From IMG/VR virus record IMGVR_UViG_3300028029_000006, positions 312,236 to 376,235 of that record: a DNA stretch of 64,000 bases; one strand, 5' to 3'. Numbering within the stretch: position 1 is the first letter of the stretch; each line of letters starts with the position of its first letter. Position numbers and translations under genes: made by a program. Positions 1-64,000 of this stretch are shown piece by piece. Source of the DNA: a virus. Below the pieces are notes generated by a model. That model was not told the DNA's origin. It ran no database searches and saw only the letters and a program-made list of their open reading frames with translations.

Positions 1-1001
1 GACATATTCCTTCTGGAATTTTACATGATAACATCAAATGTGTTCTTGCTCCAGGAATGGTTATTGATCTTAATGTGTTGGCAGATGAAATTAAATCTTT
101 ACAAGATAGAGGAGTTACATTAAAAAACAAACTAGTTGTATCAAATAAAGCTCATATTATATTCTCAAATCATAAAGAGTCTGATGATGTAACAGGTAAA
201 ATTGGAACTACTAAAAAAGGAATTGGTCCTGCTTATAGTTCAAAAGTTAATAGAATCGGAAAACGTTGGGATGATATTGTTAAAGATCATTATTTTGAAT
301 TTCAAAATGCTATTGATATCATTAAACCATTTGTTATGGATACAACTTATTTGATTCATACTTATTTAAAAATGGGGAATGTTTTATTTGAAGGCGCTCA
401 AGGAACCTTGTTGGATATTGATCATGGTACTTACCCTTATGTAACATCTTCAAATACGATTGCTGGCGGTGCTTGTACGGGCGCAGGCGTGGGCCCTACA
501 ATGATTAATGAAGTTTTAGGAATCACTAAGGCTTATGTCACCAGGGTTGGCAACGGTCCTTTCCCAACAGAGTTTGATGATGAATTAGCTAAAGATATTA
601 GAGACGTTGGAAAAGAATATGGCTCTGTTACTAAACGTCCACGTAGAATTGGTTGGTTAGATTTACCTCTTCTTAAATATTCAATTATAGTTAATGGTTG
701 TACTTCATTAGCTTTAATTAAATTAGATGTGTTATCAGGTTTAAAAAAGATTAAAGTTTGTACATCATATAAATATAATGATATCGACACTGACATAGTA
801 CCAACAAATCTAGATATTGCTAAGCCGGTTTATAAAACATTTACTGGTTGGTCAGAAGATATTTCTGAAGCAAGAGTTTATTCAGATTTACCTAAAGCCG
901 CACAAAATTATATTGATTTTCTTGAAGAGGAACTTAATTTAGATATAATTTTAGTTTCAGTTGGCCCCGAAAGAAATAGTATAATTGATAGAAATAATTA
1001 A
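1..1001 (+). CDS. purA: Adenylosuccinate synthetase, 5' end outside the window
   Basis: Motifs IGTTKKGIGPAY, FEGAQGTLLDIDHGTYPYVTSS, KAYVTRVGNGPFPTE, RRIGWLD; the frame is open from the window edge (HIPSG...). Confidence 0.97.
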   Translation, partial: HIPSGILHDNIKCVLAPGMVIDLNVLADEIKSLQDRGVTLKNKLVVSNKAHIIFSNHKESDDVTGKIGTTKKGIGPAYSSKVNRIGKRWDDIVKDHYFEFQNAIDIIKPFVMDTTYLIHTYLKMGNVLFEGAQGTLLDIDHGTYPYVTSSNTIAGGACTGAGVGPTMINEVLGITKAYVTRVGNGPFPTEFDDELAKDIRDVGKEYGSVTKRPRRIGWLDLPLLKYSIIVNGCTSLALIKLDVLSGLKKIKVCTSYKYNDIDTDIVPTNLDIAKPVYKTFTGWSEDISEARVYSDLPKAAQNYIDFLEEELNLDIILVSVGPERNSIIDRNN

Positions 1002-1446
1002 AAAAGTATTGTTATTAGTTTTATTGTTATTGTTGTTTGGTTGTGATAAAAGTTGTAAAGATACTAACGCTTGTAAAAATTACGGTCAATGTATAACTGT
1101 TGATGATAATATTTGCGTAACTGGTTGTGAGGATTTGTGTGAGAGATTAGGTCGTTGTGTTCCTCACCATCATGGTAATAGGGTTGAGTGTGTGACTGAG
1201 AGTGTTACTGAATGTAAAAATTCTAAGATTTGTTTATTCTCTGGTAAATGCAATTCAAGGAATGGCAAGTGTTTTGCTATATCAGATGATGATTGTAAGA
1301 AATCTATTAATTGTGAATGGGAAGGTAATTGCGTTGAAAATAATGGTGAGTGCGTTCCTGGTTCTGAGTCTAATTGTTCTAAATCAAAATATTGCGCGTT
1401 GTTTGGTAAATGTATGAAATCATCTGATGGTTGTGTTTCTAATTAA
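985..1446 (+). CDS. Cysteine-rich repeat lipoprotein
   Basis: Hydrophobic leader ending LLFGC (lipobox-like); repeated C-x2-S-x2-C-x3-G-x-C units. Confidence 0.6.
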   Translation: MIEIIKKVLLLVLLLLLFGCDKSCKDTNACKNYGQCITVDDNICVTGCEDLCERLGRCVPHHHGNRVECVTESVTECKNSKICLFSGKCNSRNGKCFAISDDDCKKSINCEWEGNCVENNGECVPGSESNCSKSKYCALFGKCMKSSDGCVSN

Positions 1447-1458
1447 GAGGTTAATAAT

Positions 1459-2233
1459 ATGAGTTTTGAAAGTAAAATTAATAAGTTTTTGAATAGATTT
1501 TTTGGAGATAACATCCTTTTTCATTGGCAAAATTTAAATGATTTACCTGGTATTAAAGATAGACAAGGTCATCCATTTTGGCACGGCAGGTCTTGGTTAC
1601 GTTTTAATGAAATATAAATCTCTAGGTTTTGAGTGGTGTTTAAAATCCAAATCATGTGGTATGGGTATTGAATTTAGTCTTTATGGAGATAGAGACATTA
1701 ATTTCTATTTTGCTTTACTTCCTTTTGCGTTTTATTTTAATATTGATGGTTTTATTCCTAAATGGTCAGAGTATGTTGAGGATAAAGAGATTGGATGGAG
1801 TATTCATGATTGGACACTCTGGGTTGATTTATGGGCTAACAAAAATAGTTGGAGTTCAACTGACCCTAAATGGTGGAGTTTTAATATAAACATCAATCCA
1901 AAAACTTTAATATTAGGTGAAGTTGTTTATTCATCAGAATTGTTAAATGAGAAAGAAGTTAACGTTCCAATGCCAGAGAAAAGCTATAAAATGAATGTTA
2001 AATTAACCGAAGATAGCTGGACTCATAAAAGAATACCCTTATTTACCAAAAAAATATTAAGAGCAGAATGTGATTTAAAAGAAGGCATTCCATTTCCTGG
2101 TAAAGGAACTGCTTCATATAATTGTGGAGAGGATGCTTTATATGGTTATTCATGTAAAGCTTCAACTTTTGAAGAGGCAATTGGTGAAGTTGTTACAACT
2201 GTTTTAACAAATAGAAGAAGGTATCCGTTATAA
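1459..2233 (+). CDS. Trp-rich hypothetical protein, apparently frameshifted near 1610
   Basis: ATG 1459 after AAGAGG gives MSFESK...WLRFNE, then a stop; coding continues as KYKSLGFEW in the 1538..2233 frame. Confidence 0.5.
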
Positions 2234-2907
2234 TGGGGAATATAATTAGTTTATCTGGTTTAGCAGGTTCTGGAAAAAGCACAGTAGCAAAAATTTTAGT
2301 TAATGATTATAATTTTATTGAGATTGCTTTTGCAGATCCAATTAAAAGAGCTGTAATGAATTGGTGGGATTTTACTGAAGATCAGCTTTGGGGTTCCAGT
2401 GATTTAAGGAATCTACCTGACGAAAGATATCCAATTGATAATGGTTTTCTGATTCCTCGCTCAACACTAACTACAATAGGATCAGATATCGCTCGCGTTC
2501 TTGACAAAGACGTCTGGGTGCGTTATGGTATAAAGACAGCTAAGAGGTTGCTTGAAGAACCATATTCTCTTAATTATAAAAGAACTGTTGGGATTTTTAA
2601 TGAGAAGCGTAAAATTCCAATTGCTGGTGTTATTATTTCGGATGTAAGATTCACAAATGAGTTTATAAGAATTAAATCTGAAGAAGGAATTATTATTAGA
2701 GTTAAGAATGACAGAGCTGGTTTATCAGGAAAAGCTGCGGTTCATGTTAGTGAGACGGAGCATCAAGCTTGGCCTGATGAGAACTTTAATGTTTTGATTT
2801 ATAATAATGGAACTTTGGAAGAACTTGATGTTAAAGTTCGCGAGATGGTTGAATCATTTGTTGGCGAGTCTGTATTGTTAAAAAAGCAACTGGGGTTATT
2901 TGAATGA
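2233..2907 (+). CDS. Deoxynucleoside monophosphate kinase (phage type)
   Basis: P-loop GLAGSGKST, AFADPIK, ISDVRFTNE, HVSE. Confidence 0.85.
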   Translation: MGNIISLSGLAGSGKSTVAKILVNDYNFIEIAFADPIKRAVMNWWDFTEDQLWGSSDLRNLPDERYPIDNGFLIPRSTLTTIGSDIARVLDKDVWVRYGIKTAKRLLEEPYSLNYKRTVGIFNEKRKIPIAGVIISDVRFTNEFIRIKSEEGIIIRVKNDRAGLSGKAAVHVSETEHQAWPDENFNVLIYNNGTLEELDVKVREMVESFVGESVLLKKQLGLFE

Positions 2908-3659
2908 GAAAAGAATTAGAAGATAAATTGTTTAAGACCTATCCTAAGATTTTAGGTAAGGTAAAAAGTATTGAGTGTGAAGACGGTTGGTATGATCTAA
3001 TTAATACAACTTGCAATACAATTCAAGATAAAAATTTAATTACTATGGGGGAAATTAAAAAAGATAATGGTTTATTAAGTTTTCATTATTATGAAAGCGG
3101 CACAGTTTTTTCACATTTTTGGGGTATTCTAAGTATGGCTGCTCACATGTCAGCATTTATTTGTGAGATTTGTGGAAACTCTGGTAAATTGAATGAGGAA
3201 TCAGAGTTTGATGAAGGGGCAGCGAAAGTTAGATGTTCTCAGCATAGGTATATATATAATGAAAAATCGATTACAAAGAAAAACAAAGGTGCAGTTAGCA
3301 TTGATTTTGATGGGGTTATTAATAGTTATAAATCGGGATTTGTGACAGTAGATAATATTCCAGACCCACCTAATGAAGGAGCTTTTGAAGCTATAAAAAA
3401 TTATCTTAATTATGGTTTTAAAGTTTATATCTACTCTACCAGAAATGAATGTACCGAAGGTAAGAAAGCAATTAAAGAATGGTTGTTATTGCATGGGTTG
3501 GAGAAAAAAATAGTTGATAAGCTTCATATTGTATCTGGAAAACCAATTTCAAAAATTTACATTGATGATCGAGGTTGGCATTTTTCGGGAAAGTTTCCTT
3601 CAGTTGATGAAATTAAATATTACAGACCATGGCATGGCGGGAGTTCATCTTCTCAATGA
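2904..3659 (+). CDS. Two-domain protein: N-terminal CxxC phage domain plus C-terminal HAD phosphatase
   Basis: CEICG in the N-half; IDFDGVI, YSTR, K-P and YIDDR HAD motifs in the C-half. Confidence 0.7.
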   Translation: MRKELEDKLFKTYPKILGKVKSIECEDGWYDLINTTCNTIQDKNLITMGEIKKDNGLLSFHYYESGTVFSHFWGILSMAAHMSAFICEICGNSGKLNEESEFDEGAAKVRCSQHRYIYNEKSITKKNKGAVSIDFDGVINSYKSGFVTVDNIPDPPNEGAFEAIKNYLNYGFKVYIYSTRNECTEGKKAIKEWLLLHGLEKKIVDKLHIVSGKPISKIYIDDRGWHFSGKFPSVDEIKYYRPWHGGSSSSQ

Positions 3660-3858
3660 ATGAAATTAATAAAAAAATTAAAGAATATTTTAAGGTTCAG
3701 GATAAACTAGTTAAAGTTGAAGATATGTATTACGGAATGGGTGAAAGTGATATTATTCTTTTGAGTGCAGTTAATGATATCGAATATCATGATTATCATG
3801 TTTATTTGTTGGTTAATAAACATAATCAAATTAATAAAGATGGAACGAAAGTTAAACA

Positions 3859-5180
3859 ATGAAGCAATCTGTTATTGAAGAATTTATTAAAATTGCCAAA
3901 AGGGTTGACCCAACTATAACTTCAATTGATTCAGTTATAGTTTCAACCTTTGATGATTCATCAATTATATATTCACTTAGTGAGTTAGAGAAAATTAAAA
4001 ATATATTAGATTGGGTAAAAGCTTCCCAAAAACCTAATGTTTTATCTGAGGATTTTATTAGGGAATTTGCCAACGAGGTATGTTGGCATAATATATCTTA
4101 TTCTCAAAAATTATCTGAATCTTTTATTAATGAATTTCAAGACAAAGTAGATTGGCAACAGATTTGTTATCATCAAAAACTATCCGAAAATTTTATTAGA
4201 GAGTTTAAAGATAAAGTAAGTTGGTATTTGGTATCTAAATATCAAGATTTATCAGAGAATTTTATTAGAGAGTTTAAAGATAAAGTAAGTTGGAAAATAT
4301 ATCATATTGTCAAAAATTATCTGAAGATTTTATTAGAGAGTTTAAAGATAAAGTAAGTTGGTATTTGGTATCTAAATATCAAGATTTATCAGAGAATTTT
4401 ATTAGAGAGTTTAAAGATAAATTAGATTGGACTAATATATCTTATCATCAAAAAATATCTGAAGATTTTATTAGAAAATTTACTGGTAGAATAAATTGGT
4501 ATCATATATCTAGTTCTCAAAATTTATCAGAAGATTTTATTAGAGAATTTCAAGATAAATTATATTGGACTACATTATCTATAAATCAAATATTATCTGA
4601 AGATTTTATTAGAGAATTCAAACATAAACTTAATAACGAACAACAAAACAAAGAGGAACCGAAAGAAAAAATGAAAGAAACAACAAAGCTAGATTTAGCA
4701 AAACAATCTGGAAATAAAATTAAAGACTCAATCAAACAAGGAATTGCAGTTGGAGCAGCTACCGAAGGTGCTAACTATGTATTTGACTTAATATCAAAAC
4801 AACTTGGATTATCAGAAGAAGATCTCAACAACCCAGTTAAAAAAGAACTACTTATGGGACTATCAGTTGCAGCTCTTCATGTAGGATCAACCGTTTTTCA
4901 TGACCAAATTCCTGGGATGGATAAAGTACAAACTGGATGCGAGTTGGTTATCCAAGGTAAGAGCAAAGATAATTTCTCTGCAATGGCTAAACATCTTGTT
5001 CCAGTGTTAATGAGTGCATCTCAAATGATGGATCCAAAAATGGCTCTTGAACGTATCATGAAAGATGAACAAGAAGCTTCCAGGTTGAGAGTAGAAAGTC
5101 AAATGATATTGGAAATTCCACCAACCGAAATGGAAATTGAAGATGAGTTAAAAGAAAATGAATCATTAAATATGATTTAA
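3859..5180 (+). CDS. 23-aa Trp-repeat protein with unique N- and C-terminal regions; 1-nt frameshift near 4292
   Basis: ORFs 3859..4356 and 4290..5180 carry LSE(D/N)FIREF(K/Q)DKVxW repeats; two identical 94-nt blocks lie 137 nt apart where 138 (2 x 69) is expected. Confidence 0.7.
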
Positions 5181-5191
5181 GAAAGTTAAAT

Positions 5192-6340
5192 ATGATTCTT
5201 GAAGTACAGAAGTTTTTACATAACAACGGATTAGATAAACTTCAATCCGATTATTCAATTATAGCCAGACGCCATTCAGAATATAATAATCTTATATGTT
5301 TAAAATATAATATGATTGATTCTCCAATGGCAAAAACCATTTCGCAAGAATGTAGAGGTCTTATTCTTGATGAAGATAATGATTGGTCAATTGTATCTTA
5401 TCCATTCAATAAATTCTTCAACTCAGCCGAAGGGTTAGCAGATAGCATTGATTGGAATACAGCTAAAGTAGTTGAAAAATGTGATGGCTCTTTGATGACA
5501 TTGTATCACTATGATAATAAATGGCATGTTCAATCATCTGGTACTGCAGATGCAGTTGGCCCGCTTAATACAGATATTCCTTGGAGAGAAGATGGTAAGT
5601 TAGTGACATTATCACCAAATAGTTTTGCTTCTTACTTTTGGAAAATTGCAACTTTAACTAAAATGGATATTAATCCTTTAATGAAAAGCATTCCAACTGA
5701 TATGTGTTTTATGTTTGAGGTAATGGGCCCGTTAAATAGAATTATTGTTAGACATGATATAAGTAAAATTGTATTAATTGGTGCTAGAAATATTAAAACC
5801 GGAAAAGAATTAACAGTTGAAGATGCTGTCAAGTTATTACCTGGAAACGTTCCAATTGTCAAAACTTATTCTTTAAAGACAATGGAAGATATTAATACGA
5901 GTCTACCTAACATAAACCCTTTAGATCAAGAAGGTTATGTTGTTTTGGATGCTGAGTTTAATCGTGTTAAAGTTAAAGCTCCAGCATATGTTGCTATGCA
6001 TCATGCTAAAGGTAACGAAGTAACTTTCAAAAAACTATTGGCTATTGCTGTAGCAGGTGAAAATGATGAATGGGTTGCTTATTTTGATGAGCATAAAGAG
6101 GATATGGCTATAGTTAGAAATGGATTGAGTGATTTGATTTTTGAAGTTGAAAGTGATTATAAGGAAATAATTTCTGAGGTTGGAGGTGAAGCAACAGCAA
6201 AAGAATTTGCAATGTTAGCCAAAAATACTCGTTGTCCTAGTGCGCTTTTCGCTTTTCGTTCTGGAAAAATTGATTCAATTAAAAGTTATATTAGGAATAT
6301 TAGACTTGATAGTTTGATTAGTTTAATTGATTTTGATTAA
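5192..6340 (+). CDS. RNA ligase, T4 Rnl1-like
   Basis: ECRGLIL, PFNKFFN, motif I EKCDGS, FMFE, EGYVV, RVKVK. Confidence 0.9.
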   Translation: MILEVQKFLHNNGLDKLQSDYSIIARRHSEYNNLICLKYNMIDSPMAKTISQECRGLILDEDNDWSIVSYPFNKFFNSAEGLADSIDWNTAKVVEKCDGSLMTLYHYDNKWHVQSSGTADAVGPLNTDIPWREDGKLVTLSPNSFASYFWKIATLTKMDINPLMKSIPTDMCFMFEVMGPLNRIIVRHDISKIVLIGARNIKTGKELTVEDAVKLLPGNVPIVKTYSLKTMEDINTSLPNINPLDQEGYVVLDAEFNRVKVKAPAYVAMHHAKGNEVTFKKLLAIAVAGENDEWVAYFDEHKEDMAIVRNGLSDLIFEVESDYKEIISEVGGEATAKEFAMLAKNTRCPSALFAFRSGKIDSIKSYIRNIRLDSLISLIDFD

Positions 6341-6362
6341 ATACATATTTTTATATTCAATT

Positions 6363-7084
6363 ATGATAGATGGAAAAGCACGAGCGTTTTGCAAAGCTCT
6401 TAGTTGGAGATTAATTGCTAGTTGTGTGTTAGCCACAATTGCTTGGGTTTTGATTGGTGATCTTAAAACGGTTGGTTTTGTTACTCTTATTTATAATATA
6501 ATTCAAGTTGTAGTATATTTTATTCATGAAAGAATTTGGAATTATATCATTGGGGGAAGACGAAAGGATTATTTATTCAGATGACTGGTATGAGTGGTTC
6601 TGGAAAAACTACAATATCAAGGGCGGTTTCTAAAAAATTAAAAGCTAAAGGTTTTCTTTTGGAATTAATTGATGTAGATGAATATAGAAATAATATAACT
6701 AAAGAGTTAGGTTTTTCTAAAAAAGATCGATTGGAGAACATTCGTAGGTTAGGTTTTATTGGTAGGATTCTTTCAAGAAATAATGTTATAGCAATATTAG
6801 CAGTTATTAATCCTTATAAAGAGGCAAGAGATTATTTATCTAATATGAATGCTAAAACAGTTTATGTTAAATGTGATTTGGAAGAATTAATTCGCAGAGA
6901 TCCTAAAGGGTTATATGCAAAAGCAATGTTGGCAGATGATGATCCAAAGAAATTAAATAACTTCACAGGCATATCTGATCCATTTGAAGAGCCAAGTAGT
7001 CCAGATTTGATTTTGGATACTAAAAAAGAAGATATAGAAGAGTCAGTTAATATATTATATAATTTTATTTTAAACAACCTTTAA
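6363..7084 (+). CDS. cysC: DUF2061-like membrane domain fused to adenylyl-sulfate kinase, split by a 1-nt frameshift near 6548
   Basis: KALSWR...HERIWNY is followed in the next frame by HWG...TGMSGSGKTT, LGFSKKDR, RDPKGLY, FTGISDPFE. Confidence 0.8.
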
Positions 7085-7110
7085 ATAAAAACAAAGAAAG
7101 ATTATAAATT

Positions 7111-8028
7111 ATGAGTTACCAAGCAAGAGTTTTAAAAGATTCAATTAACCATTTAGATACTAGGCTTATTACTATTGAAGTTACTATGCCTAGAATTGTT
7201 TTAGCAGAGTTTAATACTCACAGAATGCTATCAAGGAGTTCCGCGAGTTCGAGGGCTATTAAAATCGAAAAAATGCTTAAGATGACTAGAGAGCACCCTT
7301 ATATTCCAGAAAAATGGGGCAAGAATCAAAAAGGAATGCAAGCATATCAAGATCTTCTCCCTGAAGAAGCTATGGAAGCCGAAAAAGTTTGGCTTGAAGC
7401 TAGAGATTTAGCAGTTAAACAGGTTGAAAAGCTTCTTGAGATTGGAGTTCATAAGCAAACTACAAATAGATTGCTTGAACCCTTCATGTGGCATACGATT
7501 ATTTGTACCGCAACTGAGTATGATAACTTTTTTCACTTAAGAGATCATAAAGAGGCTCATCCAGCAATTCAACGTCCAGCTAAATTAATTAGAGAAGCTA
7601 TTAAAAAAAGCACTCCCGAGTTTCTACCAATTGGCAAATGGCATACTCCATTATTAAATATTGGTATGGATGATGAAGAAGAACAAATTATTTCTTTATT
7701 AGGAGAAGAGGCCCCTATAAAAGTTTCTGTTGGTCGCTGTGCTAGAGTTAGTTACTTGACTCATGATGGAGTTAGAGATTTTAATAAGGATATTAAACTT
7801 TATGATAGGTTAATGGGTAATTTCCATATGTCTCCTTTAGAGCATGTCGCAACTCCTTATGATCCAACAAATGATGAACACCGAAATGTTGTTATGGTTA
7901 AGTTAGTTAATCCAACAGACTGTTGGTTTGGAAATTTTAAGAGTTGGGTCCAATACAGAAAGCTAATCCCAGGTGAGTTTGATATGTTGGGACATATTCA
8001 GAAAAAAAAGGAGAAAAATAATGGCTAA
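7111..8028 (+). CDS. thyX: FAD-dependent thymidylate synthase, phage type
   Basis: AEFNTHRMLSRSSASSRAI, HKQTTNRLLEPF, RCARVSY, HMSPLEH. Confidence 0.88.
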   Translation: MSYQARVLKDSINHLDTRLITIEVTMPRIVLAEFNTHRMLSRSSASSRAIKIEKMLKMTREHPYIPEKWGKNQKGMQAYQDLLPEEAMEAEKVWLEARDLAVKQVEKLLEIGVHKQTTNRLLEPFMWHTIICTATEYDNFFHLRDHKEAHPAIQRPAKLIREAIKKSTPEFLPIGKWHTPLLNIGMDDEEEQIISLLGEEAPIKVSVGRCARVSYLTHDGVRDFNKDIKLYDRLMGNFHMSPLEHVATPYDPTNDEHRNVVMVKLVNPTDCWFGNFKSWVQYRKLIPGEFDMLGHIQKKKEKNNG

Positions 8029-8602
8029 AGATATTAAAGAGATTGAAAGAATCTGGATTCTTCCAGAAATGCCGCCAGAAGAATTAACAATACATAAAAT
8101 ACCTCATTTAATTTCATATATTTTTTCTGAAAAAGAAGGTGAAATGAGAGTGGTTAGTAGGTATTTACCCGAAGAAGATGATTCTTTAAATAATCTTCCT
8201 TTTATAAAAAAAGATGGAGAGAAGCAGGTTGTAGGTAGGTTTTTCTTGACAGTCAAGAGCCGAGGGGATATGGTTAGGGATGAGTGGGAAGATAAGAATC
8301 TACCCGAGTGGGCCTACAAAATCCTAGCAGCTCAAGCTGTATGTGGAATATTAAAAACTAGACATTTTATTAAGTATAATAACTATACTTTAGAGGTTGA
8401 TGAATATAGCACAAGGTTTTTTGGTGTTAAGAGAGTATCAAATGATATTAAAGGTAAAGTTAGGTTGGAGTGTGAATTCGCTTCTGAAGAAGAAGCGAAT
8501 AGATTTAAGTTGCCCGAATGGGCAAAAGGTGCTGTTGAAGTAACATTTAGAAGAGATTTTAAAAACTCAATAATTGCCAGCGAGGGTTGGCCGAAAGAAT
8601 AA
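8021..8602 (+). CDS. CYTH (triphosphate tunnel) family protein
   Basis: N-terminal EIER, LTVK, KTR, EVDEY, ECEF; ATG at 8021 follows AGGAG. Confidence 0.75.
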   Translation: MAKDIKEIERIWILPEMPPEELTIHKIPHLISYIFSEKEGEMRVVSRYLPEEDDSLNNLPFIKKDGEKQVVGRFFLTVKSRGDMVRDEWEDKNLPEWAYKILAAQAVCGILKTRHFIKYNNYTLEVDEYSTRFFGVKRVSNDIKGKVRLECEFASEEEANRFKLPEWAKGAVEVTFRRDFKNSIIASEGWPKE

Positions 8603-8604
8603 TT

Positions 8605-9597
8605 ATGGATTGGAATTTATTAAAAAACACAAAAAGAATCATTACTCATTCAAATTGCCCCGATGGAATGGGTTCAGCAATAATTTTAAGGGTTGTATTT
8701 CCTGAAATTGAACCTGAATTCTATCATCATTCTCAAGATGAATATTTAAATTTAAAAGCTGAAGAGGGAATGTTGTTTTGTGACATTATTCCTCCTGAAC
8801 ATCGAGCCCAAGAGTTTGTAGATGTTAATTCAATTGTTTTAGATCATCATAAAGGTGTAGAGCATATTGTTGATATGTTTGGGGAACTTGGGATTTTTGC
8901 AGATGAGAAAAAAGAACCTGGTGTATCTGGAACTACTTTGGCTTGGCGAGAAGTGTTTGTTCCTTGGTCTCAAGAGTTAACTGATTTTAGTAAAGAAGAT
9001 TATTTTGGACAGCATGCTGAAAGTTATAATCATGAATTATGCTCTTGTGAGGCTATAAGAGAATTTGCTATACTAGCAGGAATTAGAGATACTTGGCAAA
9101 TTAATGATCCGAAATTCAAATTAGCCAGTGAGCAAGCGGCAATGTTAACATTTTTTCCTTGGGAATATTGGAAAAACAAAGTAAAACATTTCTCTTTTGA
9201 AGGAGAAATGTTAGTTGGACATAATATTTTGAACAAAAGATTAAGAGACGCAGCAGTATGCGTAGATAATTCAGTTGTTTTTGACGTTAATGGTTACAAA
9301 GTAGCTGTATTTAACGATCCTGATAAGTTATGTTCGGACACATCAGCTTTACATATTGAGAATGGTGTAGATGTAGTTGCAGGTTTTTATTACTTTAGTG
9401 ATTTAGACGGTTTGCATATTACTTATTCATTACGTTCTAATGATAATTTCAGTGTAGGAAAGATGGCTAAATCATTGGGTGGCGGAGGTCATACTAAAGC
9501 TTCTGGTTTTAGTTTAAAGACTGAATTAGAAGAAGTTAATCCTTTTCTTAAATTTAAAGAAATTTTTGAAGAATATTCTAAGAATGTCCGAGTCTAA
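8605..9597 (+). CDS. DHH/DHHA1 phosphoesterase
   Basis: HSNCPDG, FCD, LDHH, YSLRS, GGGGHTKASGF. Confidence 0.85.
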   Translation: MDWNLLKNTKRIITHSNCPDGMGSAIILRVVFPEIEPEFYHHSQDEYLNLKAEEGMLFCDIIPPEHRAQEFVDVNSIVLDHHKGVEHIVDMFGELGIFADEKKEPGVSGTTLAWREVFVPWSQELTDFSKEDYFGQHAESYNHELCSCEAIREFAILAGIRDTWQINDPKFKLASEQAAMLTFFPWEYWKNKVKHFSFEGEMLVGHNILNKRLRDAAVCVDNSVVFDVNGYKVAVFNDPDKLCSDTSALHIENGVDVVAGFYYFSDLDGLHITYSLRSNDNFSVGKMAKSLGGGGHTKASGFSLKTELEEVNPFLKFKEIFEEYSKNVRV

Positions 9598-10111
9598 TTT
9601 AGATTGTATTCGTCCTTATGATGTTAGTTTACCTGTTGTTATTAGCGAGAATCAGTTTTTAATTGGTTTAGGTGTTGAGTTTGGGCCATTTCAGTCAGGG
9701 GATAAGTGGCGTCAATCTCGTATTCCTTTAGGTTGGTCTATTAAACGAGATGGTAAAAGTGATAATCATATTTATTTAGTAGATAGTAATAATAGTTTTC
9801 GTTCATTTATATATACTAATAAGAACAGTTCTAAAGTTAAGATTATGTTTAGGTTTCATTTTGGGATTGATGAATCTATTTTAGACAGAACTACTAAGGT
9901 TAGGCTTTGCGTTTGGGATAAATTTGGAGCAGGTGATAAATTAGGTAAAGTTGTGTTTGAGGTAAGTTATTCGTTACCTAATTTGAGAGTTAATAAAAAT
10001 GCTCATCAAAGGTTACTGGAATCTTTTAATAATAAAGATGAATGTGGAAAATGGTTGAATGATAATTATCCAGATTGGAATGATTCATCTGCGTATTGGG
10101 AAGTGTTATGA
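9584..10111 (+). CDS. Hypothetical phage protein
   Basis: ORF packed between neighbours; C-terminal WLNDNYPDW...AYW. Confidence 0.5.
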   Translation: MSESNLDCIRPYDVSLPVVISENQFLIGLGVEFGPFQSGDKWRQSRIPLGWSIKRDGKSDNHIYLVDSNNSFRSFIYTNKNSSKVKIMFRFHFGIDESILDRTTKVRLCVWDKFGAGDKLGKVVFEVSYSLPNLRVNKNAHQRLLESFNNKDECGKWLNDNYPDWNDSSAYWEVL

Positions 10112-10695
10112 AGAAATTAATTAAGAAAATTGCTAAACAGTATGACTGTTTGAAAATAAAATTTAAATTTGATGGTAAGTTAAAGAGAAAATCAAGAAAG
10201 GAATTTGAAGATAAGGTTTGTTTTTATCACGTTTGTAAATATCACATGTTATCTGAAGAGTTTATTAAAGAATTTCAAAAAGAATTAGATTGGGAAGGTG
10301 TTTTTATATTCCAAAAATTATCTGAAGAATTTATTAGAGAGTTCCATTATAAAATAGGATGGCGAGATATATCTCAATTTCAAACTTTATCAGAAGAATT
10401 TATTAGAGAGTTTCAAAATGAAGTATATTGGGAGCATATATCTAGACATCAAGAGTTGTCAGAGTTTTTTATAAGAGAATTTCAAGATAAATTATATTGG
10501 ACTACATTATCTATAAATCAAATATTATCTGAAGATTTTATTAGAGAATTCAAAGATAAAGTAAATTGGTATTGGATATCTATTTATCAAAATTTATCAG
10601 AAGATTTCATTAGAGAATTTAAAGATCATGTAAATTGGCGTTGCATATATAAATATCAAACATTGTCAAGAGAGTTTAAAAATGAGTTAAAATGA
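10108..10695 (+). CDS. 23-aa Trp-repeat protein
   Basis: MKKLIKKIAKQYDC leader followed by about seven LSEEFIREF..W repeats. Confidence 0.8.
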   Translation: MKKLIKKIAKQYDCLKIKFKFDGKLKRKSRKEFEDKVCFYHVCKYHMLSEEFIKEFQKELDWEGVFIFQKLSEEFIREFHYKIGWRDISQFQTLSEEFIREFQNEVYWEHISRHQELSEFFIREFQDKLYWTTLSINQILSEDFIREFKDKVNWYWISIYQNLSEDFIREFKDHVNWRCIYKYQTLSREFKNELK

Positions 10696-10749
10696 ATTAT
10701 TATAAAAAAGTTAGTAATAAAAACAATTAATGAAGATATATAATAAATT

Positions 10750-11544
10750 ATGACGTACTCTCTTGGTGAAACACAGGAGGCGTATGAGGAGCCTTATAGT
10801 TTTAAGATTACTAGAAAGTTACCTATAGTTATTCGAGCTAAGCTCAGAAATTACAAACGCCTTATTCAAAGTTTAGAAAAGCCATTTAGCCTCGAATTCT
10901 CAGAGGTTATGGATCAAACTACATTATTTGCAATTGGACAGATACAAGATGCTGTATTTGGTTATTGTCATAATGATGAAATTATTTTTATTTTAAAAAA
11001 CAATGAACAACCTCCTTGGTTAAGAAATGATATTCAAAGTATTGTATCTATAATTTCAAGTTTTTTAACTGATGGTTTTCGTCAGTCTCTTGAGATTTTT
11101 GGAGATAATATTAATTTATCTGGCAATATCTCATTTGAAGTTAAAGCATGGGCCTTGCCAAATTTAAATGAGGCTGTTAATTATTTAATTCATAGACAAG
11201 ATTCTTGTATTAAAAATTCAATTAATCGAGCGTGTGGTTTTGAATTAGAAGTTAAAGTTGGTAGAGATAAAGCTTCTGCACTTTTTAGAGACAAATCTTA
11301 CAACGATAAAGAAGATATGCTTCTAAATTATTGCGGGATTGATTTATATGAGTATTACCCTAATAATTTCATTTTTGGTTCAGCTATTTATAAAATTAAA
11401 TCAATTAAACCTGATAAATTATCATCTAGAAATCGCTGGTATGTTAACAATGATATACCTAATTTTATTAATGATAAAGGTTTCTTATCAACTATCTTAA
11501 CAAATGGGGCTGACATATTTCGTGCAGCACAACTTAACAAATAA
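10750..11544 (+). CDS. tRNA(His) guanylyltransferase Thg1-like protein, degenerate first catalytic motif
   Basis: PIVIR, LEKPF, GYCHNDEIIF, NYLIHRQDSCIKNSI; the expected RxDG reads RAKL. Confidence 0.75.
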   Translation: MTYSLGETQEAYEEPYSFKITRKLPIVIRAKLRNYKRLIQSLEKPFSLEFSEVMDQTTLFAIGQIQDAVFGYCHNDEIIFILKNNEQPPWLRNDIQSIVSIISSFLTDGFRQSLEIFGDNINLSGNISFEVKAWALPNLNEAVNYLIHRQDSCIKNSINRACGFELEVKVGRDKASALFRDKSYNDKEDMLLNYCGIDLYEYYPNNFIFGSAIYKIKSIKPDKLSSRNRWYVNNDIPNFINDKGFLSTILTNGADIFRAAQLNK

Positions 11545-11558
11545 TTTGGAAATAATAT

Positions 11559-11996
11559 ATGTCACTTAATAATTTAAAAATTGATATCAACCCTAAATTT
11601 GACAAAGATGATAATGTTTATCATATTGGAAAGCTTAAAGCTCCAATTTCAATTGATTTATCTCAAGGGGTAACGTTTTTGATTTTTTTAGCAGTATCTG
11701 GAGAAGAGGAGTTACAAATTGCAGTTAATGATAAAGAATCGGCAAATTTTAGTAGACTTAAAGTTGTTAAAAATAAAATAAAAATTGAAATGGACAAAAG
11801 GGTTGACAAGGATGACCGAGCGTATTATGTTTGTAAGGTTCGCTATCCTGGCGTGATCAACTGCTTTGAGGAGGCTTGCTTCTTGGCTTTTACCTCAAGG
11901 GAAGAAAATGAAGAACTTCAAATCACAGGTTTAATTGAGTTAGATGATAAGTCTGGTAGAAGTAAAAGAAGAGAAATTGAGATACTTAGAAGATGA
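11559..11996 (+). CDS. Hypothetical protein with an internal two-fold repeat
   Basis: KID..DKDDNVYH..FLIF..EEELQI repeated as KIE..DKDDRAYY..FLAF..NEELQI. Confidence 0.55.
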   Translation: MSLNNLKIDINPKFDKDDNVYHIGKLKAPISIDLSQGVTFLIFLAVSGEEELQIAVNDKESANFSRLKVVKNKIKIEMDKRVDKDDRAYYVCKVRYPGVINCFEEACFLAFTSREENEELQITGLIELDDKSGRSKRREIEILRR

Positions 11997-12464
11997 AAAA
12001 AAATAATTAAAATAATTGCCAAATTTTATGGTTGCTCAAAGATGAGGTTTAATAAAGAGGGTAAATTAAAAAAGAAATCCAAAAAAGAATTTACAGAATC
12101 TTATAAAGTTAATTGGATGGATGTATCTAAATATAACTTATTATCAGAAGATTTCATTAGAGAATTTAAAGATCATGTAAATTGGGAATATATATCTATA
12201 AATTAAATATTATCAGAAGTATTTGTTAGAGAATTTCAAGATAAAGTAGATTTGAGAGTTATACTTTGTTATCAAGAATTATCAGAATATTTTATTAGAG
12301 AATTTCAAGATAATGTATATTGGAATGATATCTCTCGTTATCAGAAATTATCTGAAGAGTTCATAAGAGAATTTCAAGATAAAGTAGATTGGGTTTATAT
12401 ATTTGAATATCAAAAATTATCTGATAAGTTTAAGCTTGAATTTAAAGAAAGATTAAAAAAATGA
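11993..12464 (+). pseudogene. Disrupted 23-aa Trp-repeat gene
   Basis: Family leader out of frame after an A8 run; in-frame TAA at 12204 where paralogs have CAA (SINQILS). Confidence 0.65.
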
Positions 12465-14665
12465 AATTTAATTTAAAAGACAGAACAATATTATTAACTG
12501 TTGCCGGTTCAAGAGCTTACGGAATTAGCACTCCAGAATCTGATATTGACATTAAAGGAGTAGCAGTACCAACCAAAGAATATTTTCTAGGTTACATTAA
12601 TAAATTTGAACAAGCAGACAAATCATCTCATTTAACATGTTTCCTACCTTTATTTTCAGATGATGAACGTGATATTATTTCAAGAACCAAATTAGAAGGA
12701 TCAGTTTATAACATCAGAAAGTTTATTAAATTAGCCGCAGATGCTAACCCAAATATTCTTGATGCTCTTTTTTGTCGAGAACAAGAAGTAAGATTGCAAA
12801 CTAAAGCAGGTAAACTTCTTAGAGAAAATAGAGATCTTTTTATATCCAAAAAAGCTAGATGGACTTTCAATGGGTATGCAAAAAGTCAGCTAAAAAGAAT
12901 TAAAACTCATAGGAAGTATTTATTGAATCCTATGACTCATAAACCGACAAGAGATGAATTCAACCTTCCTCCTACCTCTAAAATTCCTAAAGAACAATTG
13001 AATGCAGCTTTTTCTGCTGTTAAAAAACAAATTGATAATTGGGAAATTGATTATAATGAGTTAGATGAGTCAACTAAAATGTATATTGAAAGACAAATTA
13101 GTGACTTGTTAACTGAAATCTCAGTTGCTTCTAATGAAAAATTTGCTGCGGCTGCTAGACTTGTTGGTTATAGTGATAACTTCATTCATCTTCTTAAAAA
13201 AGAAAGAGAATTTAAAGTTGCTTCTACTCAATGGGTTCAATATAATGATTGGAAAAAGAACAGAAACCCTTTGAGAGCGGCAGATGAAAAGAAGTACGGG
13301 TATGATTGTTATACTGATGATACAGAATTTTTAACTAAAAATGGTTGGAAAAATTTTGATTATGTAGAAGAAGAAGATGAGCTAGCAACAGTTTATATTG
13401 GGGAGGATCTTACTAATAGGAAATTTGGTAAAATAGAGTATCAAAAATATAAAGATAAGTTTCAGGGTGTTTTTTCTGGAGATTTGTACAATTTGTTTGG
13501 GTATCATATTGATACATTAGTGACGCCGAATCATAGAATGTTAATTAGAAAAGTAGAAAGAAAATCTAATAAAAAATATGATTGGCATTTATGTGAAATG
13601 GCAAATTTACCAGATACATTTGAAATAATGATGTCTCCAGTATCAAATAATAAAAATTATTCTAATAAAGATTATTTTAATGATATAAACATTAAACCTG
13701 AACCATTTATGAGATTAATGGGTTGGTATCTATCAGACGGAACAGCTGGTTTTAATTATAATAAAGATAATGTTAAAACAGTTAAAGTAATTACTATTTC
13801 TCAAAAAAAAGGGGGAGATTTGTGTCATAGCATGCTTAGGTTTGCTAATAAATATAAAAATGAAGCTAGCTGTTCATTATATAAATATATAAATAAAGGT
13901 GATGGAAAATTTAGGGATTTTCCCATTGAAGAACATAGATTATCTGTTAGAGATAAAAACATTATTAATAAGTTATATTTAGGTTGTGGCCATGGCTCCC
14001 ATAATAAAAGAATTCCTAGATGGGTGTTTTCTTTATCAAAAAGGCTTAAAGTGATTTTGATTGATGCTATGGTAGCTGGAGATGGTACTATTAGAAAATG
14101 TGGTTTTAAAAGTATAATTTACTATTCTTCATCTAGAGATTTGGCCAGTGATATACAAGAATTATCTATGAGTTGTGGTTTTGAAACATCTTTATATGGT
14201 CCTTATGAGTCTGATAATAAAGGTTATTATACTCTTATGTATCAAGTTCATATTAATAAAAAAGCCCCACAAATTAAAAAAATGGTTAGAGCAAGAAATG
14301 TAAAAAAAATACCTATTAAAAATCAAAGAATCGTATGTTTTACAGTTCCAAATGGAACGTTGATTACTAGACGTAATGGGCATATAGGAATTCATGGCAA
14401 CTCAAAACATGGTGGGCACCTTTTTAGACTTTTAAAAATGGCAAGAGAAATTCTTGTTGATGGCAAAGTAAATATTTGGCGAGAAGACGCGGAAGAGATT
14501 TTGGCCGTTCGAAATGGCGAATGGTCTTATGAAAAATTGGTTGACTTTGCAGAATCTGAAGATAAAGAGATGCAAAAGTTATATAATGATTCAAAGCTAC
14601 CAAACACACCAGATCAAAAAAAGATTGATGAGCTGTGCATTGAAATTGTGGAGAGTATGTTGTGA
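12461..14665 (+). CDS. Pol-beta superfamily nucleotidyltransferase (RlaP/YcgL-like) containing an intein
   Basis: GSRAYG...SDIDIKGV, NPNILD; extein junction GYD/SKHGGHLFRLL. Confidence 0.85.
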   Translation: MKFNLKDRTILLTVAGSRAYGISTPESDIDIKGVAVPTKEYFLGYINKFEQADKSSHLTCFLPLFSDDERDIISRTKLEGSVYNIRKFIKLAADANPNILDALFCREQEVRLQTKAGKLLRENRDLFISKKARWTFNGYAKSQLKRIKTHRKYLLNPMTHKPTRDEFNLPPTSKIPKEQLNAAFSAVKKQIDNWEIDYNELDESTKMYIERQISDLLTEISVASNEKFAAAARLVGYSDNFIHLLKKEREFKVASTQWVQYNDWKKNRNPLRAADEKKYGYDCYTDDTEFLTKNGWKNFDYVEEEDELATVYIGEDLTNRKFGKIEYQKYKDKFQGVFSGDLYNLFGYHIDTLVTPNHRMLIRKVERKSNKKYDWHLCEMANLPDTFEIMMSPVSNNKNYSNKDYFNDINIKPEPFMRLMGWYLSDGTAGFNYNKDNVKTVKVITISQKKGGDLCHSMLRFANKYKNEASCSLYKYINKGDGKFRDFPIEEHRLSVRDKNIINKLYLGCGHGSHNKRIPRWVFSLSKRLKVILIDAMVAGDGTIRKCGFKSIIYYSSSRDLASDIQELSMSCGFETSLYGPYESDNKGYYTLMYQVHINKKAPQIKKMVRARNVKKIPIKNQRIVCFTVPNGTLITRRNGHIGIHGNSKHGGHLFRLLKMAREILVDGKVNIWREDAEEILAVRNGEWSYEKLVDFAESEDKEMQKLYNDSKLPNTPDQKKIDELCIEIVESML
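13307..14401 (+). mobile_element. Intein (365 aa) with LAGLIDADG homing endonuclease
   Basis: Starts CYTDDTEFLTKNGW, block B VTPNHRM, endonuclease motifs LMGWYLSDG and IDAMVAGDG, ends IHGN followed by Ser+1. Confidence 0.93.
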
Positions 14666-14967
14666 TAAAACATTTTGAACATTTGTGGGAAGAAGCTGAA
14701 GTAGTTGTTTCTAATTTTTACGAAAGTAAAAGTGAAGATAATATGATTGTAGATTTTACATCATTGACTTCTGCTAATAATCTTTTAAAAAAACTTACAT
14801 CTTCTGGGAATAAAGAAGATCAATATGAGTGTATGGGGGATTTAATTACGTTTTTATGTTTTTATTCAAAGAAATATGATATAAATTCATATGCAGCATT
14901 AAAAGATTCAATTAATAATATGAAAATTGATATGTTAGATGAAGATGATTAATAAAGAGGAGGATTT

Positions 14968-15708
14968 ATGAAAAGAAGAGGGTTTTTAAAAAACTTAGGT
15001 TTAACTTCTATTTTGGCAGGACCTGTATTAGCCTCTAAAGTGGTGGAAGCTATTACGATTGAAAAGAAAACAATTAAGAATGACTCTCCAGAGCCGCTTG
15101 CTTACCCAGAATATGATGAAAAACTAAAGATTTTAGAAGATGTTGGTATTATTTCTAATCTTGTTAATATTGATATTATATCTAAAACTATAAGTATATC
15201 AAAACCTTATAATTTCGATTATATTTCAGGTTTATCATTTTATAGATATATAATGGATCTGTTTAATGACGCTAAGTATTTAGTTGAAGCAATCCCAATG
15301 TTACATCATACAGATAGTATATTTGAAATGTTTAATGGATGGAAACTTTACGGTATAAATAGTTTATCTAGTTTTTCGGTTAAATGTTCTGATAAGCTTC
15401 ATTATATGAATGTGTGGAGTTGTGGTAATATGCCTAAAAATGCTAAATGTAAATGGCAGGTAATTGAAAATGGTTATATTTTTGATGAAGGGCGTTTTTC
15501 TAAAAAAGGTAATTTTAATGAACCAATCAGAGTTCCTAGTAACACAAAGGATGTTTCAGTGAAAATTTATTATTCATTAAATGAAAGACAATATGATGAA
15601 ATTATTTTTCCTCTAAATGGATCTGTTCAAGGATCCTTTGCTTTTCCATTTTTTGTAAAAGATAGAGCAAGAGAAAAATGGTTTAAGGAAATTTCCTCTG
15701 CCACTTGA
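14968..15708 (+). CDS. Hypothetical protein with twin-arginine signal peptide
   Basis: MKRRGFLKNLGLTSILAGPVLA; strong RBS GAGGAGG. Confidence 0.6.
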   Translation: MKRRGFLKNLGLTSILAGPVLASKVVEAITIEKKTIKNDSPEPLAYPEYDEKLKILEDVGIISNLVNIDIISKTISISKPYNFDYISGLSFYRYIMDLFNDAKYLVEAIPMLHHTDSIFEMFNGWKLYGINSLSSFSVKCSDKLHYMNVWSCGNMPKNAKCKWQVIENGYIFDEGRFSKKGNFNEPIRVPSNTKDVSVKIYYSLNERQYDEIIFPLNGSVQGSFAFPFFVKDRAREKWFKEISSAT

Positions 15709-15732
15709 CGCCTCACAGATGATGATTAAAAT
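15705..15732 (+). promoter_or_regulatory. Sigma70-like promoter
   Basis: TTGACG-16 nt-TAAAAT directly before ATG 15739. Confidence 0.6.
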
Positions 15733-15738
15733 ATCATC

Positions 15739-16383
15739 ATGACACGTATATTTTTATCACTTCTAGTCGCGGCATTATGCCTCAACTCACAAGCTGTTAA
15801 CAAGGCTTTTGCATCTCCTACCGGTGGTAGCATGGAGCCGACCCAGGAAGAGCGTTTAAACAACCCCCAAGCTCTTTCTGGCCCATGCTCACACGTCAGC
15901 ATCATCGAATGGAGAAGCACAAGGGGGAAAGCCGGTTCTGAAATTAATAAAAAAAATATTGCTATCTTAAAAAAGACTTGTAAATTGGTAGTGAATAATT
16001 TTGAATCATTCATTAAACAAAAAAGATTTTATAAATTTAAAGGAGATGTATCTAAATTCAATGTTGAAATTTGTTTAATGCCTTTGAATTCTAAATCAAG
16101 AAATTTAAATGATCTCAAAGGTAGATTTTTAAAACGAGCAGTTCAAGTTCCAGTTTGGGGTTACTATCAATATAGTAGCAATAATATTTATATTAGAAAT
16201 GATGTTATGATTAACAAAAGAGTTAATAAAACATTTGTTAAGGTTTTCGCACATGAATTATTCCATGCAATGAGTTCTCAATTTGAAATTTATGATCAGC
16301 ATTCTTTAGATCCTAAATTAGCGAGTAAATTAGAAGAAAAAATGGCGAGAGATTTTACTGAGTTTATTAAGTTAGGAAGATGA
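15739..16383 (+). CDS. Secreted zincin-like metallopeptidase
   Basis: Signal peptide; FAHELFHA followed by EEKMA. Confidence 0.6.
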   Translation: MTRIFLSLLVAALCLNSQAVNKAFASPTGGSMEPTQEERLNNPQALSGPCSHVSIIEWRSTRGKAGSEINKKNIAILKKTCKLVVNNFESFIKQKRFYKFKGDVSKFNVEICLMPLNSKSRNLNDLKGRFLKRAVQVPVWGYYQYSSNNIYIRNDVMINKRVNKTFVKVFAHELFHAMSSQFEIYDQHSLDPKLASKLEEKMARDFTEFIKLGR

Positions 16384-16845
16384 TAAAATGACAATGGAAA
16401 GATATTGTAGATGCTCAAATTGTAAAGATGTATATCTTTATTTGTCTAGTGGAGTGTGTGGTTATTATACTAATCATAAAGATAGTAAATATTGCGAAGA
16501 GTGTCATGATGTAATTATTAATGCATTAAAAAAAATACCCCCAAAATATAAATGTATTTGGGTTAAAACTAATGATGTGGTATTAGAAGATTTAGAAAAA
16601 TGGGTGACAGACGAAAAGGTAAATAAATTATTTAGAAGGTTGTCTTTTCCTTTATTTAGATTTGGACCTAAAGGTCATCAAGCTAATATAAGAGAAATAG
16701 TAAATGGTGTAGGTGAGTTTTCTGAACGTGTTTTTAAATATTCATATTGGGAAAATAAAAATAAAAAAGAAGAAATTGAAATAACCGAAGAGGTTTGGTT
16801 GAATATTAAAACAGGTGAAACGACCCCAGTACGAAAGTTGGTATA

Positions 16846-17619
16846 ATGCTTAAAGTTCAAGTTCCAAAAGGAACTACAGTTACATTTTGCGGGGATGTTC
16901 ATGAGCATGAAGACCAGTTTCTTAAGTTAATTGAAGAAATAGATCCCAACGAAAAAAGATTATTTGCTTCGGTTGGTGATATTTTTGATAAAGGTCACGG
17001 CACAGAAGCTGCAGAAAGAATTTTAGATAAAATTAAAGAGTTGTCAGATGATAAAATTGGTTTTATGATTAAAGGAAATCATGAATTAAAACGTTTAAGA
17101 CATTATAAAAGGCATAAATTAGAATTATCTCCTCAATTAGAGTGGGTAAAAAAACAACCTACTGCAATTCTATTTGAATTTCATAATCGTTCAAGAGTGC
17201 TTATGGTGCATGGAGGAGTTACTCCAAATTATTCTTGGGATGATATTCATAATAATATTGAAACTTGCTATGTTAGGTGGGTTGATGATAAAGGAAACCA
17301 TATACCTTTGAAAAATAAAATTACTGATGGTAAAATTGATTTTTTCCCAGCTAAAACAGGTCCCATTTGGCATGAAAAATATGATGGCCGATTTGGTTAT
17401 ATAGTTAGTGGGCATTTTGTCCAAAAAGATGGAGAAGCCAAGTTTTATAATTATTCCTGCAATTTAGATTCAGGTTGTTATTTCACAGGAAAATTAACCG
17501 CCCAAGAATTTACTGATACAGGAACTAAAGGAAAAAAAATTGTTATTACTGGACCATCTAAATGGTCTGATGCAAATCAGGTTCACGAACAAACCGATCG
17601 GAAAGGAATATATAAATGA
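16846..17619 (+). CDS. Calcineurin-like metallophosphoesterase (PrpA/Pnkp-phosphatase-like)
   Basis: GDVH, GDIFDKG, GNHE, VHGG, GH, LDSGC. Confidence 0.88.
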   Translation: MLKVQVPKGTTVTFCGDVHEHEDQFLKLIEEIDPNEKRLFASVGDIFDKGHGTEAAERILDKIKELSDDKIGFMIKGNHELKRLRHYKRHKLELSPQLEWVKKQPTAILFEFHNRSRVLMVHGGVTPNYSWDDIHNNIETCYVRWVDDKGNHIPLKNKITDGKIDFFPAKTGPIWHEKYDGRFGYIVSGHFVQKDGEAKFYNYSCNLDSGCYFTGKLTAQEFTDTGTKGKKIVITGPSKWSDANQVHEQTDRKGIYK

Positions 17620-18557
17620 ATATTATTTTAGAACGAGGTAAAATATGGTCTTTAGAAGAACTTCCCCCATATTCAATTGCGTTAGATGGTGCTGTTCAAG
17701 GTCCTAAAATTGATATGGAACAACGGAGGTATAGTTTTGATCATCATGCAGGTTGCATGAGGTTTTGCACTGTATCATCTACTTATCAAGTTTGGATGGC
17801 GATATTATTAGGATTAGATCCAGCAAAAATCAAACAGGTTTACATTAATGATGTAGATCTTGATGTGTCAGGAGCTTTCTTTTGTCTTAAGAACCCAGAT
17901 CGTTGCAGCGAACCAAAAGTTAAAAGGTTAGTTGAATCAATCTCTTTAGGTGATATGCATGCGGGAGCAATTCCTTTAAATGAAATGTCCAAAGTTATTA
18001 ATTGGATTAGTAGCCCACAAACAGAATCAATTAGAAATGGAGATTATCATAAAATTTCTAATGAGGGCCTTTTAACTATTCTTGAATCAACTTTACATAG
18101 AATTGATAAGTATATAGATGATAAAGCCTCAGTTGAAATTGCTGAACAAGAGCTATTTTCAGATTTTGAAATAAAGAAAAATGAAAATGGTTGGGTTTTA
18201 GTTGAATCTCTTAACCCTTACATATATACATTTTTATATAGAGCTGGTTTTGATCGAATTGTTTTGGTTAGACCACAAGATGATGGATCAAATGCAATCT
18301 CTTTAGCTAAAAGAAGCGATTTTATTGATAATTTCCCTTTGGAAAAAATATATAATGAATTCAATAAGTTAGAGCCTGGTTGGGGTGGTGGAACTTCCGT
18401 TGGTGGAAGTCCAAGAAATGATGATGGGTCAAGATCTCGTCTTCCATTATCAACAATTGTTGAGGTAGTTAATGCTTGCGTTGAAGGTAGAGAGCCAGAT
18501 GTAAAGAAAACTACCAAGAAAAAAACAACCAAGAAAGTTTCTAAAAAGAATGCCTGA
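17616..18557 (+). CDS. DHH-like phosphoesterase
   Basis: ALDG, FDHH, NDVDLD, WGGGTSVGGSPR. Confidence 0.55.
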   Translation: MNIILERGKIWSLEELPPYSIALDGAVQGPKIDMEQRRYSFDHHAGCMRFCTVSSTYQVWMAILLGLDPAKIKQVYINDVDLDVSGAFFCLKNPDRCSEPKVKRLVESISLGDMHAGAIPLNEMSKVINWISSPQTESIRNGDYHKISNEGLLTILESTLHRIDKYIDDKASVEIAEQELFSDFEIKKNENGWVLVESLNPYIYTFLYRAGFDRIVLVRPQDDGSNAISLAKRSDFIDNFPLEKIYNEFNKLEPGWGGGTSVGGSPRNDDGSRSRLPLSTIVEVVNACVEGREPDVKKTTKKKTTKKVSKKNA

Positions 18558-18864
18558 TTTTTATCCAGACGTATATGATTATCAGAATGCTATGACAACT
18601 AAAGACTCTGTTAATGTTGAGGGTTTGGAGTTTTTTGTTTTAAAAGTTAAAGCTAGTACTGGTTTAAGCTATTTTACTTCATCAGAAATGGTTAGGTTGT
18701 TTTTTCAAGAGATTCGTAATAGTATGCTTGATGGAGATATTGTTAATTTAAACGAGTTTGGTAAATTTTTCATTTCAAAACCAGTTACTCAAGGGTTTTC
18801 AAGAGCTTTCCCAAAGTTTAAAGCTTATAAAGAATTACGTAAGAGGTTTAATGAAAAAAAATAA
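18550..18864 (+). CDS. HU/IHF-like DNA-binding protein (short arm)
   Basis: GDIVNLNEFGKF...PKFKAYKELRKRFN. Confidence 0.65.
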   Translation: MPDFYPDVYDYQNAMTTKDSVNVEGLEFFVLKVKASTGLSYFTSSEMVRLFFQEIRNSMLDGDIVNLNEFGKFFISKPVTQGFSRAFPKFKAYKELRKRFNEKK

Positions 18865-20070
18865 TTTAATTGATGAAGTTAAAGATGCCGATTCAAAAGT
18901 GTTAGCTGCTCATGTTGTGGTTTATAGAACACTTGGAATTAATAAAGAGTTAGCTAAAGCTTGTATGAGGGAATTATCTTCAAGAAAAGATGATTTTGAT
19001 CATGAAACTTTTATAGAGGAAAAAACGGCAGCAATGCCAAAACCTAAGAATATGGATTTAGTCAAAGTTACTAAAGATATTCAAAACCAAGTAAGGAATC
19101 TAAATGTCAGAAAACCTGTCAAGGATGTTAATACAAAGAATTCTAGCTAATATTGGAGCAGTTCCAGATAGCCCCGAAGCCGCTTTAAGAAGTAGCGATC
19201 TTCTTTTAAATACACCAATGAAAATTAAATACGAAGGTGGTCCAATTAATCATAATATGTACGCTGGGCAGCTGAGTATAGGTGATTCTAAACTGAAAGG
19301 TCTTTTAATTGATCTTACTGTTGATGATTATTCAGAGTTTTTATTCTTATTTAGAATGAGTGAGTTATCAATTCATGCAGTTAAAACTTTATATGATCAA
19401 ACCGATCTTGGTGAGACATATTTAAAATCTTATAATTCTGAAAAAGATAGTTGGAATGAATTAAGTATAGAATACAAAGGTCGTTTAATGGCAGATTTTG
19501 ATAAGTTTACTTCATATGGTTTTCTTTGGGATGATTGTGATGATTATGATGATTTATTCCAAGCTGCGATTAAATTAATCAATTTACAGAAAGGGTAGTT
19601 TATGTTTGCAAATTTTGTTGCCGAGTATATTCAAGAATGTTTAAAAGAAGGTATTAATAATCCTTCTGGTATGCGTTCAAAAGCGGAAGAGGAAATTAAA
19701 AGTTTACAAAAAGAAATTGATAGAATCAAATTAATAAAAGAGAGGCAGCAAAAATTAAGAGCTGTTATTAAAAATCTTGGAGGAGGAAATTGTAGAGAAT
19801 CTAATAATGATTCTGTGCAAGACTTTAAAGCTCCAGAAAACCAATTGCCAGATTCATATAAAAGTATTATTTATGATATTTGCGATGAAATTAATGTTTC
19901 TCATCCAAAAGGAGTGGAAGCTAGTAAAATCATTCATGAAATTGCAAAATTAAATGATCATAAAAATGGTTATTCGGCAATTCAATGGTTGGGTTTTAAT
20001 AAAATCATTACTAGAGATCCAAATGACCGATCTGTTATTAAAGGACCAAGGTGGGGTAAGAGGCCAGTAC

Positions 20071-20403
20071 GTGAGAATTAATAAAGATAATTTGATAAAT
20101 ACTATTCATGAACGTTTTAATGGGGAGTTACCTAAACAAACCGTTGATGATGCTATTTTAATTATTGCTGATTTGTTTTCAGATGTTTTAGTTAATGAAG
20201 AATCTATTACTATTCAGAATTTTGGGACAATACATACTTTCATGACTCCTAAACTTAAGTACATAAATTTTTTCACTAAAGAGCCGGGAATTATTCCGCC
20301 ACAGAAGAAGATTAAATTTCTTCCTCATATTATTTTTAAATCTTTAATACAAGAAAAAAAGATATTCTTAGAGAGAAGAGATGTTGACAGAGGTCCAATT
20401 TAG
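20071..20403 (+). CDS. HU/IHF-like DNA-binding protein
   Basis: INKDNLI...ESITIQNFGTI...INFFTKE...KIKFLP; GTG start at 20071. Confidence 0.7.
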   Translation: MRINKDNLINTIHERFNGELPKQTVDDAILIIADLFSDVLVNEESITIQNFGTIHTFMTPKLKYINFFTKEPGIIPPQKKIKFLPHIIFKSLIQEKKIFLERRDVDRGPI

Positions 20404-20978
20404 GGTTAATATGTTTGTATATTCAAGCGTTGAAAGGAAAGAAAATTATGAGTGATGAAGTTAAAGCTACTAGAGGTCGTCCGGCAGGAGTTCGAAGACC
20501 AGTTATATTTATTTGTGCAGCTATTGTTGATGGAAATTTAATTCAGGAAGAAGTTAAGGTTCCAGATCAAGAACCTGGGTCAATTACAGGATCTTTTCCA
20601 AAGGAATTTGCTATTGTTAAATTTAAAGAACAGTATAATGTAGATCCTGAGAAAATTTCTGGGCCAGGATATATTAAAAATGAAATTAAGAAAGTTTCAG
20701 TATCTAGAAAGAGACTTGTTATTGATAGAGATAATATTGATAAGTACACATTATCTACTGATCATAAGAAAGCTCAGTGTGGGTCTTGGAATGGATTAGT
20801 TAATTTATGTGTTGATAGTCCTGAAAAAGCTTTTTTTATTCCTCTTAGCAGGATTGGTGATTTTAACAAGAAAACAAACACTCCAGCTGCTGGCATTGTT
20901 AATGTATCAGATTTAGTTTTTGAGTCTGAGAATATTGAGACAATTTCGTCTGAACAATCTATTTGAATTTGAGTAAAT

Positions 20979-21614
20979 ATGGATGAATCTTTTACCGAAG
21001 AGTATGAACATATTCTTCAAAACGCACCACCAATAGATATATTTTCTAAATTAATAGAAGATAGAATTATTTTTTTACATCAAGATATTGATACAAATGT
21101 AGCAAGTAATTTAATTGCTACTATTATTTATTTAGATAACCTTGATCCTGAAGAAGAAATAACAATTTATATAAATTCTATTGGTGGTGATCTTTATTCT
21201 TTATTTGCTATTTATGATGTTTTTCAGGGCGTATCAGCACCAATTAAAACTATTGCAATTGGAAGAGCTTTCTCAGCTGCAGCGGTTTTATTAGCTGCTG
21301 GAGAAAAAGGTAGTAGGCTTATTTATCCTAACACTCAAATTATGATTCATAATGTTCAAATATCTGAAATGAATGGAAGTGTTAAAGAAGTTAAAGAAAT
21401 GATTCAGAAATTAGAAACAGAAAACAGCATATTAATTGAAATGTTGGCGCGTCATACTGGTCAAACGTTTAATAAAGTTAATAAAGATTGTATGAAAGAT
21501 ATGTATTTATCGGCAGAGGAAGCTGTTGAGTATGGAATAGCAGATAGTATTTTCTCACTTAAGAAAAAAGAACCTCCTCTTAAAAAAAGAAGGGCTCGTA
21601 AAAAGAAAAAGTGA
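20979..21614 (+). CDS. clpP: ClpP protease subunit
   Basis: DIFSKLIEDRIIFL, YINSIGG, AFSAAA (Ser), IMIHN (His), D-x-YLSAEEAVEYG. Confidence 0.92.
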   Translation: MDESFTEEYEHILQNAPPIDIFSKLIEDRIIFLHQDIDTNVASNLIATIIYLDNLDPEEEITIYINSIGGDLYSLFAIYDVFQGVSAPIKTIAIGRAFSAAAVLLAAGEKGSRLIYPNTQIMIHNVQISEMNGSVKEVKEMIQKLETENSILIEMLARHTGQTFNKVNKDCMKDMYLSAEEAVEYGIADSIFSLKKKEPPLKKRRARKKKK

Positions 21615-21632
21615 TTATTTTAGCATGATTGT

Positions 21633-22724
21633 ATGAGTAATTTGCGTAAGAAATTATTGGCAGCTAAAATAGAGTCTTTTGAAAAGACTGGTAGCTCTTT
21701 TTATCTATCTGGGGCGCCTGATGATTATCAACAAATTAAATCAGCAGCTGATTCATCTTGGTGGGGTGCTAGATTATGGTCACGTTTTGGTTTATTAGGT
21801 CTTCCAAAAGAAGAACGAAAAATTCGATTAAACATGATTGCTGCTGGTAAAGAAACAATTAAACGTTTGGAAGATATTGAGCTTAGATTGACTAGCAAAG
21901 ATTTTCCTGGAGCAATTTCAGAGTATCAAGAGTTTATAACTCCATTTTTGGAGACTTTTATATCTAATTTCAAGCAGTTAGCTACTCTTGAAGGTAATAG
22001 ATTAATTGAAAATCAACCAAAAGCAATTGAAAAGTCTCCAGAACCAGAAATAATTTATGAAGAAGCTCCACCTCAATCAAATTTAGAAGATAAATTACAG
22101 TTATTAAAAGATTTACGCGATAAGATTGATCAAAAATTAGTACAAAAAGTAACAACTATAGCTCAATCTAATCTATTTAATAAAAATAAGGTTAAACTTT
22201 TTAAAGTTAGATCCAATAATCTTTTAATGAATGTATCTTCAGCTATTAATAAAAACAATACTGAGAGTTTAGATTATTTAATTAAAGAATATGATTTGCT
22301 TAACGATGAATTAGATAGTTTTTTAGAATCCATTGCTGAAAAAACATCATATTTAATTGATGAAGATTTTAAAAAAGTAGCGCATAATACCATTAGAAGG
22401 TGGATTAAAAGAAAATTAATGGGTATAAATCCATCAATGATGAATCAATTATATCTAAAAATTGTAGATGATTTATTAACTCTTACTCCTTTGATTGATA
22501 AAGTAATAGATAGTCTTGGTGATAAAGAAATTTATATTAAAAATATAAATGGTGAGATTCAAAAAATCCTTTCTATTATTAATTCTGTTAATAGTAGGCT
22601 TAGGTTATTAGTAGATCATTCTTTATCAACTCAGAAAAAACCTCATTTTAAAGATAAAGTTAGAACAAGACTTAAGGATATTTCTAAACAATTAGACTCA
22701 TTTGAAGAAGAGGGTTTGTTTTGA
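21633..22724 (+). CDS. Hypothetical helical protein, candidate late/virion protein
   Basis: Long ORF; upstream ATTA-N6-CATG-N5-ATG motif; internal KVA/KTS motifs. Confidence 0.45.
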   Translation: MSNLRKKLLAAKIESFEKTGSSFYLSGAPDDYQQIKSAADSSWWGARLWSRFGLLGLPKEERKIRLNMIAAGKETIKRLEDIELRLTSKDFPGAISEYQEFITPFLETFISNFKQLATLEGNRLIENQPKAIEKSPEPEIIYEEAPPQSNLEDKLQLLKDLRDKIDQKLVQKVTTIAQSNLFNKNKVKLFKVRSNNLLMNVSSAINKNNTESLDYLIKEYDLLNDELDSFLESIAEKTSYLIDEDFKKVAHNTIRRWIKRKLMGINPSMMNQLYLKIVDDLLTLTPLIDKVIDSLGDKEIYIKNINGEIQKILSIINSVNSRLRLLVDHSLSTQKKPHFKDKVRTRLKDISKQLDSFEEEGLF

Positions 22725-23113
22725 GTAGAAGAATAGATAAAGTAATTATTGGCGATCATGAATTTGAGACATTAATTGCTGTTACTTTTAAGGAATTTGA
22801 GTTAGGTTTAATGTTTAAAACATGGCCGCCACCAATTATGGTGTTTCCATTTTCTAAAGCTAGTTATACCAAATTTTGGATGAAGAATACCCCTTCACCT
22901 TTAGATATAATCTTTTGTAAAGAGGGATCTGTTATTGATATTTTAAAAGGAAAACCTTTTGATACTACTTTAATAGGACCGAATTTACCTATAGATTTAG
23001 TTGTAGAATTACCTTTTGGTACTGCATCATCTAAAGGTATTAAAATAGGTAATGTAGTTGAAGTAAAATATTCTTTTGATACTTTAATTAAAAAAATGAA
23101 GCAGCCCAGGTGA
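22721..23113 (+). CDS. DUF192 family protein
   Basis: GLMF, FWMKNTPSPLDIIF, VVELPFG, GIKIG. Confidence 0.85.
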   Translation: MSRRIDKVIIGDHEFETLIAVTFKEFELGLMFKTWPPPIMVFPFSKASYTKFWMKNTPSPLDIIFCKEGSVIDILKGKPFDTTLIGPNLPIDLVVELPFGTASSKGIKIGNVVEVKYSFDTLIKKMKQPR

Positions 23114-23598
23114 CATTTTGGTAGCGCTCGGCTGCATCGTGCTTATATTGTAGGTAGGAGACGGTATGTTAGACATAACCAAATGCTTTAGTATTTTAAT
23201 TGCATCAGAAAATGGTTCTAGATGTAATGATTTAAAGAAGATATTAAAGAGTGAATTAAATTATTTAGATGAAACTACTGGAAAATATAATGTAGTTATT
23301 ATGAAGTATGGAAAACTTTCTATGTCTAATGATTATAAAAGAATTTCTAAACGTATTGCGGCTGTTGTTACCCCATTATTTAATGATGTTGACGATTATT
23401 TTTTCTCAATTGATTTGCAAAAAGAAAGATTTGTTTAATTTTGAATAAAATTCTATATCACCCTAATTTCAATAAGTTACTTTATAATTTTCCTTTAATA
23501 TTGGATTCCAAAAACCCTAAACATATTTTTGTTTTTAGGAGAATGCTGGAATGGTCAATGACAAAAGGATTTTGGGCAGGAGGGATGGCGGATATTTC

Positions 23599-24603
23599 AT
23601 GATTGATTCACTTAATAATATTTTAAAATCATTTAAAATAAAAGCTGAATGCGTTGGAGCAAAAAAACATCGTCATTTTGCTTATTATGATGTTACACTT
23701 GAACCTGGCACTCGCATTAGTCGGCTCCAGAGGTATGCTAACGAGCTTGCGATAGCTATGCGTGCAAACTCATCTATAATTATCAAGCCAATCCCTAGAG
23801 AGGGTATTGTAAGGCTACAAACTACTACATCAAAAGCTAAGAAATTAGATTTTAATGAACTATATAAATTTAATAAAGCTCCTTCGGATCATATTCTTCC
23901 TTTTCTGTTAGGGGAAACTGATGAAGGCAAACCATTATGGATGGATATAGCTAAAAATCCTCACCTATTAGTTGCTGGAAGTACCGGATCTGGTAAAAGT
24001 GTTTTTCTTCATACATTAATTGCTAATGCGGCTAAACGTCATGATGTTAGTCTTCATTTAGTTGATACTAAAAGGGTTGAATTTAACATTTATAGAGAAG
24101 GTTTAGCGGATGTGGTTACTAGTGTTAGTAACACTTATGATGAAGCTATTAATACATTTTCTTTTCTTCATGATTTGATGGAATCAAGGTATTTATATAT
24201 GTCTAAAATTGGTGTTAAAAGCATTGAAGACCAACCAAACATATTTAATAAGATTGTTTTGATTGTTGATGAAGCTGCTGATCTAATGCTTTATGAAAAA
24301 GGCAAGGTGTTTGAAGATTTGGCGATTAAATTAGCTCAAAAAGCAAGAGCGGCCGGTATTTATATGGTTTTTGCAACTCAAAGACCATCTGTAGATGTTT
24401 TTACAGGCTTGATTAAGGCTAATTTTCCTGCTAGACTTTCCTGCAAGGTAACATCGAAGGTTGATTCTAAGGTTATTTTGGATCAGCAAGGCGCAGAGAG
24501 TTTAATTGGTAGAGGAGATGCTATTTTAAATAACTCTAATTTTGATATGACACGTTTGCAGGTTGCTTATTCTGAACCTGCTGAAACTATATTGGGGAAT
24601 TGA
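23599..24603 (+). CDS. FtsK/SpoIIIE-like ATPase without membrane domain
   Basis: PHLLVAGSTGSGKS, IVDEAADL, ARAAGIYMVFATQRPS, GAESLIGRGD. Confidence 0.9.
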   Translation: MIDSLNNILKSFKIKAECVGAKKHRHFAYYDVTLEPGTRISRLQRYANELAIAMRANSSIIIKPIPREGIVRLQTTTSKAKKLDFNELYKFNKAPSDHILPFLLGETDEGKPLWMDIAKNPHLLVAGSTGSGKSVFLHTLIANAAKRHDVSLHLVDTKRVEFNIYREGLADVVTSVSNTYDEAINTFSFLHDLMESRYLYMSKIGVKSIEDQPNIFNKIVLIVDEAADLMLYEKGKVFEDLAIKLAQKARAAGIYMVFATQRPSVDVFTGLIKANFPARLSCKVTSKVDSKVILDQQGAESLIGRGDAILNNSNFDMTRLQVAYSEPAETILGN

Positions 24604-26102
24604 ATTTGATTAAAGAAGAAATTTTTGATGAACTTAAAAAGAAATCTGCTATATTAAAAGAGTCTGATTTTAATGAATGGGTAATTCCTTCATTAATAAA
24701 ATATTATAATTCTAAATTTAAGTATTTAGGTGGTCATGCTTATAATTTAAAACCTTATGAAAGAGGTTTTGATTTGGCTATTAATTCATTTAAAGAACAA
24801 TCCAAAGAAAAACTACATTCTGCTCTTAATACTTACTTTTTCAAAAAAGAACATTGGAAAGATAGTAATAGGAACTTAAATGCTTACTTAAATATTACTT
24901 TAAAGAATTTATCTTCTGCAATCTATTGGGAAAATAAAGCCTCTAAAAAAACATCAAAACTAGTTTGCCCACTTTGTAAAGAAAGTAATCGTAGAGAATA
25001 TCTACATGCTGAAAACAAAAAGTTAAGATGTGATAATTGTACTAAAAAATCTGAAGATATTCTTTCTGAGATTAGAAAAGGTAATAATAATCATAATTTA
25101 CAGCAAGAATTTATTATTTTGTCGGCTTTTTCTCTTCATTCAAGCGAAGGAATTCGCTGTTATGGATGTATGAAATTCATTCCTAAATCATTAGCTAAAG
25201 ATGATTTTATAACTTGCCCTTATGAAAAATGCGATGAGTTTGGAGATATAAATTTGTTCTTAAAAATGTCACATCCAAGAGGATTTGCGGTAAGACAAGA
25301 CTTATCTTTAGATAGAGAGTTTGCTTCAGATAGAGAGTTTGCTTCAGTAAGATCTTCTGTTACTACATTACATGATTATTTAAAATCTAATTCTATTAAT
25401 TCTAATTCTTTTGATTTAATGGAAATGAAATCGGATCTTTCTTTTAAAGTTAATTTAATTAAAGAGGTTATTGATTCTCAAAAAGATACAGTGAAAAGAA
25501 GTGATAAAAGCACAAAAGTTCAAAAATTGCTTATGTATGATGCAATGTGGGAAATGACTGAAGAAGTTCCAGGAGATATGGTTAGATATTTATGTCATAG
25601 GAAGTTTTTATCATCAGATCCTTTGCAAGCAAAAATTTTCCAGAAGTATGGAAACTTGTTAGAGAACTATTTGCCATTTACTATGATTAAAGGTGGTAGG
25701 GAAATTGACATAATGTCTTTAACAGCGCCTGAGTTATCATCATTTTCTGGAGTTAGCGAATATGAGTCAAAGGTTGATAGTGATATAATACCTAATGAGA
25801 CGAAAGAAGAATATATTGGAGGTCGTAAATATAAAAACTACGGCCCATGTTTTATTGGCAAGTTGATTAGTGTATATAATTTAAAAACAAATGAGTTTGT
25901 TAATGAAAATGTTGTAGAATATACATTTTCTAAAATAATTGTTCGAGACTTAGAGTCAGGCACTCCAGTTAAAGTAACTCATTTTCGGATTCCATCTCAT
26001 TATGAAATGGAAGGTATGGTATTTTTACAACGTATTAGGCGAAAATTAGTAGATTCAATTTATTTTAGACTTAACAATAAGAAAAGGGAGATGAGTAGAT
26101 GA
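24600..26102 (+). CDS. Hypothetical protein with multiple CxxC zinc-binding motifs
   Basis: CPLC, CDNC, CYGC, CPYEKC. Confidence 0.55.
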   Translation: MNLIKEEIFDELKKKSAILKESDFNEWVIPSLIKYYNSKFKYLGGHAYNLKPYERGFDLAINSFKEQSKEKLHSALNTYFFKKEHWKDSNRNLNAYLNITLKNLSSAIYWENKASKKTSKLVCPLCKESNRREYLHAENKKLRCDNCTKKSEDILSEIRKGNNNHNLQQEFIILSAFSLHSSEGIRCYGCMKFIPKSLAKDDFITCPYEKCDEFGDINLFLKMSHPRGFAVRQDLSLDREFASDREFASVRSSVTTLHDYLKSNSINSNSFDLMEMKSDLSFKVNLIKEVIDSQKDTVKRSDKSTKVQKLLMYDAMWEMTEEVPGDMVRYLCHRKFLSSDPLQAKIFQKYGNLLENYLPFTMIKGGREIDIMSLTAPELSSFSGVSEYESKVDSDIIPNETKEEYIGGRKYKNYGPCFIGKLISVYNLKTNEFVNENVVEYTFSKIIVRDLESGTPVKVTHFRIPSHYEMEGMVFLQRIRRKLVDSIYFRLNNKKREMSR

Positions 26103-26568
26103 GTGCAAAACCAAATGTTAATATTCAAGATATAGTTTCTCAATTAATGAAAGCTTCAGCATCTGTTCAAAAAGAAAAAACAGACTGGTGGAAAAGTCTT
26201 TATTTTGATGAATCAAATAATAATAGTTTATTTCGTTCATCAAGAAATATATTATTCAATAACGCGCTGATTAATAATAAAACTTTTTACGAAAGTTGCG
26301 AAGAAGTCGGTGATAAATTTTCTTTTGATAAATCTATTTTTGATACTTTTAATTCTAAAGTTGAATTAAAAGAAATTTATATTGATTATAGTTATGTAAG
26401 AGATGCTATGTATTCAATATTAGTGTCTGAAAAAAGTGTAGTTGAACTTCAGTTTTCTACATCTTACCAAGAAAAAGCTTTAGGAACGCTGTATTATTAT
26501 ATAGCCTCATATGATTCTAAAGAGTTTGATATGCTTATTGATAAAATCAAAGGGATAACTGCAGTAAA

Positions 26569-27417
26569 ATGAGTAAATGGAGACCAAATAAAGATGGTTG
26601 TATTTATGTAATACCAGATATTCATGGAGCTAGCAAATCATTAAATATTATCTTAAAAAGAATAACTCCTTTAAGAAAAGTAGATAAAATAATTTTCTTG
26701 GGTGATTATATTGACAGAAATGTTGATTCTCATAAAGTTATTCAAACAATACTTGATTTAAAAAACAAATATAAAGATCAGGTAATTTGTTTAATGGGTA
26801 ATCATGAATTAATGATGCTATATGGACTTGGTCTTATCCCATCATCATCTAAGTATTTTGCAGATAATCAATTAGATATGTGGTTAATGAATGGTGGTAG
26901 AGAGACTATTTATGGCTACTTAGATAAATCAGGTTTAAATAACGAAAGTTTTAAATCAGATGATTTGTATGTTTTTATGAGTAACGTTAATGCTATGAAA
27001 AGCGTTATTCCAAAAGATCATGTAGAATTTATGATAAATCTATTGCCTTATTATGAATATGAAAATTTTACTTTTGTTCATGGAGGTTGCCATCCAGATA
27101 AATCAATTTCAGATTATGATATGGACACTTTATGTTGGGATAGGTCATTAGTTAAATTAGTTGAAACATTAACTAATAGAGGATTACCATTAAATTGGAA
27201 TAAAATTATTATAACTGGTCATTCAACTAGAAGTAAACCAGTTATTCGCGATAAATATATGATGCTTGATATTGGTAGTAGACGTCAATTATTAGTAGTT
27301 GAAGCTTATACTAGAGAAGCGTTTGTGGCTAAATATAATAAAGGAAGATTAGTTAAATATGAAATTAAAACTAGTCAACCTAAAAAGAGCTTATTTAGAA
27401 GAGTTGATGATAAATGA
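26569..27417 (+). CDS. Ser/Thr protein phosphatase-like metallophosphoesterase
   Basis: DIHG, GDYIDR, GNHE, W..NGG, FVHGG, TGHS. Confidence 0.88.
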   Translation: MSKWRPNKDGCIYVIPDIHGASKSLNIILKRITPLRKVDKIIFLGDYIDRNVDSHKVIQTILDLKNKYKDQVICLMGNHELMMLYGLGLIPSSSKYFADNQLDMWLMNGGRETIYGYLDKSGLNNESFKSDDLYVFMSNVNAMKSVIPKDHVEFMINLLPYYEYENFTFVHGGCHPDKSISDYDMDTLCWDRSLVKLVETLTNRGLPLNWNKIIITGHSTRSKPVIRDKYMMLDIGSRRQLLVVEAYTREAFVAKYNKGRLVKYEIKTSQPKKSLFRRVDDK

Positions 27418-29561
27418 CTAAAACACTTGTAATTGTAGAATCACCTAGTAAAGCCAAAAAAATTGGGAGATTTTTAGGTAAGGACTTTATTGTTCAAGCA
27501 AGCATTGGTCATATAGTTGATTTAGTTTCACGAAGTAAGAATAGCTTAGGCGTTCATGTTGATAGAGGTTTTATTCCTATTTATGGAATAATTCCAACTC
27601 AGAAAAACAAAGTTAAAGCTTTAATTAAATATGCGTCACAAGTTGACCAAATCTATTTAGCTCCTGACCCCGATCGTGAAGGAGAAGCTATCGCTTGGCA
27701 TTTATATGAGATTATCAGGAAGAAAAATGATAAACCAATTAAAAGGGTAACTTTTCAAGAGATTACCAAGAAAGCGGTATTAGCAGGTATTAATTCTCCA
27801 AGGGAATTAGATAAGAATCTTTTTGATGCTCAACAGGCCAGACGTGTTTTAGATAGAATTGTTGGTTTTTCTGTTTCTCCGTTTCTAATTAACAAGTTCA
27901 ATTCTCCGCTTTCAGCTGGTAGAGTGCAGTCTGTAACTGTTAAAATGATTGTTGATAAAGAAAGAGAGATTAACGCTTTTAAACCTGAAGAATATTGGAA
28001 TATTAATTCTCCTTTATCTAAAAATGGTGAAAATTTTACCGCTAAATACATTAAAAAAGTAAACAATACGAAAACCGCTCAACAAGTTAAGTCAGATTTA
28101 GAAACGGATACTTATAAAGTTGATAAAGTAGATGAATTTGAGCAAGAAAGAGAACCCTTAGCTCCATTGATAACATCATCTTTGGCATCTGCTGCTGCAG
28201 GTAAATATAAATTTTCGGCTGCTCAAACAATGAAGGCTGCCCAAGCTTTATATGAAGCCGGTTTGATTACTTATATGAGAACTGATTCAACTCGTTTAGC
28301 AAAAGAATCAACTGATTTTTGCCGTCAGTGGTTGGAAGAGAATAAGTATGATATTCCAGCTAAAACTAATGTTTATGTTTCTAAAAAGAAGGCTCAAGAT
28401 GCGCATGAGGCTATTAGGCCCACTAATGTAAATCAAACTCCTAATAATATTTATTTGCCAGATGAACAGACTAAGATTTATGTATTGATTTGGGAAAGAT
28501 TTGTTGCTTGTCAAATGAATCCAGCTCTTTATGATAATGTTAATGTAACTATTAAAACATCCAGTAATCATAAGCTAAAAGCTTCTGGTAAGATTCTAAA
28601 ATACAAAGGTTGGCTTGAGGTAATTAAAGATAAAAGCAAAGATATTTTGCTTCCATCTTTGAAAGAAGAAGATAAGCTTAAATTATCATCCAAAGTTTCT
28701 GCAATTCAAAAATTCACCAAACCTCCAGCAAGATTTTCCGAAAAAAGTTTAATTGAAGAACTGGAAAAAAAGAGGATTGGGCGGCCGTCTACATATGCAG
28801 CTATTATGTCTAAAATAACTAGTCGTGCTTATGTTAATAAACCAAGAAATAAGATGTTTTTCATTCCTACTGAAAAAGGTATGCAGGTTGTAGATGAACT
28901 TGATAATTTTTTTGAGTTCATGAAATATAGTTATACTGCAGAAATGGAAGATAAGTTAGATCTGATTGCAGAAGGCAAATTATCTTATGGAGATATGATG
29001 GAAGAGTTTTATTCTCCATTTAAGATAGAGTTAAATAAAGCTTATATGTCTGGTCAAAAGGATTATGGGTTTAGATGTTCTGAATGTGAAGAGGAAGAAA
29101 CTATTATGTATTTACATAATGGTACGTTTGGTTATTATTTAGCTTGTGTTAATTATCCTAAAAATTGTAATAATACATTAAGCTGCAAAATGGTTGGGCA
29201 AGAACCTGTAGTTACAGATAATAAAGGAGAGCCTTTTGATGGAGCTAAATGTCCAAATTGCCAATCTCCAATGCTTAAATATGATGGTAGGTTTGGGCCG
29301 TACACTAAATGTATTGAGTTTCCGATTTGCAAAGGTAAAGGGAAAGTTCCTTATGGAAAAAAATGTCCAGATTGCTATAATGAATTATATGCAACATTTT
29401 ATGAAAATAAAAATGTGTTATTTTGCACTGGATATTATATTAATGAATGTCGATACTCAGAGGAATTATCAGCAGATGAGTTAGTCAATCCTGAACATGT
29501 AGCTGTTTTAAAGGCTAAACCTGTTATACCTAAGAAAATTGACGCTTTATTAAAAAGGTAA
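27414..29561 (+). CDS. topA: DNA topoisomerase I (type IA) with C-terminal zinc ribbons
   Basis: VIVESPSKAK, DPDREGE, SAGRVQS, LITYMRTDS, AQDAHEAIRPT, GRPSTYA. Confidence 0.97.
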   Translation: MTKTLVIVESPSKAKKIGRFLGKDFIVQASIGHIVDLVSRSKNSLGVHVDRGFIPIYGIIPTQKNKVKALIKYASQVDQIYLAPDPDREGEAIAWHLYEIIRKKNDKPIKRVTFQEITKKAVLAGINSPRELDKNLFDAQQARRVLDRIVGFSVSPFLINKFNSPLSAGRVQSVTVKMIVDKEREINAFKPEEYWNINSPLSKNGENFTAKYIKKVNNTKTAQQVKSDLETDTYKVDKVDEFEQEREPLAPLITSSLASAAAGKYKFSAAQTMKAAQALYEAGLITYMRTDSTRLAKESTDFCRQWLEENKYDIPAKTNVYVSKKKAQDAHEAIRPTNVNQTPNNIYLPDEQTKIYVLIWERFVACQMNPALYDNVNVTIKTSSNHKLKASGKILKYKGWLEVIKDKSKDILLPSLKEEDKLKLSSKVSAIQKFTKPPARFSEKSLIEELEKKRIGRPSTYAAIMSKITSRAYVNKPRNKMFFIPTEKGMQVVDELDNFFEFMKYSYTAEMEDKLDLIAEGKLSYGDMMEEFYSPFKIELNKAYMSGQKDYGFRCSECEEEETIMYLHNGTFGYYLACVNYPKNCNNTLSCKMVGQEPVVTDNKGEPFDGAKCPNCQSPMLKYDGRFGPYTKCIEFPICKGKGKVPYGKKCPDCYNELYATFYENKNVLFCTGYYINECRYSEELSADELVNPEHVAVLKAKPVIPKKIDALLKR

Positions 29562-29618
29562 GTCGACACACAAGATATTTGGTTATATTAAGAGTATTAC
29601 CCACAAAGGAGTTTTTAT

Positions 29619-29966
29619 ATGAGTAAAGAAGCAACAGCCCCGGCACCTTATGATGAATATGCAGGAGATCTTTCTCCTCTACAAGTAGAGATTCGATCTG
29701 ATTTTGAAAGCGGTTCTCGTTATTTCAAATCTATGGTTCAAAAATCTAAGATTCTTAGTTTATATAAGAAGAATCAATCTTTTGAAAAACCTTCAGAAAA
29801 GAAAAGAAGAAGAAAAAGAGAAGTTATAGAACGCGAACGTATTATCAAAATGAGAGATCGTATGATTGCCTCAGGAGAATGGGATAGAAAACAAAAGGCT
29901 AGAGATCAAAAGCGTAAAGCTAAAATGGATCGTCTCAGGAAAGAAGCTCAAGATTCATTAAGTTAA
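29619..29966 (+). CDS. rpsU: Ribosomal protein S21-like with N- and C-terminal extensions
   Basis: VEIRSDFE...FKSMVQKSKIL...FEKPSEKKRRRKRE. Confidence 0.75.
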   Translation: MSKEATAPAPYDEYAGDLSPLQVEIRSDFESGSRYFKSMVQKSKILSLYKKNQSFEKPSEKKRRRKREVIERERIIKMRDRMIASGEWDRKQKARDQKRKAKMDRLRKEAQDSLS

Positions 29967-29968
29967 CA

Positions 29969-30619
29969 ATGAAAAACATAAAGTATCAAACTAACCCTGC
30001 GCGACTTTTGCACAGGGATTTTTATTCACAGGTTAGTAATTACGAGCCTGAATATAAGAGATTAAATGTAGAACCAGCACCATTTATGGACGTATCAAAG
30101 GATTTTATGAATAATAAATTTAAACGCGGCATGCCAAGACAGCCCCCACGAGTTCAGGTACAAGCTGTTCAAACCCAACAACCTAATAAACAACAAGCTC
30201 AAATAAGAATGCAACCACAAGTTGCGAATTTATCTGGTAGAGATCATGATAATCTTTGGGCAAACCCAGGTGGTTTTGATGATAGTAGTGTTCCATCTCC
30301 ACCAGTTAATCAGTTTTCAAATGAAACGTATGAACATGTAGATAGGTATAATCAGCAGCAGTATGCTTCTCCACATCAGTTTCAAACGCAACCGCAAGAA
30401 TTTCAAGATGAACAATCATATTCTTCAGCTATTTCTCAAGCCAATGAGGGAGATTATTGTGTTTTTATCAAAAATCAATTAGTTTTCTCTACTCCCTCAT
30501 TAGAAGATGCTGATGAAGCTTTAAATGGTCTTATTTTTCATAATCAAAACCCAGTTGATTCTAGAAATATTACTGTTATGAGAAAACTAACTCTTAAACT
30601 TGGAGCCTCTATAAGGTGA
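29969..30619 (+). CDS. Gln/Pro-rich hypothetical protein
   Basis: Low-complexity Q/P central region; packed ORF. Confidence 0.5.
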   Translation: MKNIKYQTNPARLLHRDFYSQVSNYEPEYKRLNVEPAPFMDVSKDFMNNKFKRGMPRQPPRVQVQAVQTQQPNKQQAQIRMQPQVANLSGRDHDNLWANPGGFDDSSVPSPPVNQFSNETYEHVDRYNQQQYASPHQFQTQPQEFQDEQSYSSAISQANEGDYCVFIKNQLVFSTPSLEDADEALNGLIFHNQNPVDSRNITVMRKLTLKLGASIR

Positions 30620-31903
30620 CTGAGAAAAAAAAAGCAACAGATGTATTATTAGAAATACAAGATAAAATAGATTTGTTATTTAAACTTTGTGAAGATTCTA
30701 ATAATAATATTAAACACTTAAGAAAAGATTTTAATATTATAAAGATAACAAAAGCTCCTATTATTACACCTATTATTGATAAAGTTAAACAGATTGTTAA
30801 TCAAAAACCAACAGTTACCGCTCCAACAGTTGAACCTCCAAAAGAGACCAATAAGCATTCAATGATAGAGCAAACGGTTTTTTATAAATCAAATCAAAGA
30901 GCTGTTATTTTAGGTAATGTTAAAATCTATGATATAGAGACTGGAAGTATGGTGAAAGAAACATTAATTGGTCAAAATGGAAAATGGACGGCTTTGTTAC
31001 CACCAGGTAAGTTTAGGGTTGAGATTAAAAAAGGGCCAGTAGGTGGAAATAAAGGTTTTATCAATACATTAAGTGTTGAGGTTAAGGGAGAAGGTGCTCC
31101 TATTATTTTAGAAAGAAATTTGGTATGAAATTGTATTTAGCTTCATATTTGGAAACACATAATTTTGGAGAAGGTAGGATTATTAACATTGCAAATGGAG
31201 ATAAACCAGATCATGTTGAATGTGATTTGGTTTTCCCACACCTTATTCCTTCAAAAGAAATCACAATTAAGTATCGTGATGAGTCTTTAAAGGATTATAA
31301 AAAGGCTGGGCCTGCGTTTGTTAAATCTTTTAAAGAAGAGCTTGAACTTTTTGTTAAAGATGTTGAAGATGCCTGTAAAGAGGATAAAAAAAATCCTCAA
31401 GAAATTTTACCTTTTAAGGAAAATGACACTTTAGCATCTTGGGAAAGAAAACATTTTAATAATTATAGAGGTTATGTAGCTGAATGTCTTGAAAAATTAG
31501 GTTATGAGGTTGTTTTAAACTGATGTCAAATAAAAAAGTTAAGAACTTCTTTGCTTATAAAAAAGATATCGTTTCCGAAAAGAAAAAGATAAAAAAGCTT
31601 AACATTAAAAAAAAGAAAATAAAAGAAGAATTAAATCAACTTTTAGAGATGTTTGATTTACCAACTGCAATTAAAAACAAATTACCAGCTTTTTCTTTTA
31701 ATTCTGAATATGAGCCTTTGTTTAAACAAGATAGTGATTTGCTTCCTTTGTTTGAATTAAGGAAAAAAATTATAGCTGAACATCAAGATAAGATAGATGA
31801 ATTAGAACAAGTGTCAATTGACATTAATAAATCGCAACTCGAAATTGTGTTGGCTAAAATTAAGTACATGGAAAAAGAAATTAGTTAAAAGGAAAAATAT
31901 AAT

Positions 31904-32602
31904 ATGAGCCGTTTTAATTTGATTTTGGGCGATTGCCCATGGAGTTTTTCGGATCCTCTTACCATGAGTGACACCAAAAGAGGCGCCGCATCTCAGTATG
32001 ATGTTTTAACAACTAAAGATATAATTAAATTAGATGTTGAGTTAATTGCTGCCGATGATGCTGTTTTGGTTTTATGGGTTCCTTCTAGTCTTCTTCAAGA
32101 AGGATTAGATACAATGAAATCTTGGGGCTTTAAACAAACTCAAACTTTTATTTGGGTTAAAACTAAGAAAAAACCTTTAATAGAATTAACCAAAGAAGTT
32201 AAGAAATTATTAAAAACTGAAAGTGGAACTAAATTAGTCCCAAGTATTATTAATAATTTTAATTTAAATAAAGTTCTTAATTTTTTCATGGGAAGATTGT
32301 TTAGGCAAACGCATGAAATTGCGCTTGTTGGTAAACGAGGGAAACCTTATGGCTCTTTAGAAAACAAGTCTCAAAGGTCTGTAATAGTAAGTGAGACTGA
32401 TGTTGTTTTCGATCCTAACTTTAAACATTCAGAAAAGCCTGAAGGTTTGCAAGACCGTTTAGATATAATGTTTCCTGATGCTAAAAAAGTAGAACTTTTT
32501 GCTAGACGTCAAAGACCAGGATGGTTATGTTTAGGTAATGAGATGCCTGGCAAAGAAGATATTAGGGATTCAATTAAAAGAATTAAAGAAGAAAAAGAAT
32601 GA
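31904..32602 (+). CDS. MT-A70 family adenine methyltransferase
   Basis: DCPW (DPPW variant), LVLWV, FIWVK, HSEKP, VELFAR...GW..LGNE. Confidence 0.88.
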   Translation: MSRFNLILGDCPWSFSDPLTMSDTKRGAASQYDVLTTKDIIKLDVELIAADDAVLVLWVPSSLLQEGLDTMKSWGFKQTQTFIWVKTKKKPLIELTKEVKKLLKTESGTKLVPSIINNFNLNKVLNFFMGRLFRQTHEIALVGKRGKPYGSLENKSQRSVIVSETDVVFDPNFKHSEKPEGLQDRLDIMFPDAKKVELFARRQRPGWLCLGNEMPGKEDIRDSIKRIKEEKE

Positions 32603-33222
32603 AAACGCTGTTATTAAGTTCAACGTATGAACCAATGAAGTTTATTTCTGAAAGGAAAGCTATTAATCATGTTCTTAATGATAAAGTTGATAAAATTTCG
32701 GCTTGGAACTCTGGTTTTAAATATAATAACGGTTATTGTATTGTTTGTGGTAGCAATTTAAAATTTTACACTAAGACTAGTGATGTAATTTACCAAAACT
32801 CAACTTATAAATTTTGTGGTGAAGATTGTTCTGAGTATTTTCAGATTGAACCTTTGGGTTATTTGATGCCAGCAATTTTAAGATTAAAGAAATACACTCC
32901 ACGTCACATTAAAAAAAGAAGATGTAGTAGAGGAGCTATTTTTAAACGTGATAAAAATTTATGTCAATACTGCGGTGATAAATTTAAATCATCAGTTCTA
33001 ACTATAGATCATGTTTTACCTAAAACTTTAGGTGGTAAAACCTCTTGGATCAACTGTGTTGCTTGTTGCTCTTATTGTAATAATAAAAAAGCTGATAAAA
33101 AGCTTGATATAGCTGATATGAAATTGTTAAATAAACCTACAAAACCAACTACAGCTGTTTGGTATGATTATAATTCAATAATCAATAAACATGAAGATTG
33201 GAAGCACTATATTAAATCTTAA
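32599..33222 (+). CDS. HNH endonuclease with inserted Cys4 (YHS/TRASH-like) segment
   Basis: RD..CQYCG, TIDHVLP..GG, NCVACCSYCN..K; insert CIVCG...YKFCGEDC. Confidence 0.85.
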   Translation: MKTLLLSSTYEPMKFISERKAINHVLNDKVDKISAWNSGFKYNNGYCIVCGSNLKFYTKTSDVIYQNSTYKFCGEDCSEYFQIEPLGYLMPAILRLKKYTPRHIKKRRCSRGAIFKRDKNLCQYCGDKFKSSVLTIDHVLPKTLGGKTSWINCVACCSYCNNKKADKKLDIADMKLLNKPTKPTTAVWYDYNSIINKHEDWKHYIKS

Positions 33223-33854
33223 TATTCAGTTGGGTAATAAGCGCTATTACCAGGACCTTTAATGGCGCCCAAAGGAAATGGCATAATTTTTCTTGGCTCA
33301 TATTGATTATTAAATAACCCAGGTGGCAAATCTACATCTTCTTCAACTTCATATGCCATTTCTCTTGGAGGCCCTGAGGTTATCATAGTTGTTGGAACGT
33401 CAATTCGTTGAGGAGCGTTTCTTTTGGAAGGATAAAAAACTCTTGGTTCAAAATTATCTAAAGAATTACCAAAAGATTGATGCCATTCACCCCAAGCATT
33501 AGAACCAGGGATTGAAGATAATCCTTGGATAGCTACTTTTAGAGCTTCTTTATATCTTTTGGCAGAAGCTAAATCCATACCAGCTCCTTTGGCAGTTTTG
33601 ACTAAATGACGGGTAACATTTAAAAGAGTCTGTAAATATCTGAGGACTTTAAAAGAATCTTTAGAATTTGTTACAGCAGATTCCATCCAGGCTCTTTTAT
33701 TCCACATTTGACTAGCTAATTGTTTTAACCAATCAATATCAGCATAATTGCTTTGACGTCTTTTTGATTCCTCTAAATCATAATAAATATCTTCTTCAGA
33801 CTCAGCTAATTTAATTTTAAAATGTTTAGCGACCTTATGCAATTTTTTAGTCAT
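33219..33854 (-). CDS. Hypothetical protein with KxxxxAxxFxxKLA leader
   Basis: Likely start ATG 33854 (MTKKLHKVAKHFKIKLAES) behind AATA-N6-CATA-N5. Confidence 0.6.
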   Translation of the reverse strand: MTKKLHKVAKHFKIKLAESEEDIYYDLEESKRRQSNYADIDWLKQLASQMWNKRAWMESAVTNSKDSFKVLRYLQTLLNVTRHLVKTAKGAGMDLASAKRYKEALKVAIQGLSSIPGSNAWGEWHQSFGNSLDNFEPRVFYPSKRNAPQRIDVPTTMITSGPPREMAYEVEEDVDLPPGLFNNQYEPRKIMPFPLGAIKGPGNSAYYPTEY

Positions 33855-33887
33855 GTTATTATGTTGTATTATTGCATTTAGATAGGA

Positions 33888-34226
33888 ATGAATGATTATA
33901 ATAGATTCGAAGATCCAAAACATATTAAATGGGCAAAAGATGTTAAAAAAAGAGACAGATTTTCATGTCGAGTTTGCAACATTAAGAATGTATATTTGAA
34001 CAGTCATCATTTGAACTCTTTTGATATTTTTGTTAGTCAAAGATTCAATATTGATAATGGTATAACTTTATGTCAAGTTCATCATGATGATTTCCATCAG
34101 ATTTATGGTCATGGAAAAAATACAGTTTACCAATTTTTAGAGTTTCTAGAAATAATTAATATTATTAAGATAATAACGAAAGAAGATTATGATAAAAAAA
34201 CAAGACGATATCGTCCCAGAATTTAA
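33888..34226 (+). CDS. Small HNH endonuclease
   Basis: VKKRDRFSCRVC, SHH, NGITLCQVHHDDFH. Confidence 0.85.
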   Translation: MNDYNRFEDPKHIKWAKDVKKRDRFSCRVCNIKNVYLNSHHLNSFDIFVSQRFNIDNGITLCQVHHDDFHQIYGHGKNTVYQFLEFLEIINIIKIITKEDYDKKTRRYRPRI

Positions 34227-34728
34227 GTTTGCGTTAACTGATGATTTAATTGAAGCTTGTAAGGAAAGCGACTTAGAGCCAGAAGATTTTTTACCAACTA
34301 AAGCTGAAAATAGAGCTACAGGTTGGGATGTTAGATGTTCTGTTTTAGGTGGGGTTAATATGAAGCAAGAACAATATTTGAAAGTTCCTTTAGGTATTCA
34401 TATGCTAGCTCCAGAAGGGTGGTGGTTAAAATTAAAACCCCGATCTTCATCTTTTACTAAAAGATATCTTCATGCTTTATATGGTACCATTGATGAGACT
34501 TATCCAGGAGAATTAATTTTCGCATGTCAGTATCAACCATGCAATAGTTTGATTATTAGTTCTGGAAAACCGCAAAGAATTGAATTTGGAGACCGTATTG
34601 CCCAAGTTATTCCAATTAAACGTCAAGAAATGATGGTTTCAACTACCACATTAGAAGAATTAAAAAAAGAACATAGCAGAAGAAATTCTGAAAGAAAATC
34701 GGGGTTTGGATCTAGTGGTAGTCGGTAA
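34189..34728 (+). CDS. dut: Trimeric dUTPase
   Basis: ATGWDV, PRSS, GTIDETYPGE, GDRIAQ, RKSGFGSSG. Confidence 0.92.
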   Translation: MIKKQDDIVPEFKFALTDDLIEACKESDLEPEDFLPTKAENRATGWDVRCSVLGGVNMKQEQYLKVPLGIHMLAPEGWWLKLKPRSSSFTKRYLHALYGTIDETYPGELIFACQYQPCNSLIISSGKPQRIEFGDRIAQVIPIKRQEMMVSTTTLEELKKEHSRRNSERKSGFGSSGSR

Positions 34729-35551
34729 TTCAAGCTCCAGTGAAGCTAACCTTTATGAGTTATTAAAAAACTTAAATAAAGAAAGTGAGAGTTTAGTTAA
34801 AGAATTTTTATCTAATAAAAGAACTTCAAAAGCTTTATGTTTAAAAGATCGTTCTATTATACTGGAAAGAGCTAAAAAAAATCCAGATGATGCCTTAAGA
34901 GTGATTCTTAATAATTACGGATTTAGAACTAACACCAGATTTCGTACAAATATGGTTCCAGAAATCGATTTACCTCCTCAATTACAGAAATTAGCTATTA
35001 TTAATGGCGATTATAAGTTTCAAACAGGTAATTTCAGGGATGCTAATTGGGTTAAAACAGGTTGTTTAGGTGAGATGGCTTTTGTGTTTTTTATGAACTG
35101 TGCTTTTCATTTTTTTAATTTTGATGTGGATCTTCCAATGATAAATACTCAATCTCTTTTGTATGGTGGAGATGGAGGAAATGATTTTAGGGTTGGTAAT
35201 TCCGATCTTGATATAAAATATAGAGATGATAATCCGTCAAAAGGAATGGCTTTGCAAAATAGGTTTTTAAAAAGTTCGCTTCGAGACCCAGATGGCATTT
35301 TGTTACAAATTAGTAACATTACTAACGATAAAAAACTTGGTCATTCTGTAGTTAATACTCCTATTGATAAGATTTGTAAAGATTTACCTTTAGCTTTAGT
35401 TGGGTATGTGTCAATTGATGAGTATAATAGAAGAAAACAACCTTTTGAGGGTTATAGTGATTGGATTGTTGATGATCTAAATGGAGTTTCTTCATTAATT
35501 ATTAGGTTGCTTGATGAAGTTAATCAAAATGAAGGGATGTTTGAGATATGA
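34706..35551 (+). CDS. Putative PD-(D/E)xK nuclease
   Basis: GCLGEMAF...GDGGNDF...DLDIK pattern. Confidence 0.45.
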   Translation: MDLVVVGNSSSSEANLYELLKNLNKESESLVKEFLSNKRTSKALCLKDRSIILERAKKNPDDALRVILNNYGFRTNTRFRTNMVPEIDLPPQLQKLAIINGDYKFQTGNFRDANWVKTGCLGEMAFVFFMNCAFHFFNFDVDLPMINTQSLLYGGDGGNDFRVGNSDLDIKYRDDNPSKGMALQNRFLKSSLRDPDGILLQISNITNDKKLGHSVVNTPIDKICKDLPLALVGYVSIDEYNRRKQPFEGYSDWIVDDLNGVSSLIIRLLDEVNQNEGMFEI

Positions 35552-35914
35552 GTAAATTTCAGACAATAATTAAAGCTTTAGAAATGGGGATGGTTGTTGA
35601 TTTATATAATAAATTAATGTATAAGTTAAGTGGACTTCATGATGACCCCATTCTTTTTAGTCAATATAAAAATGATGATATAGATTTTTGGCATCCTTCT
35701 AAAGAAACTTTTAACTATATGTTTGTTCAATGTGAGAAAATTCCAGATGATTATATTAAAGATTTAAAAGCTGATATTGTGCTTAATGAATTAAAAGTAA
35801 AAAGAAACATTGAAAGCAAATGTTATAAATGTAAAAAATTTAAACCAAGAGAATTCTCATATTTTACAGCCTCTGTTTGGTTTTGTGAAGATTGTATAGA
35901 AGGATAATTAAGTT

Positions 35915-36946
35915 ATGAATGAAACAAAAATGAAAATTGTGTTGGGGGCTGCGTTAGTTTTACTATTATTAGCTGTTGGTTTTATAATTAAACAGCAATG
36001 GGATGGTAATCAGCAAAGAAAAGCTTTATCTCAACAAGTTGTTGAAATGAAACAACTTCAAGACGGAGTTGTTAGAAGTCAATCTAAATATCTTACCAAA
36101 AAAGATTTTGATGATTTTGCCAAAGATATGGATATTGATTTAGAAACCATTCAAGATGATTTAGATAATTTTAATGCTGATATAAAAGGTCTTAATAAGA
36201 TTGTAGCCTCATCAAAAGGTATCAGAGTAACCGGTATTGGTTCATCAAACACATCTCCTAGACCAAAAAACCCCAATAATCCTCCTCAATTACCAACATG
36301 TCCAGATGGAACTGTTTGTAAGGACCAGTTTGGGTATTTAACAAATTCTCAAATGTTAGGATTACATGAACCATTCAATGATTTTAATGTACCTTTAGGA
36401 TCGATTAAATTTGAAGCTTGGAAAAGTAAACCTTGGAGCATTAATATTCATTCTAGAAAATATGTTGTATCTACGGTTTTAGGTCAAGATGAAAATGGGA
36501 AACATTATGTTCATAATCGTTTTAAAATTGGCGTTAGCGGAAAAGAGTATATTATTCCAATTGAGCAATCTGAATTTGTAGAGAAAGTACCGGAAGCTTC
36601 ATTTAGATTTGATCCTCATTTTAGCTTAGGTTTAGCGGTTGGAATAACTGTAGCTACTAGTTCTTTAAATCCGAATGAACCAAAGGTAAGAACTGAAGTA
36701 CAGCCTACATTAGATATTTCTTTTATGTCTTATAGTGAAACTAAAGTTAATCCACAATGGAAGTTTTTAGGTGTTGGTTTTGGTTATGAAACTCAGAATA
36801 ATGATTTTGCAATTGTTGTTAATCCAGTTGATTACAATGTAGGGAAACATATTCCGGCAATGGATAACCTTTACCTGGGGCCGACTGTTGGCGTTGATCT
36901 TGGTGGTCAGATTTTTGTTGGTGGTGGAATTAGGGTTGGTTTATAA
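35915..36946 (+). CDS. Membrane-anchored protein with beta-rich C-terminal domain
   Basis: N-terminal TM helix, coiled segment, alternating hydrophobic strands ending GGGIRVGL. Confidence 0.5.
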   Translation: MNETKMKIVLGAALVLLLLAVGFIIKQQWDGNQQRKALSQQVVEMKQLQDGVVRSQSKYLTKKDFDDFAKDMDIDLETIQDDLDNFNADIKGLNKIVASSKGIRVTGIGSSNTSPRPKNPNNPPQLPTCPDGTVCKDQFGYLTNSQMLGLHEPFNDFNVPLGSIKFEAWKSKPWSINIHSRKYVVSTVLGQDENGKHYVHNRFKIGVSGKEYIIPIEQSEFVEKVPEASFRFDPHFSLGLAVGITVATSSLNPNEPKVRTEVQPTLDISFMSYSETKVNPQWKFLGVGFGYETQNNDFAIVVNPVDYNVGKHIPAMDNLYLGPTVGVDLGGQIFVGGGIRVGL

Positions 36947-37149
36947 TAAGTTTGCATTTTAGTGAATGTTTTATAGGAGCAGTTATGAATGATGAGAAAT
37001 GCAAGAAGAAGGCCAAATTTGTTCAGAAATACCTTTACGTAGAGGACTATGCGTTTATAATGGGTACTTCTACAGAAGAGGAAGAGGAATGCGATGAAAA
37101 TCGCGGAATTATAATAATAGATTTATTAGAAAATGGAGAATAGTACACT

Positions 37150-37713
37150 TTGAAGAAACAAAAAAGTTTAGATAGAATCTTTGTAAACAAAGACATTAGG
37201 TCAAGGGAAGTTCGCTGTATTGATAAGGATGATAAAAATTTAGGAGTTATGTCAACCTATAATGCTATTAAGTTAGCTCAGTCAGTAGATTTAGATTTAG
37301 TAATGATTTCTCCATCTGGGAAAAATCAAACTCCTATTTGTAAAATTATCGATGCTGGCAAATATAAATACGTTTTATCAAAACGAAAAAGAGATTTATC
37401 TAAAAAAAGAAGGGAGACGGCGATTAAAATTAAAGAAATTAAGTTTCGTCCTTCTACAAATGTTAACGATTTAAGAACAAAAGCAAAAAAAGCTCAAAAA
37501 TTCTTGGAAGATGGCTGCAGAATTAAAATTGCAATCAATTTTAAAGGAAGAGAAATTTCTCATAAAGATGTTGCTTATGACCGATTGATGGAATTCATCG
37601 ATTTGGTTGGCGTAGCTGAAATGTTTGAGGATCCAAATATGTCAGGTCGACAGATGACATGTATGTTATCTCTTAATAAGAATCATAATAAAGAATTGAG
37701 ACAAACTGCGTGA
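37150..37713 (+). CDS. infC: Translation initiation factor IF-3
   Basis: NKDIRSREVRCID, DLDLVMIS, CKIIDAGKYKY, KEIKFRP, FKGRE; non-ATG (TTG) start. Confidence 0.93.
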   Translation: MKKQKSLDRIFVNKDIRSREVRCIDKDDKNLGVMSTYNAIKLAQSVDLDLVMISPSGKNQTPICKIIDAGKYKYVLSKRKRDLSKKRRETAIKIKEIKFRPSTNVNDLRTKAKKAQKFLEDGCRIKIAINFKGREISHKDVAYDRLMEFIDLVGVAEMFEDPNMSGRQMTCMLSLNKNHNKELRQTA

Positions 37714-38159
37714 TTATAACTGATGAAAAACTTCTTCGTGTTAAATGCGAAGAGGTTTTACCAGATGAAATTGATTCTTTAAGAGAAGAGTTGGAAAAAG
37801 AGCTGAAATTCTCTGGAGAATTGGGCCGCCCTGGAATTGGACTGGCCGCTCCACAGATCGGAATCAGTAAAAATTTTGCAATCATTCGGATTAATACTCA
37901 AAATGGAATTAATTATAATGTTGATTTAGTTAATTGTAGGATCTCTGACAAACACGATGAATTTCTTTTTAAGAATGAAGGATGTTTATCATTTCCTGGT
38001 GAACAAGTTGATACAATGAGATATAAAGAGATTGTTGTGGTTGATAATATGGTTAAACCTCATTCATTTATAGCTACAGGTATTTTAGCTGTATGCATTC
38101 AACATGAATTAGATCATTTGCAAGGTGTATTATTGCCAGATTTGAAAGTGAATAGGTAA
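37710..38159 (+). CDS. def: Peptide deformylase
   Basis: GIGLAAPQIG, EGCLS, QHELDHLQG. Confidence 0.95.
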   Translation: MIITDEKLLRVKCEEVLPDEIDSLREELEKELKFSGELGRPGIGLAAPQIGISKNFAIIRINTQNGINYNVDLVNCRISDKHDEFLFKNEGCLSFPGEQVDTMRYKEIVVVDNMVKPHSFIATGILAVCIQHELDHLQGVLLPDLKVNR

Positions 38160-38449
38160 AATAATGAATAATGAAATAGCAGATTTAAATCTTGATATGG
38201 GTAATTTAAAATATGATGTGGATTCTTTAGAAGATGATGTAGAATTTTTAAAAGAAAAAACAGAAGAAGACAATGTTCCTAGAGATCAGATAGCTTTGCA
38301 AAGTTTTTTAAGAGTTGCGGCTTTAGAAAAGACATTAATAGAAGCTGGCATAATTAAAGAAGATGATTTAGTTAAGAATCTAGGAATATTAGCTAATGAT
38401 TTAGTTAGTGTTATTGAAGCTAACGGTAATCAAAAATAGAAGGTGATAA

Positions 38450-38758
38450 ATGCATAAATTAAAAAATGAGTCAGATTTCGATGTTGATAAAGGTTTTTTC
38501 GCGGTTAAGTTTGAAGCTACATGGTGCATGCCGTGTAAATCTTATACTCCTATTATTAACAAGTTAGATGATGAATTTGATGATGTGTCATTTATTACAG
38601 TAGATATTGATGTGGTGCCTGAGTTAGCTCAGAGGTTTAAGGTTAAGACATTGCCGACTTTAATTTTGATTAAAGATGGAGATGAAGTAGATCGTATTTT
38701 AGGGAAATCAAAAATAACACCTGTTAGAAGTAAGTTAAAGAAATTAAGTAATGTGTAA
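38450..38758 (+). CDS. trxA: Thioredoxin
   Basis: ATWCMPCK, VDID, LPTL. Confidence 0.88.
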   Translation: MHKLKNESDFDVDKGFFAVKFEATWCMPCKSYTPIINKLDDEFDDVSFITVDIDVVPELAQRFKVKTLPTLILIKDGDEVDRILGKSKITPVRSKLKKLSNV

Positions 38759-39078
38759 TGAAAAAATTAATTAAAAAAATAGCGAAAGAGTATGATTGTT
38801 CAAAAATGAAGTTTACTAAAAATGGTAAATTAAAGAAAAAATCAAGAAAAGAGTTTAAGTCTAAAGCAGATTGGGAAATTATATCTTTTAATCAAAAGTT
38901 ATCTGAAGAATTTATTAGAGAATTTCAAGATAAAGTAAATTGGATTAGTATATCTTGGTATCAGAATTTATCTGAAAATTTTATTAGAGAATTTAAAAAT
39001 AAAGTGCATTGGCATAATATATTTAGTCGTCAAGAATTATCTAAAGATTTTCGTTATGAATTTTGGTTAGAAAATTAA
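38758..39078 (+). CDS. 23-aa Trp-repeat protein (short)
   Basis: MKKLIKKIAKEYDC leader plus about three repeats. Confidence 0.8.
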   Translation: MKKLIKKIAKEYDCSKMKFTKNGKLKKKSRKEFKSKADWEIISFNQKLSEEFIREFQDKVNWISISWYQNLSENFIREFKNKVHWHNIFSRQELSKDFRYEFWLEN

Positions 39079-41119
39079 GTGAAGAAAACTACGTTAGTGA
39101 TATATAATATTTTGGAGGAATTGTAATATGACAAAATCAGATGTTCTTTGGAAAGAGATTAAAAATTTACCTATTGAGATGTTTTCTTTACCAAATCAAA
39201 AAGTGGAATCTTATGTAACAAGGCTTGTTGGTAGTCCTGAAGAGGTACTTTTAAAACTTAAAAACTCAGCCACTTTGCCGGCTTTAGAATCGGTCTTAAG
39301 GTCCCATAAGGAATTTAGGAAAGAGAAGCGTTATGACCGCCCACACGCAGAACCAGAGACTGTTGAAGTTCAGTATCCTAAATACGAAATGAAAGAAAAT
39401 GATGGTGGTTATGTATCCATTACTAGGTTTGTTAACCCAAAAGATAAGAAAGAACTCAAACCATTAAGAGGAGATTATTTTGTTTTAGGTAAAGATAAAA
39501 CAGATTCCGAATCTGATGAAGAGGTCAGAAAAGCTATTAAGACTAGCAAAGATACTAAAACTAGTAAGCCTAGCAAAACTGCTAGTAAGGTTGTTAGCAA
39601 AGATGATAAAAAGCAAGAAAGTTAATGTGTGAATGATGGAGTTTACATTGTACTTGGATGTTTTGGTCGGTGTGATAATGATTTCGTAAGCTGTTCTGGT
39701 TTGCGAAACAAAATTCTTTTTTTAAAATCATCTGATTTAAATTTTTCAGACTTGATGGATTATTTAGATAATATGAGACTTTTTGATCGGGTTCTTTTGG
39801 ATTATAATGCGGTTAGACGTTTAATATTCAAAGTACAAAATGATTTTGATTTGCCAACAAAAAAAGTTTGGCCAGAAAAGATGTTTATGCTCTATCAAAA
39901 ATTTGTCATAGATCATAAGGATTGTGGCCTTTTTATTGATTTAGAGTTAAATGATGAGTCAAACCAGAAAACAGATGCTCAGACAAATAGTTGAAATGAT
40001 TTTATCAGATCAATTTGATTCCTCATTGGAAGAATCAGCCAAAGATCGCCAGCAACCAAAAGATATTCGCTTGTTTAATTGGATTCAGCCAGGAGCTGAT
40101 GATAGTAAGCAAACACCTAAATAGGATAACTATGAATCGAACTGTAAAAGAAAATTTTGCCAATAGACTTTTGCTTCAAAAAAAAGAAGCTGATGTACAA
40201 GGACTTACCAAGGTAGCACAAAATCTTGATCATGTAATGGATGATTTGGAAATCAGATCCAATGATGAATCGTATTCATACGAAGAAAAAGATGTTAAAT
40301 CTGATGTTCAAAAATCTTTATGGAGTGCCGCAGTTCGTGTTGCTGATTATTATGATTGCAACATTGAGGCACCAGAAATGCAAGAGATTTTAGAAAATTT
40401 TGCTAATAATCTTATGCATGAAGTAAGAGTTCAAGGTGGCGTTAAACATGGCGTAGGTGCTTATGAGTCTTCAGTACCTGGAGAATCATTTGAAAGACCA
40501 ATTATTGAGATTGAATAATATGAACGATAAAGATCAAAGATTAATGCTTGAAAGCAGAACTTCAGAAAGCAGATTGGCTACCAATTCAGGGCTTAAAATT
40601 GGAAATAAGAAAAGTGTATTTTCAGCCAAACAAGAGTCTAAACAATTGTTTGATCAAAAAATTGATAAGATCCAAACAAATCAATCTGATTATTTTCAAA
40701 AAGCGGGAGATCTAGCTTTTAAGTTTAAAGCTCTTATTAGCGATAAAACTTTACCAGAAAATAAGGGTCCCCTAATTCAATCTATGGAAAAAGAAGTTTT
40801 ATTAGATTGGCAAAATTATATTTTAGAACAAAACAACCCAACAGATGATAATTTATCAACTCCAGAAGGGTTTGGTTCTTTAAGTGCCATCTTAATGATT
40901 TTTAATTCTTTACTCAAGATGAGAGATAAAGATAATTTAGCTGAATTTAGAATTCAGGCATTAGAAGAAGAGATTAAAAACCTAAAAGCCGCCAAAGAAT
41001 AATTTAACATTGTCGAGCAAGACGCTCATGAGTAGCAAACATTATACAGCAGTAAGTCAAGATCAGCTTCTTTTCCTTCTTTCCGAGGAAAAAGATGAGT
41101 ATAATACTTACAAAAGATT

Positions 41120-41794
41120 ATGCAGCCTTTATCAGATAAACCTAGATCCAATAGCGTCGGCAGCTCATCAGGCAAAAGTTCAAGTTTTGAACCAGTTATT
41201 GGGTGGAAATCTATTGGTAACGAATCTAATTCAAAAGATGAAAAACAAAAAATAATAATTGCTGCTAATAACATTCTTAGTTTAAAGGATGTATTTTCTC
41301 AATATAAAGTTCGGCTTGATGAAACATATAGTTCATCTGGTTGGGCTTTTAAAGGGCAATGTCCTTTTGATGATCATAACGATAGCACACCTTCTTTTGG
41401 ATACAATCCAAATTCTAATGTTTTTAATTGTTTTGGTTGTCATCGTGGAGGAAAAGCTGTTGAATTCATTGCCTTCAAAGAAGGTATAGAGCGAATTAAG
41501 GTAGCTAGAAGGATCCTTCAAACACATAATGTATCAGATTTAGATATAAGTGAAATAAATGGGTTTGATTTTGATAAATTAAAACAAGTATTATTTGATT
41601 ACGCTGATTATGTATTATTATTTAAGAAAAAACATAATAGTAAAAAAGCTTTAAAGTATGAAAAAGATGTTAATTGGAATATTGATGTTTTTTTAAGAAA
41701 AAACTCGTCAATTACAGATATAGAATTAATAAATTTAGAAGCGAGAATTGAAATATTAAAAGAACAATTAGATTTGTTTGAGGAAGATGAATGA
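41120..41794 (+). CDS. CHC2 (primase-type) zinc-finger protein without TOPRIM domain
   Basis: CPFDDHNDSTPSF...FNCFGCHRGG. Confidence 0.8.
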   Translation: MQPLSDKPRSNSVGSSSGKSSSFEPVIGWKSIGNESNSKDEKQKIIIAANNILSLKDVFSQYKVRLDETYSSSGWAFKGQCPFDDHNDSTPSFGYNPNSNVFNCFGCHRGGKAVEFIAFKEGIERIKVARRILQTHNVSDLDISEINGFDFDKLKQVLFDYADYVLLFKKKHNSKKALKYEKDVNWNIDVFLRKNSSITDIELINLEARIEILKEQLDLFEEDE

Positions 41795-42987
41795 GTGAAT
41801 TAATAGTTGGAGATGTTCATTTAGGAGCAAGCCTTTCTCTTGGAAAACCAGGTTTAGGAAACGTTCTTAATAGTAGAGTTGTAGATCAAGTTAAATTATT
41901 GGACTGGGTTGCTGATACCGCAATTGAAAAAGGCACCGATAACATAATTTTAACTGGTGATATCTGTGAAGATGTTAGACCTGAGTATATTTTAATAGAA
42001 TTACTTGTAGGATTCTTTAAGAAGTGCGATTCATATAATATTGATGTGCATATTGTTGGTGGGAACCACGATCTACAAAGAACAGGCAATAAATATACTT
42101 CATATTTGGATTTAATATCCTCTTTTGAGCTACCTAACGTTCATATCTACAAAAATATGGCAACAATCTTTATAGGTGATACAGGTTATACTTTTATGCC
42201 TTTTAGAGATATGCGTTCTTTAGAATGTGAAACATCTCAAGAAGGTTTAGATAAACTTTCAGCTATGTTAAAGTATGAGCTAGTTAGTATTCCTTTAAAT
42301 TTCAATAAAGTTATTGTGGGACATTTAGCAATTGAAGATTCTATTTATTTAGGTGGCGAAATTGATGAAACGGCCAATGAATTAATGTGCCCTGTTAGCA
42401 TGTTTGAAGGATATGATTTTGTTTTTATGGGCCATGTTCATTTTCCTCAAGAGATGAATGCAGAAGATCCTTATGTAGCTCATGTTGGAAGTTTAGATAC
42501 TTCAGATTGGGGAGAAATCAATCATTCAAAAGTAGTTATTAAGTTTGACGCTGATAAACACTCGAAATTTGAAGAGATTATTGTGCCAACAAGACCTATG
42601 AGAAGTATATTAATCAATGTTCCAGCTAATGTTGACGCTACTACCTATGTTTTAAAGCAAATTAAAGCTGTACACAAAACAAAATCTCTTAAAAGAGCAA
42701 TTGTTAAAGTTGAGATTAAATTATTAGATGAAAACTCTGATGGAGTTGATAAATCAGATATAAAAAATGAAACTTATAATTTAGGAGCTTTTCATACAAT
42801 CTTATATGAATCTAAAACGATTGCTCCTATAATACCTACTACTCAAACAGTTGAAAGTAGCGATATATCAACCAAAGAAGCTGTTAAAGTTTGGGTTGAT
42901 GGAGAAAATTTTGAATCTGATAAAGAAAAATTAGATTTAACTAACGCTTTTAATGATTTAATTTTAGAATTAGAAATAGAAAAATAA
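41791..42987 (+). CDS. sbcD: SbcD/Mre11-like nuclease
   Basis: GDVHLG, TGD, GNHD, GH, GHVH, GS. Confidence 0.88.
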   Translation: MSELIVGDVHLGASLSLGKPGLGNVLNSRVVDQVKLLDWVADTAIEKGTDNIILTGDICEDVRPEYILIELLVGFFKKCDSYNIDVHIVGGNHDLQRTGNKYTSYLDLISSFELPNVHIYKNMATIFIGDTGYTFMPFRDMRSLECETSQEGLDKLSAMLKYELVSIPLNFNKVIVGHLAIEDSIYLGGEIDETANELMCPVSMFEGYDFVFMGHVHFPQEMNAEDPYVAHVGSLDTSDWGEINHSKVVIKFDADKHSKFEEIIVPTRPMRSILINVPANVDATTYVLKQIKAVHKTKSLKRAIVKVEIKLLDENSDGVDKSDIKNETYNLGAFHTILYESKTIAPIIPTTQTVESSDISTKEAVKVWVDGENFESDKEKLDLTNAFNDLILELEIEK

Positions 42988-45137
42988 TGGAACCAGTATA
43001 TCTTTTAATTGAAGACTTTATGTCTCATCGTTATTCCGAAATTGACTTCACAAAATTTCAAAGTGCATTAATTATGGGTAGGCAAAAAGCTAATCCACGT
43101 GAATCTAATGGTGTTGGTAAATCTGTTATCTTTCATGCCACTGAATATGTTTTTTTTGGTACATACCCTACTAAAACTATAGATCAAATAGTTAGAGAAG
43201 GTACTGATTTTGCTCAAGTAACTTTTGTTTTTACTAATGATGATGATGAAAAATATAAAGTTGTACGTAAACGTAAGCTTAATAAGTCTTCTGATGTTCA
43301 GCTATTTAAGTTCATAGAAGATAAGTGGGCTTCAATTTCAAAACGAACACCATCAGATACGCAATCTTCTCTCCTAAAGCTAATTAAAATTAGCGCCAAA
43401 TCGTTTAAAAACTCCATACAGTTTTCTCAGAACAGTTTAGAAGGTTTGGTATCAACCAAAGACAAAGAGGCTACAGCAGAAGATAGGAGGGCTATCTTTG
43501 AGGAAGCAATTAATCTTTCTGATTATAAAAAATTGGAAAAAATGGCCGGCAAAAAAGTTAACGATTTAGTTAAACGGATTAATATTAAAAAAGCTGTAGT
43601 TGAATCTATTGGTGAACCTCAAAAAGAAATTGATAATTTCAAAAAAGAAATTGTAGAGATAAAAAAAGAGATTATCAATGATGAATTGAGAAGAAATGAG
43701 TTAACCGTTTCAATTAGTAGTGAAAACAAAGAGTTAATTGACTTACAACAACTAATATCAACTGAAGCATCTACTGTTCATGAGAAGCTTTCTGATATTA
43801 AAACTTCTAGAGATGAGGTTTTAGGTAAAATTAAGGTTGCTAGAGAAACTATTATCGGAAATGAAAACAAAATAGCTTCATTAAACGAAAAATTAACAAC
43901 TAAAAACAAAGAATTAACTGAATTAGAAGCACGAAGCACGGAAGTTAGATCAAAAAAACAACGATCTATCATTAAAGTTAAGAAAGATTTAGAATCTACT
44001 TCTGAAAATGAAATTAATGGTAAATCTTTTATAGGATCTCTTGAAAGAAAAGCTCAAGAATTAAAAAAACCACTTCCTGATGGGCATGATTGCTATGCTT
44101 GTAGACAACCATTAACGGCAGAATATAAAACTGCTTGCGAAAAACAATTAAAAGATGAATTAGAAGATATTTTAAATGAAATTGCAGATAAAAAACCTAA
44201 ATTAAAAAAGGTTACCAATAAAAAAATCAAACTTCAAAAAGAAATTGATGAAATAAATAATATAATTGCTTATATTTCTTCTACAGATGACAAAATTAAA
44301 AACAAAAACAAAGAGTTATCAAATGATAATGATTATATTAATAAATTAAAAGAATTAAATTTACATCAAAAGTCTGAATTAGAAATTTTAGGTAAAAAAT
44401 TAGATGGATTAAATAAAAGAGAAGTTAATTTAGAAGAGTCTCTTAAAGATATCTCTAATGACGAAATAGAAAAGAAGATTTCAAAAACTAAAAGCAAAAA
44501 AATTGAATTAGAACATCTTAAAAGTAACACTGTTGAAAAGCTTAATAAAGAAAACTCTAAATTAGGAGCTTTAAATGCTAGAATTGAAGATAGAGAAGTT
44601 AATTTAGAAAAATTAAATAAAGAAAATGAAAAATTAAATGAATTAAATTATTCCCACAAATTACAGAAGAAAATTAGACAAGGGTGTAAAGCGATTCCTG
44701 TTATGATTATTCATACCGTTTTAGATGATCTTCAAAAAGAATCTAATAACTTCCTTAATGATTTAAAACCAAGTCTTGAAATCAAGTTTACACCAGAGCT
44801 TAATCTAATCTATAAACATTATGGTAAAATTAGAGACTTCACACAATTATCTCAAGGTCAAAAGTTCTCAATCGCCCTAGCTCTGAAGTTAGGGTTATCT
44901 TCTATTGATCAAAAAAGAGCTGGAGTTAATATTAAATTGCTTCAATTAGATGAAGCAGATAAGCCTCTTGATGAAGCTGGAGTAGAAGCTTATGCTAATG
45001 CTATCAAAAAACTTCAAGCTAAAATGAAAATATTGGTCATTACTCATAGCAAATATCTTAAAGATAAATTTAAGAATGTTATTACGGTTGAAGGTGATGA
45101 ATCTAATGGGGCTACAACAATTTTAGAAACATTTTGA
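42987..45137 (+). CDS. sbcC: SbcC/Rad50-like SMC ATPase
   Basis: NGVGKS, coiled coil with CYAC zinc hook, LSQGQ, LDE, ITH. Confidence 0.9.
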   Translation: MEPVYLLIEDFMSHRYSEIDFTKFQSALIMGRQKANPRESNGVGKSVIFHATEYVFFGTYPTKTIDQIVREGTDFAQVTFVFTNDDDEKYKVVRKRKLNKSSDVQLFKFIEDKWASISKRTPSDTQSSLLKLIKISAKSFKNSIQFSQNSLEGLVSTKDKEATAEDRRAIFEEAINLSDYKKLEKMAGKKVNDLVKRINIKKAVVESIGEPQKEIDNFKKEIVEIKKEIINDELRRNELTVSISSENKELIDLQQLISTEASTVHEKLSDIKTSRDEVLGKIKVARETIIGNENKIASLNEKLTTKNKELTELEARSTEVRSKKQRSIIKVKKDLESTSENEINGKSFIGSLERKAQELKKPLPDGHDCYACRQPLTAEYKTACEKQLKDELEDILNEIADKKPKLKKVTNKKIKLQKEIDEINNIIAYISSTDDKIKNKNKELSNDNDYINKLKELNLHQKSELEILGKKLDGLNKREVNLEESLKDISNDEIEKKISKTKSKKIELEHLKSNTVEKLNKENSKLGALNARIEDREVNLEKLNKENEKLNELNYSHKLQKKIRQGCKAIPVMIIHTVLDDLQKESNNFLNDLKPSLEIKFTPELNLIYKHYGKIRDFTQLSQGQKFSIALALKLGLSSIDQKRAGVNIKLLQLDEADKPLDEAGVEAYANAIKKLQAKMKILVITHSKYLKDKFKNVITVEGDESNGATTILETF

Positions 45138-45489
45138 TGTATAATTTAACATTATAATAGATGGTTAAAAATCAAATTAGTAACAAAGACAAAGAGCTTA
45201 ATGTTAAGCTGTTACGTAAATTTGGAGAACAAGGTCTTTATAAAAAAGCTGTTGGCGTTGGTATGATGCAAGCAGCTATTAACCATAATTATGATATTGA
45301 AATTTTAAATCTTTCCAATTCTTTTTTAACTTTGTTTAGAAGAACGGGTAATGAAGATTACGCAACTATTAGCCGAGTGTTAAGAAGAACCGCCCATACT
45401 TTGCATAGGCAATTGTTAAGACAGAAGAAAAAAAATACCGATCCAAGATTTTTAACTTTAATTTAAGGTTAATATTTTCACATCTTGAT

Positions 45490-46092
45490 ATGAGCCGATT
45501 ATTATCTGTTAGCCAACGTTTTTCTGAGAAACTATCTGAAGCAACCTTTCCAGAATCTCAAATTAAACGTATATCAAATAAATTTAGTTTAAAACTAGCT
45601 CAGGCCCCTAGAACCACTATTCTACCAAAAGAATATTATCCAGAGTTTGAAGATGATACAGAAACATCACCTTCCTCTGAGGAGTTCTCAACCATTCCTG
45701 CTCCACCTAAGCCTTTTAGAGAGACTTTAATGTCTCCCTCAATGGAAGGTGAGTCACGAGGTATGCCTGGAGAAGTTAATGTGTCTCCAGTTGTAGGAGA
45801 TGTTATTGCCACTTTGGGTCCACAAGTTGTTAATAAATTCTTAGCAACGAAAATGCAAAGCGCTGTAGGGAATGATGGACAAAGGTACGTCAACTTAACA
45901 ATAGACGACCTTCCGCTTGGCCAATACAGAGTAACTCACATACCTGAAAGCCTTCATTTGCCTCAAATTCATAGAGCACCAATTGATATTCACAATGTAG
46001 AATACTCTTTGGATGAATTAATGAACTGGGTTAAAAAGGATTCTCCAGCTGAATGGGAAATGGCTAACGATATTATGACAAATCCTCGTTAA
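45490..46092 (+). CDS. Hypothetical protein with duplicated basic leader motif
   Basis: RLLSVSQRFSEKLSE and QIKRISNKFSLKLAQ; upstream AATA-N6-CATC-N5. Confidence 0.55.
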   Translation: MSRLLSVSQRFSEKLSEATFPESQIKRISNKFSLKLAQAPRTTILPKEYYPEFEDDTETSPSSEEFSTIPAPPKPFRETLMSPSMEGESRGMPGEVNVSPVVGDVIATLGPQVVNKFLATKMQSAVGNDGQRYVNLTIDDLPLGQYRVTHIPESLHLPQIHRAPIDIHNVEYSLDELMNWVKKDSPAEWEMANDIMTNPR

Positions 46093-46546
46093 GAATGCTG
46101 ATTGCTTCATTAACATGCTCTGTGTGCAACCCAACTGAGTCTTTAATGTATAAAAACTGATTTGAGAAATGCTTTATGATACCTTCATAGGGCGTGTCAT
46201 CTAGAATTAAAAACGACTCTATATCATTATCTTTAAGCCAAAGGTTAATTTCATCCCCTCTGTCTTGAATAACTCCATCTGGAGTGCGACTTAAAAGAAC
46301 AGTTTGTGAAATAACTTCCCCAACAAAACCTTTTTTTAACATCATTTTTTCTATTTTATCAAAAGGATGTATAATTCTCCAAGTAGATGAAATTACTACT
46401 TTAGCATTGGTTGCTTTAATTATTTCATTAAGCAATATTATATATTTAATATTTAAATCATTAACATCCCAAAGCAAACCAACGTTATTTGTTAAGTCCT
46501 CTTCAGAGTTAAGAACTCCGTCAATATCTAAGAATATAATTTTCAT
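46073..46546 (-). CDS. HAD phosphatase of the RNA-repair-associated (Swiss-army-knife) type
   Basis: IIFLDIDGVLN, VISSTWR, RGDEI..W, FLILDD, VGL. Confidence 0.85.
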   Translation of the reverse strand: MKIIFLDIDGVLNSEEDLTNNVGLLWDVNDLNIKYIILLNEIIKATNAKVVISSTWRIIHPFDKIEKMMLKKGFVGEVISQTVLLSRTPDGVIQDRGDEINLWLKDNDIESFLILDDTPYEGIIKHFSNQFLYIKDSVGLHTEHVNEAISILNEDLS

Positions 46547-46898
46547 CTTAAACTAATTTCATTGGGTATTTAATAATAATTTCAATATCAAATCGCGCTG
46601 ATTTGTTATATTTGGCATTACACATCGGGCAAGAATCATTCTTAACAGCGAATTCATCAAGACCCCAGTCTCTTAATTCAACCGAATCTTTTTGACAGGT
46701 ATGATAAATATGCAATCTCATTTGAGATTTTTTTTCTTCCAATAATAATATACCGACAGCCATTAACTTTCCAGGCTCAATTTTACCTTCTTCATATATT
46801 AAAGTTGATGAAGGTTCTTTAATTAAATGTTCAATATAATGCCATTCAGCATTTGTTAATTTTAATTTTGATTTCTCTAATGGAATTGTAAACATTTG

Positions 46899-46970
46899 TA
46901 GCAGTGGTCAGAATCGAACTGACGTGAATTTACGTATGAGATAAACCTGAGGGCCAACACTCACACTGCC
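46899..46970 (-). tRNA. tRNA with CAT anticodon (Met or Ile2), atypical D arm
   Basis: Acceptor GGCAGTG/CACTGCT, anticodon arm TTTAT-CTCATAC-GTAAA, T arm GTCAG-TTCGATT-CTGAC. Confidence 0.75.
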
Positions 46971-47015
46971 ATTATATGTTCTATATCCTATCAAATAATA
47001 TATTGGTATATCACC

Positions 47016-47246
47016 ATGAGCAAACTAAAAAAAATAGCTGCAAAGTTTGAAAAATTATCTCAAGTAGCAGAATATGATATGGGTACTCAAGAAAAACCTG
47101 ATTTGAATAACATAGTTAAAAACATTCAAAATTTAATTGACGCTTTCAATCATCTTTCAAAAGATGTTAATACTTTAAAAACAAAACCATCATCAAATGA
47201 CATAACTCAACAGCTTCAAAATGAAGGAATCACAATCAATCAATAA
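47016..47246 (+). CDS. Small protein with KLKKIAAKF leader
   Basis: Against the local gene flow, own AATA-N6-TATA-N5 motif; paralogous to 47273 (EYxxG..E.PD...I..NI..L). Confidence 0.6.
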   Translation: MSKLKKIAAKFEKLSQVAEYDMGTQEKPDLNNIVKNIQNLIDAFNHLSKDVNTLKTKPSSNDITQQLQNEGITINQ

Positions 47247-47272
47247 AATTTGGCATAATATCATATGTTAAT

Positions 47273-47575
47273 ATGAAAAAAACAAATGAAATTGCTAGTA
47301 AATTTAAGACTAAACTAGCACAACCTTTAATTGTAGAAAAAGATATTGTTAGTTCTGGTATTATTGAATATATGGGCTCTGCCAGTGAGCCTGATGTAGG
47401 TATTATTATTGAAAATATTAAAACTCTAAATGATAGTAGAGTTGATATGATTAAATATATTGGAGAGCTTGAAAAAAGATTAGCTTATTTAGAGAATGAT
47501 GAGCAAATAAAATATCAAGATGAAGCTTTAGAAGAAGGACCTATTGAACCAGATATGATTGATCAGGATATGTAA
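47273..47575 (+). CDS. Small protein with IASKFKTKLAQ leader
   Basis: Paralog of 47016. Confidence 0.6.
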   Translation: MKKTNEIASKFKTKLAQPLIVEKDIVSSGIIEYMGSASEPDVGIIIENIKTLNDSRVDMIKYIGELEKRLAYLENDEQIKYQDEALEEGPIEPDMIDQDM

Positions 47576-48045
47576 AAATCTCCTGGATTAATAATATGAA
47601 TATTTTTATTGTTAGTTTTAGCATATTCTAAGCAGTTTCTTGTACCACCCAATCCGCCTCCAAAGATACCCAGCATTTCATCTGAATAATCTACAATCAT
47701 TTCATTTCTTTTTTGAAGCAACGCCGGGTATGATAATCCATTGCTGGGCGCCACTTCCACCTTAACGGCATTTTTAAGTATTTTATGATACTTATCTTGT
47801 GATTTGGTTGGCCAAGCCTTATAAGGTGTTTCTGATGGAAGCATAGCAATGAAAGGAATTTTCATAACCATGCACCATTGAGCTGCCCATTGATCGACAC
47901 CCAAAGCCATTCCAGTAACTAATGTTTCTGGTTTATGTTCTTTTAAGAAATATTTAATTGCATTGATAACAAATAAGTTTCCGGGATCTTTTTCTCGAAA
48001 CCCATATAGTTTTTGTGGTCTGTGACCTGTAATTCCTAAAATCAT
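47563..48045 (-). CDS. YspA/DUF1273-like SLOG family protein
   Basis: GITGHRP, GMALGVDQWAA, KRNEMIVD, GGTRNC. Confidence 0.85.
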   Translation of the reverse strand: MILGITGHRPQKLYGFREKDPGNLFVINAIKYFLKEHKPETLVTGMALGVDQWAAQWCMVMKIPFIAMLPSETPYKAWPTKSQDKYHKILKNAVKVEVAPSNGLSYPALLQKRNEMIVDYSDEMLGIFGGGLGGTRNCLEYAKTNNKNIHIINPGDFYIS

Positions 48046-48423
48046 TCTTTAGACAATCTTTCTACCAAATATATTGCCATTTCCCATCCATAATCTGTTG
48101 GTTCCATTCTTGCAATTGGACTTAAATGTTCTCCTTCACAAAAATGCGGATCTAAAAATGATTCTGTAGTAATAGCTCTTATGTTTTTATTGTAAACACA
48201 AACTTTTATTCCTCCATAATTTTCGCAATCTGGATATAATAATTCCAAAGCTGCATGAGTATCAGTACTAAAATATCTTAATATTTTAAAATTAATTGGA
48301 TTTGGTTCTGGGTTTTTTGGTTTCTTTTTTGGCGGGGCTTCTTGAACATCGTAGTAATCAGTTCTTTCACGAGGATCGCCATCATTACAGCCACATCTAG
48401 AAACTCCTATTCCTATTCCCATT

Positions 48424-48813
48424 TTAATCCTCCACCAAAATTAACTTATATTTCTTACCATCAACTTCAACCATCTTACCATCACAAGAATTTTGATTAA
48501 GATTCATTTTCTTGTTGTACGCTTCTTCTGAATATTTTACACCTTCAATATACCAACGTTTTGTTCCATCTACATATTCAATTGCTGCACCATTTGTTCT
48601 ATGACGTTTCCCATTTAGAAACCAAGCTTTATACCCATTTACCAAAATTACAGCTGGTAAATTATTCTCTCTATGTAGTTTACCATTTAACCACCATTCT
48701 TTATCACCATTTGTTGACCATTCTCTAGCTGGTAAATCATTCTCGCTATGTAACTTACCATCTAAACGCCATTCAGTTCTGTTATTAAAAACTCTTACTG
48801 TATACTCAATCAT
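48424..48813 (-). CDS. GKLHRxxxPA repeat protein
   Basis: MIEYTV start, W.LDGKLH.E.DLPA repeats, C-terminal GKMVEVDGKKYKL. Confidence 0.8.
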   Translation of the reverse strand: MIEYTVRVFNNRTEWRLDGKLHSENDLPAREWSTNGDKEWWLNGKLHRENNLPAVILVNGYKAWFLNGKRHRTNGAAIEYVDGTKRWYIEGVKYSEEAYNKKMNLNQNSCDGKMVEVDGKKYKLILVED

Positions 48814-48818
48814 AATAC

Positions 48819-49202
48819 TTAATCCATTTCAACTAATTTATATTTCTTACCATCAATTTCAACCATCTTACCATCATAAGATTCTCGCTTAAAATTAATT
48901 TTTTCATTATATTTTTCTTCAGAATAACTTACACCTTCAAGATACCAATATTTATCTCCATTTGAACATTCAATAGCCGCACCGTTAGTTCTATGACGTT
49001 TGTCATTTACCAACCAAGCTTTATATCCATTTTTACGTTCAATAGCTGGTAAATCATCTTCTCTATGCAACTTACCATTTACATACCAATGTTTTGTTCC
49101 ATTTGCAAATTCAACTGCTGGTAAATCTCCTTCTCTATGCAACTTACCATCTAAATACCAAATAGTTCTACTATCATCAACTTTTACTGTGTATTCAATC
49201 AT
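48819..49202 (-). CDS. GKLHRxxxPA repeat protein
   Basis: Paralog of 48424. Confidence 0.8.
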   Translation of the reverse strand: MIEYTVKVDDSRTIWYLDGKLHREGDLPAVEFANGTKHWYVNGKLHREDDLPAIERKNGYKAWLVNDKRHRTNGAAIECSNGDKYWYLEGVSYSEEKYNEKINFKRESYDGKMVEIDGKKYKLVEMD

Positions 49203-49216
49203 AATTATTCTTTCAA

Positions 49217-51379
49217 TCAATTGCCATTTTTATAAACTTTTTTAAGCAAATCAGTTGGATCTAATAGTTTCTTCGGTTTATTTTCCATTTTTTCCCATCT
49301 TAATCTGTCTTTTACTCCATGATCATAAAATTCAAAATGAAGCATAGTCATTGGGTTTCCTTTATACCTTTTCATAACTGTAACTACTTTAGCAATTACT
49401 TGGCCTTGTTTAATTTTATCTCCAGGTTCCACCAAAGGTTTAACCTCTCCGTAATTAATAACACCAGATTTCCCTTCAATTAAAATAGCCTGAGTATCAT
49501 TCCACCAACTTGTGCCAACTTTTGATCCAGTAAAATCCAGTACTGTAACTACAATACCATCTTCAATAGCAAGAACTTCAGTGTCAGGCTCGCAATATAA
49601 ATCTACTCCAGAATGAACGTATCCTCGTCTTTGATATCCAAAAGTTCCTGGTTCATTATTAACTGGAATTGGGTAATCTTTAGTTGCTAAAGGCCAAGCA
49701 AGCGATTTATCTTCACTACTATTATAGGCATCTTTCAAGATAAGCGCAACCTCTGGCCTGGTAAATTCTTCAGGAAGATCTTCTCCATTTTCAAGCATTT
49801 TTCTTACTTTAGTTCCACTTAAAAATAATTTTGTTTCAGATCCACCTGGAGCGGTTTTAACACTGCCCATTCCTTTCATCGTCTTTGAATAAAAAGTATG
49901 CTCAAAACATAAAGGAATAATCCCCAATTCTCCAGGAGAAAATTCATCAAAGATTTTTTGAGCATCATAAGTCCCATAATAATCACCTACTCCAGCATGA
50001 TCTCTGCCAACAATAAAATGACTACAACCATAATTTTTCCTACAAATTGCATGATGAATTGCTTCTCTAGGACCAGCATACCTCATTGCTGCAGGGAACA
50101 TTCCTAAAACAACGCTATTCTCTGAATAATAATTGTTAATTAAAGCTTCATAACAAGACATTCTAACATCTGCATCAACATCTCCAGCTTTAGTGGCTCC
50201 AACTAATGGGTGAATTAATAAACCATCACACATTTCTAGTGCACATTTTGTTAAATACTCATGTGCTCTATGCATTGGATTTCTTGTTTGAAAAGCTACA
50301 ATTCTTTTCCATCCTCGCTCTTCAAAAATCCATCGCGTTTCTTTTGGTGAAAAATCACCATTGTCTATATTAAAAATAGAAAAAACATTAACTTCACCAC
50401 CTAAGTAAACATCTCCTACTTTCATAACATAAGAAACTCCAGGATGTTCCATATCAGTTGTTTTGTAAACTTCTTGACATTCTAGCTCTTTATCAGGAGT
50501 AAATTTGTCAGACACAGTCATAGTACCAACAATATTACCACTTAAACCTATTAAGTTAATTAAACTTCTTAATTTGATTTTTCCAGCCTGCTCCTGACTA
50601 ACCGGCAAAACAATAGGTATAGCCCAAGGTAATCCGTTCTCCAAACGCATTTCTTTAACAACTTTTAGATAATCTTTTTCATTCATGAATCCGGTTAAAG
50701 GACTGTAGCCACCTTCGCCAATCATTCGTAAATCACAAGCCGTACGTTCATCTAATGTGACTTTAGTAAAACTAGAAGCAATCGCAAAAATACTTTCTCT
50801 ATTAACCAAAGTTCCTCCATGAGGAGCGATTAAGCCTTTTGTAGTGGTAGTATTTGTATTAATTAACCCTAATTCTTGAAGTTTATTTAAGATTTTATCT
50901 AAAGATTCTTCAGCAGTTTCTGTAAATGTATTTAATGTTATTTCTGGATTAATAGGTTTTTCATAAGGAGCGTCAATTCCAGTAAAACCTTTAATTTCTC
51001 CAGCTAAAGCTTTTTTGTATAAACCTTTTGGATCTCGTTTAATTAATTCGTCAAGTTGACAGTCGCAGTAAACTTCCACAAAGCTACTTACAAGTGCCCT
51101 CTGCGCGGCTCTGACGGCCTTGTAAGGGGAGATTGCAGCAGTGATGGCGCACCCTCCTGAGTTGGCCACTAAACTCGCTACAAAGCCAATGCGGTTGATA
51201 TTAATATCTCTATCTTCTTTTGAGAATCCAAGACCTTTTGATAGATTTTTTCTAACAACATCTCCATCTAGCACTTCTGTATGAATTCCTTGATGTTGTA
51301 ACTTTGCAGATAACATTGCTGCAAGAGTTGATTTTCCTGAACCACTTAAACCTGTAAACCAAATAACAAAACCACTCAT
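49217..51379 (-). CDS. sat: APS kinase - sulfate adenylyltransferase - M23 peptidase triple fusion
   Basis: [12 protein letters not shown] and RDPKGLY (CysC); [12 protein letters not shown] and VGRDHAG (Sat); HSGVD and LHFE (M23). Confidence 0.9.
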
Positions 51380-52094
51380 GATAACTCCATTTTTAAAAAT
51401 TCTTCTTTGGTATATTCTATACCTTCAAGATACCACCTATCAAAACTTATCATTTTACCAGTAGAAAAATCTAGATGTTGACCGCCTTCAATAGCTGGTC
51501 CATCTTTTTTATGATAAAATCCATTTTTTAAATGAATTGTTCGGGAAGTACCTTTAAATGTTCCAGTTTCTTTTTTAACTCTATGAACATCTAAACCATC
51601 AGTATATTTAAAACAATCCCAATCAATTAAATCATCATAAATTTCATTATAAAAATTACGAATGGCGCTTAGATTATAAGTTATTGTAAAAAATGGCTTA
51701 GCTTCTTCTTTGCTAAGTAACCCTTGAGATAAACTATCTAATAAAGATAAATTATTTTCATAATCATCTTCTATTTTTAATAAATATTTTTCATAAAGTG
51801 GGAATTTTTTTAAATCTACAGGATCTGAGTTTTCTTCAATTGAATTATTATGCATTTCCCAAAATATGTATTTGTTATCTTTATTTATTGAAACAATTAA
51901 TTTATATTTTTCATCATCATTTTTAGAGATTACATAAAAAGCAACTTCAGCAACATGATCATAATAAAATTCAGGGCTTGAAAAAAAATATTTTAAATCA
52001 TCACATAAATGTAAAATTGATTTAAAATTCATTGGCTTTGAAATTTTAACCTTCTCATCTTCAAAAACATCTATAATAACTAATGACATAATTT

Positions 52095-52547
52095 TTAAAT
52101 TAAAACTAATTTATACTTCTTACCATCAACTTCAACCATTTTACCTTCGCAAGTTTCTTGTTTGGGATTCATTTTTTCATTGTATTCTTCTTCAGTGTAG
52201 TTTCGACCTTCCAGGAGCCAAAATTTAGTTCCATCATTACATTCATAAGCTGCACCATCAGTTCTATGTAGTTTCCCATTTACATACCAATACTTTTCTC
52301 CATTATCTAATTCAATTGCTGGTAAATTGTTTTCTCTATGAAGTTTACCATTTACCCACCATTTTTTAACTCCATTTAACCATTCAGCAGCTGGCAAATC
52401 ATTTTCTCTATGAAGTTTACCATTTTTATACCACTCTTTAGTTCCATTTTTAAATTCAATTGCAGGCAAATCATCTTCTCTATGCAACTTGCCATCTAAA
52501 CGCCATTCAGTTACGTGATCATAAACTTTTACTGTATACTCAATCAT
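52095..52547 (-). CDS. GKLHRxxxPA repeat protein
   Basis: Paralog of 48424 with four repeats. Confidence 0.8.
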   Translation of the reverse strand: MIEYTVKVYDHVTEWRLDGKLHREDDLPAIEFKNGTKEWYKNGKLHRENDLPAAEWLNGVKKWWVNGKLHRENNLPAIELDNGEKYWYVNGKLHRTDGAAYECNDGTKFWLLEGRNYTEEEYNEKMNPKQETCEGKMVEVDGKKYKLVLI

Positions 52548-52552
52548 AATAT

Positions 52553-52864
52553 TTAATCCATTTCAACTAATTTATACTTCTTGCCATCAACTTCAATTAT
52601 TTTACCTTCACAAGATTCTTGTTTGGGATTCATTTTTTCATTGTATTCTTCTTCAGTGTAATTAACACCTTTAAGATACCAACCCTTTTTTCCATCTGGC
52701 CATTCCATAGCTGGGCCATTTTCTCTATGACATTCACCATTTACAAACCATTTTTGAGTTCCATCTGTGTATTCTTTTGCTGGTAAATCTCCTTCTCTAT
52801 GAAGTTTTCCATTTAAACGCCAAATAGTATTGTTATCATCAACTTCTACTGTATATTCAATCAT
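52553..52864 (-). CDS. GKLHRxxxPA repeat protein
   Basis: Paralog of 48424 with two repeats. Confidence 0.8.
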   Translation of the reverse strand: MIEYTVEVDDNNTIWRLNGKLHREGDLPAKEYTDGTQKWFVNGECHRENGPAMEWPDGKKGWYLKGVNYTEEEYNEKMNPKQESCEGKIIEVDGKKYKLVEMD

Positions 52865-52892
52865 AATTTATTTCTTTCAAATGAAAATTAAC

Positions 52893-52923
52893 AAAAAAAA
52901 AGCTCATCAAAAAATGATAAGTT
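52893..52923 (-). terminator. Intrinsic terminator closing the RNA array
   Basis: AACTTATCA-TTTTT-TGATGAGCT followed by T8 on the - strand. Confidence 0.7.
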
Positions 52924-52933
52924 TTGAAAATTT

Positions 52934-53008
52934 AAAATATCTGAGTTAAATAATCATTTTAAAGTATATATCAAAATGCTTGTGTGATTATTTTTTTATA
53001 GATATTTT
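52934..53008 (-). ncRNA. Stand-alone ACAAGCA module RNA (element Z)
   Basis: AAAATATCT/AGATATTTT stem, ATAAAA/AACTC internal loop, AAATAATCA/TGATTATTT stem, CACAAGCA, small hairpin. Confidence 0.7.
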
Positions 53009-53155
53009 GGCGGAGAAACCAGGAATCGAACCTGATGCTTGTAAAAGTAATTTAATTGTTTCCTTTTGATATGATCTTTGGGATACGAGGCAGAACTTTG
53101 TTTAATATTTATCCAATTAATAGTTGGGTGCAGAACCATCCTGCTATATTTCTCC
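53008..53155 (-). ncRNA. tRNA-like RNA with the module in the variable arm, encoded CCA (element A)
   Basis: Acceptor GGAGAAA/TTTCTCC-G-CCA, D arm GCAGGA-TGG-TTCTGC, CCAA-CTATTAA-TTGG arm, ~80-nt insert ending TACAAGCA, T arm TCAGG-TTCGATT-CCTGG. Confidence 0.8.
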
Positions 53156-53161
53156 AGATTA

Positions 53162-53296
53162 AAGGCATTCGAGTTAAAAATATTGTTTTATGTAATAACA
53201 TACGGGAATTGAACCCGTTACTTTCAGCCTTTTAGGCGGACGCTCTACCAGATGAGCTAATGTTGCTTGTAAATATTTTAAAGGTTTGAATGCCTT
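53162..53296 (-). ncRNA. Complete tRNA-like cloverleaf enclosed by the module stem (element B)
   Basis: AAGGCATTC/GAATGCCTT and AAAATATT/AATATTTT stems flank GCAACAT-TA-GCTC..GAGC..CTAAAAG loop..ACGGG-TTCAATT-CCCGT-ATGTTAT. Confidence 0.8.
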
Positions 53297-53298
53297 AG

Positions 53299-53357
53299 AG
53301 CACTTGGAAAGGTTCGCACTTTCAATGCATGTTTGCATTATTCTAACAATCAAGTAT
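53299..53357 (-). ncRNA. Truncated tRNA-like element lacking a D arm
   Basis: TACTTG/CAAGTG stem, AATGCA-AACA-TGCATT hairpin, T-like arm GAAAG-TGCGAAC-CTTTC. Confidence 0.45.
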
Positions 53358-53380
53358 ATTTTAAGATTTATTAAATCTAG

Positions 53381-53453
53381 GAGCGCGAGCAAGATTTGCA
53401 CTTGCGACCTCTAGGTTATGAGCCTAGTGAGCTACTGACTGCTCCATCGCGCG
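53381..53453 (-). tRNA. tRNA-Met(CAT), initiator-like
   Basis: C1:T72 mismatch, GCGCGA/TCGCGC, TGGAGCAG..GTAGCTC, CTAGG-CTCATAA-CCTAG, GCAAG-TGCAAAT-CTTGC. Confidence 0.85.
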
Positions 53454-53454
53454 C

Positions 53455-53579
53455 GGTACCACAAAAAGGGCTTGAACCTTTGCCTCTCATAACTAAAAAG
53501 TTATAAGCGCTCTACCTGTTAACAATCTATTAGCCGGACTCATGCCGGTCAATTATTTGTTTGTCTGAGCTATTGTGAC
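53455..53579 (-). ncRNA. tRNA-Lys-like RNA with a 54-nt D loop and an extended anticodon stem
   Basis: GTCACAA/TTGTGGT-A-CC, GCTC/GAGC enclosing 53513-53566, CTTATAACT-TTTT-AGTTATGAG, AAAGG-TTCAAGC-CCTTT. Confidence 0.7.
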
Positions 53580-53586
53580 TTAAAAA

Positions 53587-53733
53587 AACTATTATTCGAG
53601 TATTAATATCTGTTTAAAAGATCATTTTAATATGATTGCCTATACCATTTTGGCTATTTGCCCACTAAGTAGGTAAAGCAGGATTCGAACCTGCAATTTT
53701 TGCTTGTAAGATATTAACTAATGAATATTAGTT
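53587..53733 (-). ncRNA. Circularly permuted tRNA-like RNA closed by the module, Y RNA/YrlA-like (element D)
   Basis: Order: stem, TACAAGCA, T arm GCAGG-TTCGAAT-CCTGC, acceptor hairpin TTTACCT-ACTTAGT-GGGCAAA, TA, D arm GCC..TGGTA..GGC, ATCAT/ATGAT arm, AAAC, stem with TACTC loop. Confidence 0.85.
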
Positions 53734-53734
53734 G

Positions 53735-53865
53735 TGGAGAATCCAGGAATCGAACCTGATTTGCTTGTAAACACTAATTATTTGCTCTTCAATAAAGAAC
53801 GAGTTTTAGAGTTGTTAAAATTCTTTTTCCAATAAAAGTTGAGGGCCACCCTCAATTAATTCCCC
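53735..53865 (-). ncRNA. tRNA-like RNA with the module in the variable arm (element E)
   Basis: GGGGAAT/ATTCTCC, D arm TTGAGGG-TGG-CCCTCAA, insert AACTCTAA-AACTC-GTTCTT..AAGAGC-AAATAA-TTAGTGTT-TACAAGCA, T arm identical to element A. Confidence 0.8.
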
Positions 53866-53875
53866 ATTCGGTTAT

Positions 53876-53903
53876 ACTATAACCATTTATGCCTAGTTGT
53901 CAA
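53876..53903 (-). promoter_or_regulatory. Sigma70-like promoter of the RNA array
   Basis: TTGACA-16 nt-TATAGT, ending 10 nt before the 5' G of element E. Confidence 0.8.
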
Positions 53904-53914
53904 GAAGTTTTTTT

Positions 53915-53974
53915 AAAAAAAGTGGCAACCAATTAAAAACAATAATCCCGTAATGAATAATTATTGGTTGCCAC
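53915..53974 (-). terminator. Intrinsic terminator of the Ro60/Ubl operon
   Basis: 12-bp stem GTGGCAACCAAT/ATTGGTTGCCAC followed by T7. Confidence 0.7.
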
Positions 53975-53993
53975 CTAAACCTATCACCACATG

Positions 53994-54587
53994 CTATGAT
54001 GAGCAAAAATCACAAGTTGTGCCAGACTTGTCCCATCCGCTTGAGTGTTCTTTGTAACCCCAAGAAAGACCATAACGATAACTTAATGAATTAACACAAC
54101 GTTCGCAAGAATTTGCGGCTATTAAAATAGCTTTACTCATTTCATAAGTTTTATTCCACCCATAACCTCGTAGTATAGATTTTATCCTTTCTTTAAATGA
54201 AGGGCGTACTAATGCTATAACCAAGTCTTGAGGCCATGATGAATTTCCACTCATTATTTTTTTTGAACCTTTAGATCTCCAATTATTGCTCCAAGATTCT
54301 TTAATGTTTTTTACTTGGGTTCCTTTACATTTCTTACACTCTCGGCCTTCTAAACCTTCCATCCAACCAAATGTTTGCTTAATATGTTCATCTAAATGGT
54401 CACAATTTTCAACTTCATCTTTTTGAACATTTTTAAAATAATTCCTATTAAGTGTAGTAGGAGATTCGCTTACTAGATAAACGTATCCATCAGGCTCAAT
54501 ATCTGAAAAGCTATTTAACGGAACCCATTTATCTCCATTGGAGTTTTCATACCATATCGAGTGTAATTTGCTTTCATCTATAATCAT
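53994..54587 (-). CDS. Hypothetical zinc-binding protein
   Basis: CKKC, CERC, CDFC. Confidence 0.5.
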   Translation of the reverse strand: MIIDESKLHSIWYENSNGDKWVPLNSFSDIEPDGYVYLVSESPTTLNRNYFKNVQKDEVENCDHLDEHIKQTFGWMEGLEGRECKKCKGTQVKNIKESWSNNWRSKGSKKIMSGNSSWPQDLVIALVRPSFKERIKSILRGYGWNKTYEMSKAILIAANSCERCVNSLSYRYGLSWGYKEHSSGWDKSGTTCDFCSS

Positions 54588-54645
54588 AATTAACCTCTGA
54601 CTTTCTTAACTTCCACATCTACTATAACACCTTGGTTGAGAAATA

Positions 54646-55218
54646 TCAAACCTTTATTGCACCAGCCGGGCTGATTTGGTAGTTAACCATGCGATTATTA
54701 ACAATAAATTCATGTACAGATTGTGCAAAAAAAGATGAAACAATTGCAATAAATGCCAAGTGTTCTCCATTTTCACAGGTTGCGGCACCAGCGGATGGTT
54801 CATGATCAATTTTAAAATGTTGATCCCACATTATTTGTCCAAACTCTCCATTGGCAGCTAAACCTCCATGTAGACAAGGGACATTATTTTGACGAACATA
54901 ATTTTGAACTAGGAGCCGAGCTTCGGCATTATCTAAACAATCAATAATAAGATCTGATTTTTTTAAAAGCATATCTACATTATCACTAGTAAGTTTATGA
55001 GGTATAATATTTAATTTAGTACCAAACATAAATTTCATACTTTGTTGCATTGATTGCACTTTAGATTTTCCAACAGTTTTAACGCTGTGAAATTGGGACA
55101 TAGTATTCGTTTTTTCTACTCTGTCAAAATCAATTATTGTTATATTAATTTCTTCATTTCTAATAAACTGAATAAGATGAGAGCCTAAAGCTCCAACTCC
55201 TACAATTGTTACATTCAT
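54646..55218 (-). CDS. ThiF/E1-like adenylating enzyme
   Basis: IVGVGALGS, IDFDRVE..N..SQ, K, DCLDN...R, single candidate catalytic Cys in ATCE. Confidence 0.92.
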   Translation of the reverse strand: MNVTIVGVGALGSHLIQFIRNEEINITIIDFDRVEKTNTMSQFHSVKTVGKSKVQSMQQSMKFMFGTKLNIIPHKLTSDNVDMLLKKSDLIIDCLDNAEARLLVQNYVRQNNVPCLHGGLAANGEFGQIMWDQHFKIDHEPSAGAATCENGEHLAFIAIVSSFFAQSVHEFIVNNRMVNYQISPAGAIKV

Positions 55219-55243
55219 AATTGAATTTCTTTAATGATTTCGG

Positions 55244-55513
55244 TTACTTGCCGAAGGGCACTTTCGGTCTTAAGCTTATACGATTCATTTGTACATCTTC
55301 AGTTGAAGGAAATCTATCTACTACAAAGTCATTAAAGTCTGCAACTGAATCTGTTGTAATTCCTGGCACATCGCCATTATTAACTGCTTCGGTTGCCCAA
55401 GATTTAATTTCTTCATCTGAAGAGTCAAAATGAACTGGTTGAAGTAAAGTTCCGTTTAATCCTGCAAAAGTAATATTTAAAACTGCTTCTGTTGCTGCTA
55501 ATTCTTCTGTCAT
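55244..55513 (-). CDS. Ubiquitin-like (beta-grasp) protein
   Basis: 89 aa, beta-beta-alpha-beta pattern, C-terminus LRPKVPFG-K, directly upstream of the E1 gene. Confidence 0.7.
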   Translation of the reverse strand: MTEELAATEAVLNITFAGLNGTLLQPVHFDSSDEEIKSWATEAVNNGDVPGITTDSVADFNDFVVDRFPSTEDVQMNRISLRPKVPFGK

Positions 55514-55537
55514 TGTATTTATCCTTTAAAATAATAT

Positions 55538-56001
55538 TTAGGTCATTTGTTTTTTAAATTCTTTTCTGAATTGCTTTGATAGTTTTTGGACCCTATATAT
55601 CCAATACCAATCTACTTTATCTTTAAACTCTCTAATGAAATTTTCAGATAATATTTGATCTATAGATAACACAGTCCAATATAATCTATCTTGAAATTTT
55701 CTAATGAAATCTTCTGATAATTTTTGATTAAAAGATATATTATCCCAATATACTTTATTTTGAAATTCTTTAATGAATTCTTCTGATAATTTTTGGTGAT
55801 AAGATATAGTATCCCAATCTAATTCATTTTTAAACTCTCTAATAAAATCTTCTGATAATTTTTCATATTTAGATATAGTAACCCAGCATATTTTATATTT
55901 GAATTCTTCTCTTAACTTATTTTTTAATTTACCTTTTTTTGTAAACTTCATTTCTGAACAATTATATTCAGAAGCTATTTCTTTTAATTGTTTTTTTTCA
56001 T
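55538..56001 (-). CDS. 23-aa Trp-repeat protein (leader frameshifted in an A8 run)
   Basis: Family leader from ATG 56001; about five repeats. Confidence 0.7.
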
Positions 56002-56004
56002 AAT

Positions 56005-56376
56005 TTAATAATTTGATATTTTACGTAATTCATCAAACCAGTCTGGTTTTTCGGAGACTACATGGTATATGTAATCATATTTTCCTGGTCCTAAGAACCT
56101 TGTGATGATCATATTATCACCACTAATGATGGGCCAGTCAAGCTTTTTTCCTAGTCCAATTTCAACTGCTGAGAATGTTGTAACATCTGTCCAAGAAGGA
56201 GAAGGTATTCCTAAGCCCGGATGGCTATGAGCAAAGCCCGAAATGTTATCTCGATGTTCCCAGATTACGTTCCATAAATCTAAACTATCAGGTAACTCTG
56301 ATATTGATCGATTATGAGGTGTATGAAAATAAAGAGGTTTTCCCTCTAAATCTAATAAAATTCCTGCTTCCATCAT
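56005..56376 (-). CDS. JAB/MPN+ metallo-isopeptidase
   Basis: N-terminal E (MEAG) and HSHP...PSWTD (HxH-x7-S-x2-D). Confidence 0.9.
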   Translation of the reverse strand: MMEAGILLDLEGKPLYFHTPHNRSISELPDSLDLWNVIWEHRDNISGFAHSHPGLGIPSPSWTDVTTFSAVEIGLGKKLDWPIISGDNMIITRFLGPGKYDYIYHVVSEKPDWFDELRKISNY

Positions 56377-56652
56377 GTTTATTTACCTTACCACTCAGAT
56401 GAAGCTAACCAGCCACGACCTTCGCTTTTAACCCAATTTCCAACTGTTTTGTTAATATCTTGATTGGTTTCTTCGTTGCCAATATTTATCATTGTACTAT
56501 TTAATATTAATTCACAATCAATATTTGGAATATCTTCTTCAAGACGTTCCCCTTCATGTTCTTCTAAAACTTTCCACGCATCAATTTTGCTTTTTGCAAT
56601 AACTAATTCTGAATTATATAGCCTAAACATATTTAATTTTTCTTTGTTCATA

Positions 56653-57588
56653 TTAACCTCTTCTATATATAACTAAAACGTCTTTATCAATCGCTTCTTT
56701 AATAACTCCAGGGATACTTTCTAATGTTAACCAAGTATCACCTTTGGTTCCTACTTCAAAATCATTATCATAATCATGTTCTTGTAAACATACTCCAGAA
56801 TCTATAATTCTTAAAGTTGTAGAATGACAAACGCATTCCAATCGTATGTTATTAAATTTATATTTAACAATCATTTCTTGATTTCGAATTCCTTTCCTAT
56901 GATCTAAATAAACAGCTCCTCCAAGGGAAAGAGCAGCGACTGCTGCTTGTCTAAAATCAGTAACGGCTATTTGTCTTCTAATCAATCCAGTACCAAAAGA
57001 ATCTCTCATTTGCTTTTGAAGTGCTTCTTGTCGAATTTTTTCTTCTTGAGCTTTTCTTTGATTTTCTATTTTTATTCTTATATAATTTTCAAATTTAAAA
57101 GCTATATCTAAAGCCGGTGTTACTTCTGAAATATCATCAACATTATCTTTTTGATCTAAAAATGAATTTAAAACCTCATCTTCTGGTCCCAATGGGAATT
57201 CTTCTCCAACAAAAATTAAGGGGCCATTTTCATAAATTCTACCCACTTTTATTCTTGAAAATCTTTCTATGCCAGGTTGAATTAAATAAACGAATTCAAA
57301 ATTAGATGACATTTCTTCAATAGAGAATTTTGTTTGAGTGTCATCTGTTACTAATCTACCACCAACTAAATACCCAGTAATATATTCATAGAATATTTCT
57401 TCATTTGAATCTGATTCAGATTTTAAATTAGCAATTCTGTTTTTAACATAAAAAGTATACCAACCATGTTCTGAAGGTAAAGTTCCTTTAATTTTCCAAG
57501 TGCGATTTTTGGTTTGAAGAGATCTTCCACCTACCCAAGGGATAGATAATAATTCTTCTTTTATTTGCAAATGATCTTGCCAACCCAT
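56653..57588 (-). CDS. Probable E2-like conjugating protein (C-terminal domain)
   Basis: H-x8-GVCL followed by W-LTLESI, resembling E2 H-x-N...GxICL...W...TL; operon context. Confidence 0.5.
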   Translation of the reverse strand: MGWQDHLQIKEELLSIPWVGGRSLQTKNRTWKIKGTLPSEHGWYTFYVKNRIANLKSESDSNEEIFYEYITGYLVGGRLVTDDTQTKFSIEEMSSNFEFVYLIQPGIERFSRIKVGRIYENGPLIFVGEEFPLGPEDEVLNSFLDQKDNVDDISEVTPALDIAFKFENYIRIKIENQRKAQEEKIRQEALQKQMRDSFGTGLIRRQIAVTDFRQAAVAALSLGGAVYLDHRKGIRNQEMIVKYKFNNIRLECVCHSTTLRIIDSGVCLQEHDYDNDFEVGTKGDTWLTLESIPGVIKEAIDKDVLVIYRRG

Positions 57589-57589
57589 T

Positions 57590-58087
57590 TTAATCCTTTA
57601 ATATTCCTTTATGTTTGAACTCTTCAATGAAATCGTTTGATAAATTTTGATATATAGATATATATTTCCATCTTATTTTATCTTGAAATTCTTTAATAAA
57701 ATCTTCTGATAATGTTTGAGAACAAGACACCCATCCCCAATCTAATTTATCTTGAAATTCTCTTATAAAATCTTCAGATAAATTCTGATAAATAGATATA
57801 TTAAACCAATCTACTTTATCTTTGAATTCCCTAATGAAATTTTCAGATATTTTTTGATAAAAAGATATTTCATACCAATCTACTTTATCTTGAAACTCTC
57901 TAATAAATTCCTCAGATAAAATTGATCTACTAGATATGTCATACCAAATTAATTCATATTGAAACTCCCTAATAAAATCTTCAGATAAATCTATCTTCTT
58001 AGAAAGGTGCTCCCAATTTATTATTTCAGAATGTTTTTTAAAACAAATTTTATCTTCTTTAGTAAACATTTTAATCTTCTTTTTCAT
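57590..58087 (-). CDS. 23-aa Trp-repeat protein
   Basis: About six LSEDFIREFQDK.DW repeats. Confidence 0.8.
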   Translation of the reverse strand: MKKKIKMFTKEDKICFKKHSEIINWEHLSKKIDLSEDFIREFQYELIWYDISSRSILSEEFIREFQDKVDWYEISFYQKISENFIREFKDKVDWFNISIYQNLSEDFIREFQDKLDWGWVSCSQTLSEDFIKEFQDKIRWKYISIYQNLSNDFIEEFKHKGILKD

Positions 58088-58382
58088 TGAATTCTTTATG
58101 AAAATCGGTGGGTAATTTTTGATATCTCTGCACCCAATACCACACCATTTTATCTTGAAACTCTCTTATGAAATTTTCTGATAACGTTTGGTTTAAAGAT
58201 ATATTGTGCCAATGTACTTTATCTTGAAATTCTCTAATAAAATTTTCTGATAACGTTTGATATTCAGATATTTCATTCCACCAAACGTTATCTTTGAATT
58301 CTCTTATAAAATCTTCTGGTAATTCTTGAAGAGATAGGCGTTTCCAATCAATTACGTTTTTAAATTCTTTAAAAAAACCCAT
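58071..58382 (-). CDS. 23-aa Trp-repeat protein (5' end probably frameshifted)
   Basis: About four repeats; homopolymer-rich upstream region. Confidence 0.7.
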   Translation of the reverse strand: MGFFKEFKNVIDWKRLSLQELPEDFIREFKDNVWWNEISEYQTLSENFIREFQDKVHWHNISLNQTLSENFIREFQDKMVWYWVQRYQKLPTDFHKEFNEKED

Positions 58383-58812
58383 TTTTCTTTTGATGAAAAA
58401 TCAAATTTTTCTGGTTTATAAATTTTCATATTATTAACTTTTAATTTTTACGTATTTCTTTCTTAAACTTAATTCAATTTTAGATATTTTACCCCTGCCT
58501 ATTTTTTTATTTGTTTAGATTTAGCTATTTCAATAGCGTTAATGATTAATTCTTTTGGCGTGTCACTCATCTTTTTTTAATTCATGATATTCGTAGTCTT
58601 CTACACATACAACAAGCCATTTTTTAACTAAACAAGCTACATCATCATTATTTAACTCATCAATAGCTTTAAGAACTTCTTTTGTGCTTATTTTATTTGA
58701 TTTAACATCACCCCAAAAATTCCAAGTGTAATGCGTATCAGATTTTTCTCCTCTACTTAAAAGAGAACCAATAGCGTCAAATAAGTCTTTCTTTTCAAGA
58801 AGAGGATTCAAT

Positions 58813-60687
58813 TTATGCCACCCACATTGGACGTTCCAATAATTCAGTCTTCATAATCAATTCAGCCAAAGAAACTCTCTTCTGAACAACTCTACCAATA
58901 GCTTCACGATTAACTGGAGTTGATTGAATTAATGCAGACAATGTTCTTGGAAGCTGATAAACGTCTCCAAAAATATTTTCATCAATCATAAAACAAGGAA
59001 TCCCTAAATTAGTAGCAGTATTTTGTACCGCAAACCTATTATAACCCCAACCTCCGTCAACCTTCAAAAAACCGAAAGCAACAGGATTTAAACCAGATTT
59101 ATTAACCGCTCCTTGAAAATCAGCAGCACCCTCATCTCCAATAAAGATAAAAAGAACATCTTCATCTACACTTGGCTTATTATGTTGTAGAGCCCGAACA
59201 CCACTTCCATAATCTGTACCACCTCCAGCACTGTAATTACTAAAAGCTTGACGAACTCCAACACCAGTTGAGCTTCTTAATTTAACTTCCTGACCCATAG
59301 TATTGAAGACAGAAATGTGAATTTTATCCATAGGAAACGCTTGTAAAAACTTTTCCAAATAAACTTTAGCTTGCTCAATTGCACCTTGCATAGAACCAGA
59401 GATATCAACCATAAAGTAAATTCTGATATTATCCATCTCCTTTTCAACAGCCGCCTTAACAGCCGTATCAGCAGCTTCTTGAAGTTTATCCTTCGTGCTT
59501 TGATTTTTAACACGGGAAGCAATGTTAGCAGCCCTTGTGTCAGTTGCAGTTTTCATTGCAGCTTCCCAGCGATTTTTAACTTCAGGATCTTGCAAAAGAC
59601 CTAACTCTTCCAATGTCGGAGTTAGAATAATTAAATCCTTATCTGAAAGGCAATGAGCCTCAATTGAAGCTGCAACAATTGCTCGTGTCAACCCAACACT
59701 AGCTGGAACCATACCAACAATGCGCTTATAACTCAGAGGATTCTTAACAATTCGCTCACAAATTTCAGCTTCAGAAAGACCTTCCCATGTCTCAGCTGTT
59801 GCTACAGCCTTACCAATAGCTATTTCACGTCTACCATCTTTGGCTTGAGCCTGCTTCCACCGCAAAGTTTCGAAGTATTTTGGACTAGAAGGCTTGTAAC
59901 CAACTCGTCTTGATAGTTCCATCACAGTTTTGCGAAAACCAGCTTTAACCAAACCATTTAAAAGCTTAGAATTATCTTCACGATAACGAATCCACTTTTC
60001 AACCGCTTTGTGCCAACGACCATAAAATGGCTTGCGAGCAGACCGCCCAAATCCAAGATCGCGATTAATTTCAGCAATCTCAGGAAGAGAAAGTAAATCA
60101 TGAATTCGAAGAAGAAGTTTAGGGTTTAGATCTTTCTTATCTTTACGATCAACAGTTAGAATCATGGCTTCGCCAACATCACGAAAATCATCATCAAAGA
60201 AAACAACTTCTCCATTTTCTTTAATCGGAATTCCTTTGCGATTTTGAACAAGCATCAAAGCTGCCAAAACAACTTTAAGATCTCGATGGTCTTGTGTAAA
60301 AGCGTAGGATGCCCAGCGGGCCGAAAATTCATTATTCATTTTCCAAACGTCAGCAGCTTGCTTATACATCCACGCTGCGACCTCAGGATACAATCCGGGT
60401 TTACGATATTCACCAACTTTTCGCGCACCATCTTGAACGGAATTATCATCTTGCAATTCTCCCATTCTAGTTTGGTGAACTTTTCGCCCAATTTTATTAA
60501 GACTATAAACAATTTTCTTGCCATCTTCTTCTTTATGAGTAACCGGAATCCACTTAACTCCAATTGGGCTGGTAGCATCTGGAATAACTACACCACACCT
60601 TCCATGATAAAGATGGTCTGTGTAAGATAATAGCATATTGATGGTCCGTTCTGCAGGACCGAGTGTTTCTGTTGTTGTATTGGGCAT
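58813..60687 (-). CDS. Divergent Ro60/TROVE-like protein with C-terminal vWA domain
   Basis: Helical N-domain with RWHKAVEKW, MELSRRVGYKP and ETWEGLS (Ro60-like); vWA MIDAS VDISGSM, GGTD, FIGDE. Confidence 0.72.
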   Translation of the reverse strand: MPNTTTETLGPAERTINMLLSYTDHLYHGRCGVVIPDATSPIGVKWIPVTHKEEDGKKIVYSLNKIGRKVHQTRMGELQDDNSVQDGARKVGEYRKPGLYPEVAAWMYKQAADVWKMNNEFSARWASYAFTQDHRDLKVVLAALMLVQNRKGIPIKENGEVVFFDDDFRDVGEAMILTVDRKDKKDLNPKLLLRIHDLLSLPEIAEINRDLGFGRSARKPFYGRWHKAVEKWIRYREDNSKLLNGLVKAGFRKTVMELSRRVGYKPSSPKYFETLRWKQAQAKDGRREIAIGKAVATAETWEGLSEAEICERIVKNPLSYKRIVGMVPASVGLTRAIVAASIEAHCLSDKDLIILTPTLEELGLLQDPEVKNRWEAAMKTATDTRAANIASRVKNQSTKDKLQEAADTAVKAAVEKEMDNIRIYFMVDISGSMQGAIEQAKVYLEKFLQAFPMDKIHISVFNTMGQEVKLRSSTGVGVRQAFSNYSAGGGTDYGSGVRALQHNKPSVDEDVLFIFIGDEGAADFQGAVNKSGLNPVAFGFLKVDGGWGYNRFAVQNTATNLGIPCFMIDENIFGDVYQLPRTLSALIQSTPVNREAIGRVVQKRVSLAELIMKTELLERPMWVA

Positions 60688-60708
60688 AATTTTCTCCTTT
60701 GTTTGCTT

Positions 60709-60736
60709 AATATAACACCTCTAGGCGTGGCGTCAA
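60709..60736 (-). promoter_or_regulatory. Sigma70-like promoter of the Ro60/Ubl operon
   Basis: TTGACG-16 nt-TATATT with TGn extension; RBS AAAGGAG before ATG 60687. Confidence 0.75.
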
Positions 60737-61494
60737 GCTAAAGTTCAAACTGCTTTCTTACTTCATCTATTTTTAGTTTATTATGAAAGTCTAAATAATG
60801 TAAATGTACAATTTTCGTAGTTTTATGTTCAAGTAATTTATCGAAAACCGCTACATTTTCGCTATCAAAATTTGATTCTTCTTCTAGTGTACACTTATTG
60901 CAAATACGAGTTTTTATTCCTCGTATAGGTTTTAAATCATACTCATACCCTTCAAAAATTTTTGTTATTGCATAAATTAATTTATGATTGCAATTAGATT
61001 TTATTTCTGATATTAATTTCTCTTTTTTATCTTTAAGTTTCAATAATTTCTTGTTAATTTTTTTAATTTTATTCTTCATTTTATTTCCTTAATAATTAAC
61101 AAATGTTTAAATTCATTAATCAAATCTTTAAAGATATTTTCATTAATTTCAATGTTAATTGAATTATATGGACATCCTTTAATTAATTTAGCTGAAGAAT
61201 ATTTATTTGAAACATTTTCCCAAATATTAATTCCACAATCTATATCAACTAAATGTTGATGCAATGTTAAAGATATAATCATTAAAAATGAACCTTTCCA
61301 TCATCATAACATTTATTGCTACATTTTGCATGTTCAGATAAACAACTCTTCTTTTTATCTTTTATGCAATCACAAAAAACATGATCACAAAAATGCCTAC
61401 AATCATTTGGATCTTGATATGAACTATGGCAATCTCCATTAGTTTCATGTAATGGTTGAGAATTAATTACCAAAAATAATATCAAAAATAACAT

Positions 61495-62019
61495 TTATCT
61501 CCAAAAAGCAATTGCTAAAGCCGAAATGCTAGGACCATCTTGCATCTCTCCACTAATAAGCATTTTCTTGATAATGTCAATGGAAAAATACTGACAATCA
61601 ACAATTCCCTCTTCTTCTTGACGATTTTCTCCAATAGAAATTATATCTTTAGCAATGAATATATGCCCAATATTATTGGATAAACCAGCTCCAATTGGGA
61701 ACTTAGCAATTTCTTCCCATGAATTTGCGATTAACCCAGTCTCTTCTTGCAACTCTCGTTGAGCCGCAATCAATGGTTCTTGCCCATCTGTTGATCCAGC
61801 AGGAACTTCCCAAGACCAAGTATTAGTAGGATATCTAAATTGTTTTATTAAACAAACTTCTTTTAAAGAATTCATTGGTAAAATAAAAACTGATTCATGT
61901 TTATCTACTATGTAATAAGAGCTACTTTTACCATTTGGTCTGACTACTTTATCTTCCCTAATTGAGAAATAAGGGTTTGAGTAAACTCGTTTTTGGCTTA
62001 ATGTTTTCCAATATGTCAT
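61495..62019 (-). CDS. NUDIX hydrolase (ADP-ribose pyrophosphatase-like)
   Basis: QFRYP, WEVPAG, Nudix box G..DGQEPLIAAQRELQEETG. Confidence 0.9.
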   Translation of the reverse strand: MTYWKTLSQKRVYSNPYFSIREDKVVRPNGKSSSYYIVDKHESVFILPMNSLKEVCLIKQFRYPTNTWSWEVPAGSTDGQEPLIAAQRELQEETGLIANSWEEIAKFPIGAGLSNNIGHIFIAKDIISIGENRQEEEGIVDCQYFSIDIIKKMLISGEMQDGPSISALAIAFWR

Positions 62020-62049
62020 ATTTTACCTCAATAAAATCCCATATAAGGG

Positions 62050-62439
62050 ATGAAAAAGATATCTAAATTAGCTAGAAGGTTTAAGAAATTAAGTGATGAT
62101 TTAAAAGCTTCGGCTCTTAAGAACGCTACAAAAAACATTGGGTTTAATATTCGCAACAGATTAATTGATCAAGGTGATTCATCTATAAAATTCAACGTTG
62201 TTCAAGGTATAAGCAAATCACCCTCAAACTTTAAAGAAACACCATATATTAAAATGACTTTTTTTGTTTTTGATCCTATTCATGGGAATCATGAAAAAGC
62301 TTTGAAACAGTTTAATATGGTTATAGCTTTGTCAAAAAAACTACATCAAATGTTTGCAAAAGATGTTTTGAAAGATTTAGTTATTGAAATTAAGAATGGT
62401 GACATTCCAGGTGGAGCAAGTCAAGTAATTAAGAATTGA
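62050..62439 (+). CDS. Small protein with KISKLARRFKKLS leader
   Basis: Against the local gene flow; upstream AATA-N6-CATA-N6. Confidence 0.6.
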   Translation: MKKISKLARRFKKLSDDLKASALKNATKNIGFNIRNRLIDQGDSSIKFNVVQGISKSPSNFKETPYIKMTFFVFDPIHGNHEKALKQFNMVIALSKKLHQMFAKDVLKDLVIEIKNGDIPGGASQVIKN

Positions 62440-62509
62440 GCTGATGGAGGGAATCGAACCCACAACGTATCATTACAAAAGATATGTTTTACCGTTAAAC
62501 TACATCAGC
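62439..62509 (-). tRNA. tRNA-Thr(TGT)
   Basis: GCTGATG/CATCAGC, GTTT/AAAC D stem, TT-TGT-AA loop, GTGGG-TTCGATT-CCCTC. Confidence 0.85.
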
Positions 62510-62514
62510 TAAGC

Positions 62515-62538
62515 GCAAGGTATCTAATGATACCTTGC
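62515..62538. other. Perfect 10-bp hairpin between the MBL gene stop and tRNA-Thr
   Basis: GCAAGGTATC-TAAT-GATACCTTGC. Confidence 0.55.
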
Positions 62539-62545
62539 AATTATA

Positions 62546-63928
62546 TTACCAGTACCTGTTGTAAGGCAAAGTTCCGTAAGGAATGTTATCGAATGATGGG
62601 AACGCCCATGGTGGGAGTGCGCCAGGAGGAGCAGAAGGATCAACTACCGCAGCAGTTAAACGATGTAGGAAGACGAACCTAAGAAGCTCTTTTGCATGTT
62701 CACGACTTCCTGAAAAGCCAATTCGCTCAAAATATTTAGGAGCAAGTATTTCGTGCATCCTTAATGCAATTTCATCAAACAGCCTACTAATACCAGCTGA
62801 TGCATGAAAGTCATAAGGATCAGAAGGATTTCCATCATCTTCTAAATCATCTGGAAAGAAATCATCTGAAGTTAAACCATCAGCTTGAATTGAGCCTAAA
62901 GCTCCCCAAAATGCACCATGAAGGTCAAAAATCCATTCTTTTGCATGATCAATATCTTCTTTAACTTTTGCTCCTGAAGAAACATTAAAATGTCCCCACA
63001 CCCCTTGTTCGCAAACACCAGCATCTGCTAAACCACCTAAGTAATTAAGTAAAGTAATCATGCCGTCAACATTTTGCACAACAGACATATTAACAAATAC
63101 TAATCGACCAGGCTGGAGAATATCAACTACCATACAGCTTTTACCAGGAGTAATCACAATTGAATCAGCTGGAGTATGAGCTACAGCAACAGGTGTATGT
63201 AATCCAAATTGATGACCGTCAAACATGAACGTACCATCTCTCTTACGAATAACTGTAACACCAGGAATTTTGAAAATAGGAGTTACTAAAGGTAAATTAT
63301 TAACTTCAACTTCTCTTAAATACCATTTGCTAACAATAACTCTAATAGAAGGGTCAGCTAACTTAAGACCTAAAAGGTTACCAGTATGATCCGCATGAGG
63401 GTGACTAGGAACCATAGCTCCAATCGGTTTGGTTGGATCTAAAGCCTCAATTCTAGCTAGAAGTTGAGCAAGTTCTTTACCTCCACCTTGAAGCTGACCA
63501 TTAACAACAGGAGCAAACCCACTGTTATGACCACCCATATCTACAACTAGCTTCTTATGTGGACCAACCCAAACTAACGTTTGAAACAAGCCACACTGCA
63601 CAATGTATTCTTTTGAATGAGTAGTTGTGGCTAGTAGTTGAGTATGACAAAGCTGATCGACATATTCTGATGAATCAGATGATACTTGATACCTTTCACC
63701 ATTTGTTACTTGAGTTGATGATTCAGGAATAAAAACATCACTAGCTAAAGGAACCTCGGTTGGACTAGCAGTTACACTATCACACACTTGAGGCCCTGGA
63801 AGAGGTGAACTGCCCCCACCTCCTTGCGACATATGTTGACTAACAACTCCTACCGTTGGAGTTTCATTTGAGGTTGAACACCCCATCAGGGCTAAAATTA
63901 AAAAAGGGATTACTTTATTTAAACTCAT
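62546..63928 (-). CDS. Metallo-beta-lactamase-fold lipoprotein
   Basis: Lipobox LMGC; VVD, SHPHADHTG, AHT, D, GH; less AT-rich than its neighbours. Confidence 0.8.
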   Translation of the reverse strand: MSLNKVIPFLILALMGCSTSNETPTVGVVSQHMSQGGGGSSPLPGPQVCDSVTASPTEVPLASDVFIPESSTQVTNGERYQVSSDSSEYVDQLCHTQLLATTTHSKEYIVQCGLFQTLVWVGPHKKLVVDMGGHNSGFAPVVNGQLQGGGKELAQLLARIEALDPTKPIGAMVPSHPHADHTGNLLGLKLADPSIRVIVSKWYLREVEVNNLPLVTPIFKIPGVTVIRKRDGTFMFDGHQFGLHTPVAVAHTPADSIVITPGKSCMVVDILQPGRLVFVNMSVVQNVDGMITLLNYLGGLADAGVCEQGVWGHFNVSSGAKVKEDIDHAKEWIFDLHGAFWGALGSIQADGLTSDDFFPDDLEDDGNPSDPYDFHASAGISRLFDEIALRMHEILAPKYFERIGFSGSREHAKELLRFVFLHRLTAAVVDPSAPPGALPPWAFPSFDNIPYGTLPYNRYW

Positions 63929-64000
63929 ATTTTGTTTTTCTCTTTCTGTTATTGTTTTATTAATGTTTATATTTTACCTTTAAAATATAAAATTATCTTA

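What the first reader, a model, noticed from the sequence alone, without database searches (positions are those of the whole stretch)
52893..60736. Candidate new system: Ro60/TROVE-vWA protein plus ubiquitin-like conjugation operon plus an array of tRNA-mimic RNAs
Seen: a promoter at 60736 precedes, with no strand switch, a TROVE-like/vWA protein, a probable E2, a JAB protease, a Ubl and an E1, ending at a terminator near 53915. A second promoter 12 nt further on drives about eight tRNA or tRNA-like RNAs, five sharing a new structured module. Established: bacterial Ro60 (Rsr) genes lie next to their Y RNAs, which mimic tRNA and are linked to RNA repair/decay; E1-E2-Ubl-JAB sets conjugate Ubls to proteins; vWA domains can act as Ubl receptors or targets. 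Inference: a phage-encoded ribonucleoprotein in which the Ro-like ring binds the module, displays different tRNA surfaces and is coupled to Ubl tagging, for example as a decoy or trap for host anticodon nucleases and other tRNA-binding defence enzymes. I do not know this combination as a described system.
Basis: partly seen in the sequence, partly recalled or inferred. Interest (0 to 1): 0.96.

Follow-up and report, generated by a model that had tools for sequence, protein, structure and literature searches.

The report
Ro60-like RNA particle with ubiquitin-like cassette
A 409-kb phage, its relatives and many myxobacteria share a gene set that joins a Ro60-shaped RNA-binding protein and a new family of tRNA-shaped RNAs to a small ubiquitin-like protein with its activating and trimming enzymes; I found no paper describing this link.

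Summary
On the minus strand, a promoter (60736-60709) is followed by five conserved genes. They are a 624-aa Ro60-fold/vWA protein, a 311-aa cysteine protein, a JAB peptidase, an 89-aa protein ending in an invariant glycine, and a 190-aa ThiF-type E1. Six non-conserved ORFs lie among them. A strong terminator follows, then a second promoter and a roughly 970-nt RNA array.

The same five genes occur in the same order in about 60 huge-phage loci and about 25 bacterial loci, mostly Myxococcota.

The array holds two members of a new RNA family. This is a tRNA-shaped RNA that carries a roughly 55-nt two-stem module and an invariant YACAHGC in the variable-arm position. More than 100 copies elsewhere show strong covariation.

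These RNAs flank the gene set even in bacterial loci that have no tRNA genes. In one phage they follow a divergent Ro60-like gene that lacks the ubiquitin-like genes.

The E2 assignment is unproven. Ro60 likeness is at the fold level only. The decoy function is untested. I found no published description.

This scan has flagged the same system before on other DNA, in at least 33 genomes.

The parts
60709..60736 (-). sigma-70-like promoter ahead of the operon
   Evidence: TTGACG-16-TATATT with extended TG, 10 of 12 matches. This is a consensus match only.
58813..60687 (-). Ro60-like protein, 624 aa. It has an N-terminal beta insert, a helical-repeat region of about 300 aa and a C-terminal vWA domain with a MIDAS motif.
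56653..57588 (-). Conserved 311-aa protein of unknown family. It has N-terminal beta-barrels, a long helix and a C-terminal alpha/beta domain with invariant C252 and G265-x-C267-L268. It is an E2-like candidate only.
   Evidence: AF2 pLDDT 87. No PDB match. No Pfam family in 56 members or in 120 listed homologues. Invariant residues. It always lies directly after the Ro60-like gene.
56005..56376 (-). JAB/JAMM metallopeptidase, 123 aa
   Evidence: Prok-JAB E 1.8e-4, below the Pfam cut-off. E3, H50, H52, S61 and D64 are at least 95% conserved in 56 sequences. Where this gene is absent, the Ubl always ends exactly at Gly.
55244..55513 (-). Ubiquitin-like protein candidate, 89 aa, ending ...RPK(T/V)PFG plus one residue
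   Evidence: G88 is invariant and is followed by 0-55 variable residues. A fusion to a ThiF domain exists (P0128). The Atlas model's structural neighbours include beta-grasp families (FERM_N/RA, PB1, DUF348) at TM 0.5-0.59.
54646..55218 (-). Minimal E1-like adenylating enzyme (ThiF family), 190 aa
   Evidence: Pfam ThiF E 1.3e-25. GxGxxG, DxD, DCxDN, R101 and C148 are conserved.
53915..53975 (-). intrinsic terminator of the protein operon
   Evidence: Hairpin with 12-bp outer arms plus U7, -21.3 kcal/mol.
53876..53903 (-). promoter of the RNA array
   Evidence: TTGACA-16-TATAGT, 11 of 12 matches, the best in the region.
53732..53865 (-). RNA family member 1. Elements: acceptor, H1 53854-53840, H2 53837-53823, stem1 53813-53807/53776-53770, stem2 53800-53784, UACAAGCA, T-arm 53759-53743, acceptor 3' strand.
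   Evidence: 94.9 bits to model R1. Helix coordinates.
53655..53734 (-). Short unit: hairpin, UUACAAGCA, T-arm, small hairpin. It has no 5' acceptor strand.
   Evidence: Sequence and fold. Weak YrlA match at 53638-53696, 17.9 bits against a cut-off of 69. The same kind of short unit follows the first full unit in L046 and L028.
53456..53582 (-). tRNA-like RNA with an insertion of about 47 nt in the D-loop and an 8-9-bp 'anticodon' stem
   Evidence: Read from the sequence and from the MFE fold. Not called by ARAGORN or Rfam. Its conservation was not examined.
53380..53453 (-). canonical tRNA-Met (CAU)
   Evidence: ARAGORN, and Rfam at 56.9 bits.
53192..53272 (-). UUACAA leader followed by a tRNA-like RNA with loop CUAAAAG. 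ARAGORN calls it 'Phe AAA'. The acceptor stem has a mismatch.
   Evidence: The same arrangement (YACAHGC immediately before a tRNA body whose acceptor starts with GC) occurs 22 times in 21 sequences, the window plus 20 related loci, mostly downstream of E1.
53008..53155 (-). RNA family member 2. Elements: H1 53144-53130, H2 53127-53113, stem1 53099-53093/53050-53044, stem2 53086-53058, UACAAGCA, T-arm 53035-53019, acceptor, GCCA.
   Evidence: 88.1 bits to R1. Coordinates.
52895..52988 (-). Orphan CACACAAGCA motif (52977-52988) and a terminator-like hairpin plus U-run that ends the array

Best explanation
This is one conserved system with three parts.

1. A Ro60-shaped ring protein: helical repeats plus a vWA domain with a MIDAS site.

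2. A dedicated family of RNAs of about 130-145 nt encoded next to it. They keep a tRNA's acceptor end, its elbow (T-loop plus a D-arm analogue with an invariant GG) and an anticodon-like arm. In the variable-arm position they carry a two-stem module with a conserved internal loop, followed by an invariant single-stranded YACAHGC.

3. A minimal ubiquitin-like pathway.

Inferred mechanism:
- The Ro60-like protein binds the RNAs, most likely through the module and the YACAHGC handle, as Ro60 binds Y RNAs. The tRNA-shaped part is left free to engage tRNA-binding factors.
- JAB trims the small protein to expose its terminal Gly, and the E1 adenylates it.
- The small protein is then passed, possibly through the invariant Cys267 of the 311-aa protein, to a protein in the particle or recruited by it.

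Shown here: the conservation of the genes, their order, the RNA structure, the genetic linkage and the JAB/tail correlation.

Inferred only: RNA binding, conjugation and the target.
For: Gene order:
- The five genes have the same order in about 60 of 68 IMG/VR huge-phage loci.
- The order recurs in about 25 of 32 bacterial loci, with JAB missing in seven of these and placed after the Ubl gene in one; the other loci are cut off by contig ends or show only the Ro60-like gene.

Ro60-like fold:
- PDB top 13 hits are all Ro60, E 2e-8 to 7e-6, about 540 aligned columns, TM up to 0.53. vWA-only hits begin at E 1.7e-5.
- BFVD top hits include 'Ro-like RNA binding protein' and 'TROVE domain-containing protein'.
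- The MIDAS residues are invariant.

RNA family:
- 24 of 25 pairs show compensatory changes.
- In 145 distinct sequences, 92.5% of cells are paired, against 57% when shuffled and 36-48% when slid.

Linkage of the RNAs to the genes:
- The only two members in the 409-kb genome lie in this array.
- In 5 of 6 whole genomes all members lie within about 10 kb of the genes.
- At least 12 bacterial loci have no tRNA gene yet carry the RNAs directly upstream of the Ro60-like gene or downstream of E1.
- Records found through the RNA alone carry the protein in 7 of 13 cases. That includes both records that are at least 90% complete; the misses are fragments.
- In a 157-kb phage a 28%-identical homologue without Ubl genes is followed 200 nt later by one such RNA.

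Ubl pathway:
- The terminal Gly is invariant and the tails after it vary.
- All 7 JAB-less loci encode a protein that ends exactly at that Gly, against 5 of 17 JAB-containing bacterial loci and 8 of 54 phage loci.
- A Ubl-ThiF fusion exists.
- The JAMM and E1 catalytic residues are conserved.
Against: - No TROVE sequence signal in 37 homologues at E up to 10, nor by profile against PDB sequences. TM-scores are moderate, and in the VIA re-alignment Ro60 did not reach the top 50, all of which were vWA domains.
- The 311-aa protein matches no E2 and no other solved fold.
- The small protein has no Pfam or PDB sequence match. Its beta-grasp fold rests on Atlas neighbours at TM 0.5-0.59.
- One genome keeps six of its seven RNAs 238 kb from the genes.
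- 11 of 32 bacterial loci and one phage group (L016, L017, L043) show no RNA hit at the thresholds used.
- No experiment shows binding or conjugation.
Confidence: 0.55

Rival explanations
1. The RNAs are working tRNAs, processed, given CCA and charged, that happen to carry a giant variable arm. The proteins are their maturation or modification factors. The small Gly-terminated protein would act as a sulfur carrier (thiocarboxylate) activated by the E1, as in Urm1/Uba4, TtuB/TtuC or MoaD/MoeB, rather than as a protein tag.
For: - The RNAs keep a 7-bp acceptor, N73, C74, an elbow and a 7-nt anticodon-like loop in 110 of 145 copies. Position 37 is a purine in 95%, and 38 different triplets occur.
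- In phages the system sits inside tRNA arrays.
- The E1 is minimal and has an invariant Cys148.
- No E2 could be shown.
- JAB trimming of sulfur-carrier precursors is established for CysO and QbsE (my knowledge).
Against: - U33, which is universal in decoding tRNAs, is present in only 59% of the loops.
- No PP-loop or other thiolation enzyme is in the conserved set.
- The system exists in bacteria away from any tRNA genes.
- The terminus is FG rather than GG.
- A Ro60-fold protein has no known role in tRNA modification.
Confidence: 0.15
2. The particle is a phage counter-defence decoy or trap. It displays many tRNA look-alikes to host anticodon nucleases or other tRNA-binding defence enzymes, which are then captured and tagged with the Ubl.
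For: - Phages carry 3-7 copies with different anticodon-like loops.
- 41% of the loops lack U33, which lies next to the usual cleavage sites of anticodon nucleases (the cleavage sites are from my knowledge).
- Phage tRNAs are known to counter tRNA-targeting defence (my knowledge).
Against: - The same five genes and RNAs lie in chromosomal, non-phage neighbourhoods of Myxococcota. The neighbours are a Ser/Thr kinase, YcaO, an M49 peptidase and a PPIase. The core function is therefore not phage-specific.
- No nuclease target is identified and nothing was tested.
Confidence: 0.12
3. The genes and the RNAs are neighbours without a shared function. The protein cassette acts on proteins only, and the RNAs are decayed or rearranged tRNA genes that accumulate in the tRNA region.
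For: - In phages both lie in the tRNA region.
- The window's array also holds irregular tRNA-like pieces.
- One genome has most of its RNAs far from the genes.
Against: - Strong covariation and invariant motifs across more than 140 distinct copies argue against decay.
- The RNAs remain adjacent to the genes in bacterial loci that have no tRNA genes.
- An RNA directly follows a divergent homologue in a 157-kb phage.
Confidence: 0.05

Closest known systems
Bacterial and phage Ro60 (Rsr) with Y RNAs: Rsr with YrlA/YrlB (PMC4201824) and Thermus phage phiLo phiRo60 with Yrl1/Yrl2 (PMC12135203; PDB 9KOP, 9L5Y)
   Same: - A ring-shaped helical-repeat plus vWA/MIDAS protein.
- It is encoded next to small structured RNAs that contain tRNA-like elements (T-arm, D-arm analogue).
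- It also occurs in phages.
- 9KOP and 9L5Y are the best structural matches.
   Different: - No TROVE sequence signature, and an extra beta insert at residues 32-95.
- The RNAs do not reach the YrlA model's cut-off: 17.9 against 69 bits.
- The RNAs have another topology: an open acceptor end with N73 and C74, a retained anticodon-like arm, and the extra module in the variable-arm position.
- No known Ro60 locus carries a Ubl, E1 and JAB cassette, in any paper I could search.
Prokaryotic Ubl systems with E1 and JAB: archaeal SAMP/UbaA/HvJAMM1, Thermus TtuB/TtuC, CysO/Mec+, and the bacterial Bil/Bub and CBASS Cap2/Cap3 pathways (PMC11601596 and my knowledge)
   Same: - A ThiF-type E1.
- A JAMM peptidase.
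- A small protein with a C-terminal Gly that is exposed by trimming.
   Different: - The E1 is only 190 aa.
- There is no recognisable UBC-fold E2 or E3.
- The terminus is ...PFG.
- The cassette is always coupled to a Ro60-like protein, a 311-aa Cys protein and tRNA-shaped RNAs.
Class II tRNAs (long variable arm) and tmRNA tRNA-like domains
   Same: - Acceptor stem, T-arm and elbow contact.
- The extra structure emerges between the anticodon stem and the T stem.
- Some copies carry G3:U70.
   Different: - The variable-arm insert is about 55-75 nt, with a conserved two-stem module and the invariant YACAHGC.
- U33 is often missing.
- The D-arm is replaced by a 4-7-bp hairpin with a short loop.
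- The window's two copies are not recognised by ARAGORN or by the Rfam tRNA model.

Membership tests
Ro60 / TROVE (Pfam PF05731) | Match to the TROVE sequence model | tested here: not met
   None of 37 homologues hits PF05731, even at E up to 10. A profile against PDB sequences finds only vWA proteins. Two 24-28%-identical relatives give no bridge either.
Ro60 / TROVE (Pfam PF05731) | Overall fold: helical-repeat ring closed by a C-terminal vWA domain | tested here: met
   Foldseek PDB ranks 1-13 are all Ro60 chains, with about 510-580 aligned columns, probability 1.00 and TM by target 0.32-0.53. BFVD gives Ro-like and TROVE phage proteins over 540-606 columns. The N-domain was not folded alone, and the VIA list shows only the vWA domain.
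Ro60 / TROVE (Pfam PF05731) | MIDAS motif in the vWA domain | tested here: met
   D428-x-S430-x-S432, T491 and D518 are invariant in 37 sequences.
Ro60 / TROVE (Pfam PF05731) | Binds Y RNA or misfolded RNA | not testable with these tools
   Only genetic linkage to the RNAs is shown.
Y RNA-like YrlA (Rfam RF02553) | Score at or above the family's gathering cut-off (69 bits) | tested here: not met
   The best hit in the window and in the whole genome is 17.9 bits, on the short unit at 53638-53696. Nine related loci give only tRNA hits.
tRNA (Rfam RF00005 / ARAGORN) | Recognised as a tRNA with a standard cloverleaf | tested here: not met
   The two full members (53732-53865, 53008-53155) are not called by ARAGORN or by Rfam at gathering. 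U33 is present in only 59% of family members.
Prokaryotic Ubl conjugation or sulfur-carrier cassette | E1-like adenylating enzyme (ThiF fold with ATP-binding and Mg-binding residues) | tested here: met
   PF00899 at E 1.3e-25, 90 bits against a cut-off of 28. GxGxxG, DxD and DCxDN are conserved.
Prokaryotic Ubl conjugation or sulfur-carrier cassette | JAMM peptidase with E...HxH...S..D | tested here: met
   All five residues are at least 95% conserved. The Pfam Prok-JAB score of 21.8 is below the cut-off of 25.
Prokaryotic Ubl conjugation or sulfur-carrier cassette | Small beta-grasp protein with a C-terminal Gly | tested here: inconclusive
   The terminal Gly is invariant, and tails occur only where JAB is present. 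The fold was seen only through Atlas neighbours (FERM_N/RA, PB1, DUF348) at TM 0.5-0.59. No Pfam or PDB sequence hit.
Prokaryotic Ubl conjugation or sulfur-carrier cassette | E2 (UBC fold with a catalytic Cys) | tested here: inconclusive

The most novel reading that the evidence does not exclude
The system is an RNA-guided protein-tagging machine. The tRNA-shaped RNAs, held by the Ro60-like ring, select tRNA-binding proteins or the ribosome, and the Ubl cascade then marks them. A further possibility is that the E1, acting like an aminoacyl-tRNA synthetase, loads the Ubl's Gly carboxylate onto the 3' end of these RNAs. Either would be a mode of ubiquitin-like chemistry that is directed by RNA or carried on RNA, and neither has been described.
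Probability: 0.15. Interest if true: 0.95.

Novelty: new variant of a known kind. Interest (0 to 1): 0.82.

Why it matters
Ro60 with its Y RNAs is an RNA-surveillance particle. Ubiquitin-like tagging is a protein-fate system. No known locus joins the two.

Here they are joined in a gene set that is:
- highly conserved (55-73% identity for the ring protein between phages and bacteria);
- widespread (about 2,000 homologues at E <= 0.001);
- accompanied by an RNA family that is absent from Rfam.

If the link is functional, it would show how cells and giant viruses couple the state of tRNA-like RNAs to protein modification.

It would also give a tractable bacterial model for Ro60 biology. At least one cultured myxobacterium, Paraliomyxa miuraensis, carries the genes.

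It would explain, too, why many huge phages place this cassette in the middle of their tRNA arrays.

Tried and rejected
Searches that found nothing useful:
- Sequence routes from the 624-aa protein to TROVE all failed: Pfam on 37 members, a profile against PDB sequences, and two distant homologues.
- The VIA second look showed only the vWA domain.
- For the 311-aa protein, Foldseek PDB, VIA-wide, ESM Atlas, Pfam on 56 members and a 5.8-billion-protein search gave no named relative.
- Rfam with permissive thresholds on the array gave only two tRNAs, a weak YrlA hit and chance hits such as CRISPR-DR25.
- The metagenome scan found no close relative of the window (at most 65% identity), so the irregular elements of this particular array could not be compared.

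Readings I dropped:
- I first took TTACAAGCA for the anticodon loop and stem of tRNA-Val(UAC). That is what it is in ordinary tRNA genes. In the arrays, however, it lies 0-4 nt before the T-stem and is invariant across copies with unrelated stems.
- I considered promoter, ribozyme and permuted-tRNA readings of the motif. There is no -10 box at the right spacing, no Rfam ribozyme hit, and the 5' acceptor strand lies at a constant 128-148 nt upstream.

Not confirmed:
That search found fusions to ThiF, RyR and other domains only.

Full report
**What is in the window**

The window is bases 312236-376235 of a 409,147-bp virus record that is 96% complete by CheckV. Its GC content is about 31%.

In the finding's span every gene lies on the minus strand. 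In order, the region holds:
- a promoter-like site at 60736-60709;
- a 624-aa ORF (58813-60687; Pfam VWA_2 only);
- a 311-aa ORF (56653-57588; no family);
- a 123-aa JAB-like ORF (56005-56376);
- an 89-aa ORF (55244-55513);
- a 190-aa ThiF-family ORF (54646-55218; E 1.3e-25).

Six other ORFs are interspersed. Three of them are phrog_3532 'tryptophan-repeat' paralogues, which also occur in Bacillus phage G and Listeria phage LPJP1.

A hairpin of -21 kcal/mol with a U7 tail ends the operon at about 53975-53915. The best promoter match of the region (53903-53876, 11 of 12) follows at once. It heads an untranslated stretch of about 970 nt that ends in a second terminator-like hairpin near 52900.

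**The five genes are a conserved set**

The 624-aa protein has about 2,000 homologues at E <= 0.001. Most are 55-73% identical, and many lie on contigs of 200-600 kb.

In 68 IMG/VR loci fetched through this protein, tblastn finds the 311-aa protein, JAB, the 89-aa protein and the E1 in 56-63 loci. They are always in the same order and on the same strand. The loci that lack them are cut off by contig ends. The six other window ORFs are found in at most one locus each.

Only one GenBank phage record has the protein: Virus Rctr197k, where it is annotated as a conserved hypothetical protein.

A scan of one genome per prokaryotic species gave 32 loci. Nearly all are Myxococcota MAGs, plus the isolate Paraliomyxa miuraensis SMH-27-4. 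They carry the same genes in the same compact order (JAB follows the Ubl gene in L218). Their neighbours are ordinary cellular genes: a Ser/Thr kinase with TPR repeats, YcaO, an M49 peptidase and a PPIase.

**The large protein**

An AlphaFold2 model (mean pLDDT 80) shows three parts:
- a beta-rich insert at residues 32-95;
- about 18 short helices from 101 to 417;
- a vWA domain from 421 to 590.

Foldseek against the PDB ranks thirteen Ro60 chains first. They include Thermus phage phiLo 9KOP and 9L5Y, human 9NEN and 9NEP, Xenopus 1YVP and Deinococcus 2NVO. The values are E 2e-8 to 7e-6, about 510-580 aligned columns and TM by target up to 0.53. Matches to vWA domains alone start at E 1.7e-5.

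BFVD gives the same picture. Its top hits include 'Ro-like RNA binding protein' of Gordonia phage VanLee and 'TROVE domain-containing protein' entries.

The MIDAS residues are invariant.

**The ubiquitin-like cassette**

*E1.* It keeps GxGxxG, DxD, DCxDN and an invariant Cys148.

*JAB.* It keeps E3, H50, H52, S61 and D64.

*The 89-aa family.* It ends in an invariant ...RPK(T)PFG, followed by 0 to about 55 unrelated residues.
- Seven bacterial loci lack JAB. In all seven the protein stops exactly at that Gly.
- Among JAB-containing loci, 5 of 17 bacterial and 8 of 54 phage proteins stop there.
- This is the pattern expected if JAB exposes the Gly.
- One homologue is fused to a ThiF domain (P0128).
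- The Atlas model's structural neighbours include beta-grasp families at TM 0.5-0.59.
- Sequence searches find no Ubl family.

*The 311-aa protein.* Its model has pLDDT 87.
- A long helix follows, then a C-terminal alpha/beta domain with invariant C252 and G265-x-C267-L268.
- No search names it.
- The E2 reading remains a guess, based on a remembered likeness to the UBC active-site motif.

**The RNAs**

ARAGORN and Rfam call only tRNA-Met (53380-53453) and an odd 'tRNA-Phe(AAA)' (53192-53267) in the array.

The exact word TTACAAGCA occurs four times in the window, and all four copies lie in the array. In ordinary tRNA-Val(UAC) genes this word is U33 to A41. In distant relatives, however, the stretch just downstream of E1 shows the same grammar as the window: YACAHGC, then 0-4 nt, a T-arm, a 7-nt strand, N and C.

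I collected units whose 5' strand pairs with that 7-nt strand 128-148 nt upstream and aligned 40 of them. RNAalifold gave five helices, and 24 of 25 pairs have compensatory changes.

A covariance model (R1) finds 214 matches in 65 sources, about 130 of them above 50 bits. On 145 distinct sequences 92.5% of cells pair. The figure is 57% after shuffling and 36-48% when the partners are slid.

The architecture, from 5' to 3', is:
- a 7-bp acceptor stem (5' strand);
- H1, a D-arm analogue with an invariant GG;
- H2, an anticodon-arm analogue;
- a linker;
- stem1, then an internal loop ending in CUCG, then stem2, which often carries a GNRA loop;
- the invariant YACAHGC;
- the T-arm;
- the acceptor 3' strand, N73 and C74. 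CCA is fully encoded in 28% of copies.

H2 carries a 7-nt loop in 110 of 145 copies. In those loops U33 is present in 59%, position 37 is a purine in 95%, and 38 different triplets occur.

The window has two full members, at 53732-53865 and 53008-53155 (94.9 and 88.1 bits). They are the only ones in the 409-kb genome.

The array also holds:
- a short unit (hairpin, motif, T-arm, hairpin) that recurs after the first full unit in L046 and L028;
- a tRNA-like RNA with a D-loop insertion;
- the 'AAA' element. This belongs to a recurrent type in which YACAHGC directly precedes a tRNA body whose acceptor starts with GC.

**Are the RNAs tied to the genes?**

In phages both lie in the tRNA region, which could explain the adjacency. 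Three results argue against that.
1. In at least twelve bacterial loci without any tRNA gene, R1 members lie within a few hundred bases upstream of the Ro60-like gene or just downstream of E1.
2. Whole-genome scans place all members within about 10 kb of the genes in five of six genomes. The exception keeps six of its seven members 238 kb away.
3. I also started from the RNA alone (pattern scan plus R1). Of 13 new records, 7 carry the protein, including both records that are at least 90% complete; the others are fragments of 5-31%.

In one of those records, a 157-kb phage, a 28%-identical 487-aa homologue with no Ubl genes nearby is followed 200 nt later by a family RNA. This points to the ring protein and the RNA as the core pair.

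**Comparison with what is known**

The closest published systems are Rsr with YrlA (PMC4201824) and phiLo phiRo60 with Yrl1/Yrl2 (PMC12135203). A survey of jumbo phages notes ROT/TROVE proteins in a few phages and mentions no Ubl link (PMC7824862).

Full-text searches for the combination found nothing. I could not read Burroughs and Aravind 2016 on RNA repair systems.

**Earlier notes of this scan**

Notes from this scan describe the same system on other DNA in at least 33 genomes, including myxobacteria. I tested the bacterial occurrence myself and it holds. I did not confirm the reported Ubl-Ro60 fusions.

**Verdict**

This is a real, conserved and apparently undescribed coupling of three things: a Ro60-like RNA particle, a new tRNA-shaped RNA family and a minimal ubiquitin-like pathway. 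RNA binding, conjugation and the biological role remain inferences.

Noticed in passing
window 49217-51379 (-): A 720-aa fusion of APS kinase, a PUA-like domain, ATP sulfurylase and an M23 peptidase domain (a PAPS-synthase-like enzyme) lies just downstream of the RNA array. It is not conserved in the related loci.
   Followed up: partly
window 58071-58382, 57590-58087, 55538-55951 (-): Three paralogues of the phrog_3532 'tryptophan-repeat' family have been inserted between the conserved operon genes. Their closest DNA matches are in Bacillus phage G, Listeria phage LPJP1 and Bacillus phage BpSp.
   Followed up: partly
G000:C1:250663-250734 (outside the window): ARAGORN calls a tRNA with anticodon CUA, a possible amber suppressor, among the 21 tRNAs of this genome. 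The window's genes read through normally under table 11.
   Followed up: no
G003 (record of L014) 99210-100456: A second cluster of six family RNAs lies 238 kb from the five-gene set in this 436-kb phage. It is the only genome of six in which the RNAs are not all near the genes.
   Followed up: no
L204 4729-6192 and 6394-6539 (G015, 157-kb phage): A divergent 487-aa homologue of the ring protein (28% identity, no Pfam hit) has no JAB, Ubl or E1 nearby. A family RNA follows it 200 nt downstream.
   Followed up: partly
L207, L209, L210, L212, L222, L234, L236 (bacterial loci): A four-gene variant lacks JAB. In every case the Ubl gene ends exactly at the invariant glycine.
   Followed up: yes
P0127, P0133, P0135, P0137-P0139, P0128: Longer forms of the Ubl carry real domains after the glycine: RyR PF02026, PF24043, PF26760, and in one case ThiF. 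This recalls ubiquitin fusion precursors.
   Followed up: no
window 53994-54587 (-): A 197-aa Cys-rich ORF with several CxxC pairs lies between E1 and the terminator. It has no family and no counterpart in the related loci.
   Followed up: partly
window 53456-53582 (-): A tRNA-like RNA has an insertion of about 47 nt in the D-loop, itself a hairpin, and an extended 8-9-bp anticodon stem with a 4-6-nt loop. Neither tRNA finder calls it.
   Followed up: no

What the first reader, a model, noticed from the sequence alone, without database searches (positions are those of the whole stretch)
53162..53296. Whole cloverleaf sealed inside the module (element B)
A near-canonical 73-nt tRNA (53194-53266; loop CT-AAA-AG, nominal Phe anticodon AAA, unusual in bacteria) has no CCA. 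Its ends extend into the module helices and the conserved ACAAGCA overlaps the first acceptor bases. This third topology blocks the acceptor end and exposes the anticodon loop, the geometry expected of bait for anticodon nucleases, or of a precursor whose release depends on a binding protein.
Basis: partly seen in the sequence, partly recalled or inferred. Interest (0 to 1): 0.75.

Follow-up and report, generated by a model that had tools for sequence, protein, structure and literature searches.

The report
tRNA-shaped RNA on Ro60-partner handle
A whole tRNA-shaped fold is enclosed by a conserved two-helix "handle" in a 409-kb phage; it belongs to a widespread, apparently undescribed RNA family that flanks a Ro60-like gene cluster and is more likely a tRNA look-alike partner RNA than a working phenylalanine tRNA.

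Summary
On the minus strand, 53296-53162 folds as helix 1, internal loop, helix 2, U-ACAAGCA, a 73-nt cloverleaf (53266-53194, anticodon AAA, no CCA), a linker, then the return strands.

It is not a one-off. A covariance model found 58 distinct elements of this build in 44 related giant-phage loci. Both handle helices covary: 95% of cells pair, against 32-45% when partners are slid. Fifty-two of 57 lie within 3 kb after, or 1.7 kb before, a conserved cluster: a Ro60-fold/vWA protein, a 311-aa unknown, JAB, an 89-aa protein and E1.

"Near-canonical tRNA" is overstated.
- This copy has only 5 Watson-Crick acceptor pairs, a C29xU41 mismatch, and C32/G38 and U33/A37 that could close the loop.
- Across the family the acceptor stem is 1-8 bp (3 bp in 16 of 58 full-build elements).
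- 28% carry a non-Arg A34, against 1.8% of ordinary tRNAs nearby.
- Seven class-I bodies carry serine anticodons.
- The two closest relatives carry UGG and AUU in the same array slot.

Best reading (0.5): a Y-RNA-like partner RNA that displays a tRNA mimic. Protein binding, processing and the nuclease-bait idea are untested. A true UUU-decoding tRNA precursor stays possible (0.2).

Earlier notes of this scan report similar handle-tagged tRNA mimics beside Ro60-like genes on other DNA.

The parts
53288..53296 (-). Handle helix 1, 5' strand (AAGGCAUUC)
   Evidence: Pairs with 53170-53162 in the minimum-energy fold. All 9 family pairs show changes on both sides and 94% of cells pair.
53280..53287 (-). 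Handle internal loop, 5' side (A/C-rich; begins with the family-conserved A after the closing C-G pair)
   Evidence: Family consensus ...C|A...; unpaired in the fold.
53272..53279 (-). Handle helix 2, 5' strand (AAAAUAUU)
   Evidence: Pairs with 53184-53177. All 8 family pairs show changes on both sides and 90.5% of cells pair.
53264..53271 (-). Junction motif U-ACAAGCA (family consensus Y-ACA-[A/C]-GC-a); the last three bases overlap tRNA positions 1-3
   Evidence: Pattern search; family consensus nACAnGCa; the same motif in the four other module copies of the window.
53194..53266 (-). tRNA-shaped domain. D arm 53257-53242. Anticodon arm 53240-53224, with AAA at 53233-53231. T arm 53218-53202. 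Acceptor strands 53266-53260 and 53201-53195, of which only AACAU/AUGUU are Watson-Crick pairs. Position 73 is U. No CCA.
   Evidence: Rfam RF00005 at 48.3 bits; ARAGORN Phe-AAA; energy and pair probabilities.
53185..53193 (-). 3' linker (ACAUAAAAC); the family equivalent is A/C-rich and 8-30 nt long
53177..53184 (-). Handle helix 2, 3' strand (AAUAUUUU)
53171..53176 (-). Handle internal loop, 3' side (UAACUC; family consensus n-CUC followed by G)
   Evidence: CUCG is conserved at 90% or more in 58 elements.
53162..53170 (-). Handle helix 1, 3' strand (GAAUGCCUU)
53876..53903 (-). Promoter-like site (TTGACA, 16 nt, TATAGT; 11 of 12) at the head of the RNA array that contains element B
   Evidence: The first array element starts at 53865.
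52892..52921 (-). AT-rich 7-bp hairpin plus a run of U just after the last array element; a probable terminator of the array transcript
   Evidence: Read from the sequence. The scan did not call it because the stem has fewer than 3 G-C pairs.
58813..60687 (-). 624-aa Ro60-fold + vWA protein, the candidate protein partner
   Evidence: Pfam finds VWA_2 only and no Pfam TROVE match. AlphaFold2 pLDDT 80. The nine best Foldseek matches are Ro60/TROVE structures, E 6e-8 to 1e-5, over about 540 columns. The DxSxS..T..D residues are invariant.
54646..57588 (-). Conserved partners of the cluster: 311-aa unknown (56653-57588), JAB (56005-56376), 89-aa protein (55244-55513), ThiF/E1 (54646-55218)
   Evidence: Pfam. 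tblastn finds them in 57-59 of 66 loci, always on the same strand as the Ro-like gene.

Best explanation
Element B is one member of a conserved family of small RNAs encoded immediately beside a phage Ro60-like gene cluster. A two-helix handle (helix 1, internal loop with CA / CUCG, helix 2, Y-ACA-[A/C]-GC) clamps both ends of a tRNA-shaped domain. I infer three things. The handle is the binding platform for the Ro60-fold/vWA protein or another protein of the cluster. The RNA is cut out of a roughly 970-nt array transcript and stays about 135-140 nt long. The tRNA-shaped part works as a mimic that presents a tRNA elbow and an anticodon-type loop to tRNA-binding factors, not as a decoder of UUU. 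Shown here: the structure, its covariation, the family, its genomic linkage, and the non-canonical tRNA features. Inferred: protein binding, RNA ends, and what the mimic attracts.
For: Structure and family. Model R1 scores B at 109.7 bits over its full length. Ordinary tRNAs match only the inner part, at 48 bits or less. In 58 distinct elements, 95% of cells pair against 32-45% when partners are slid, and every handle pair shows changes on both sides.

Linkage. Forty-two of 57 elements start within 3 kb after the E1 gene (median 592 nt), and 10 more lie within 1.7 kb before the Ro-like gene. In six complete genomes there are 1-2 copies each and one Ro-like gene each; 9 of the 10 copies lie within about 22 kb of that gene.

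Protein. The nine best Foldseek matches are Ro60 structures, including that of Thermus phage phiLo, whose protein binds Y-RNA-like RNAs in vitro (PMC12135203). Bacterial YrlA is a published precedent for a Ro60 partner RNA with a tRNA-like domain (PMC4201824).

Not a normal tRNA.
- Acceptor stems are 1-8 bp across the 58 full-build elements, and 3 bp in 16 of them (the call's seven extra rows, which do not have this build, are left out).
- B and its two closest relatives have only 4-5 Watson-Crick acceptor pairs, and their anticodons are AAA, UGG and AUU.
- Non-Arg A34 occurs in 15 of 54 seven-nt loops, against 14 of 790 other tRNAs in the same loci.
- Seven class-I bodies carry serine anticodons.
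- In B, C32/G38 and U33/A37 can pair, and the acceptor pairs have about 1% predicted probability in context.

Elements of tRNA shape that are kept: the D and T loops are conserved at 90% or more (G18-G19, GGUUCaAnuCC), U33 in 45 of 54 loops and a purine at 37 in 52 of 54.
Against: There are no binding, transcript or processing data. The handle lacks the GNCGAA/CGAA motif of known Y RNAs, and B does not match Rfam YrlA. The protein has no Pfam TROVE match, and its TM-scores to Ro60 are modest (0.30-0.50). The cluster sits among tRNA genes, so part of the linkage could reflect a shared tRNA region. Many family members have 6-7 bp acceptor stems and tRNA-like anticodon loops, as real tRNAs would. 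This phage has no other Phe tRNA, and 83% of its Phe codons are UUU.
Confidence: 0.5

Rival explanations
1. B is a genuine precursor of a decoding tRNA-Phe(AAA). The handle is a leader-trailer helix removed by RNase P and 3' trimming, perhaps helped by the Ro-like protein. CCA is then added, and the A34 tRNA reads the phage's abundant UUU codons by Watson-Crick pairing.
For: The cloverleaf passes Rfam and ARAGORN. It is the only Phe-type tRNA among the genome's 21. UUU outnumbers UUC 4283 to 907, and most of the phage's other tRNAs read A/U-ending codons. The isolated 73-mer folds as a cloverleaf with a 5-bp acceptor stem. M. smegmatis YrlA shows that a Ro-partner RNA can be cut by RNase P and receive CCA (PMC4201824).
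Against: Only 5 Watson-Crick acceptor pairs, with G.U and C x A at the top. U at position 73. C29 x U41. C32-G38 and U33-A37 are complementary. The closest relatives carry UGG and AUU in the same array slot. Family acceptor stems go down to 3 bp, and serine anticodons sit on class-I bodies.
Confidence: 0.2
2. B is specifically a decoy or sensor for host anticodon nucleases. The sealed acceptor end keeps it out of translation, and the exposed anticodon-type loop soaks up or reports a tRNA-cleaving defence enzyme.
For: Anticodon loops in the family keep tRNA shape (7 nt in 54 of 58, U33, purine 37), but their sequence is free and rich in A34. Phage tRNAs are known to counter tRNA-cleaving defences (PMC10264068, PMC11555353).
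Against: No nuclease target is known for a Phe-type loop here. The anticodon arm diverges no faster than the handle stems (mean identity about 0.47 against about 0.45), so there is no sign of special diversifying selection. B's own loop may collapse to 3 nt.
Confidence: 0.15
3. The handle is only a processing signal, an RNase III-like or phage endonuclease site with two stems and an internal loop. It excises units from the array transcript and is then discarded.
For: B lies inside a promoter-to-terminator array and must be cut out. The stem, internal loop, stem shape recalls known phage RNase III signals (my own knowledge).
Against: The same handle occurs as an internal arm closed by a loop in two window elements and as a handle-only RNA, where cutting it would destroy the RNA. 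The loop motifs are conserved across very different phages.
Confidence: 0.08
4. B is a decaying tRNA gene that happens to lie between inverted repeats and has no function.
For: Weak acceptor stem, unusual anticodon, no CCA.
Against: Fifty-eight relatives share compensatory changes in both helices and loop motifs conserved at 90% or more.
Confidence: 0.03

Closest known systems
Bacterial and phage Y RNAs of the YrlA type with Rsr/Ro60 (Chen et al. 2014, PMC4201824; Rfam RF02553)
   Same: Encoded beside a Ro60-fold protein. Two-part RNA: a closing stem, internal loop, stem joined to a tRNA-like domain with authentic D- and T-arm features. One member (M. smegmatis) has a 7-bp acceptor stem, is cut by RNase P and gains CCA.
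   Different: B does not match RF02553 and has no GNCGAA motif; the handle motifs are Y-ACA-[A/C]-GC and CUCG. YrlA is circularly permuted, lacks a true anticodon arm and is joined through the anticodon-stem side. B is an unpermuted, complete cloverleaf joined through the acceptor end. The protein has no Pfam TROVE match, carries an extra N-terminal beta-rich part, and travels with JAB, E1 and two unknown proteins.
Thermus phage phiLo Ro60 with Yrl1/Yrl2 (PMC12135203; PDB 9KOP, 9L5Y)
   Same: Phage-encoded Ro60 with neighbouring small RNAs built as stem, bulge, stem. These are the best structural matches of the 624-aa protein.
   Different: The Yrl RNAs are simple hairpins with a CGAA motif and no tRNA body. 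The cluster there has no ubiquitin-like conjugation genes.
Phage tRNAs with altered anticodon loops that escape tRNA-cleaving defences (PMC10264068, PMC11555353)
   Same: Phage-encoded tRNA-shaped RNAs with unusual anticodon loops, placed among tRNA genes.
   Different: Those are free, charged, decoding tRNAs. B is enclosed by a 17-bp handle, and its family has variable acceptor length.
Ordinary pre-tRNA with leader-trailer pairing
   Same: A cloverleaf without CCA inside a polycistronic transcript.
   Different: The flanks are a conserved, covarying, motif-bearing module shared with non-tRNA elements. Ordinary tRNAs of the same phages lack it.

Membership tests
tRNA (Rfam RF00005), as a decoding tRNA | Cloverleaf scoring above the family threshold | tested here: met
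   48.3 bits against a gathering score of 29; ARAGORN Phe-AAA.
tRNA (Rfam RF00005), as a decoding tRNA | Seven-pair acceptor stem with a free, CCA-bearing or CCA-addable 3' end | tested here: not met
   Five Watson-Crick pairs plus G.U and C x A. No CCA. Both ends continue into the handle. Acceptor pair probability is about 0.01 in context.
tRNA (Rfam RF00005), as a decoding tRNA | Anticodon kept between orthologues and consistent with charging identity | tested here: not met
   AAA, UGG and AUU in the same slot of the closest relatives. The family carries serine anticodons on class-I bodies and 28% non-Arg A34.
tRNA (Rfam RF00005), as a decoding tRNA | Elbow nucleotides (G18 G19; T54 psi55 C56) | tested here: met
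   Present in B and conserved at 90% or more in the family.
tRNA (Rfam RF00005), as a decoding tRNA | Aminoacylation and use on the ribosome | not testable with these tools
   Needs acid-gel or tRNA-sequencing experiments.
YrlA / bacterial Y RNA (Rfam RF02553) | Match to the covariance model | tested here: not met
   No match over B even at E up to 10. The only weak match (17.9 bits against 69) is to another element, at 53638-53696.
YrlA / bacterial Y RNA (Rfam RF02553) | GNCGAA(N)G motif in the internal loop (PMC4201824) | tested here: not met
   Absent from B and from the family consensus. Y-ACA-[A/C]-GC takes the equivalent place.
YrlA / bacterial Y RNA (Rfam RF02553) | Encoded next to a Ro60 orthologue | tested here: met
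   Met at the level of fold, not of sequence family: Foldseek and tight flanking of the cluster.
YrlA / bacterial Y RNA (Rfam RF02553) | Bound by the Ro60 protein | not testable with these tools
   Needs pull-down or gel-shift assays.
Handle-capped tRNA-shaped RNAs of the Ro60-like cluster (model R1, built here) | Full-length match with both handle helices, the junction motif and the CUCG loop | tested here: met
   109.7 bits, model positions 1-132. B was in the seed, but 50 non-seed members score 64-112 bits.
Handle-capped tRNA-shaped RNAs of the Ro60-like cluster (model R1, built here) | Position immediately flanking the cluster | tested here: met
   B starts 1350 nt after the E1 gene. The family median is 592 nt.
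Ro60 / TROVE proteins (for the 624-aa neighbour) | Pfam TROVE (PF05731) match | tested here: not met
   No match in the genome or in the protein.
Ro60 / TROVE proteins (for the 624-aa neighbour) | Helical-repeat domain plus C-terminal vWA with MIDAS residues, resembling solved Ro60 | tested here: met
   The nine best Foldseek matches are Ro60/TROVE, over 513-557 columns, E 6e-8 to 1e-5, TM 0.30-0.50. The vWA domain scores Z 15. D428, S430, S432, T491 and D518 are invariant.

The most novel reading that the evidence does not exclude
The Ro60-like/vWA protein, loaded with interchangeable handle-tagged tRNA mimics such as B, uses the mimic as bait to capture host tRNA-binding enzymes, for example anticodon nucleases. 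The co-encoded E1, JAB and small ubiquitin-like protein then tag or neutralise what is caught. This would be an RNA-baited protein-conjugation counter-defence of giant phages.
Probability: 0.08. Interest if true: 0.9.

Novelty: new variant of a known kind. Interest (0 to 1): 0.62.

Why it matters
Ro60-Y RNA particles are conserved from bacteria to humans, yet what the tRNA-like part of bacterial Y RNAs does is still open. This is a large natural series: 58 elements of this topology alone, and other topologies in the same arrays. The same handle carries complete, permuted or truncated tRNA bodies next to a Ro60-fold protein in giant phages that also hold dozens of tRNA genes. That gives a direct handle on which tRNA features the particle needs (elbow and anticodon-type loop kept, acceptor length free). 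It also links Ro60-like proteins to a ubiquitin-like conjugation cluster. On the practical side, such elements are currently annotated as odd tRNAs (here 'tRNA-Phe AAA') or missed altogether, which distorts counts of phage tRNAs and codon-supply arguments.

Tried and rejected
- A single-protein scan of viral contigs and an exact DNA pattern for the motif plus T arm found nothing. The profile scan was needed.
- BLAST of the array against GenBank phages matched only the neighbouring tRNA-Met.
- Only one GenBank record (KX853510.1) encodes the protein. Its B-type element is unannotated.
- A sequence search of the PDB saw only the vWA domain.
- The VIA second look was filled by vWA domains and says nothing about the N-terminal part.
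- The 311-aa partner has no PHROG or Pfam family, no Foldseek match at E of 0.001 or better, and a best VIA Z of 4.8 (small beta-barrels).
- I tested whether the anticodon arm evolves faster than the rest. It diverges like the handle stems (about 0.47 against about 0.45 identity) whatever the body identity, so I claim only lack of conservation, not acceleration.
- I considered a BHB-type splicing motif, a self-cleaving ribozyme and a K-turn for the handle. No Rfam match, and the motifs do not fit by reading.
- A check for TAG recoding, prompted by a CUA tRNA, was inconclusive.
- Literature searches found no description of this handle or of a Ro60-like plus E1/JAB cluster.

Full report
**Setting.** The window is bases 312236-376235 of a 409-kb IMG/VR phage record with about 31% G+C. 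Element B lies on the minus strand, inside a run of small RNA genes. A strong promoter-like site (TTGACA, 16 nt, TATAGT) sits at 53903-53876, just before the first element at 53865. An AT-rich hairpin with a U run (52921-52892) follows the last element. B is therefore an internal unit of a transcript of roughly 970 nt and has to be cut out.

**The observation.**
- Rfam's tRNA model matches 53266-53194 at 48.3 bits, and ARAGORN calls tRNA-Phe(AAA).
- The loop is C-U-AAA-A-G, and no CCA follows.
- ACAAGCA (53270-53264) overlaps tRNA bases 1-3. Five of its 12 occurrences in the window cluster on this strand within 800 nt.
- The flanks form a 9-bp helix 1 and an 8-bp helix 2, separated by an internal loop. 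The 135-nt fold has z = -3.9.
- The same stem, loop, stem, Y-ACAAGCA ... ACUC build closes a handle-only RNA and a permuted tRNA-like RNA in the window.

**The cloverleaf is less canonical than stated.**
- Pair 1:72 is G.U and 2:71 is C x A, so only AACAU/AUGUU pair by Watson-Crick.
- Position 73 is U.
- C29 x U41 is a mismatch.
- C32/G38 and U33/A37 are complementary, and the minimum-energy fold closes the loop to three A's.
- In the nearest-neighbour model the acceptor pairs have about 1% probability inside the whole element, although the isolated 73-mer does fold as a cloverleaf with a 5-bp acceptor stem. Such energies ignore tertiary contacts, so this is a hint only.

**Relatives.** The 624-aa protein encoded 5.5 kb upstream (58813-60687) has nearly 2000 homologues at about 60% identity, many on contigs of 350-450 kb. 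A profile scan fetched 62 viral loci, and exact look-ups added four more.

I built a covariance model (R1) from eight elements with B's build. It found 58 distinct full-length matches (64-126 bits) in 44 sources: the window and 43 related loci. Ordinary tRNAs of the same loci match only the inner positions, at 48 bits or less.

On these 58 sequences:
- 95% of cells form a standard pair, against 32-45% when partners are slid by 1-3 columns.
- All 17 handle pairs show changes on both sides.
- The consensus keeps C|A and CUC|G around the internal loop and n-ACA-n-GC-a after helix 2.

**Genomic linkage.** tblastn shows a conserved, co-oriented cluster: the Ro-like protein (66 of 66 loci), a 311-aa protein (59), JAB (58), an 89-aa protein (57) and a ThiF-type E1 (57).
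- Of 57 B-type elements, 42 start within 3 kb downstream of the E1 gene (median 592 nt). This holds even though the distance from the Ro-like gene varies from 4 to 10 kb.
- Ten more lie within 1.7 kb upstream of the Ro-like gene.
- Six complete genomes of 376-436 kb hold 1-2 B-type elements and a single Ro-like gene each. Nine of the 10 elements lie within about 22 kb of that gene.

The cluster sits among tRNA genes, so some of this proximity may reflect a shared region. The placement directly at the cluster's edge goes beyond that.

**The protein.**
- Pfam sees only a vWA domain, with no TROVE match.
- An AlphaFold2 model built from 30 homologues (pLDDT 80) has Ro60/TROVE structures as its nine best Foldseek matches. 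These are Thermus phage phiLo, Deinococcus Rsr and Xenopus Ro, aligned over 513-557 columns at E 6e-8 to 1e-5. TM-scores are modest, at 0.30-0.50.
- The MIDAS residues are invariant.
- I accept 'Ro60-like fold' but not membership of the TROVE sequence family.

The phiLo protein binds neighbouring Y-RNA-like hairpins in vitro (PMC12135203). Bacterial YrlA is a Ro60 partner with a tRNA-like domain, and the M. smegmatis form is cut by RNase P and gains CCA (PMC4201824).

**Is B a working tRNA? Family-level evidence says mostly not.**
- Among the 58 full-build elements the acceptor stems are 1, 2, 3, 4, 5, 6, 7 or 8 bp long in 1, 3, 16, 3, 8, 14, 11 and 2 elements respectively, often with an internal mismatch (seven further rows of that call do not have this build and are left out).
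- B and its two closest relatives (protein identity 73% and 69%) have 4-5 Watson-Crick acceptor pairs. Their D, variable and T regions are nearly identical, yet their anticodon arms are unrelated, reading AAA, UGG and AUU.
- Among the 54 seven-nt loops, position 34 is U 20, A 18, G 9 and C 7. Non-Arg A34 is 28%, against 1.8% (14 of 790) in the other ARAGORN tRNAs of the same loci.
- Seven elements carry serine anticodons on bodies without the long variable arm that seryl-tRNA synthetase needs (the requirement is established knowledge).

On the other hand, tRNA shape is under selection. G18-G19 and the T loop are conserved at 90% or more. Fifty-four of 58 loops have 7 nt, U33 is present in 45 of 54, and a purine sits at position 37 in 52 of 54. 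What is kept is the elbow and an anticodon-type loop. What is free is the anticodon and the acceptor length. That is the profile of a mimic.

**What speaks for a real tRNA.** B is the only Phe-type tRNA among the genome's 21. UUU makes up 83% of Phe codons, and the phage's other tRNAs mostly read A/U-ending codons. I therefore keep a true UUU decoder, released from the handle, as the main rival (0.2).

**Mechanism, with status of each step.**
- Shown: a conserved, covarying handle clamps both ends of a tRNA-shaped domain, and the family flanks a cluster encoding a Ro60-fold protein.
- Inferred: the handle is the protein-binding platform, by analogy with the stem, loop, stem of Y RNAs.
- Inferred: RNase P cleavage 5' of the next element would leave B's 3' end a few bases past helix 1.
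- Inferred: the tRNA-shaped part engages tRNA-binding factors.
The anticodon arm diverges no faster than the handle stems, so I see no signature of special diversifying selection.

**Comparison and novelty.** B works like a Y RNA of the YrlA type but is not a member of that family. It has no RF02553 match and no GNCGAA motif. It is an unpermuted, complete cloverleaf joined through the acceptor end rather than a permuted, anticodon-less domain (PMC4201824). I found no paper or Rfam family that describes the handle or the Ro60-like plus E1/JAB cluster.

Earlier notes of this scan report similar handle-tagged tRNA mimics beside Ro60-like genes in other phages, there with ACAGCAA after a 7-bp stem, and other elements of this same array. 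I treated these as leads, not as evidence. I rate the finding as a new variant of a known kind, of moderate to high interest.

Noticed in passing
own genome 250663-250734 (outside the window): ARAGORN calls a tRNA with anticodon CUA, an amber-suppressor type. TAG is the rarest stop after long ORFs (28 of 317). Reading TAG as sense lengthens ORFs only modestly, so recoding is neither shown nor excluded.
   Followed up: partly
window 49217-51379 (-): A 720-aa fusion of APS kinase, a PUA-like domain, ATP sulfurylase and an M23 peptidase domain. The same sulfate-activation gene follows the RNA array in a relative (L063).
   Followed up: no
window 56653-57588 (-): A 311-aa protein conserved in 59 of 66 loci. 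The model is confident (pLDDT 84) and shows small beta-barrels, a 40-residue helix and invariant Cys252, Cys254 and Cys267. There is no recognisable fold match (best Z 4.8) and no family.
   Followed up: partly
window 57590-58087 and 55538-55951 (-): Two paralogous proteins (both phrog_3532, function unknown) are inserted in the cluster. They are found in only one of the 66 related loci.
   Followed up: no
L063:19203-19360 and 19446-19650: In the closest relative, the same handle encloses tRNA bodies opened at yet other points: the anticodon arm comes first, then the T arm, a closed acceptor hairpin and the D arm. The array holds more permutations than the three seen in the window.
   Followed up: no
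L067:20821-20951 (GenBank KX853510.1): In the only GenBank phage record with this protein, a B-type element (75.9 bits) lies unannotated between two annotated tRNAs, shortly after the ThiF-like gene and one further hypothetical gene.
   Followed up: yes
related loci, e.g. L015:5896-5970, L017:1908-2162: Several 'Leu' tRNAs called by ARAGORN are only 74-77 nt long, with no long variable arm. This is unusual for bacterial-type leucine tRNAs.
   Followed up: no
L025:296-694, L027:19481-19841, L032:17803-18160, L034:3291-3666, L047:11865-12243: These giant phages encode their own tmRNA genes within about 10 kb of the Ro-like cluster.
   Followed up: no
several family members, e.g. L043:4783-4917, L034:8868-9015, L025:17096-17229: The 3' linker between the tRNA-shaped domain and helix 2 sometimes carries an extra G+C-rich hairpin capped by a GNRA-type loop.
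   Followed up: no

What the first reader, a model, noticed from the sequence alone, without database searches (positions are those of the whole stretch)
54646..57588. Compact phage-borne E1-Ubl-JAB-(E2) set; the Ubl ends in G-K and would need trimming
The Ubl has a single Gly followed by one Lys, implying JAB maturation as in other prokaryotic Ubl systems. The 190-aa E1 lacks CxxC zinc pairs and has one candidate catalytic Cys. The 311-aa protein has a GVCL motif like an E2 active site but no canonical HPN. Related bacterial systems (e.g. Bil) act against phage, so a phage copy could be counter-defence or inter-phage competition. An alternative is sulfur relay (ThiS/CysO/Urm1-like) for tRNA thiolation, given the nearby sat-cysC gene.
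Basis: partly seen in the sequence, partly recalled or inferred. Interest (0 to 1): 0.78.

Follow-up and report, generated by a model that had tools for sequence, protein, structure and literature searches.

The report
Ubiquitin-like tagging module in tRNA arrays
A 409-kb phage carries a real ubiquitin-like protein with its activating enzyme and trimming protease. They belong to a five-gene module, apparently undescribed, that sits inside tRNA gene arrays in many huge phages and some bacteria; its proposed E2 enzyme is not proven.

Summary
On the minus strand, 54646-57588 encodes:
- a minimal ThiF/MoeB-type E1 of 190 aa;
- an 89-aa beta-grasp-like Ubl ending ...VPFG-K;
- a 123-aa JAB protease with an intact JAMM motif;
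- a 311-aa protein with a universally conserved D-x-G-x-C-L cysteine.

The finding is too narrow. These four genes plus the 624-aa vWA protein at 58813-60687 form a five-gene cassette in fixed order. It occurs in 45 IMG/VR huge-phage contigs and 26 bacterial loci, mostly Myxococcota and Verrucomicrobiota. Almost all lie inside same-strand tRNA gene arrays.

New evidence for trimming: all 9 cassettes without a JAB gene have a Ubl that stops exactly at the conserved Gly. Of the 61 with JAB, 49 carry tails of 1-61 residues. JAB was lost at four or more separate places on the tree. Natural Ubl-E1 and Ubl-RyR fusions exist.

The E2 claim is unproven. The C-terminal domain has a compatible helix/four-strand/Cys-loop/helix order, but no HMM or convincing fold match.

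The nearby sat-cysC gene is not conserved with the cassette. No sulfur-transfer partner is present.

This scan noted the same module earlier, in this genome and in another genome (e1-5323806).

The parts
54646..55218 (-). Minimal E1-like adenylating enzyme (190 aa). It has the Rossmann core only, with no N-terminal Arg-finger helix and no C-terminal Zn module.
   Evidence: Pfam ThiF 1.3e-25, profile positions 22-206 of 238. Closest solved relative is MoeB at 4.5e-15, then Uba4, TcdA, ThiF, UBA5; Cap2 scores 5.6e-6. G7/G9/G12, D30, K53, D93-C94-x-D96-N97, R101 and T147-C148 are universal in 61 homologues.
55244..55513 (-). Ubiquitin-like protein precursor (89 aa), ending ...RPKVPFG followed by one Lys.
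   Evidence: The conserved RPKxPFG end is followed by 0-61 variable residues in 70 homologues. Beta-grasp structural neighbours in the ESM Atlas. Natural Ubl-E1 and Ubl-RyR fusions.
55538..55951 (-). Inserted tryptophan-repeat gene (phrog_3532). It is not part of the conserved module.
   Evidence: PHROG match 5e-37. No counterpart at this position in other loci.
56005..56376 (-). Minimal JAB/JAMM metalloprotease (123 aa); probable pro-Ubl trimming enzyme.
   Evidence: E3, H50-x-H52 and S61-x-x-D64 conserved in 58-59 of 59 homologues. Weak profile match to the Rpn11 JAMM region, E 0.036. Absence of JAB goes with a tail-less Ubl.
56388..56651 (-). 87-aa ORF specific to this window, lying between p311 and JAB.
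   Evidence: No family match. No tblastn match in 71 related loci.
56653..57588 (-). p311: two OB-like beta barrels (about residues 10-135), a long charged helix (158-198), and a C-terminal alpha/beta domain (about 200-311) carrying the universal Cys267. It is a candidate E2-like carrier or an adaptor.
   Evidence: AF2 models with pLDDT 83.5 and 80.2. OB-fold hits at Z 4-5.5. C-domain hits to RWD at Z 3.5-4.0 and to the Cap2 E2 domain at Z 3.1. D263-x-G265-x-C267-L268 universal. Its gene directly abuts the vWA gene in most loci.
57590..58382 (-). Two further inserted tryptophan-repeat genes (57590-58087 and 58071-58382).
   Evidence: phrog_3532 at 2e-46. DNA similarity to repeat genes of Bacillus phage G and Listeria phage LPJP1.
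58813..60687 (-). vWA624, the fifth and best-conserved member of the module. It has a C-terminal vWA domain with a D-x-S-x-S MIDAS motif and a large N-terminal domain (a possible Ro60-like ring, not shown here).
   Evidence: VWA_2 5.8e-6 at residues 424-501. 47-64% identity in 65 loci. D428/S430/S432 invariant. Pfam TROVE model gives no match. hhalign against 6 TROVE proteins gives P 0.041. Atlas feature neighbours include TROVE clusters at 0.91-0.93.
53192..53453 (-). tRNA or tRNA-like genes downstream of the cassette: Phe(aaa) at 53192-53267 and Met(cat) at 53380-53453.
   Evidence: ARAGORN and Rfam tRNA calls. A same-strand tRNA(-like) call lies within 1.5 kb downstream of E1 in 37 of 54 loci.

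Best explanation
The region is the enzymatic core of a five-gene module with the fixed order vWA protein, p311, JAB, Ubl, E1. The module travels inside tRNA gene arrays of huge phages and also occurs in Myxococcota and Verrucomicrobiota genomes.

Proposed mechanism:
1. The Ubl is made as a precursor (here ...PFG-K). The JAB metalloprotease cuts after the conserved Gly.
2. The minimal ThiF/MoeB-type E1 adenylates the exposed Gly carboxylate and may take it onto Cys148.
3. The Ubl passes to Cys267 of p311, which plays the E2-like carrier/ligase role. p311 is tethered through its OB-like domains and its partner vWA protein to an RNA-protein complex.
4. The Ubl is then attached to a target in or near that complex.

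Shown: the domains, the catalytic motifs and the gene linkage. Supported by comparative genomics: step 1 and the Ubl-E1 partnership. Inferred by homology: adenylation. Inferred only: thioester relay through p311, the identity of the target, and the tie to tRNA or tRNA-like RNA.
For: - Fixed gene order in 42-45 of 45 viral loci and in 26 bacterial loci. Clustering of all ORFs finds only these five families conserved, in 62-70 of 71 loci.
- Catalytic residues of E1 and JAB, and the Ubl terminal Gly, are universal.
- All 9 JAB-less cassettes have a Ubl ending at the Gly, against 12 of 61 with JAB (Fisher p 4.5e-6). JAB-less cassettes sit at 4 or more separate places on the p311 tree.
- The JAB profile finds nothing anywhere in 5 JAB-less genomes and exactly one hit in each of 5 JAB-positive genomes.
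- A natural Ubl-linker-E1 fusion and Ubl-RyR fusions all break at ...PFG.
- C267 is the only universal Cys of p311. It lies just after the fourth strand of a helix/four-strand meander, as the catalytic Cys does in E2s.
- The p311 gene abuts the vWA gene.
- 625 of 629 tRNA calls in 61 loci are on the cassette strand.
Against: - No HMM links p311 to any E2 family: Pfam on 35 members, NCBIfam, PADLOC and the PDB profile all give nothing.
- No canonical UBC chain appears among the structural matches. The best Z is 4.3-4.5, tied with propeller blades, DsbC N-domains and PepSY-like folds.
- The E1 lacks the Arg-finger helix and the C-terminal module that help other E1s bind ATP and the Ubl.
- The closest solved E1s are those of sulfur-carrier and tRNA-modifying pathways.
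- No conjugate or target is known.
- JAB being dispensable in some lineages shows that deconjugation by this enzyme is not essential.
Confidence: 0.45

Rival explanations
1. E2-independent tagging, as in archaeal sampylation or Thermus TtuB. JAB matures the Ubl, and the E1 alone activates it and hands it to targets. p311 is not an enzyme of the cascade; it is an RNA-binding adaptor, a regulator, or itself the main target, working with the vWA protein.
For: - The E1 is MoeB/Uba4-like, as are the E1s of the E2-free systems (established knowledge of SAMP/UbaA and TtuB/TtuC).
- p311 shows no significant E2 match by sequence or fold.
- Its N-terminal half looks like tandem OB folds.
- Its gene is coupled to the vWA gene rather than to E1 or Ubl.
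Against: - A single universal Cys in a D-x-G-x-C-L loop, kept down to 25% identity, is hard to explain for a pure adaptor.
- p311 is never missing from the cassette, being present in 70 of 71 loci.
Confidence: 0.25
2. Sulfur relay. The E1 adenylates the Ubl and a host sulfurtransferase converts it to a thiocarboxylate. This donates sulfur for thiolation of the neighbouring tRNAs or for another thio-compound, as in the ThiS, MoaD, CysO, Urm1 and TtuB pathways.
For: - The best solved matches of the E1 are MoeB, Uba4, TcdA and ThiF.
- The cassette lies in tRNA arrays.
- A sat-cysC fusion lies 3.3 kb away in this window.
- JAB trimming of sulfur carriers has precedents, QbsD/QbsE and Mec+/CysO (established knowledge).
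Against: - No rhodanese, cysteine desulfurase, PP-loop thiolase, ThiG, MoaE or CysM is conserved near the cassette; only five gene families recur.
- sat-cysC is absent from all 71 other loci.
- The Ubl ends in Phe-Gly, not the Gly-Gly typical of sulfur carriers.
- This reading gives no role to the always-present vWA protein and p311.
Confidence: 0.15
3. Counter-defence or inter-phage weapon. The phage uses the Ubl system to tag and disable host defence proteins or rival phage proteins, mirroring bacterial Bil or type II CBASS systems.
For: - The E1 hits PADLOC E1-E2 (Cap2) models at 1e-14.
- The cassette is carried by phages and is mobile among lineages: bacterial and viral rows are intermixed on the tree.
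Against: - The Ubl, JAB and p311 match no PADLOC model.
- The same cassette sits in bacterial chromosomes. In an isolate genome it lies beside biosynthetic genes and a transposase, with no known defence or phage genes in the 10 flanking ORFs scanned.
- The constant partners are a vWA protein and tRNA genes, not defence genes.
Confidence: 0.07

Closest known systems
Archaeal sampylation (SAMP1-3 / UbaA / HvJAMM1) and Thermus TtuB / TtuC with a JAMM peptidase
   Same: A small beta-grasp protein with a C-terminal Gly, a MoeB-type E1 without large extra domains, and a stand-alone JAMM protease. There is a link to tRNA biology.
   Different: Those Ubls end in Gly-Gly, also act as sulfur carriers, and have TtuA/Ncs6-type partners. 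Here the end is Phe-Gly plus a tail. No sulfur enzymes are linked. Two extra obligatory partners (the vWA protein and p311) are present. The E1 is shorter, at 190 aa, with no Zn module.
Bacterial operons with Ubl, JAB, E1-like and E2-like genes (class 6d of Iyer, Burroughs and Aravind 2006, PMC1779556; Bil systems, PMC10557695)
   Same: Separate Ubl, E1, JAB and a Cys protein without the HPN histidine. JAB is predicted to expose the terminal Gly.
   Different: The Ubl, JAB and p311 match no PADLOC or Pfam Prok-E2 model. p311 has a new architecture of two OB-like domains, a coiled coil and a Cys domain. The module includes a vWA protein and sits in tRNA arrays.
Type II CBASS Cap2/Cap3
   Same: An E1 domain related at 5.6e-6, a JAB protease partner, and a single C-terminal Gly as the activated end. 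The Cap2 E2 domain is one of the weak fold matches of the p311 C-domain (Z 3.1).
   Different: Cap2 is an E2-E1 fusion and its substrate is a nucleotidyltransferase, not a free Ubl. No CD-NTase or effector is present here.
Atg8/LC3 with Atg4, Atg7 and Atg3 (from established knowledge, not tested here)
   Same: The precursor ends aromatic-Gly plus a short tail (Atg8 ...FG-R; here ...FG-K), which a dedicated protease removes before E1 activation. This shows that an F-G end can be activated by an E1 and can be joined to a non-protein acceptor.
   Different: The protease family differs (a Cys protease against JAMM). The E1 and E2 families are eukaryotic and differ from these. There is no sequence relationship.
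Ro60/Rsr with Y RNAs (PMC4201824; phage Ro60, PMC12135203)
   Same: The partner protein has a large N-terminal domain followed by a vWA/MIDAS domain, and lies next to tRNA-like genes. Earlier notes of this scan call it Ro60-shaped.
   Different: The Pfam TROVE model does not match it. The profile-profile comparison with six true TROVE proteins is only P 0.041. No known Ro60 system includes a Ubl cascade.

Membership tests
E1 / ThiF-MoeB adenylation superfamily (PF00899) | Pfam model above its gathering score | tested here: met
   90.4 bits against 28.1.
E1 / ThiF-MoeB adenylation superfamily (PF00899) | GxGxxG nucleotide loop and the D-x-x-D-N Mg/ATP motif | tested here: met
   G7, G9, G12 and D93-C94-L-D96-N97 are universal in 61 homologues.
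E1 / ThiF-MoeB adenylation superfamily (PF00899) | N-terminal Arg-finger helix and C-terminal CxxC zinc module of MoeB/ThiF | tested here: not met
   The protein starts at the first Rossmann strand and ends at profile position 206 of 238. It has no CxxC.
E1 / ThiF-MoeB adenylation superfamily (PF00899) | Cysteine in the crossover loop (ThiF C184 / MoeB C187 / UBA5 C250 position) | tested here: met
   The universal T147-C148 aligns with the MoeB 'LTC'.
JAMM/MPN+ metalloprotease (Prok-JAB PF14464) | E ... H-x-H ... S-x-x-D zinc and catalytic motif | tested here: met
   E3, H50, H52, S61 and D64 are present in 58-59 of 59 homologues. The spacing from H52 to S61 is 8 residues rather than 7.
JAMM/MPN+ metalloprotease (Prok-JAB PF14464) | Pfam model above its gathering score | tested here: not met
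   21.8 bits against 25. The profile against the PDB reaches Rpn11 only at E 0.036.
Ubiquitin-like beta-grasp modifier | Beta-grasp fold | tested here: inconclusive
   The Atlas model (pLDDT 0.72) has FERM_N/RA, PB1 and DUF348 neighbours at TM 0.50-0.59. No HMM match. No model of my own was made.
Ubiquitin-like beta-grasp modifier | Conserved C-terminal Gly exposed directly or by processing | tested here: met
   G88 is universal in 65 homologues. Tails range from 0 to 61 residues. The Ubl is tail-less wherever JAB is absent.
Ubiquitin-like beta-grasp modifier | Gly-Gly terminus | tested here: not met
   The penultimate residue is Phe in 64 of 65.
E2 / UBC superfamily (PF00179, Prok-E2_A to E, RWD) | Sequence-profile match | tested here: not met
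   No E2 family matches at E up to 1 in 35 members. None in NCBIfam, PADLOC or PHROGs. None against PDB sequences.
E2 / UBC superfamily (PF00179, Prok-E2_A to E, RWD) | UBC/RWD fold | tested here: inconclusive
   The secondary-structure order (helices, four-strand meander, Cys loop, helices) is compatible. RWD domains score Z 3.5-4.0 and the Cap2 E2 domain Z 3.1, tied with unrelated folds. No canonical UBC chain is listed.
E2 / UBC superfamily (PF00179, Prok-E2_A to E, RWD) | HPN motif upstream of the catalytic Cys | tested here: not met
   The sequence is L-R-I-I-D-S-G-V-C-L. D263 is conserved in place of HPN.
E2 / UBC superfamily (PF00179, Prok-E2_A to E, RWD) | Invariant Cys just after the fourth strand | tested here: met
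   C267 is present in 68 of 68 sequences and is the only universal Cys.
Sulfur-carrier pathways (ThiS/MoaD/CysO/TtuB/Urm1) | Linked sulfurtransferase and acceptor enzyme (rhodanese, ThiG, MoaE, CysM, TtuA/Ncs6) | tested here: not met
   Only five gene families recur in 71 loci. sat-cysC is not conserved with the cassette.
Bil / PADLOC-listed Ubl defence systems | PADLOC models for the Ubl, DUB and E2 components | tested here: not met
   Only the E1 matches, and only the E1 part of the E1-E2 (Cap2) models.
Ro60/TROVE (for the partner vWA624) | TROVE domain | tested here: inconclusive
   Pfam TROVE gives no match at E up to 1. hhalign against six TROVE proteins is colinear over 268 columns but only P 0.041, probability 1.3%. 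Atlas feature neighbours include TROVE clusters at 0.91-0.93. No fold model was made here.
Ro60/TROVE (for the partner vWA624) | C-terminal vWA domain with MIDAS D-x-S-x-S | tested here: met
   VWA_2 5.8e-6. D428, S430 and S432 are invariant.

The most novel reading that the evidence does not exclude
The Ubl is not, or not only, a protein tag. The E1 adenylate has the same chemistry as an aminoacyl-adenylate. It could be resolved onto an RNA-linked acceptor: the 3' end of a tRNA or tRNA-like RNA held by the vWA/Ro60-like protein and the OB domains of p311, or the amino group of its amino acid. That would be a ubiquitin-like modification of a tRNA-type molecule, or at least a Ubl switch that controls an RNA-surveillance particle serving the phage's own tRNA arrays.
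Probability: 0.07. Interest if true: 0.95.

Novelty: new variant of a known kind. Interest (0 to 1): 0.66.

Why it matters
Ubiquitin-like conjugation in bacteria and phages has so far been tied to defence (CBASS, Bil, Bub) or to sulfur chemistry. This is a widespread and very well conserved Ubl module. Its constant companions are a vWA (possibly Ro60-like) protein, a new Cys protein with OB-like domains, and tRNA gene arrays. It occurs in 400-kb phages and in Myxococcota and Verrucomicrobiota.

If it conjugates, it would link ubiquitin-like tagging to tRNA or non-coding RNA handling. It would also add a new E2-like or E2-free solution to the evolution of the ubiquitin cascade.

The link between JAB loss and a tail-less Ubl gives a clean, testable rule for what the protease does. 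The 190-aa E1 is among the smallest candidates for a working Ubl activator.

Tried and rejected
Neighbourhoods were taken from the search for related loci instead.
- A DNA search of deposited phages matched only the inserted tryptophan-repeat genes. A protein search found one deposited record, Virus Rctr197k, with the cassette annotated as hypothetical.
- No E2 family was found by Pfam on 35 p311 members, the PDB profile, or single-sequence searches.
- A profile search with the C-domain alone against proteins of 56-233 aa returned only fragments of the same family.
- I tried to build a reference E2 profile for hhalign. Prok-E2_B rang in none of 151 Myxococcota genomes nor in the controls. The PADLOC E1-E2 model rang once, in its E1 part only. 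This comparison therefore could not be made.
- Zn or Fe-S binding by C252/C254/C267 was considered and rejected, because only C267 is universal.
- The sat-cysC link was rejected, because that gene is not conserved with the cassette.
- Rfam finds only tRNAs near the cassette, and no Y RNA family.
- The TROVE membership tests were weak.
- Papers on prokaryotic Ubl systems, jumbo phages, conflict systems and Ro60 do not describe this cassette. One preprint on Asgard viruses lists a Ro60 gene and ThiF-like genes in the same viruses but does not link them.
Full report
**Setting.** The window is bases 312236-376235 of a 409,147-bp IMG/VR virus record, about 31% G+C and estimated 96% complete. On the minus strand, in transcription order, lie:
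- a 624-aa vWA protein (58813-60687);
- small and repeat ORFs;
- p311 (56653-57588);
- an 87-aa ORF;
- JAB (56005-56376);
- a tryptophan-repeat ORF;
- the Ubl (55244-55513);
- E1 (54646-55218).

**The observation.**
- E1 is a clear ThiF-family protein: 1.3e-25, 90.4 bits against a cut-off of 28.1. It is cut down to the Rossmann core, covering profile positions 22-206 of 238, with no CxxC.
- JAB falls just under the Pfam threshold (21.8 against 25 bits). It still keeps E3, H50-x-H52 and S61-x-x-D64 in 58-59 of 59 homologues.
- The Ubl and p311 match no family in Pfam, NCBIfam, PHROGs or PADLOC.
- The ESM Atlas model of the Ubl has FERM_N/RA, PB1 and DUF348 as its named structural neighbours, at TM 0.50-0.59. 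All are beta-grasp domains.

**The module is larger and much more widespread than the finding says.**
- p311 has more than 341 homologues at 90% clustering, none annotated, many on contigs of 200-475 kb.
- A scan of IMG/VR gave 45 loci, and tblastn with the window's proteins showed the same order in 42-45 of them: vWA624, p311, JAB, Ubl, E1.
- A scan of one genome per prokaryotic species gave 26 more loci. Most are Myxococcota, including the isolate Paraliomyxa miuraensis; others are Verrucomicrobiota and further phyla. The order is the same.
- Clustering all ORFs of the 71 loci leaves only these five families as conserved, in 62-70 loci each.
- The genes that interrupt the cassette in this window (three tryptophan-repeat genes and ORFs of 87 and 82 aa) are local insertions.
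- The p311 gene usually starts 10-20 bases after the vWA gene ends, which suggests the two proteins work together.

**Trimming by JAB.**
- The Ubl family ends in a conserved RPKxPFG followed by 0 to 61 variable residues.
- Nine bacterial cassettes lack JAB, and in all nine the Ubl stops exactly at the Gly. Among the 61 with JAB, 49 have a tail (Fisher p 4.5e-6, not corrected for relatedness).
- On a p311 tree the JAB-less rows fall in at least four places that well-supported branches keep apart.
- The JAB profile finds nothing in the whole assemblies of five JAB-less genomes. It finds exactly one hit in each of five JAB-positive genomes used as a control.
- One JAB-less locus, L052, ends just after the Ubl, so its status is less sure.
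- JAB keeps its catalytic residues even in the 12 cassettes whose Ubl needs no trimming, so a second role such as deconjugation remains possible.
- Longer natural forms exist in which the Ubl is followed, right after ...PFG, by the E1 itself (P0241) or by a RyR domain (P0242, P0245). This is the layout of a precursor that must be cut. It also ties the Ubl to the E1.

**The E1.**
- Across 61 homologues the nucleotide loop, D30, K53, D93-C-x-D96-N97, R101 and T147-C148 are universal.
- The closest solved proteins are MoeB (4.5e-15), Uba4, TcdA, ThiF, UBA5 and SAE2; Cap2 is more distant at 5.6e-6.
- C148 aligns with the MoeB 'LTC' cysteine, the crossover-loop position used by ThiF and UBA5 (plus established knowledge).
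- The Arg-finger helix and the zinc module are missing, so how ATP and the Ubl are held is open.

**Is p311 an E2?**
- The full model (pLDDT 83.5) shows two small beta barrels, a long charged helix and a C-terminal alpha/beta domain.
- Structural matches of the N-terminal half are nearly all OB folds: the Mpa inter-domain at Z 5.5, then S17, IF1/eIF1A and RNase II at Z 4-5.
- The C-domain, modelled alone (pLDDT 80.2), has two helices, a four-strand meander, the Cys loop, a variable loop and two helices. That order is compatible with UBC/RWD.
- The best Z is only 4.3-4.5. RWD domains (Mcm21 at 4.0, FANCL at 3.5-3.7) and the Cap2 E2 domain (3.1) are tied with propeller blades, DsbC N-domains and PepSY-like folds. 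No canonical UBC chain is listed.
- No HMM supports an E2.
- In favour: D263-x-G265-x-C267-L268 is kept in 66-68 of 68 sequences down to 25% identity. C267 is the only universal Cys, which rules out a metal cluster.
- From memory, the stretch resembles the E2 signature 'G-S-I-C-L' followed by an 'S-P' helix start (here 'S-L-P'). This is a lead, not a test.
- I rate the E2-like role at about even odds.

**Context.**
- In 61 non-redundant loci, 625 of 629 ARAGORN tRNA calls lie on the cassette strand.
- 20 of 54 loci have a tRNA within 300 nt upstream of the vWA gene.
- 37 of 54 have a tRNA or tRNA-like call within 1.5 kb downstream of E1, several with A34 anticodons that bacteria do not normally use.
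- Virus Rctr197k in GenBank has a 31-tRNA array running into the cassette, and the cassette genes there are annotated only as hypothetical or 'similar to hypothetical' features.
- In the Paraliomyxa isolate the cassette has one tRNA-like gene and a YhgA-type transposase downstream. It sits among YcaO, halogenase and P450 genes, not in a prophage.

**The vWA partner.** It has an invariant MIDAS motif. Earlier notes of this scan call it Ro60-shaped. My own tests were weak:
- Pfam TROVE gives no match.
- hhalign against six genuine TROVE proteins gives P 0.041.
- Atlas feature neighbours include TROVE clusters at 0.91-0.93.

**Rivals.**
- The sulfur-carrier reading gains from the E1's relatives and the tRNA setting. 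It loses on the missing sulfur enzymes, the Phe-Gly end, and the lack of a role for the vWA protein and p311. The sat-cysC-M23 fusion at 49217-51379 is real but is not conserved with the cassette.
- A Bil-like counter-defence role has no specific support.
- An E2-free, sampylation-like pathway with p311 as adaptor is the strongest rival.

**Literature and earlier notes.** The papers searched describe related Ubl operons, jumbo-phage Ro/TROVE genes and vWA conflict systems, but not this cassette. The same module was noted earlier in this scan, in this genome and in another one, with a similar verdict.

Noticed in passing
window 49217-51379 (-): A 720-aa fusion of APS kinase, a PUA-like domain, ATP sulfurylase and a C-terminal M23 peptidase domain. 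Attaching a peptidase to a sulfate-activation enzyme is unusual. The gene is not linked to the Ubl cassette in other loci.
   Followed up: partly
window 53192-53267 (-); also L012, L018, L025, L028, L040, L044, L058: tRNA calls just downstream of the E1 gene often carry A34 anticodons: Phe-aaa here, and Val-aac, Asp-atc and Ile-aat elsewhere. Bacteria do not normally use these, which suggests tRNA look-alikes rather than decoding tRNAs.
   Followed up: partly
window 55538-55951, 57590-58087, 58071-58382 (-): Three tryptophan-repeat genes (phrog_3532) are inserted between the cassette genes. Their DNA is 68-72% identical to repeat genes of Bacillus phage G, Listeria phage LPJP1 and Bacillus phage BpSp.
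   Followed up: no
window 5192-6340 (+) and 12461-14665 (+): A T4 Rnl1-type RNA ligase, and an RlaP (RNA-repair-pathway nucleotidyltransferase) gene that carries a LAGLIDADG domain, possibly an intein. So RNA-repair genes lie in the same window.
   Followed up: no
proteins P0241, P0242, P0245, P0243, P0247 (metagenomic): Natural fusions in which the Ubl domain, ending ...PFG, is followed by the E1, by a RyR domain, or by unannotated domains of about 100-130 residues.
   Followed up: partly
L063 (Paraliomyxa miuraensis) 1857-16008: In this isolate the cassette sits between a YcaO cyclodehydratase, flavin halogenases, a ThcOx-like oxidase and a P450. It is followed by one tRNA-like gene and a YhgA-like transposase, which suggests a small mobile insertion in a biosynthetic cluster.
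   Followed up: partly
L020 15517-15877: A tmRNA gene (tag peptide ANDNSIADRLVA) lies in the tRNA array that flanks the cassette of a 452-kb phage contig.
   Followed up: no
window 52095-52864 (-): Two adjacent genes encode repeat proteins that look like MORN repeats (WxNGKLHRE repeats) and share a near-identical C-terminal tail. Pfam gave no hit for the 150-aa one.
   Followed up: no
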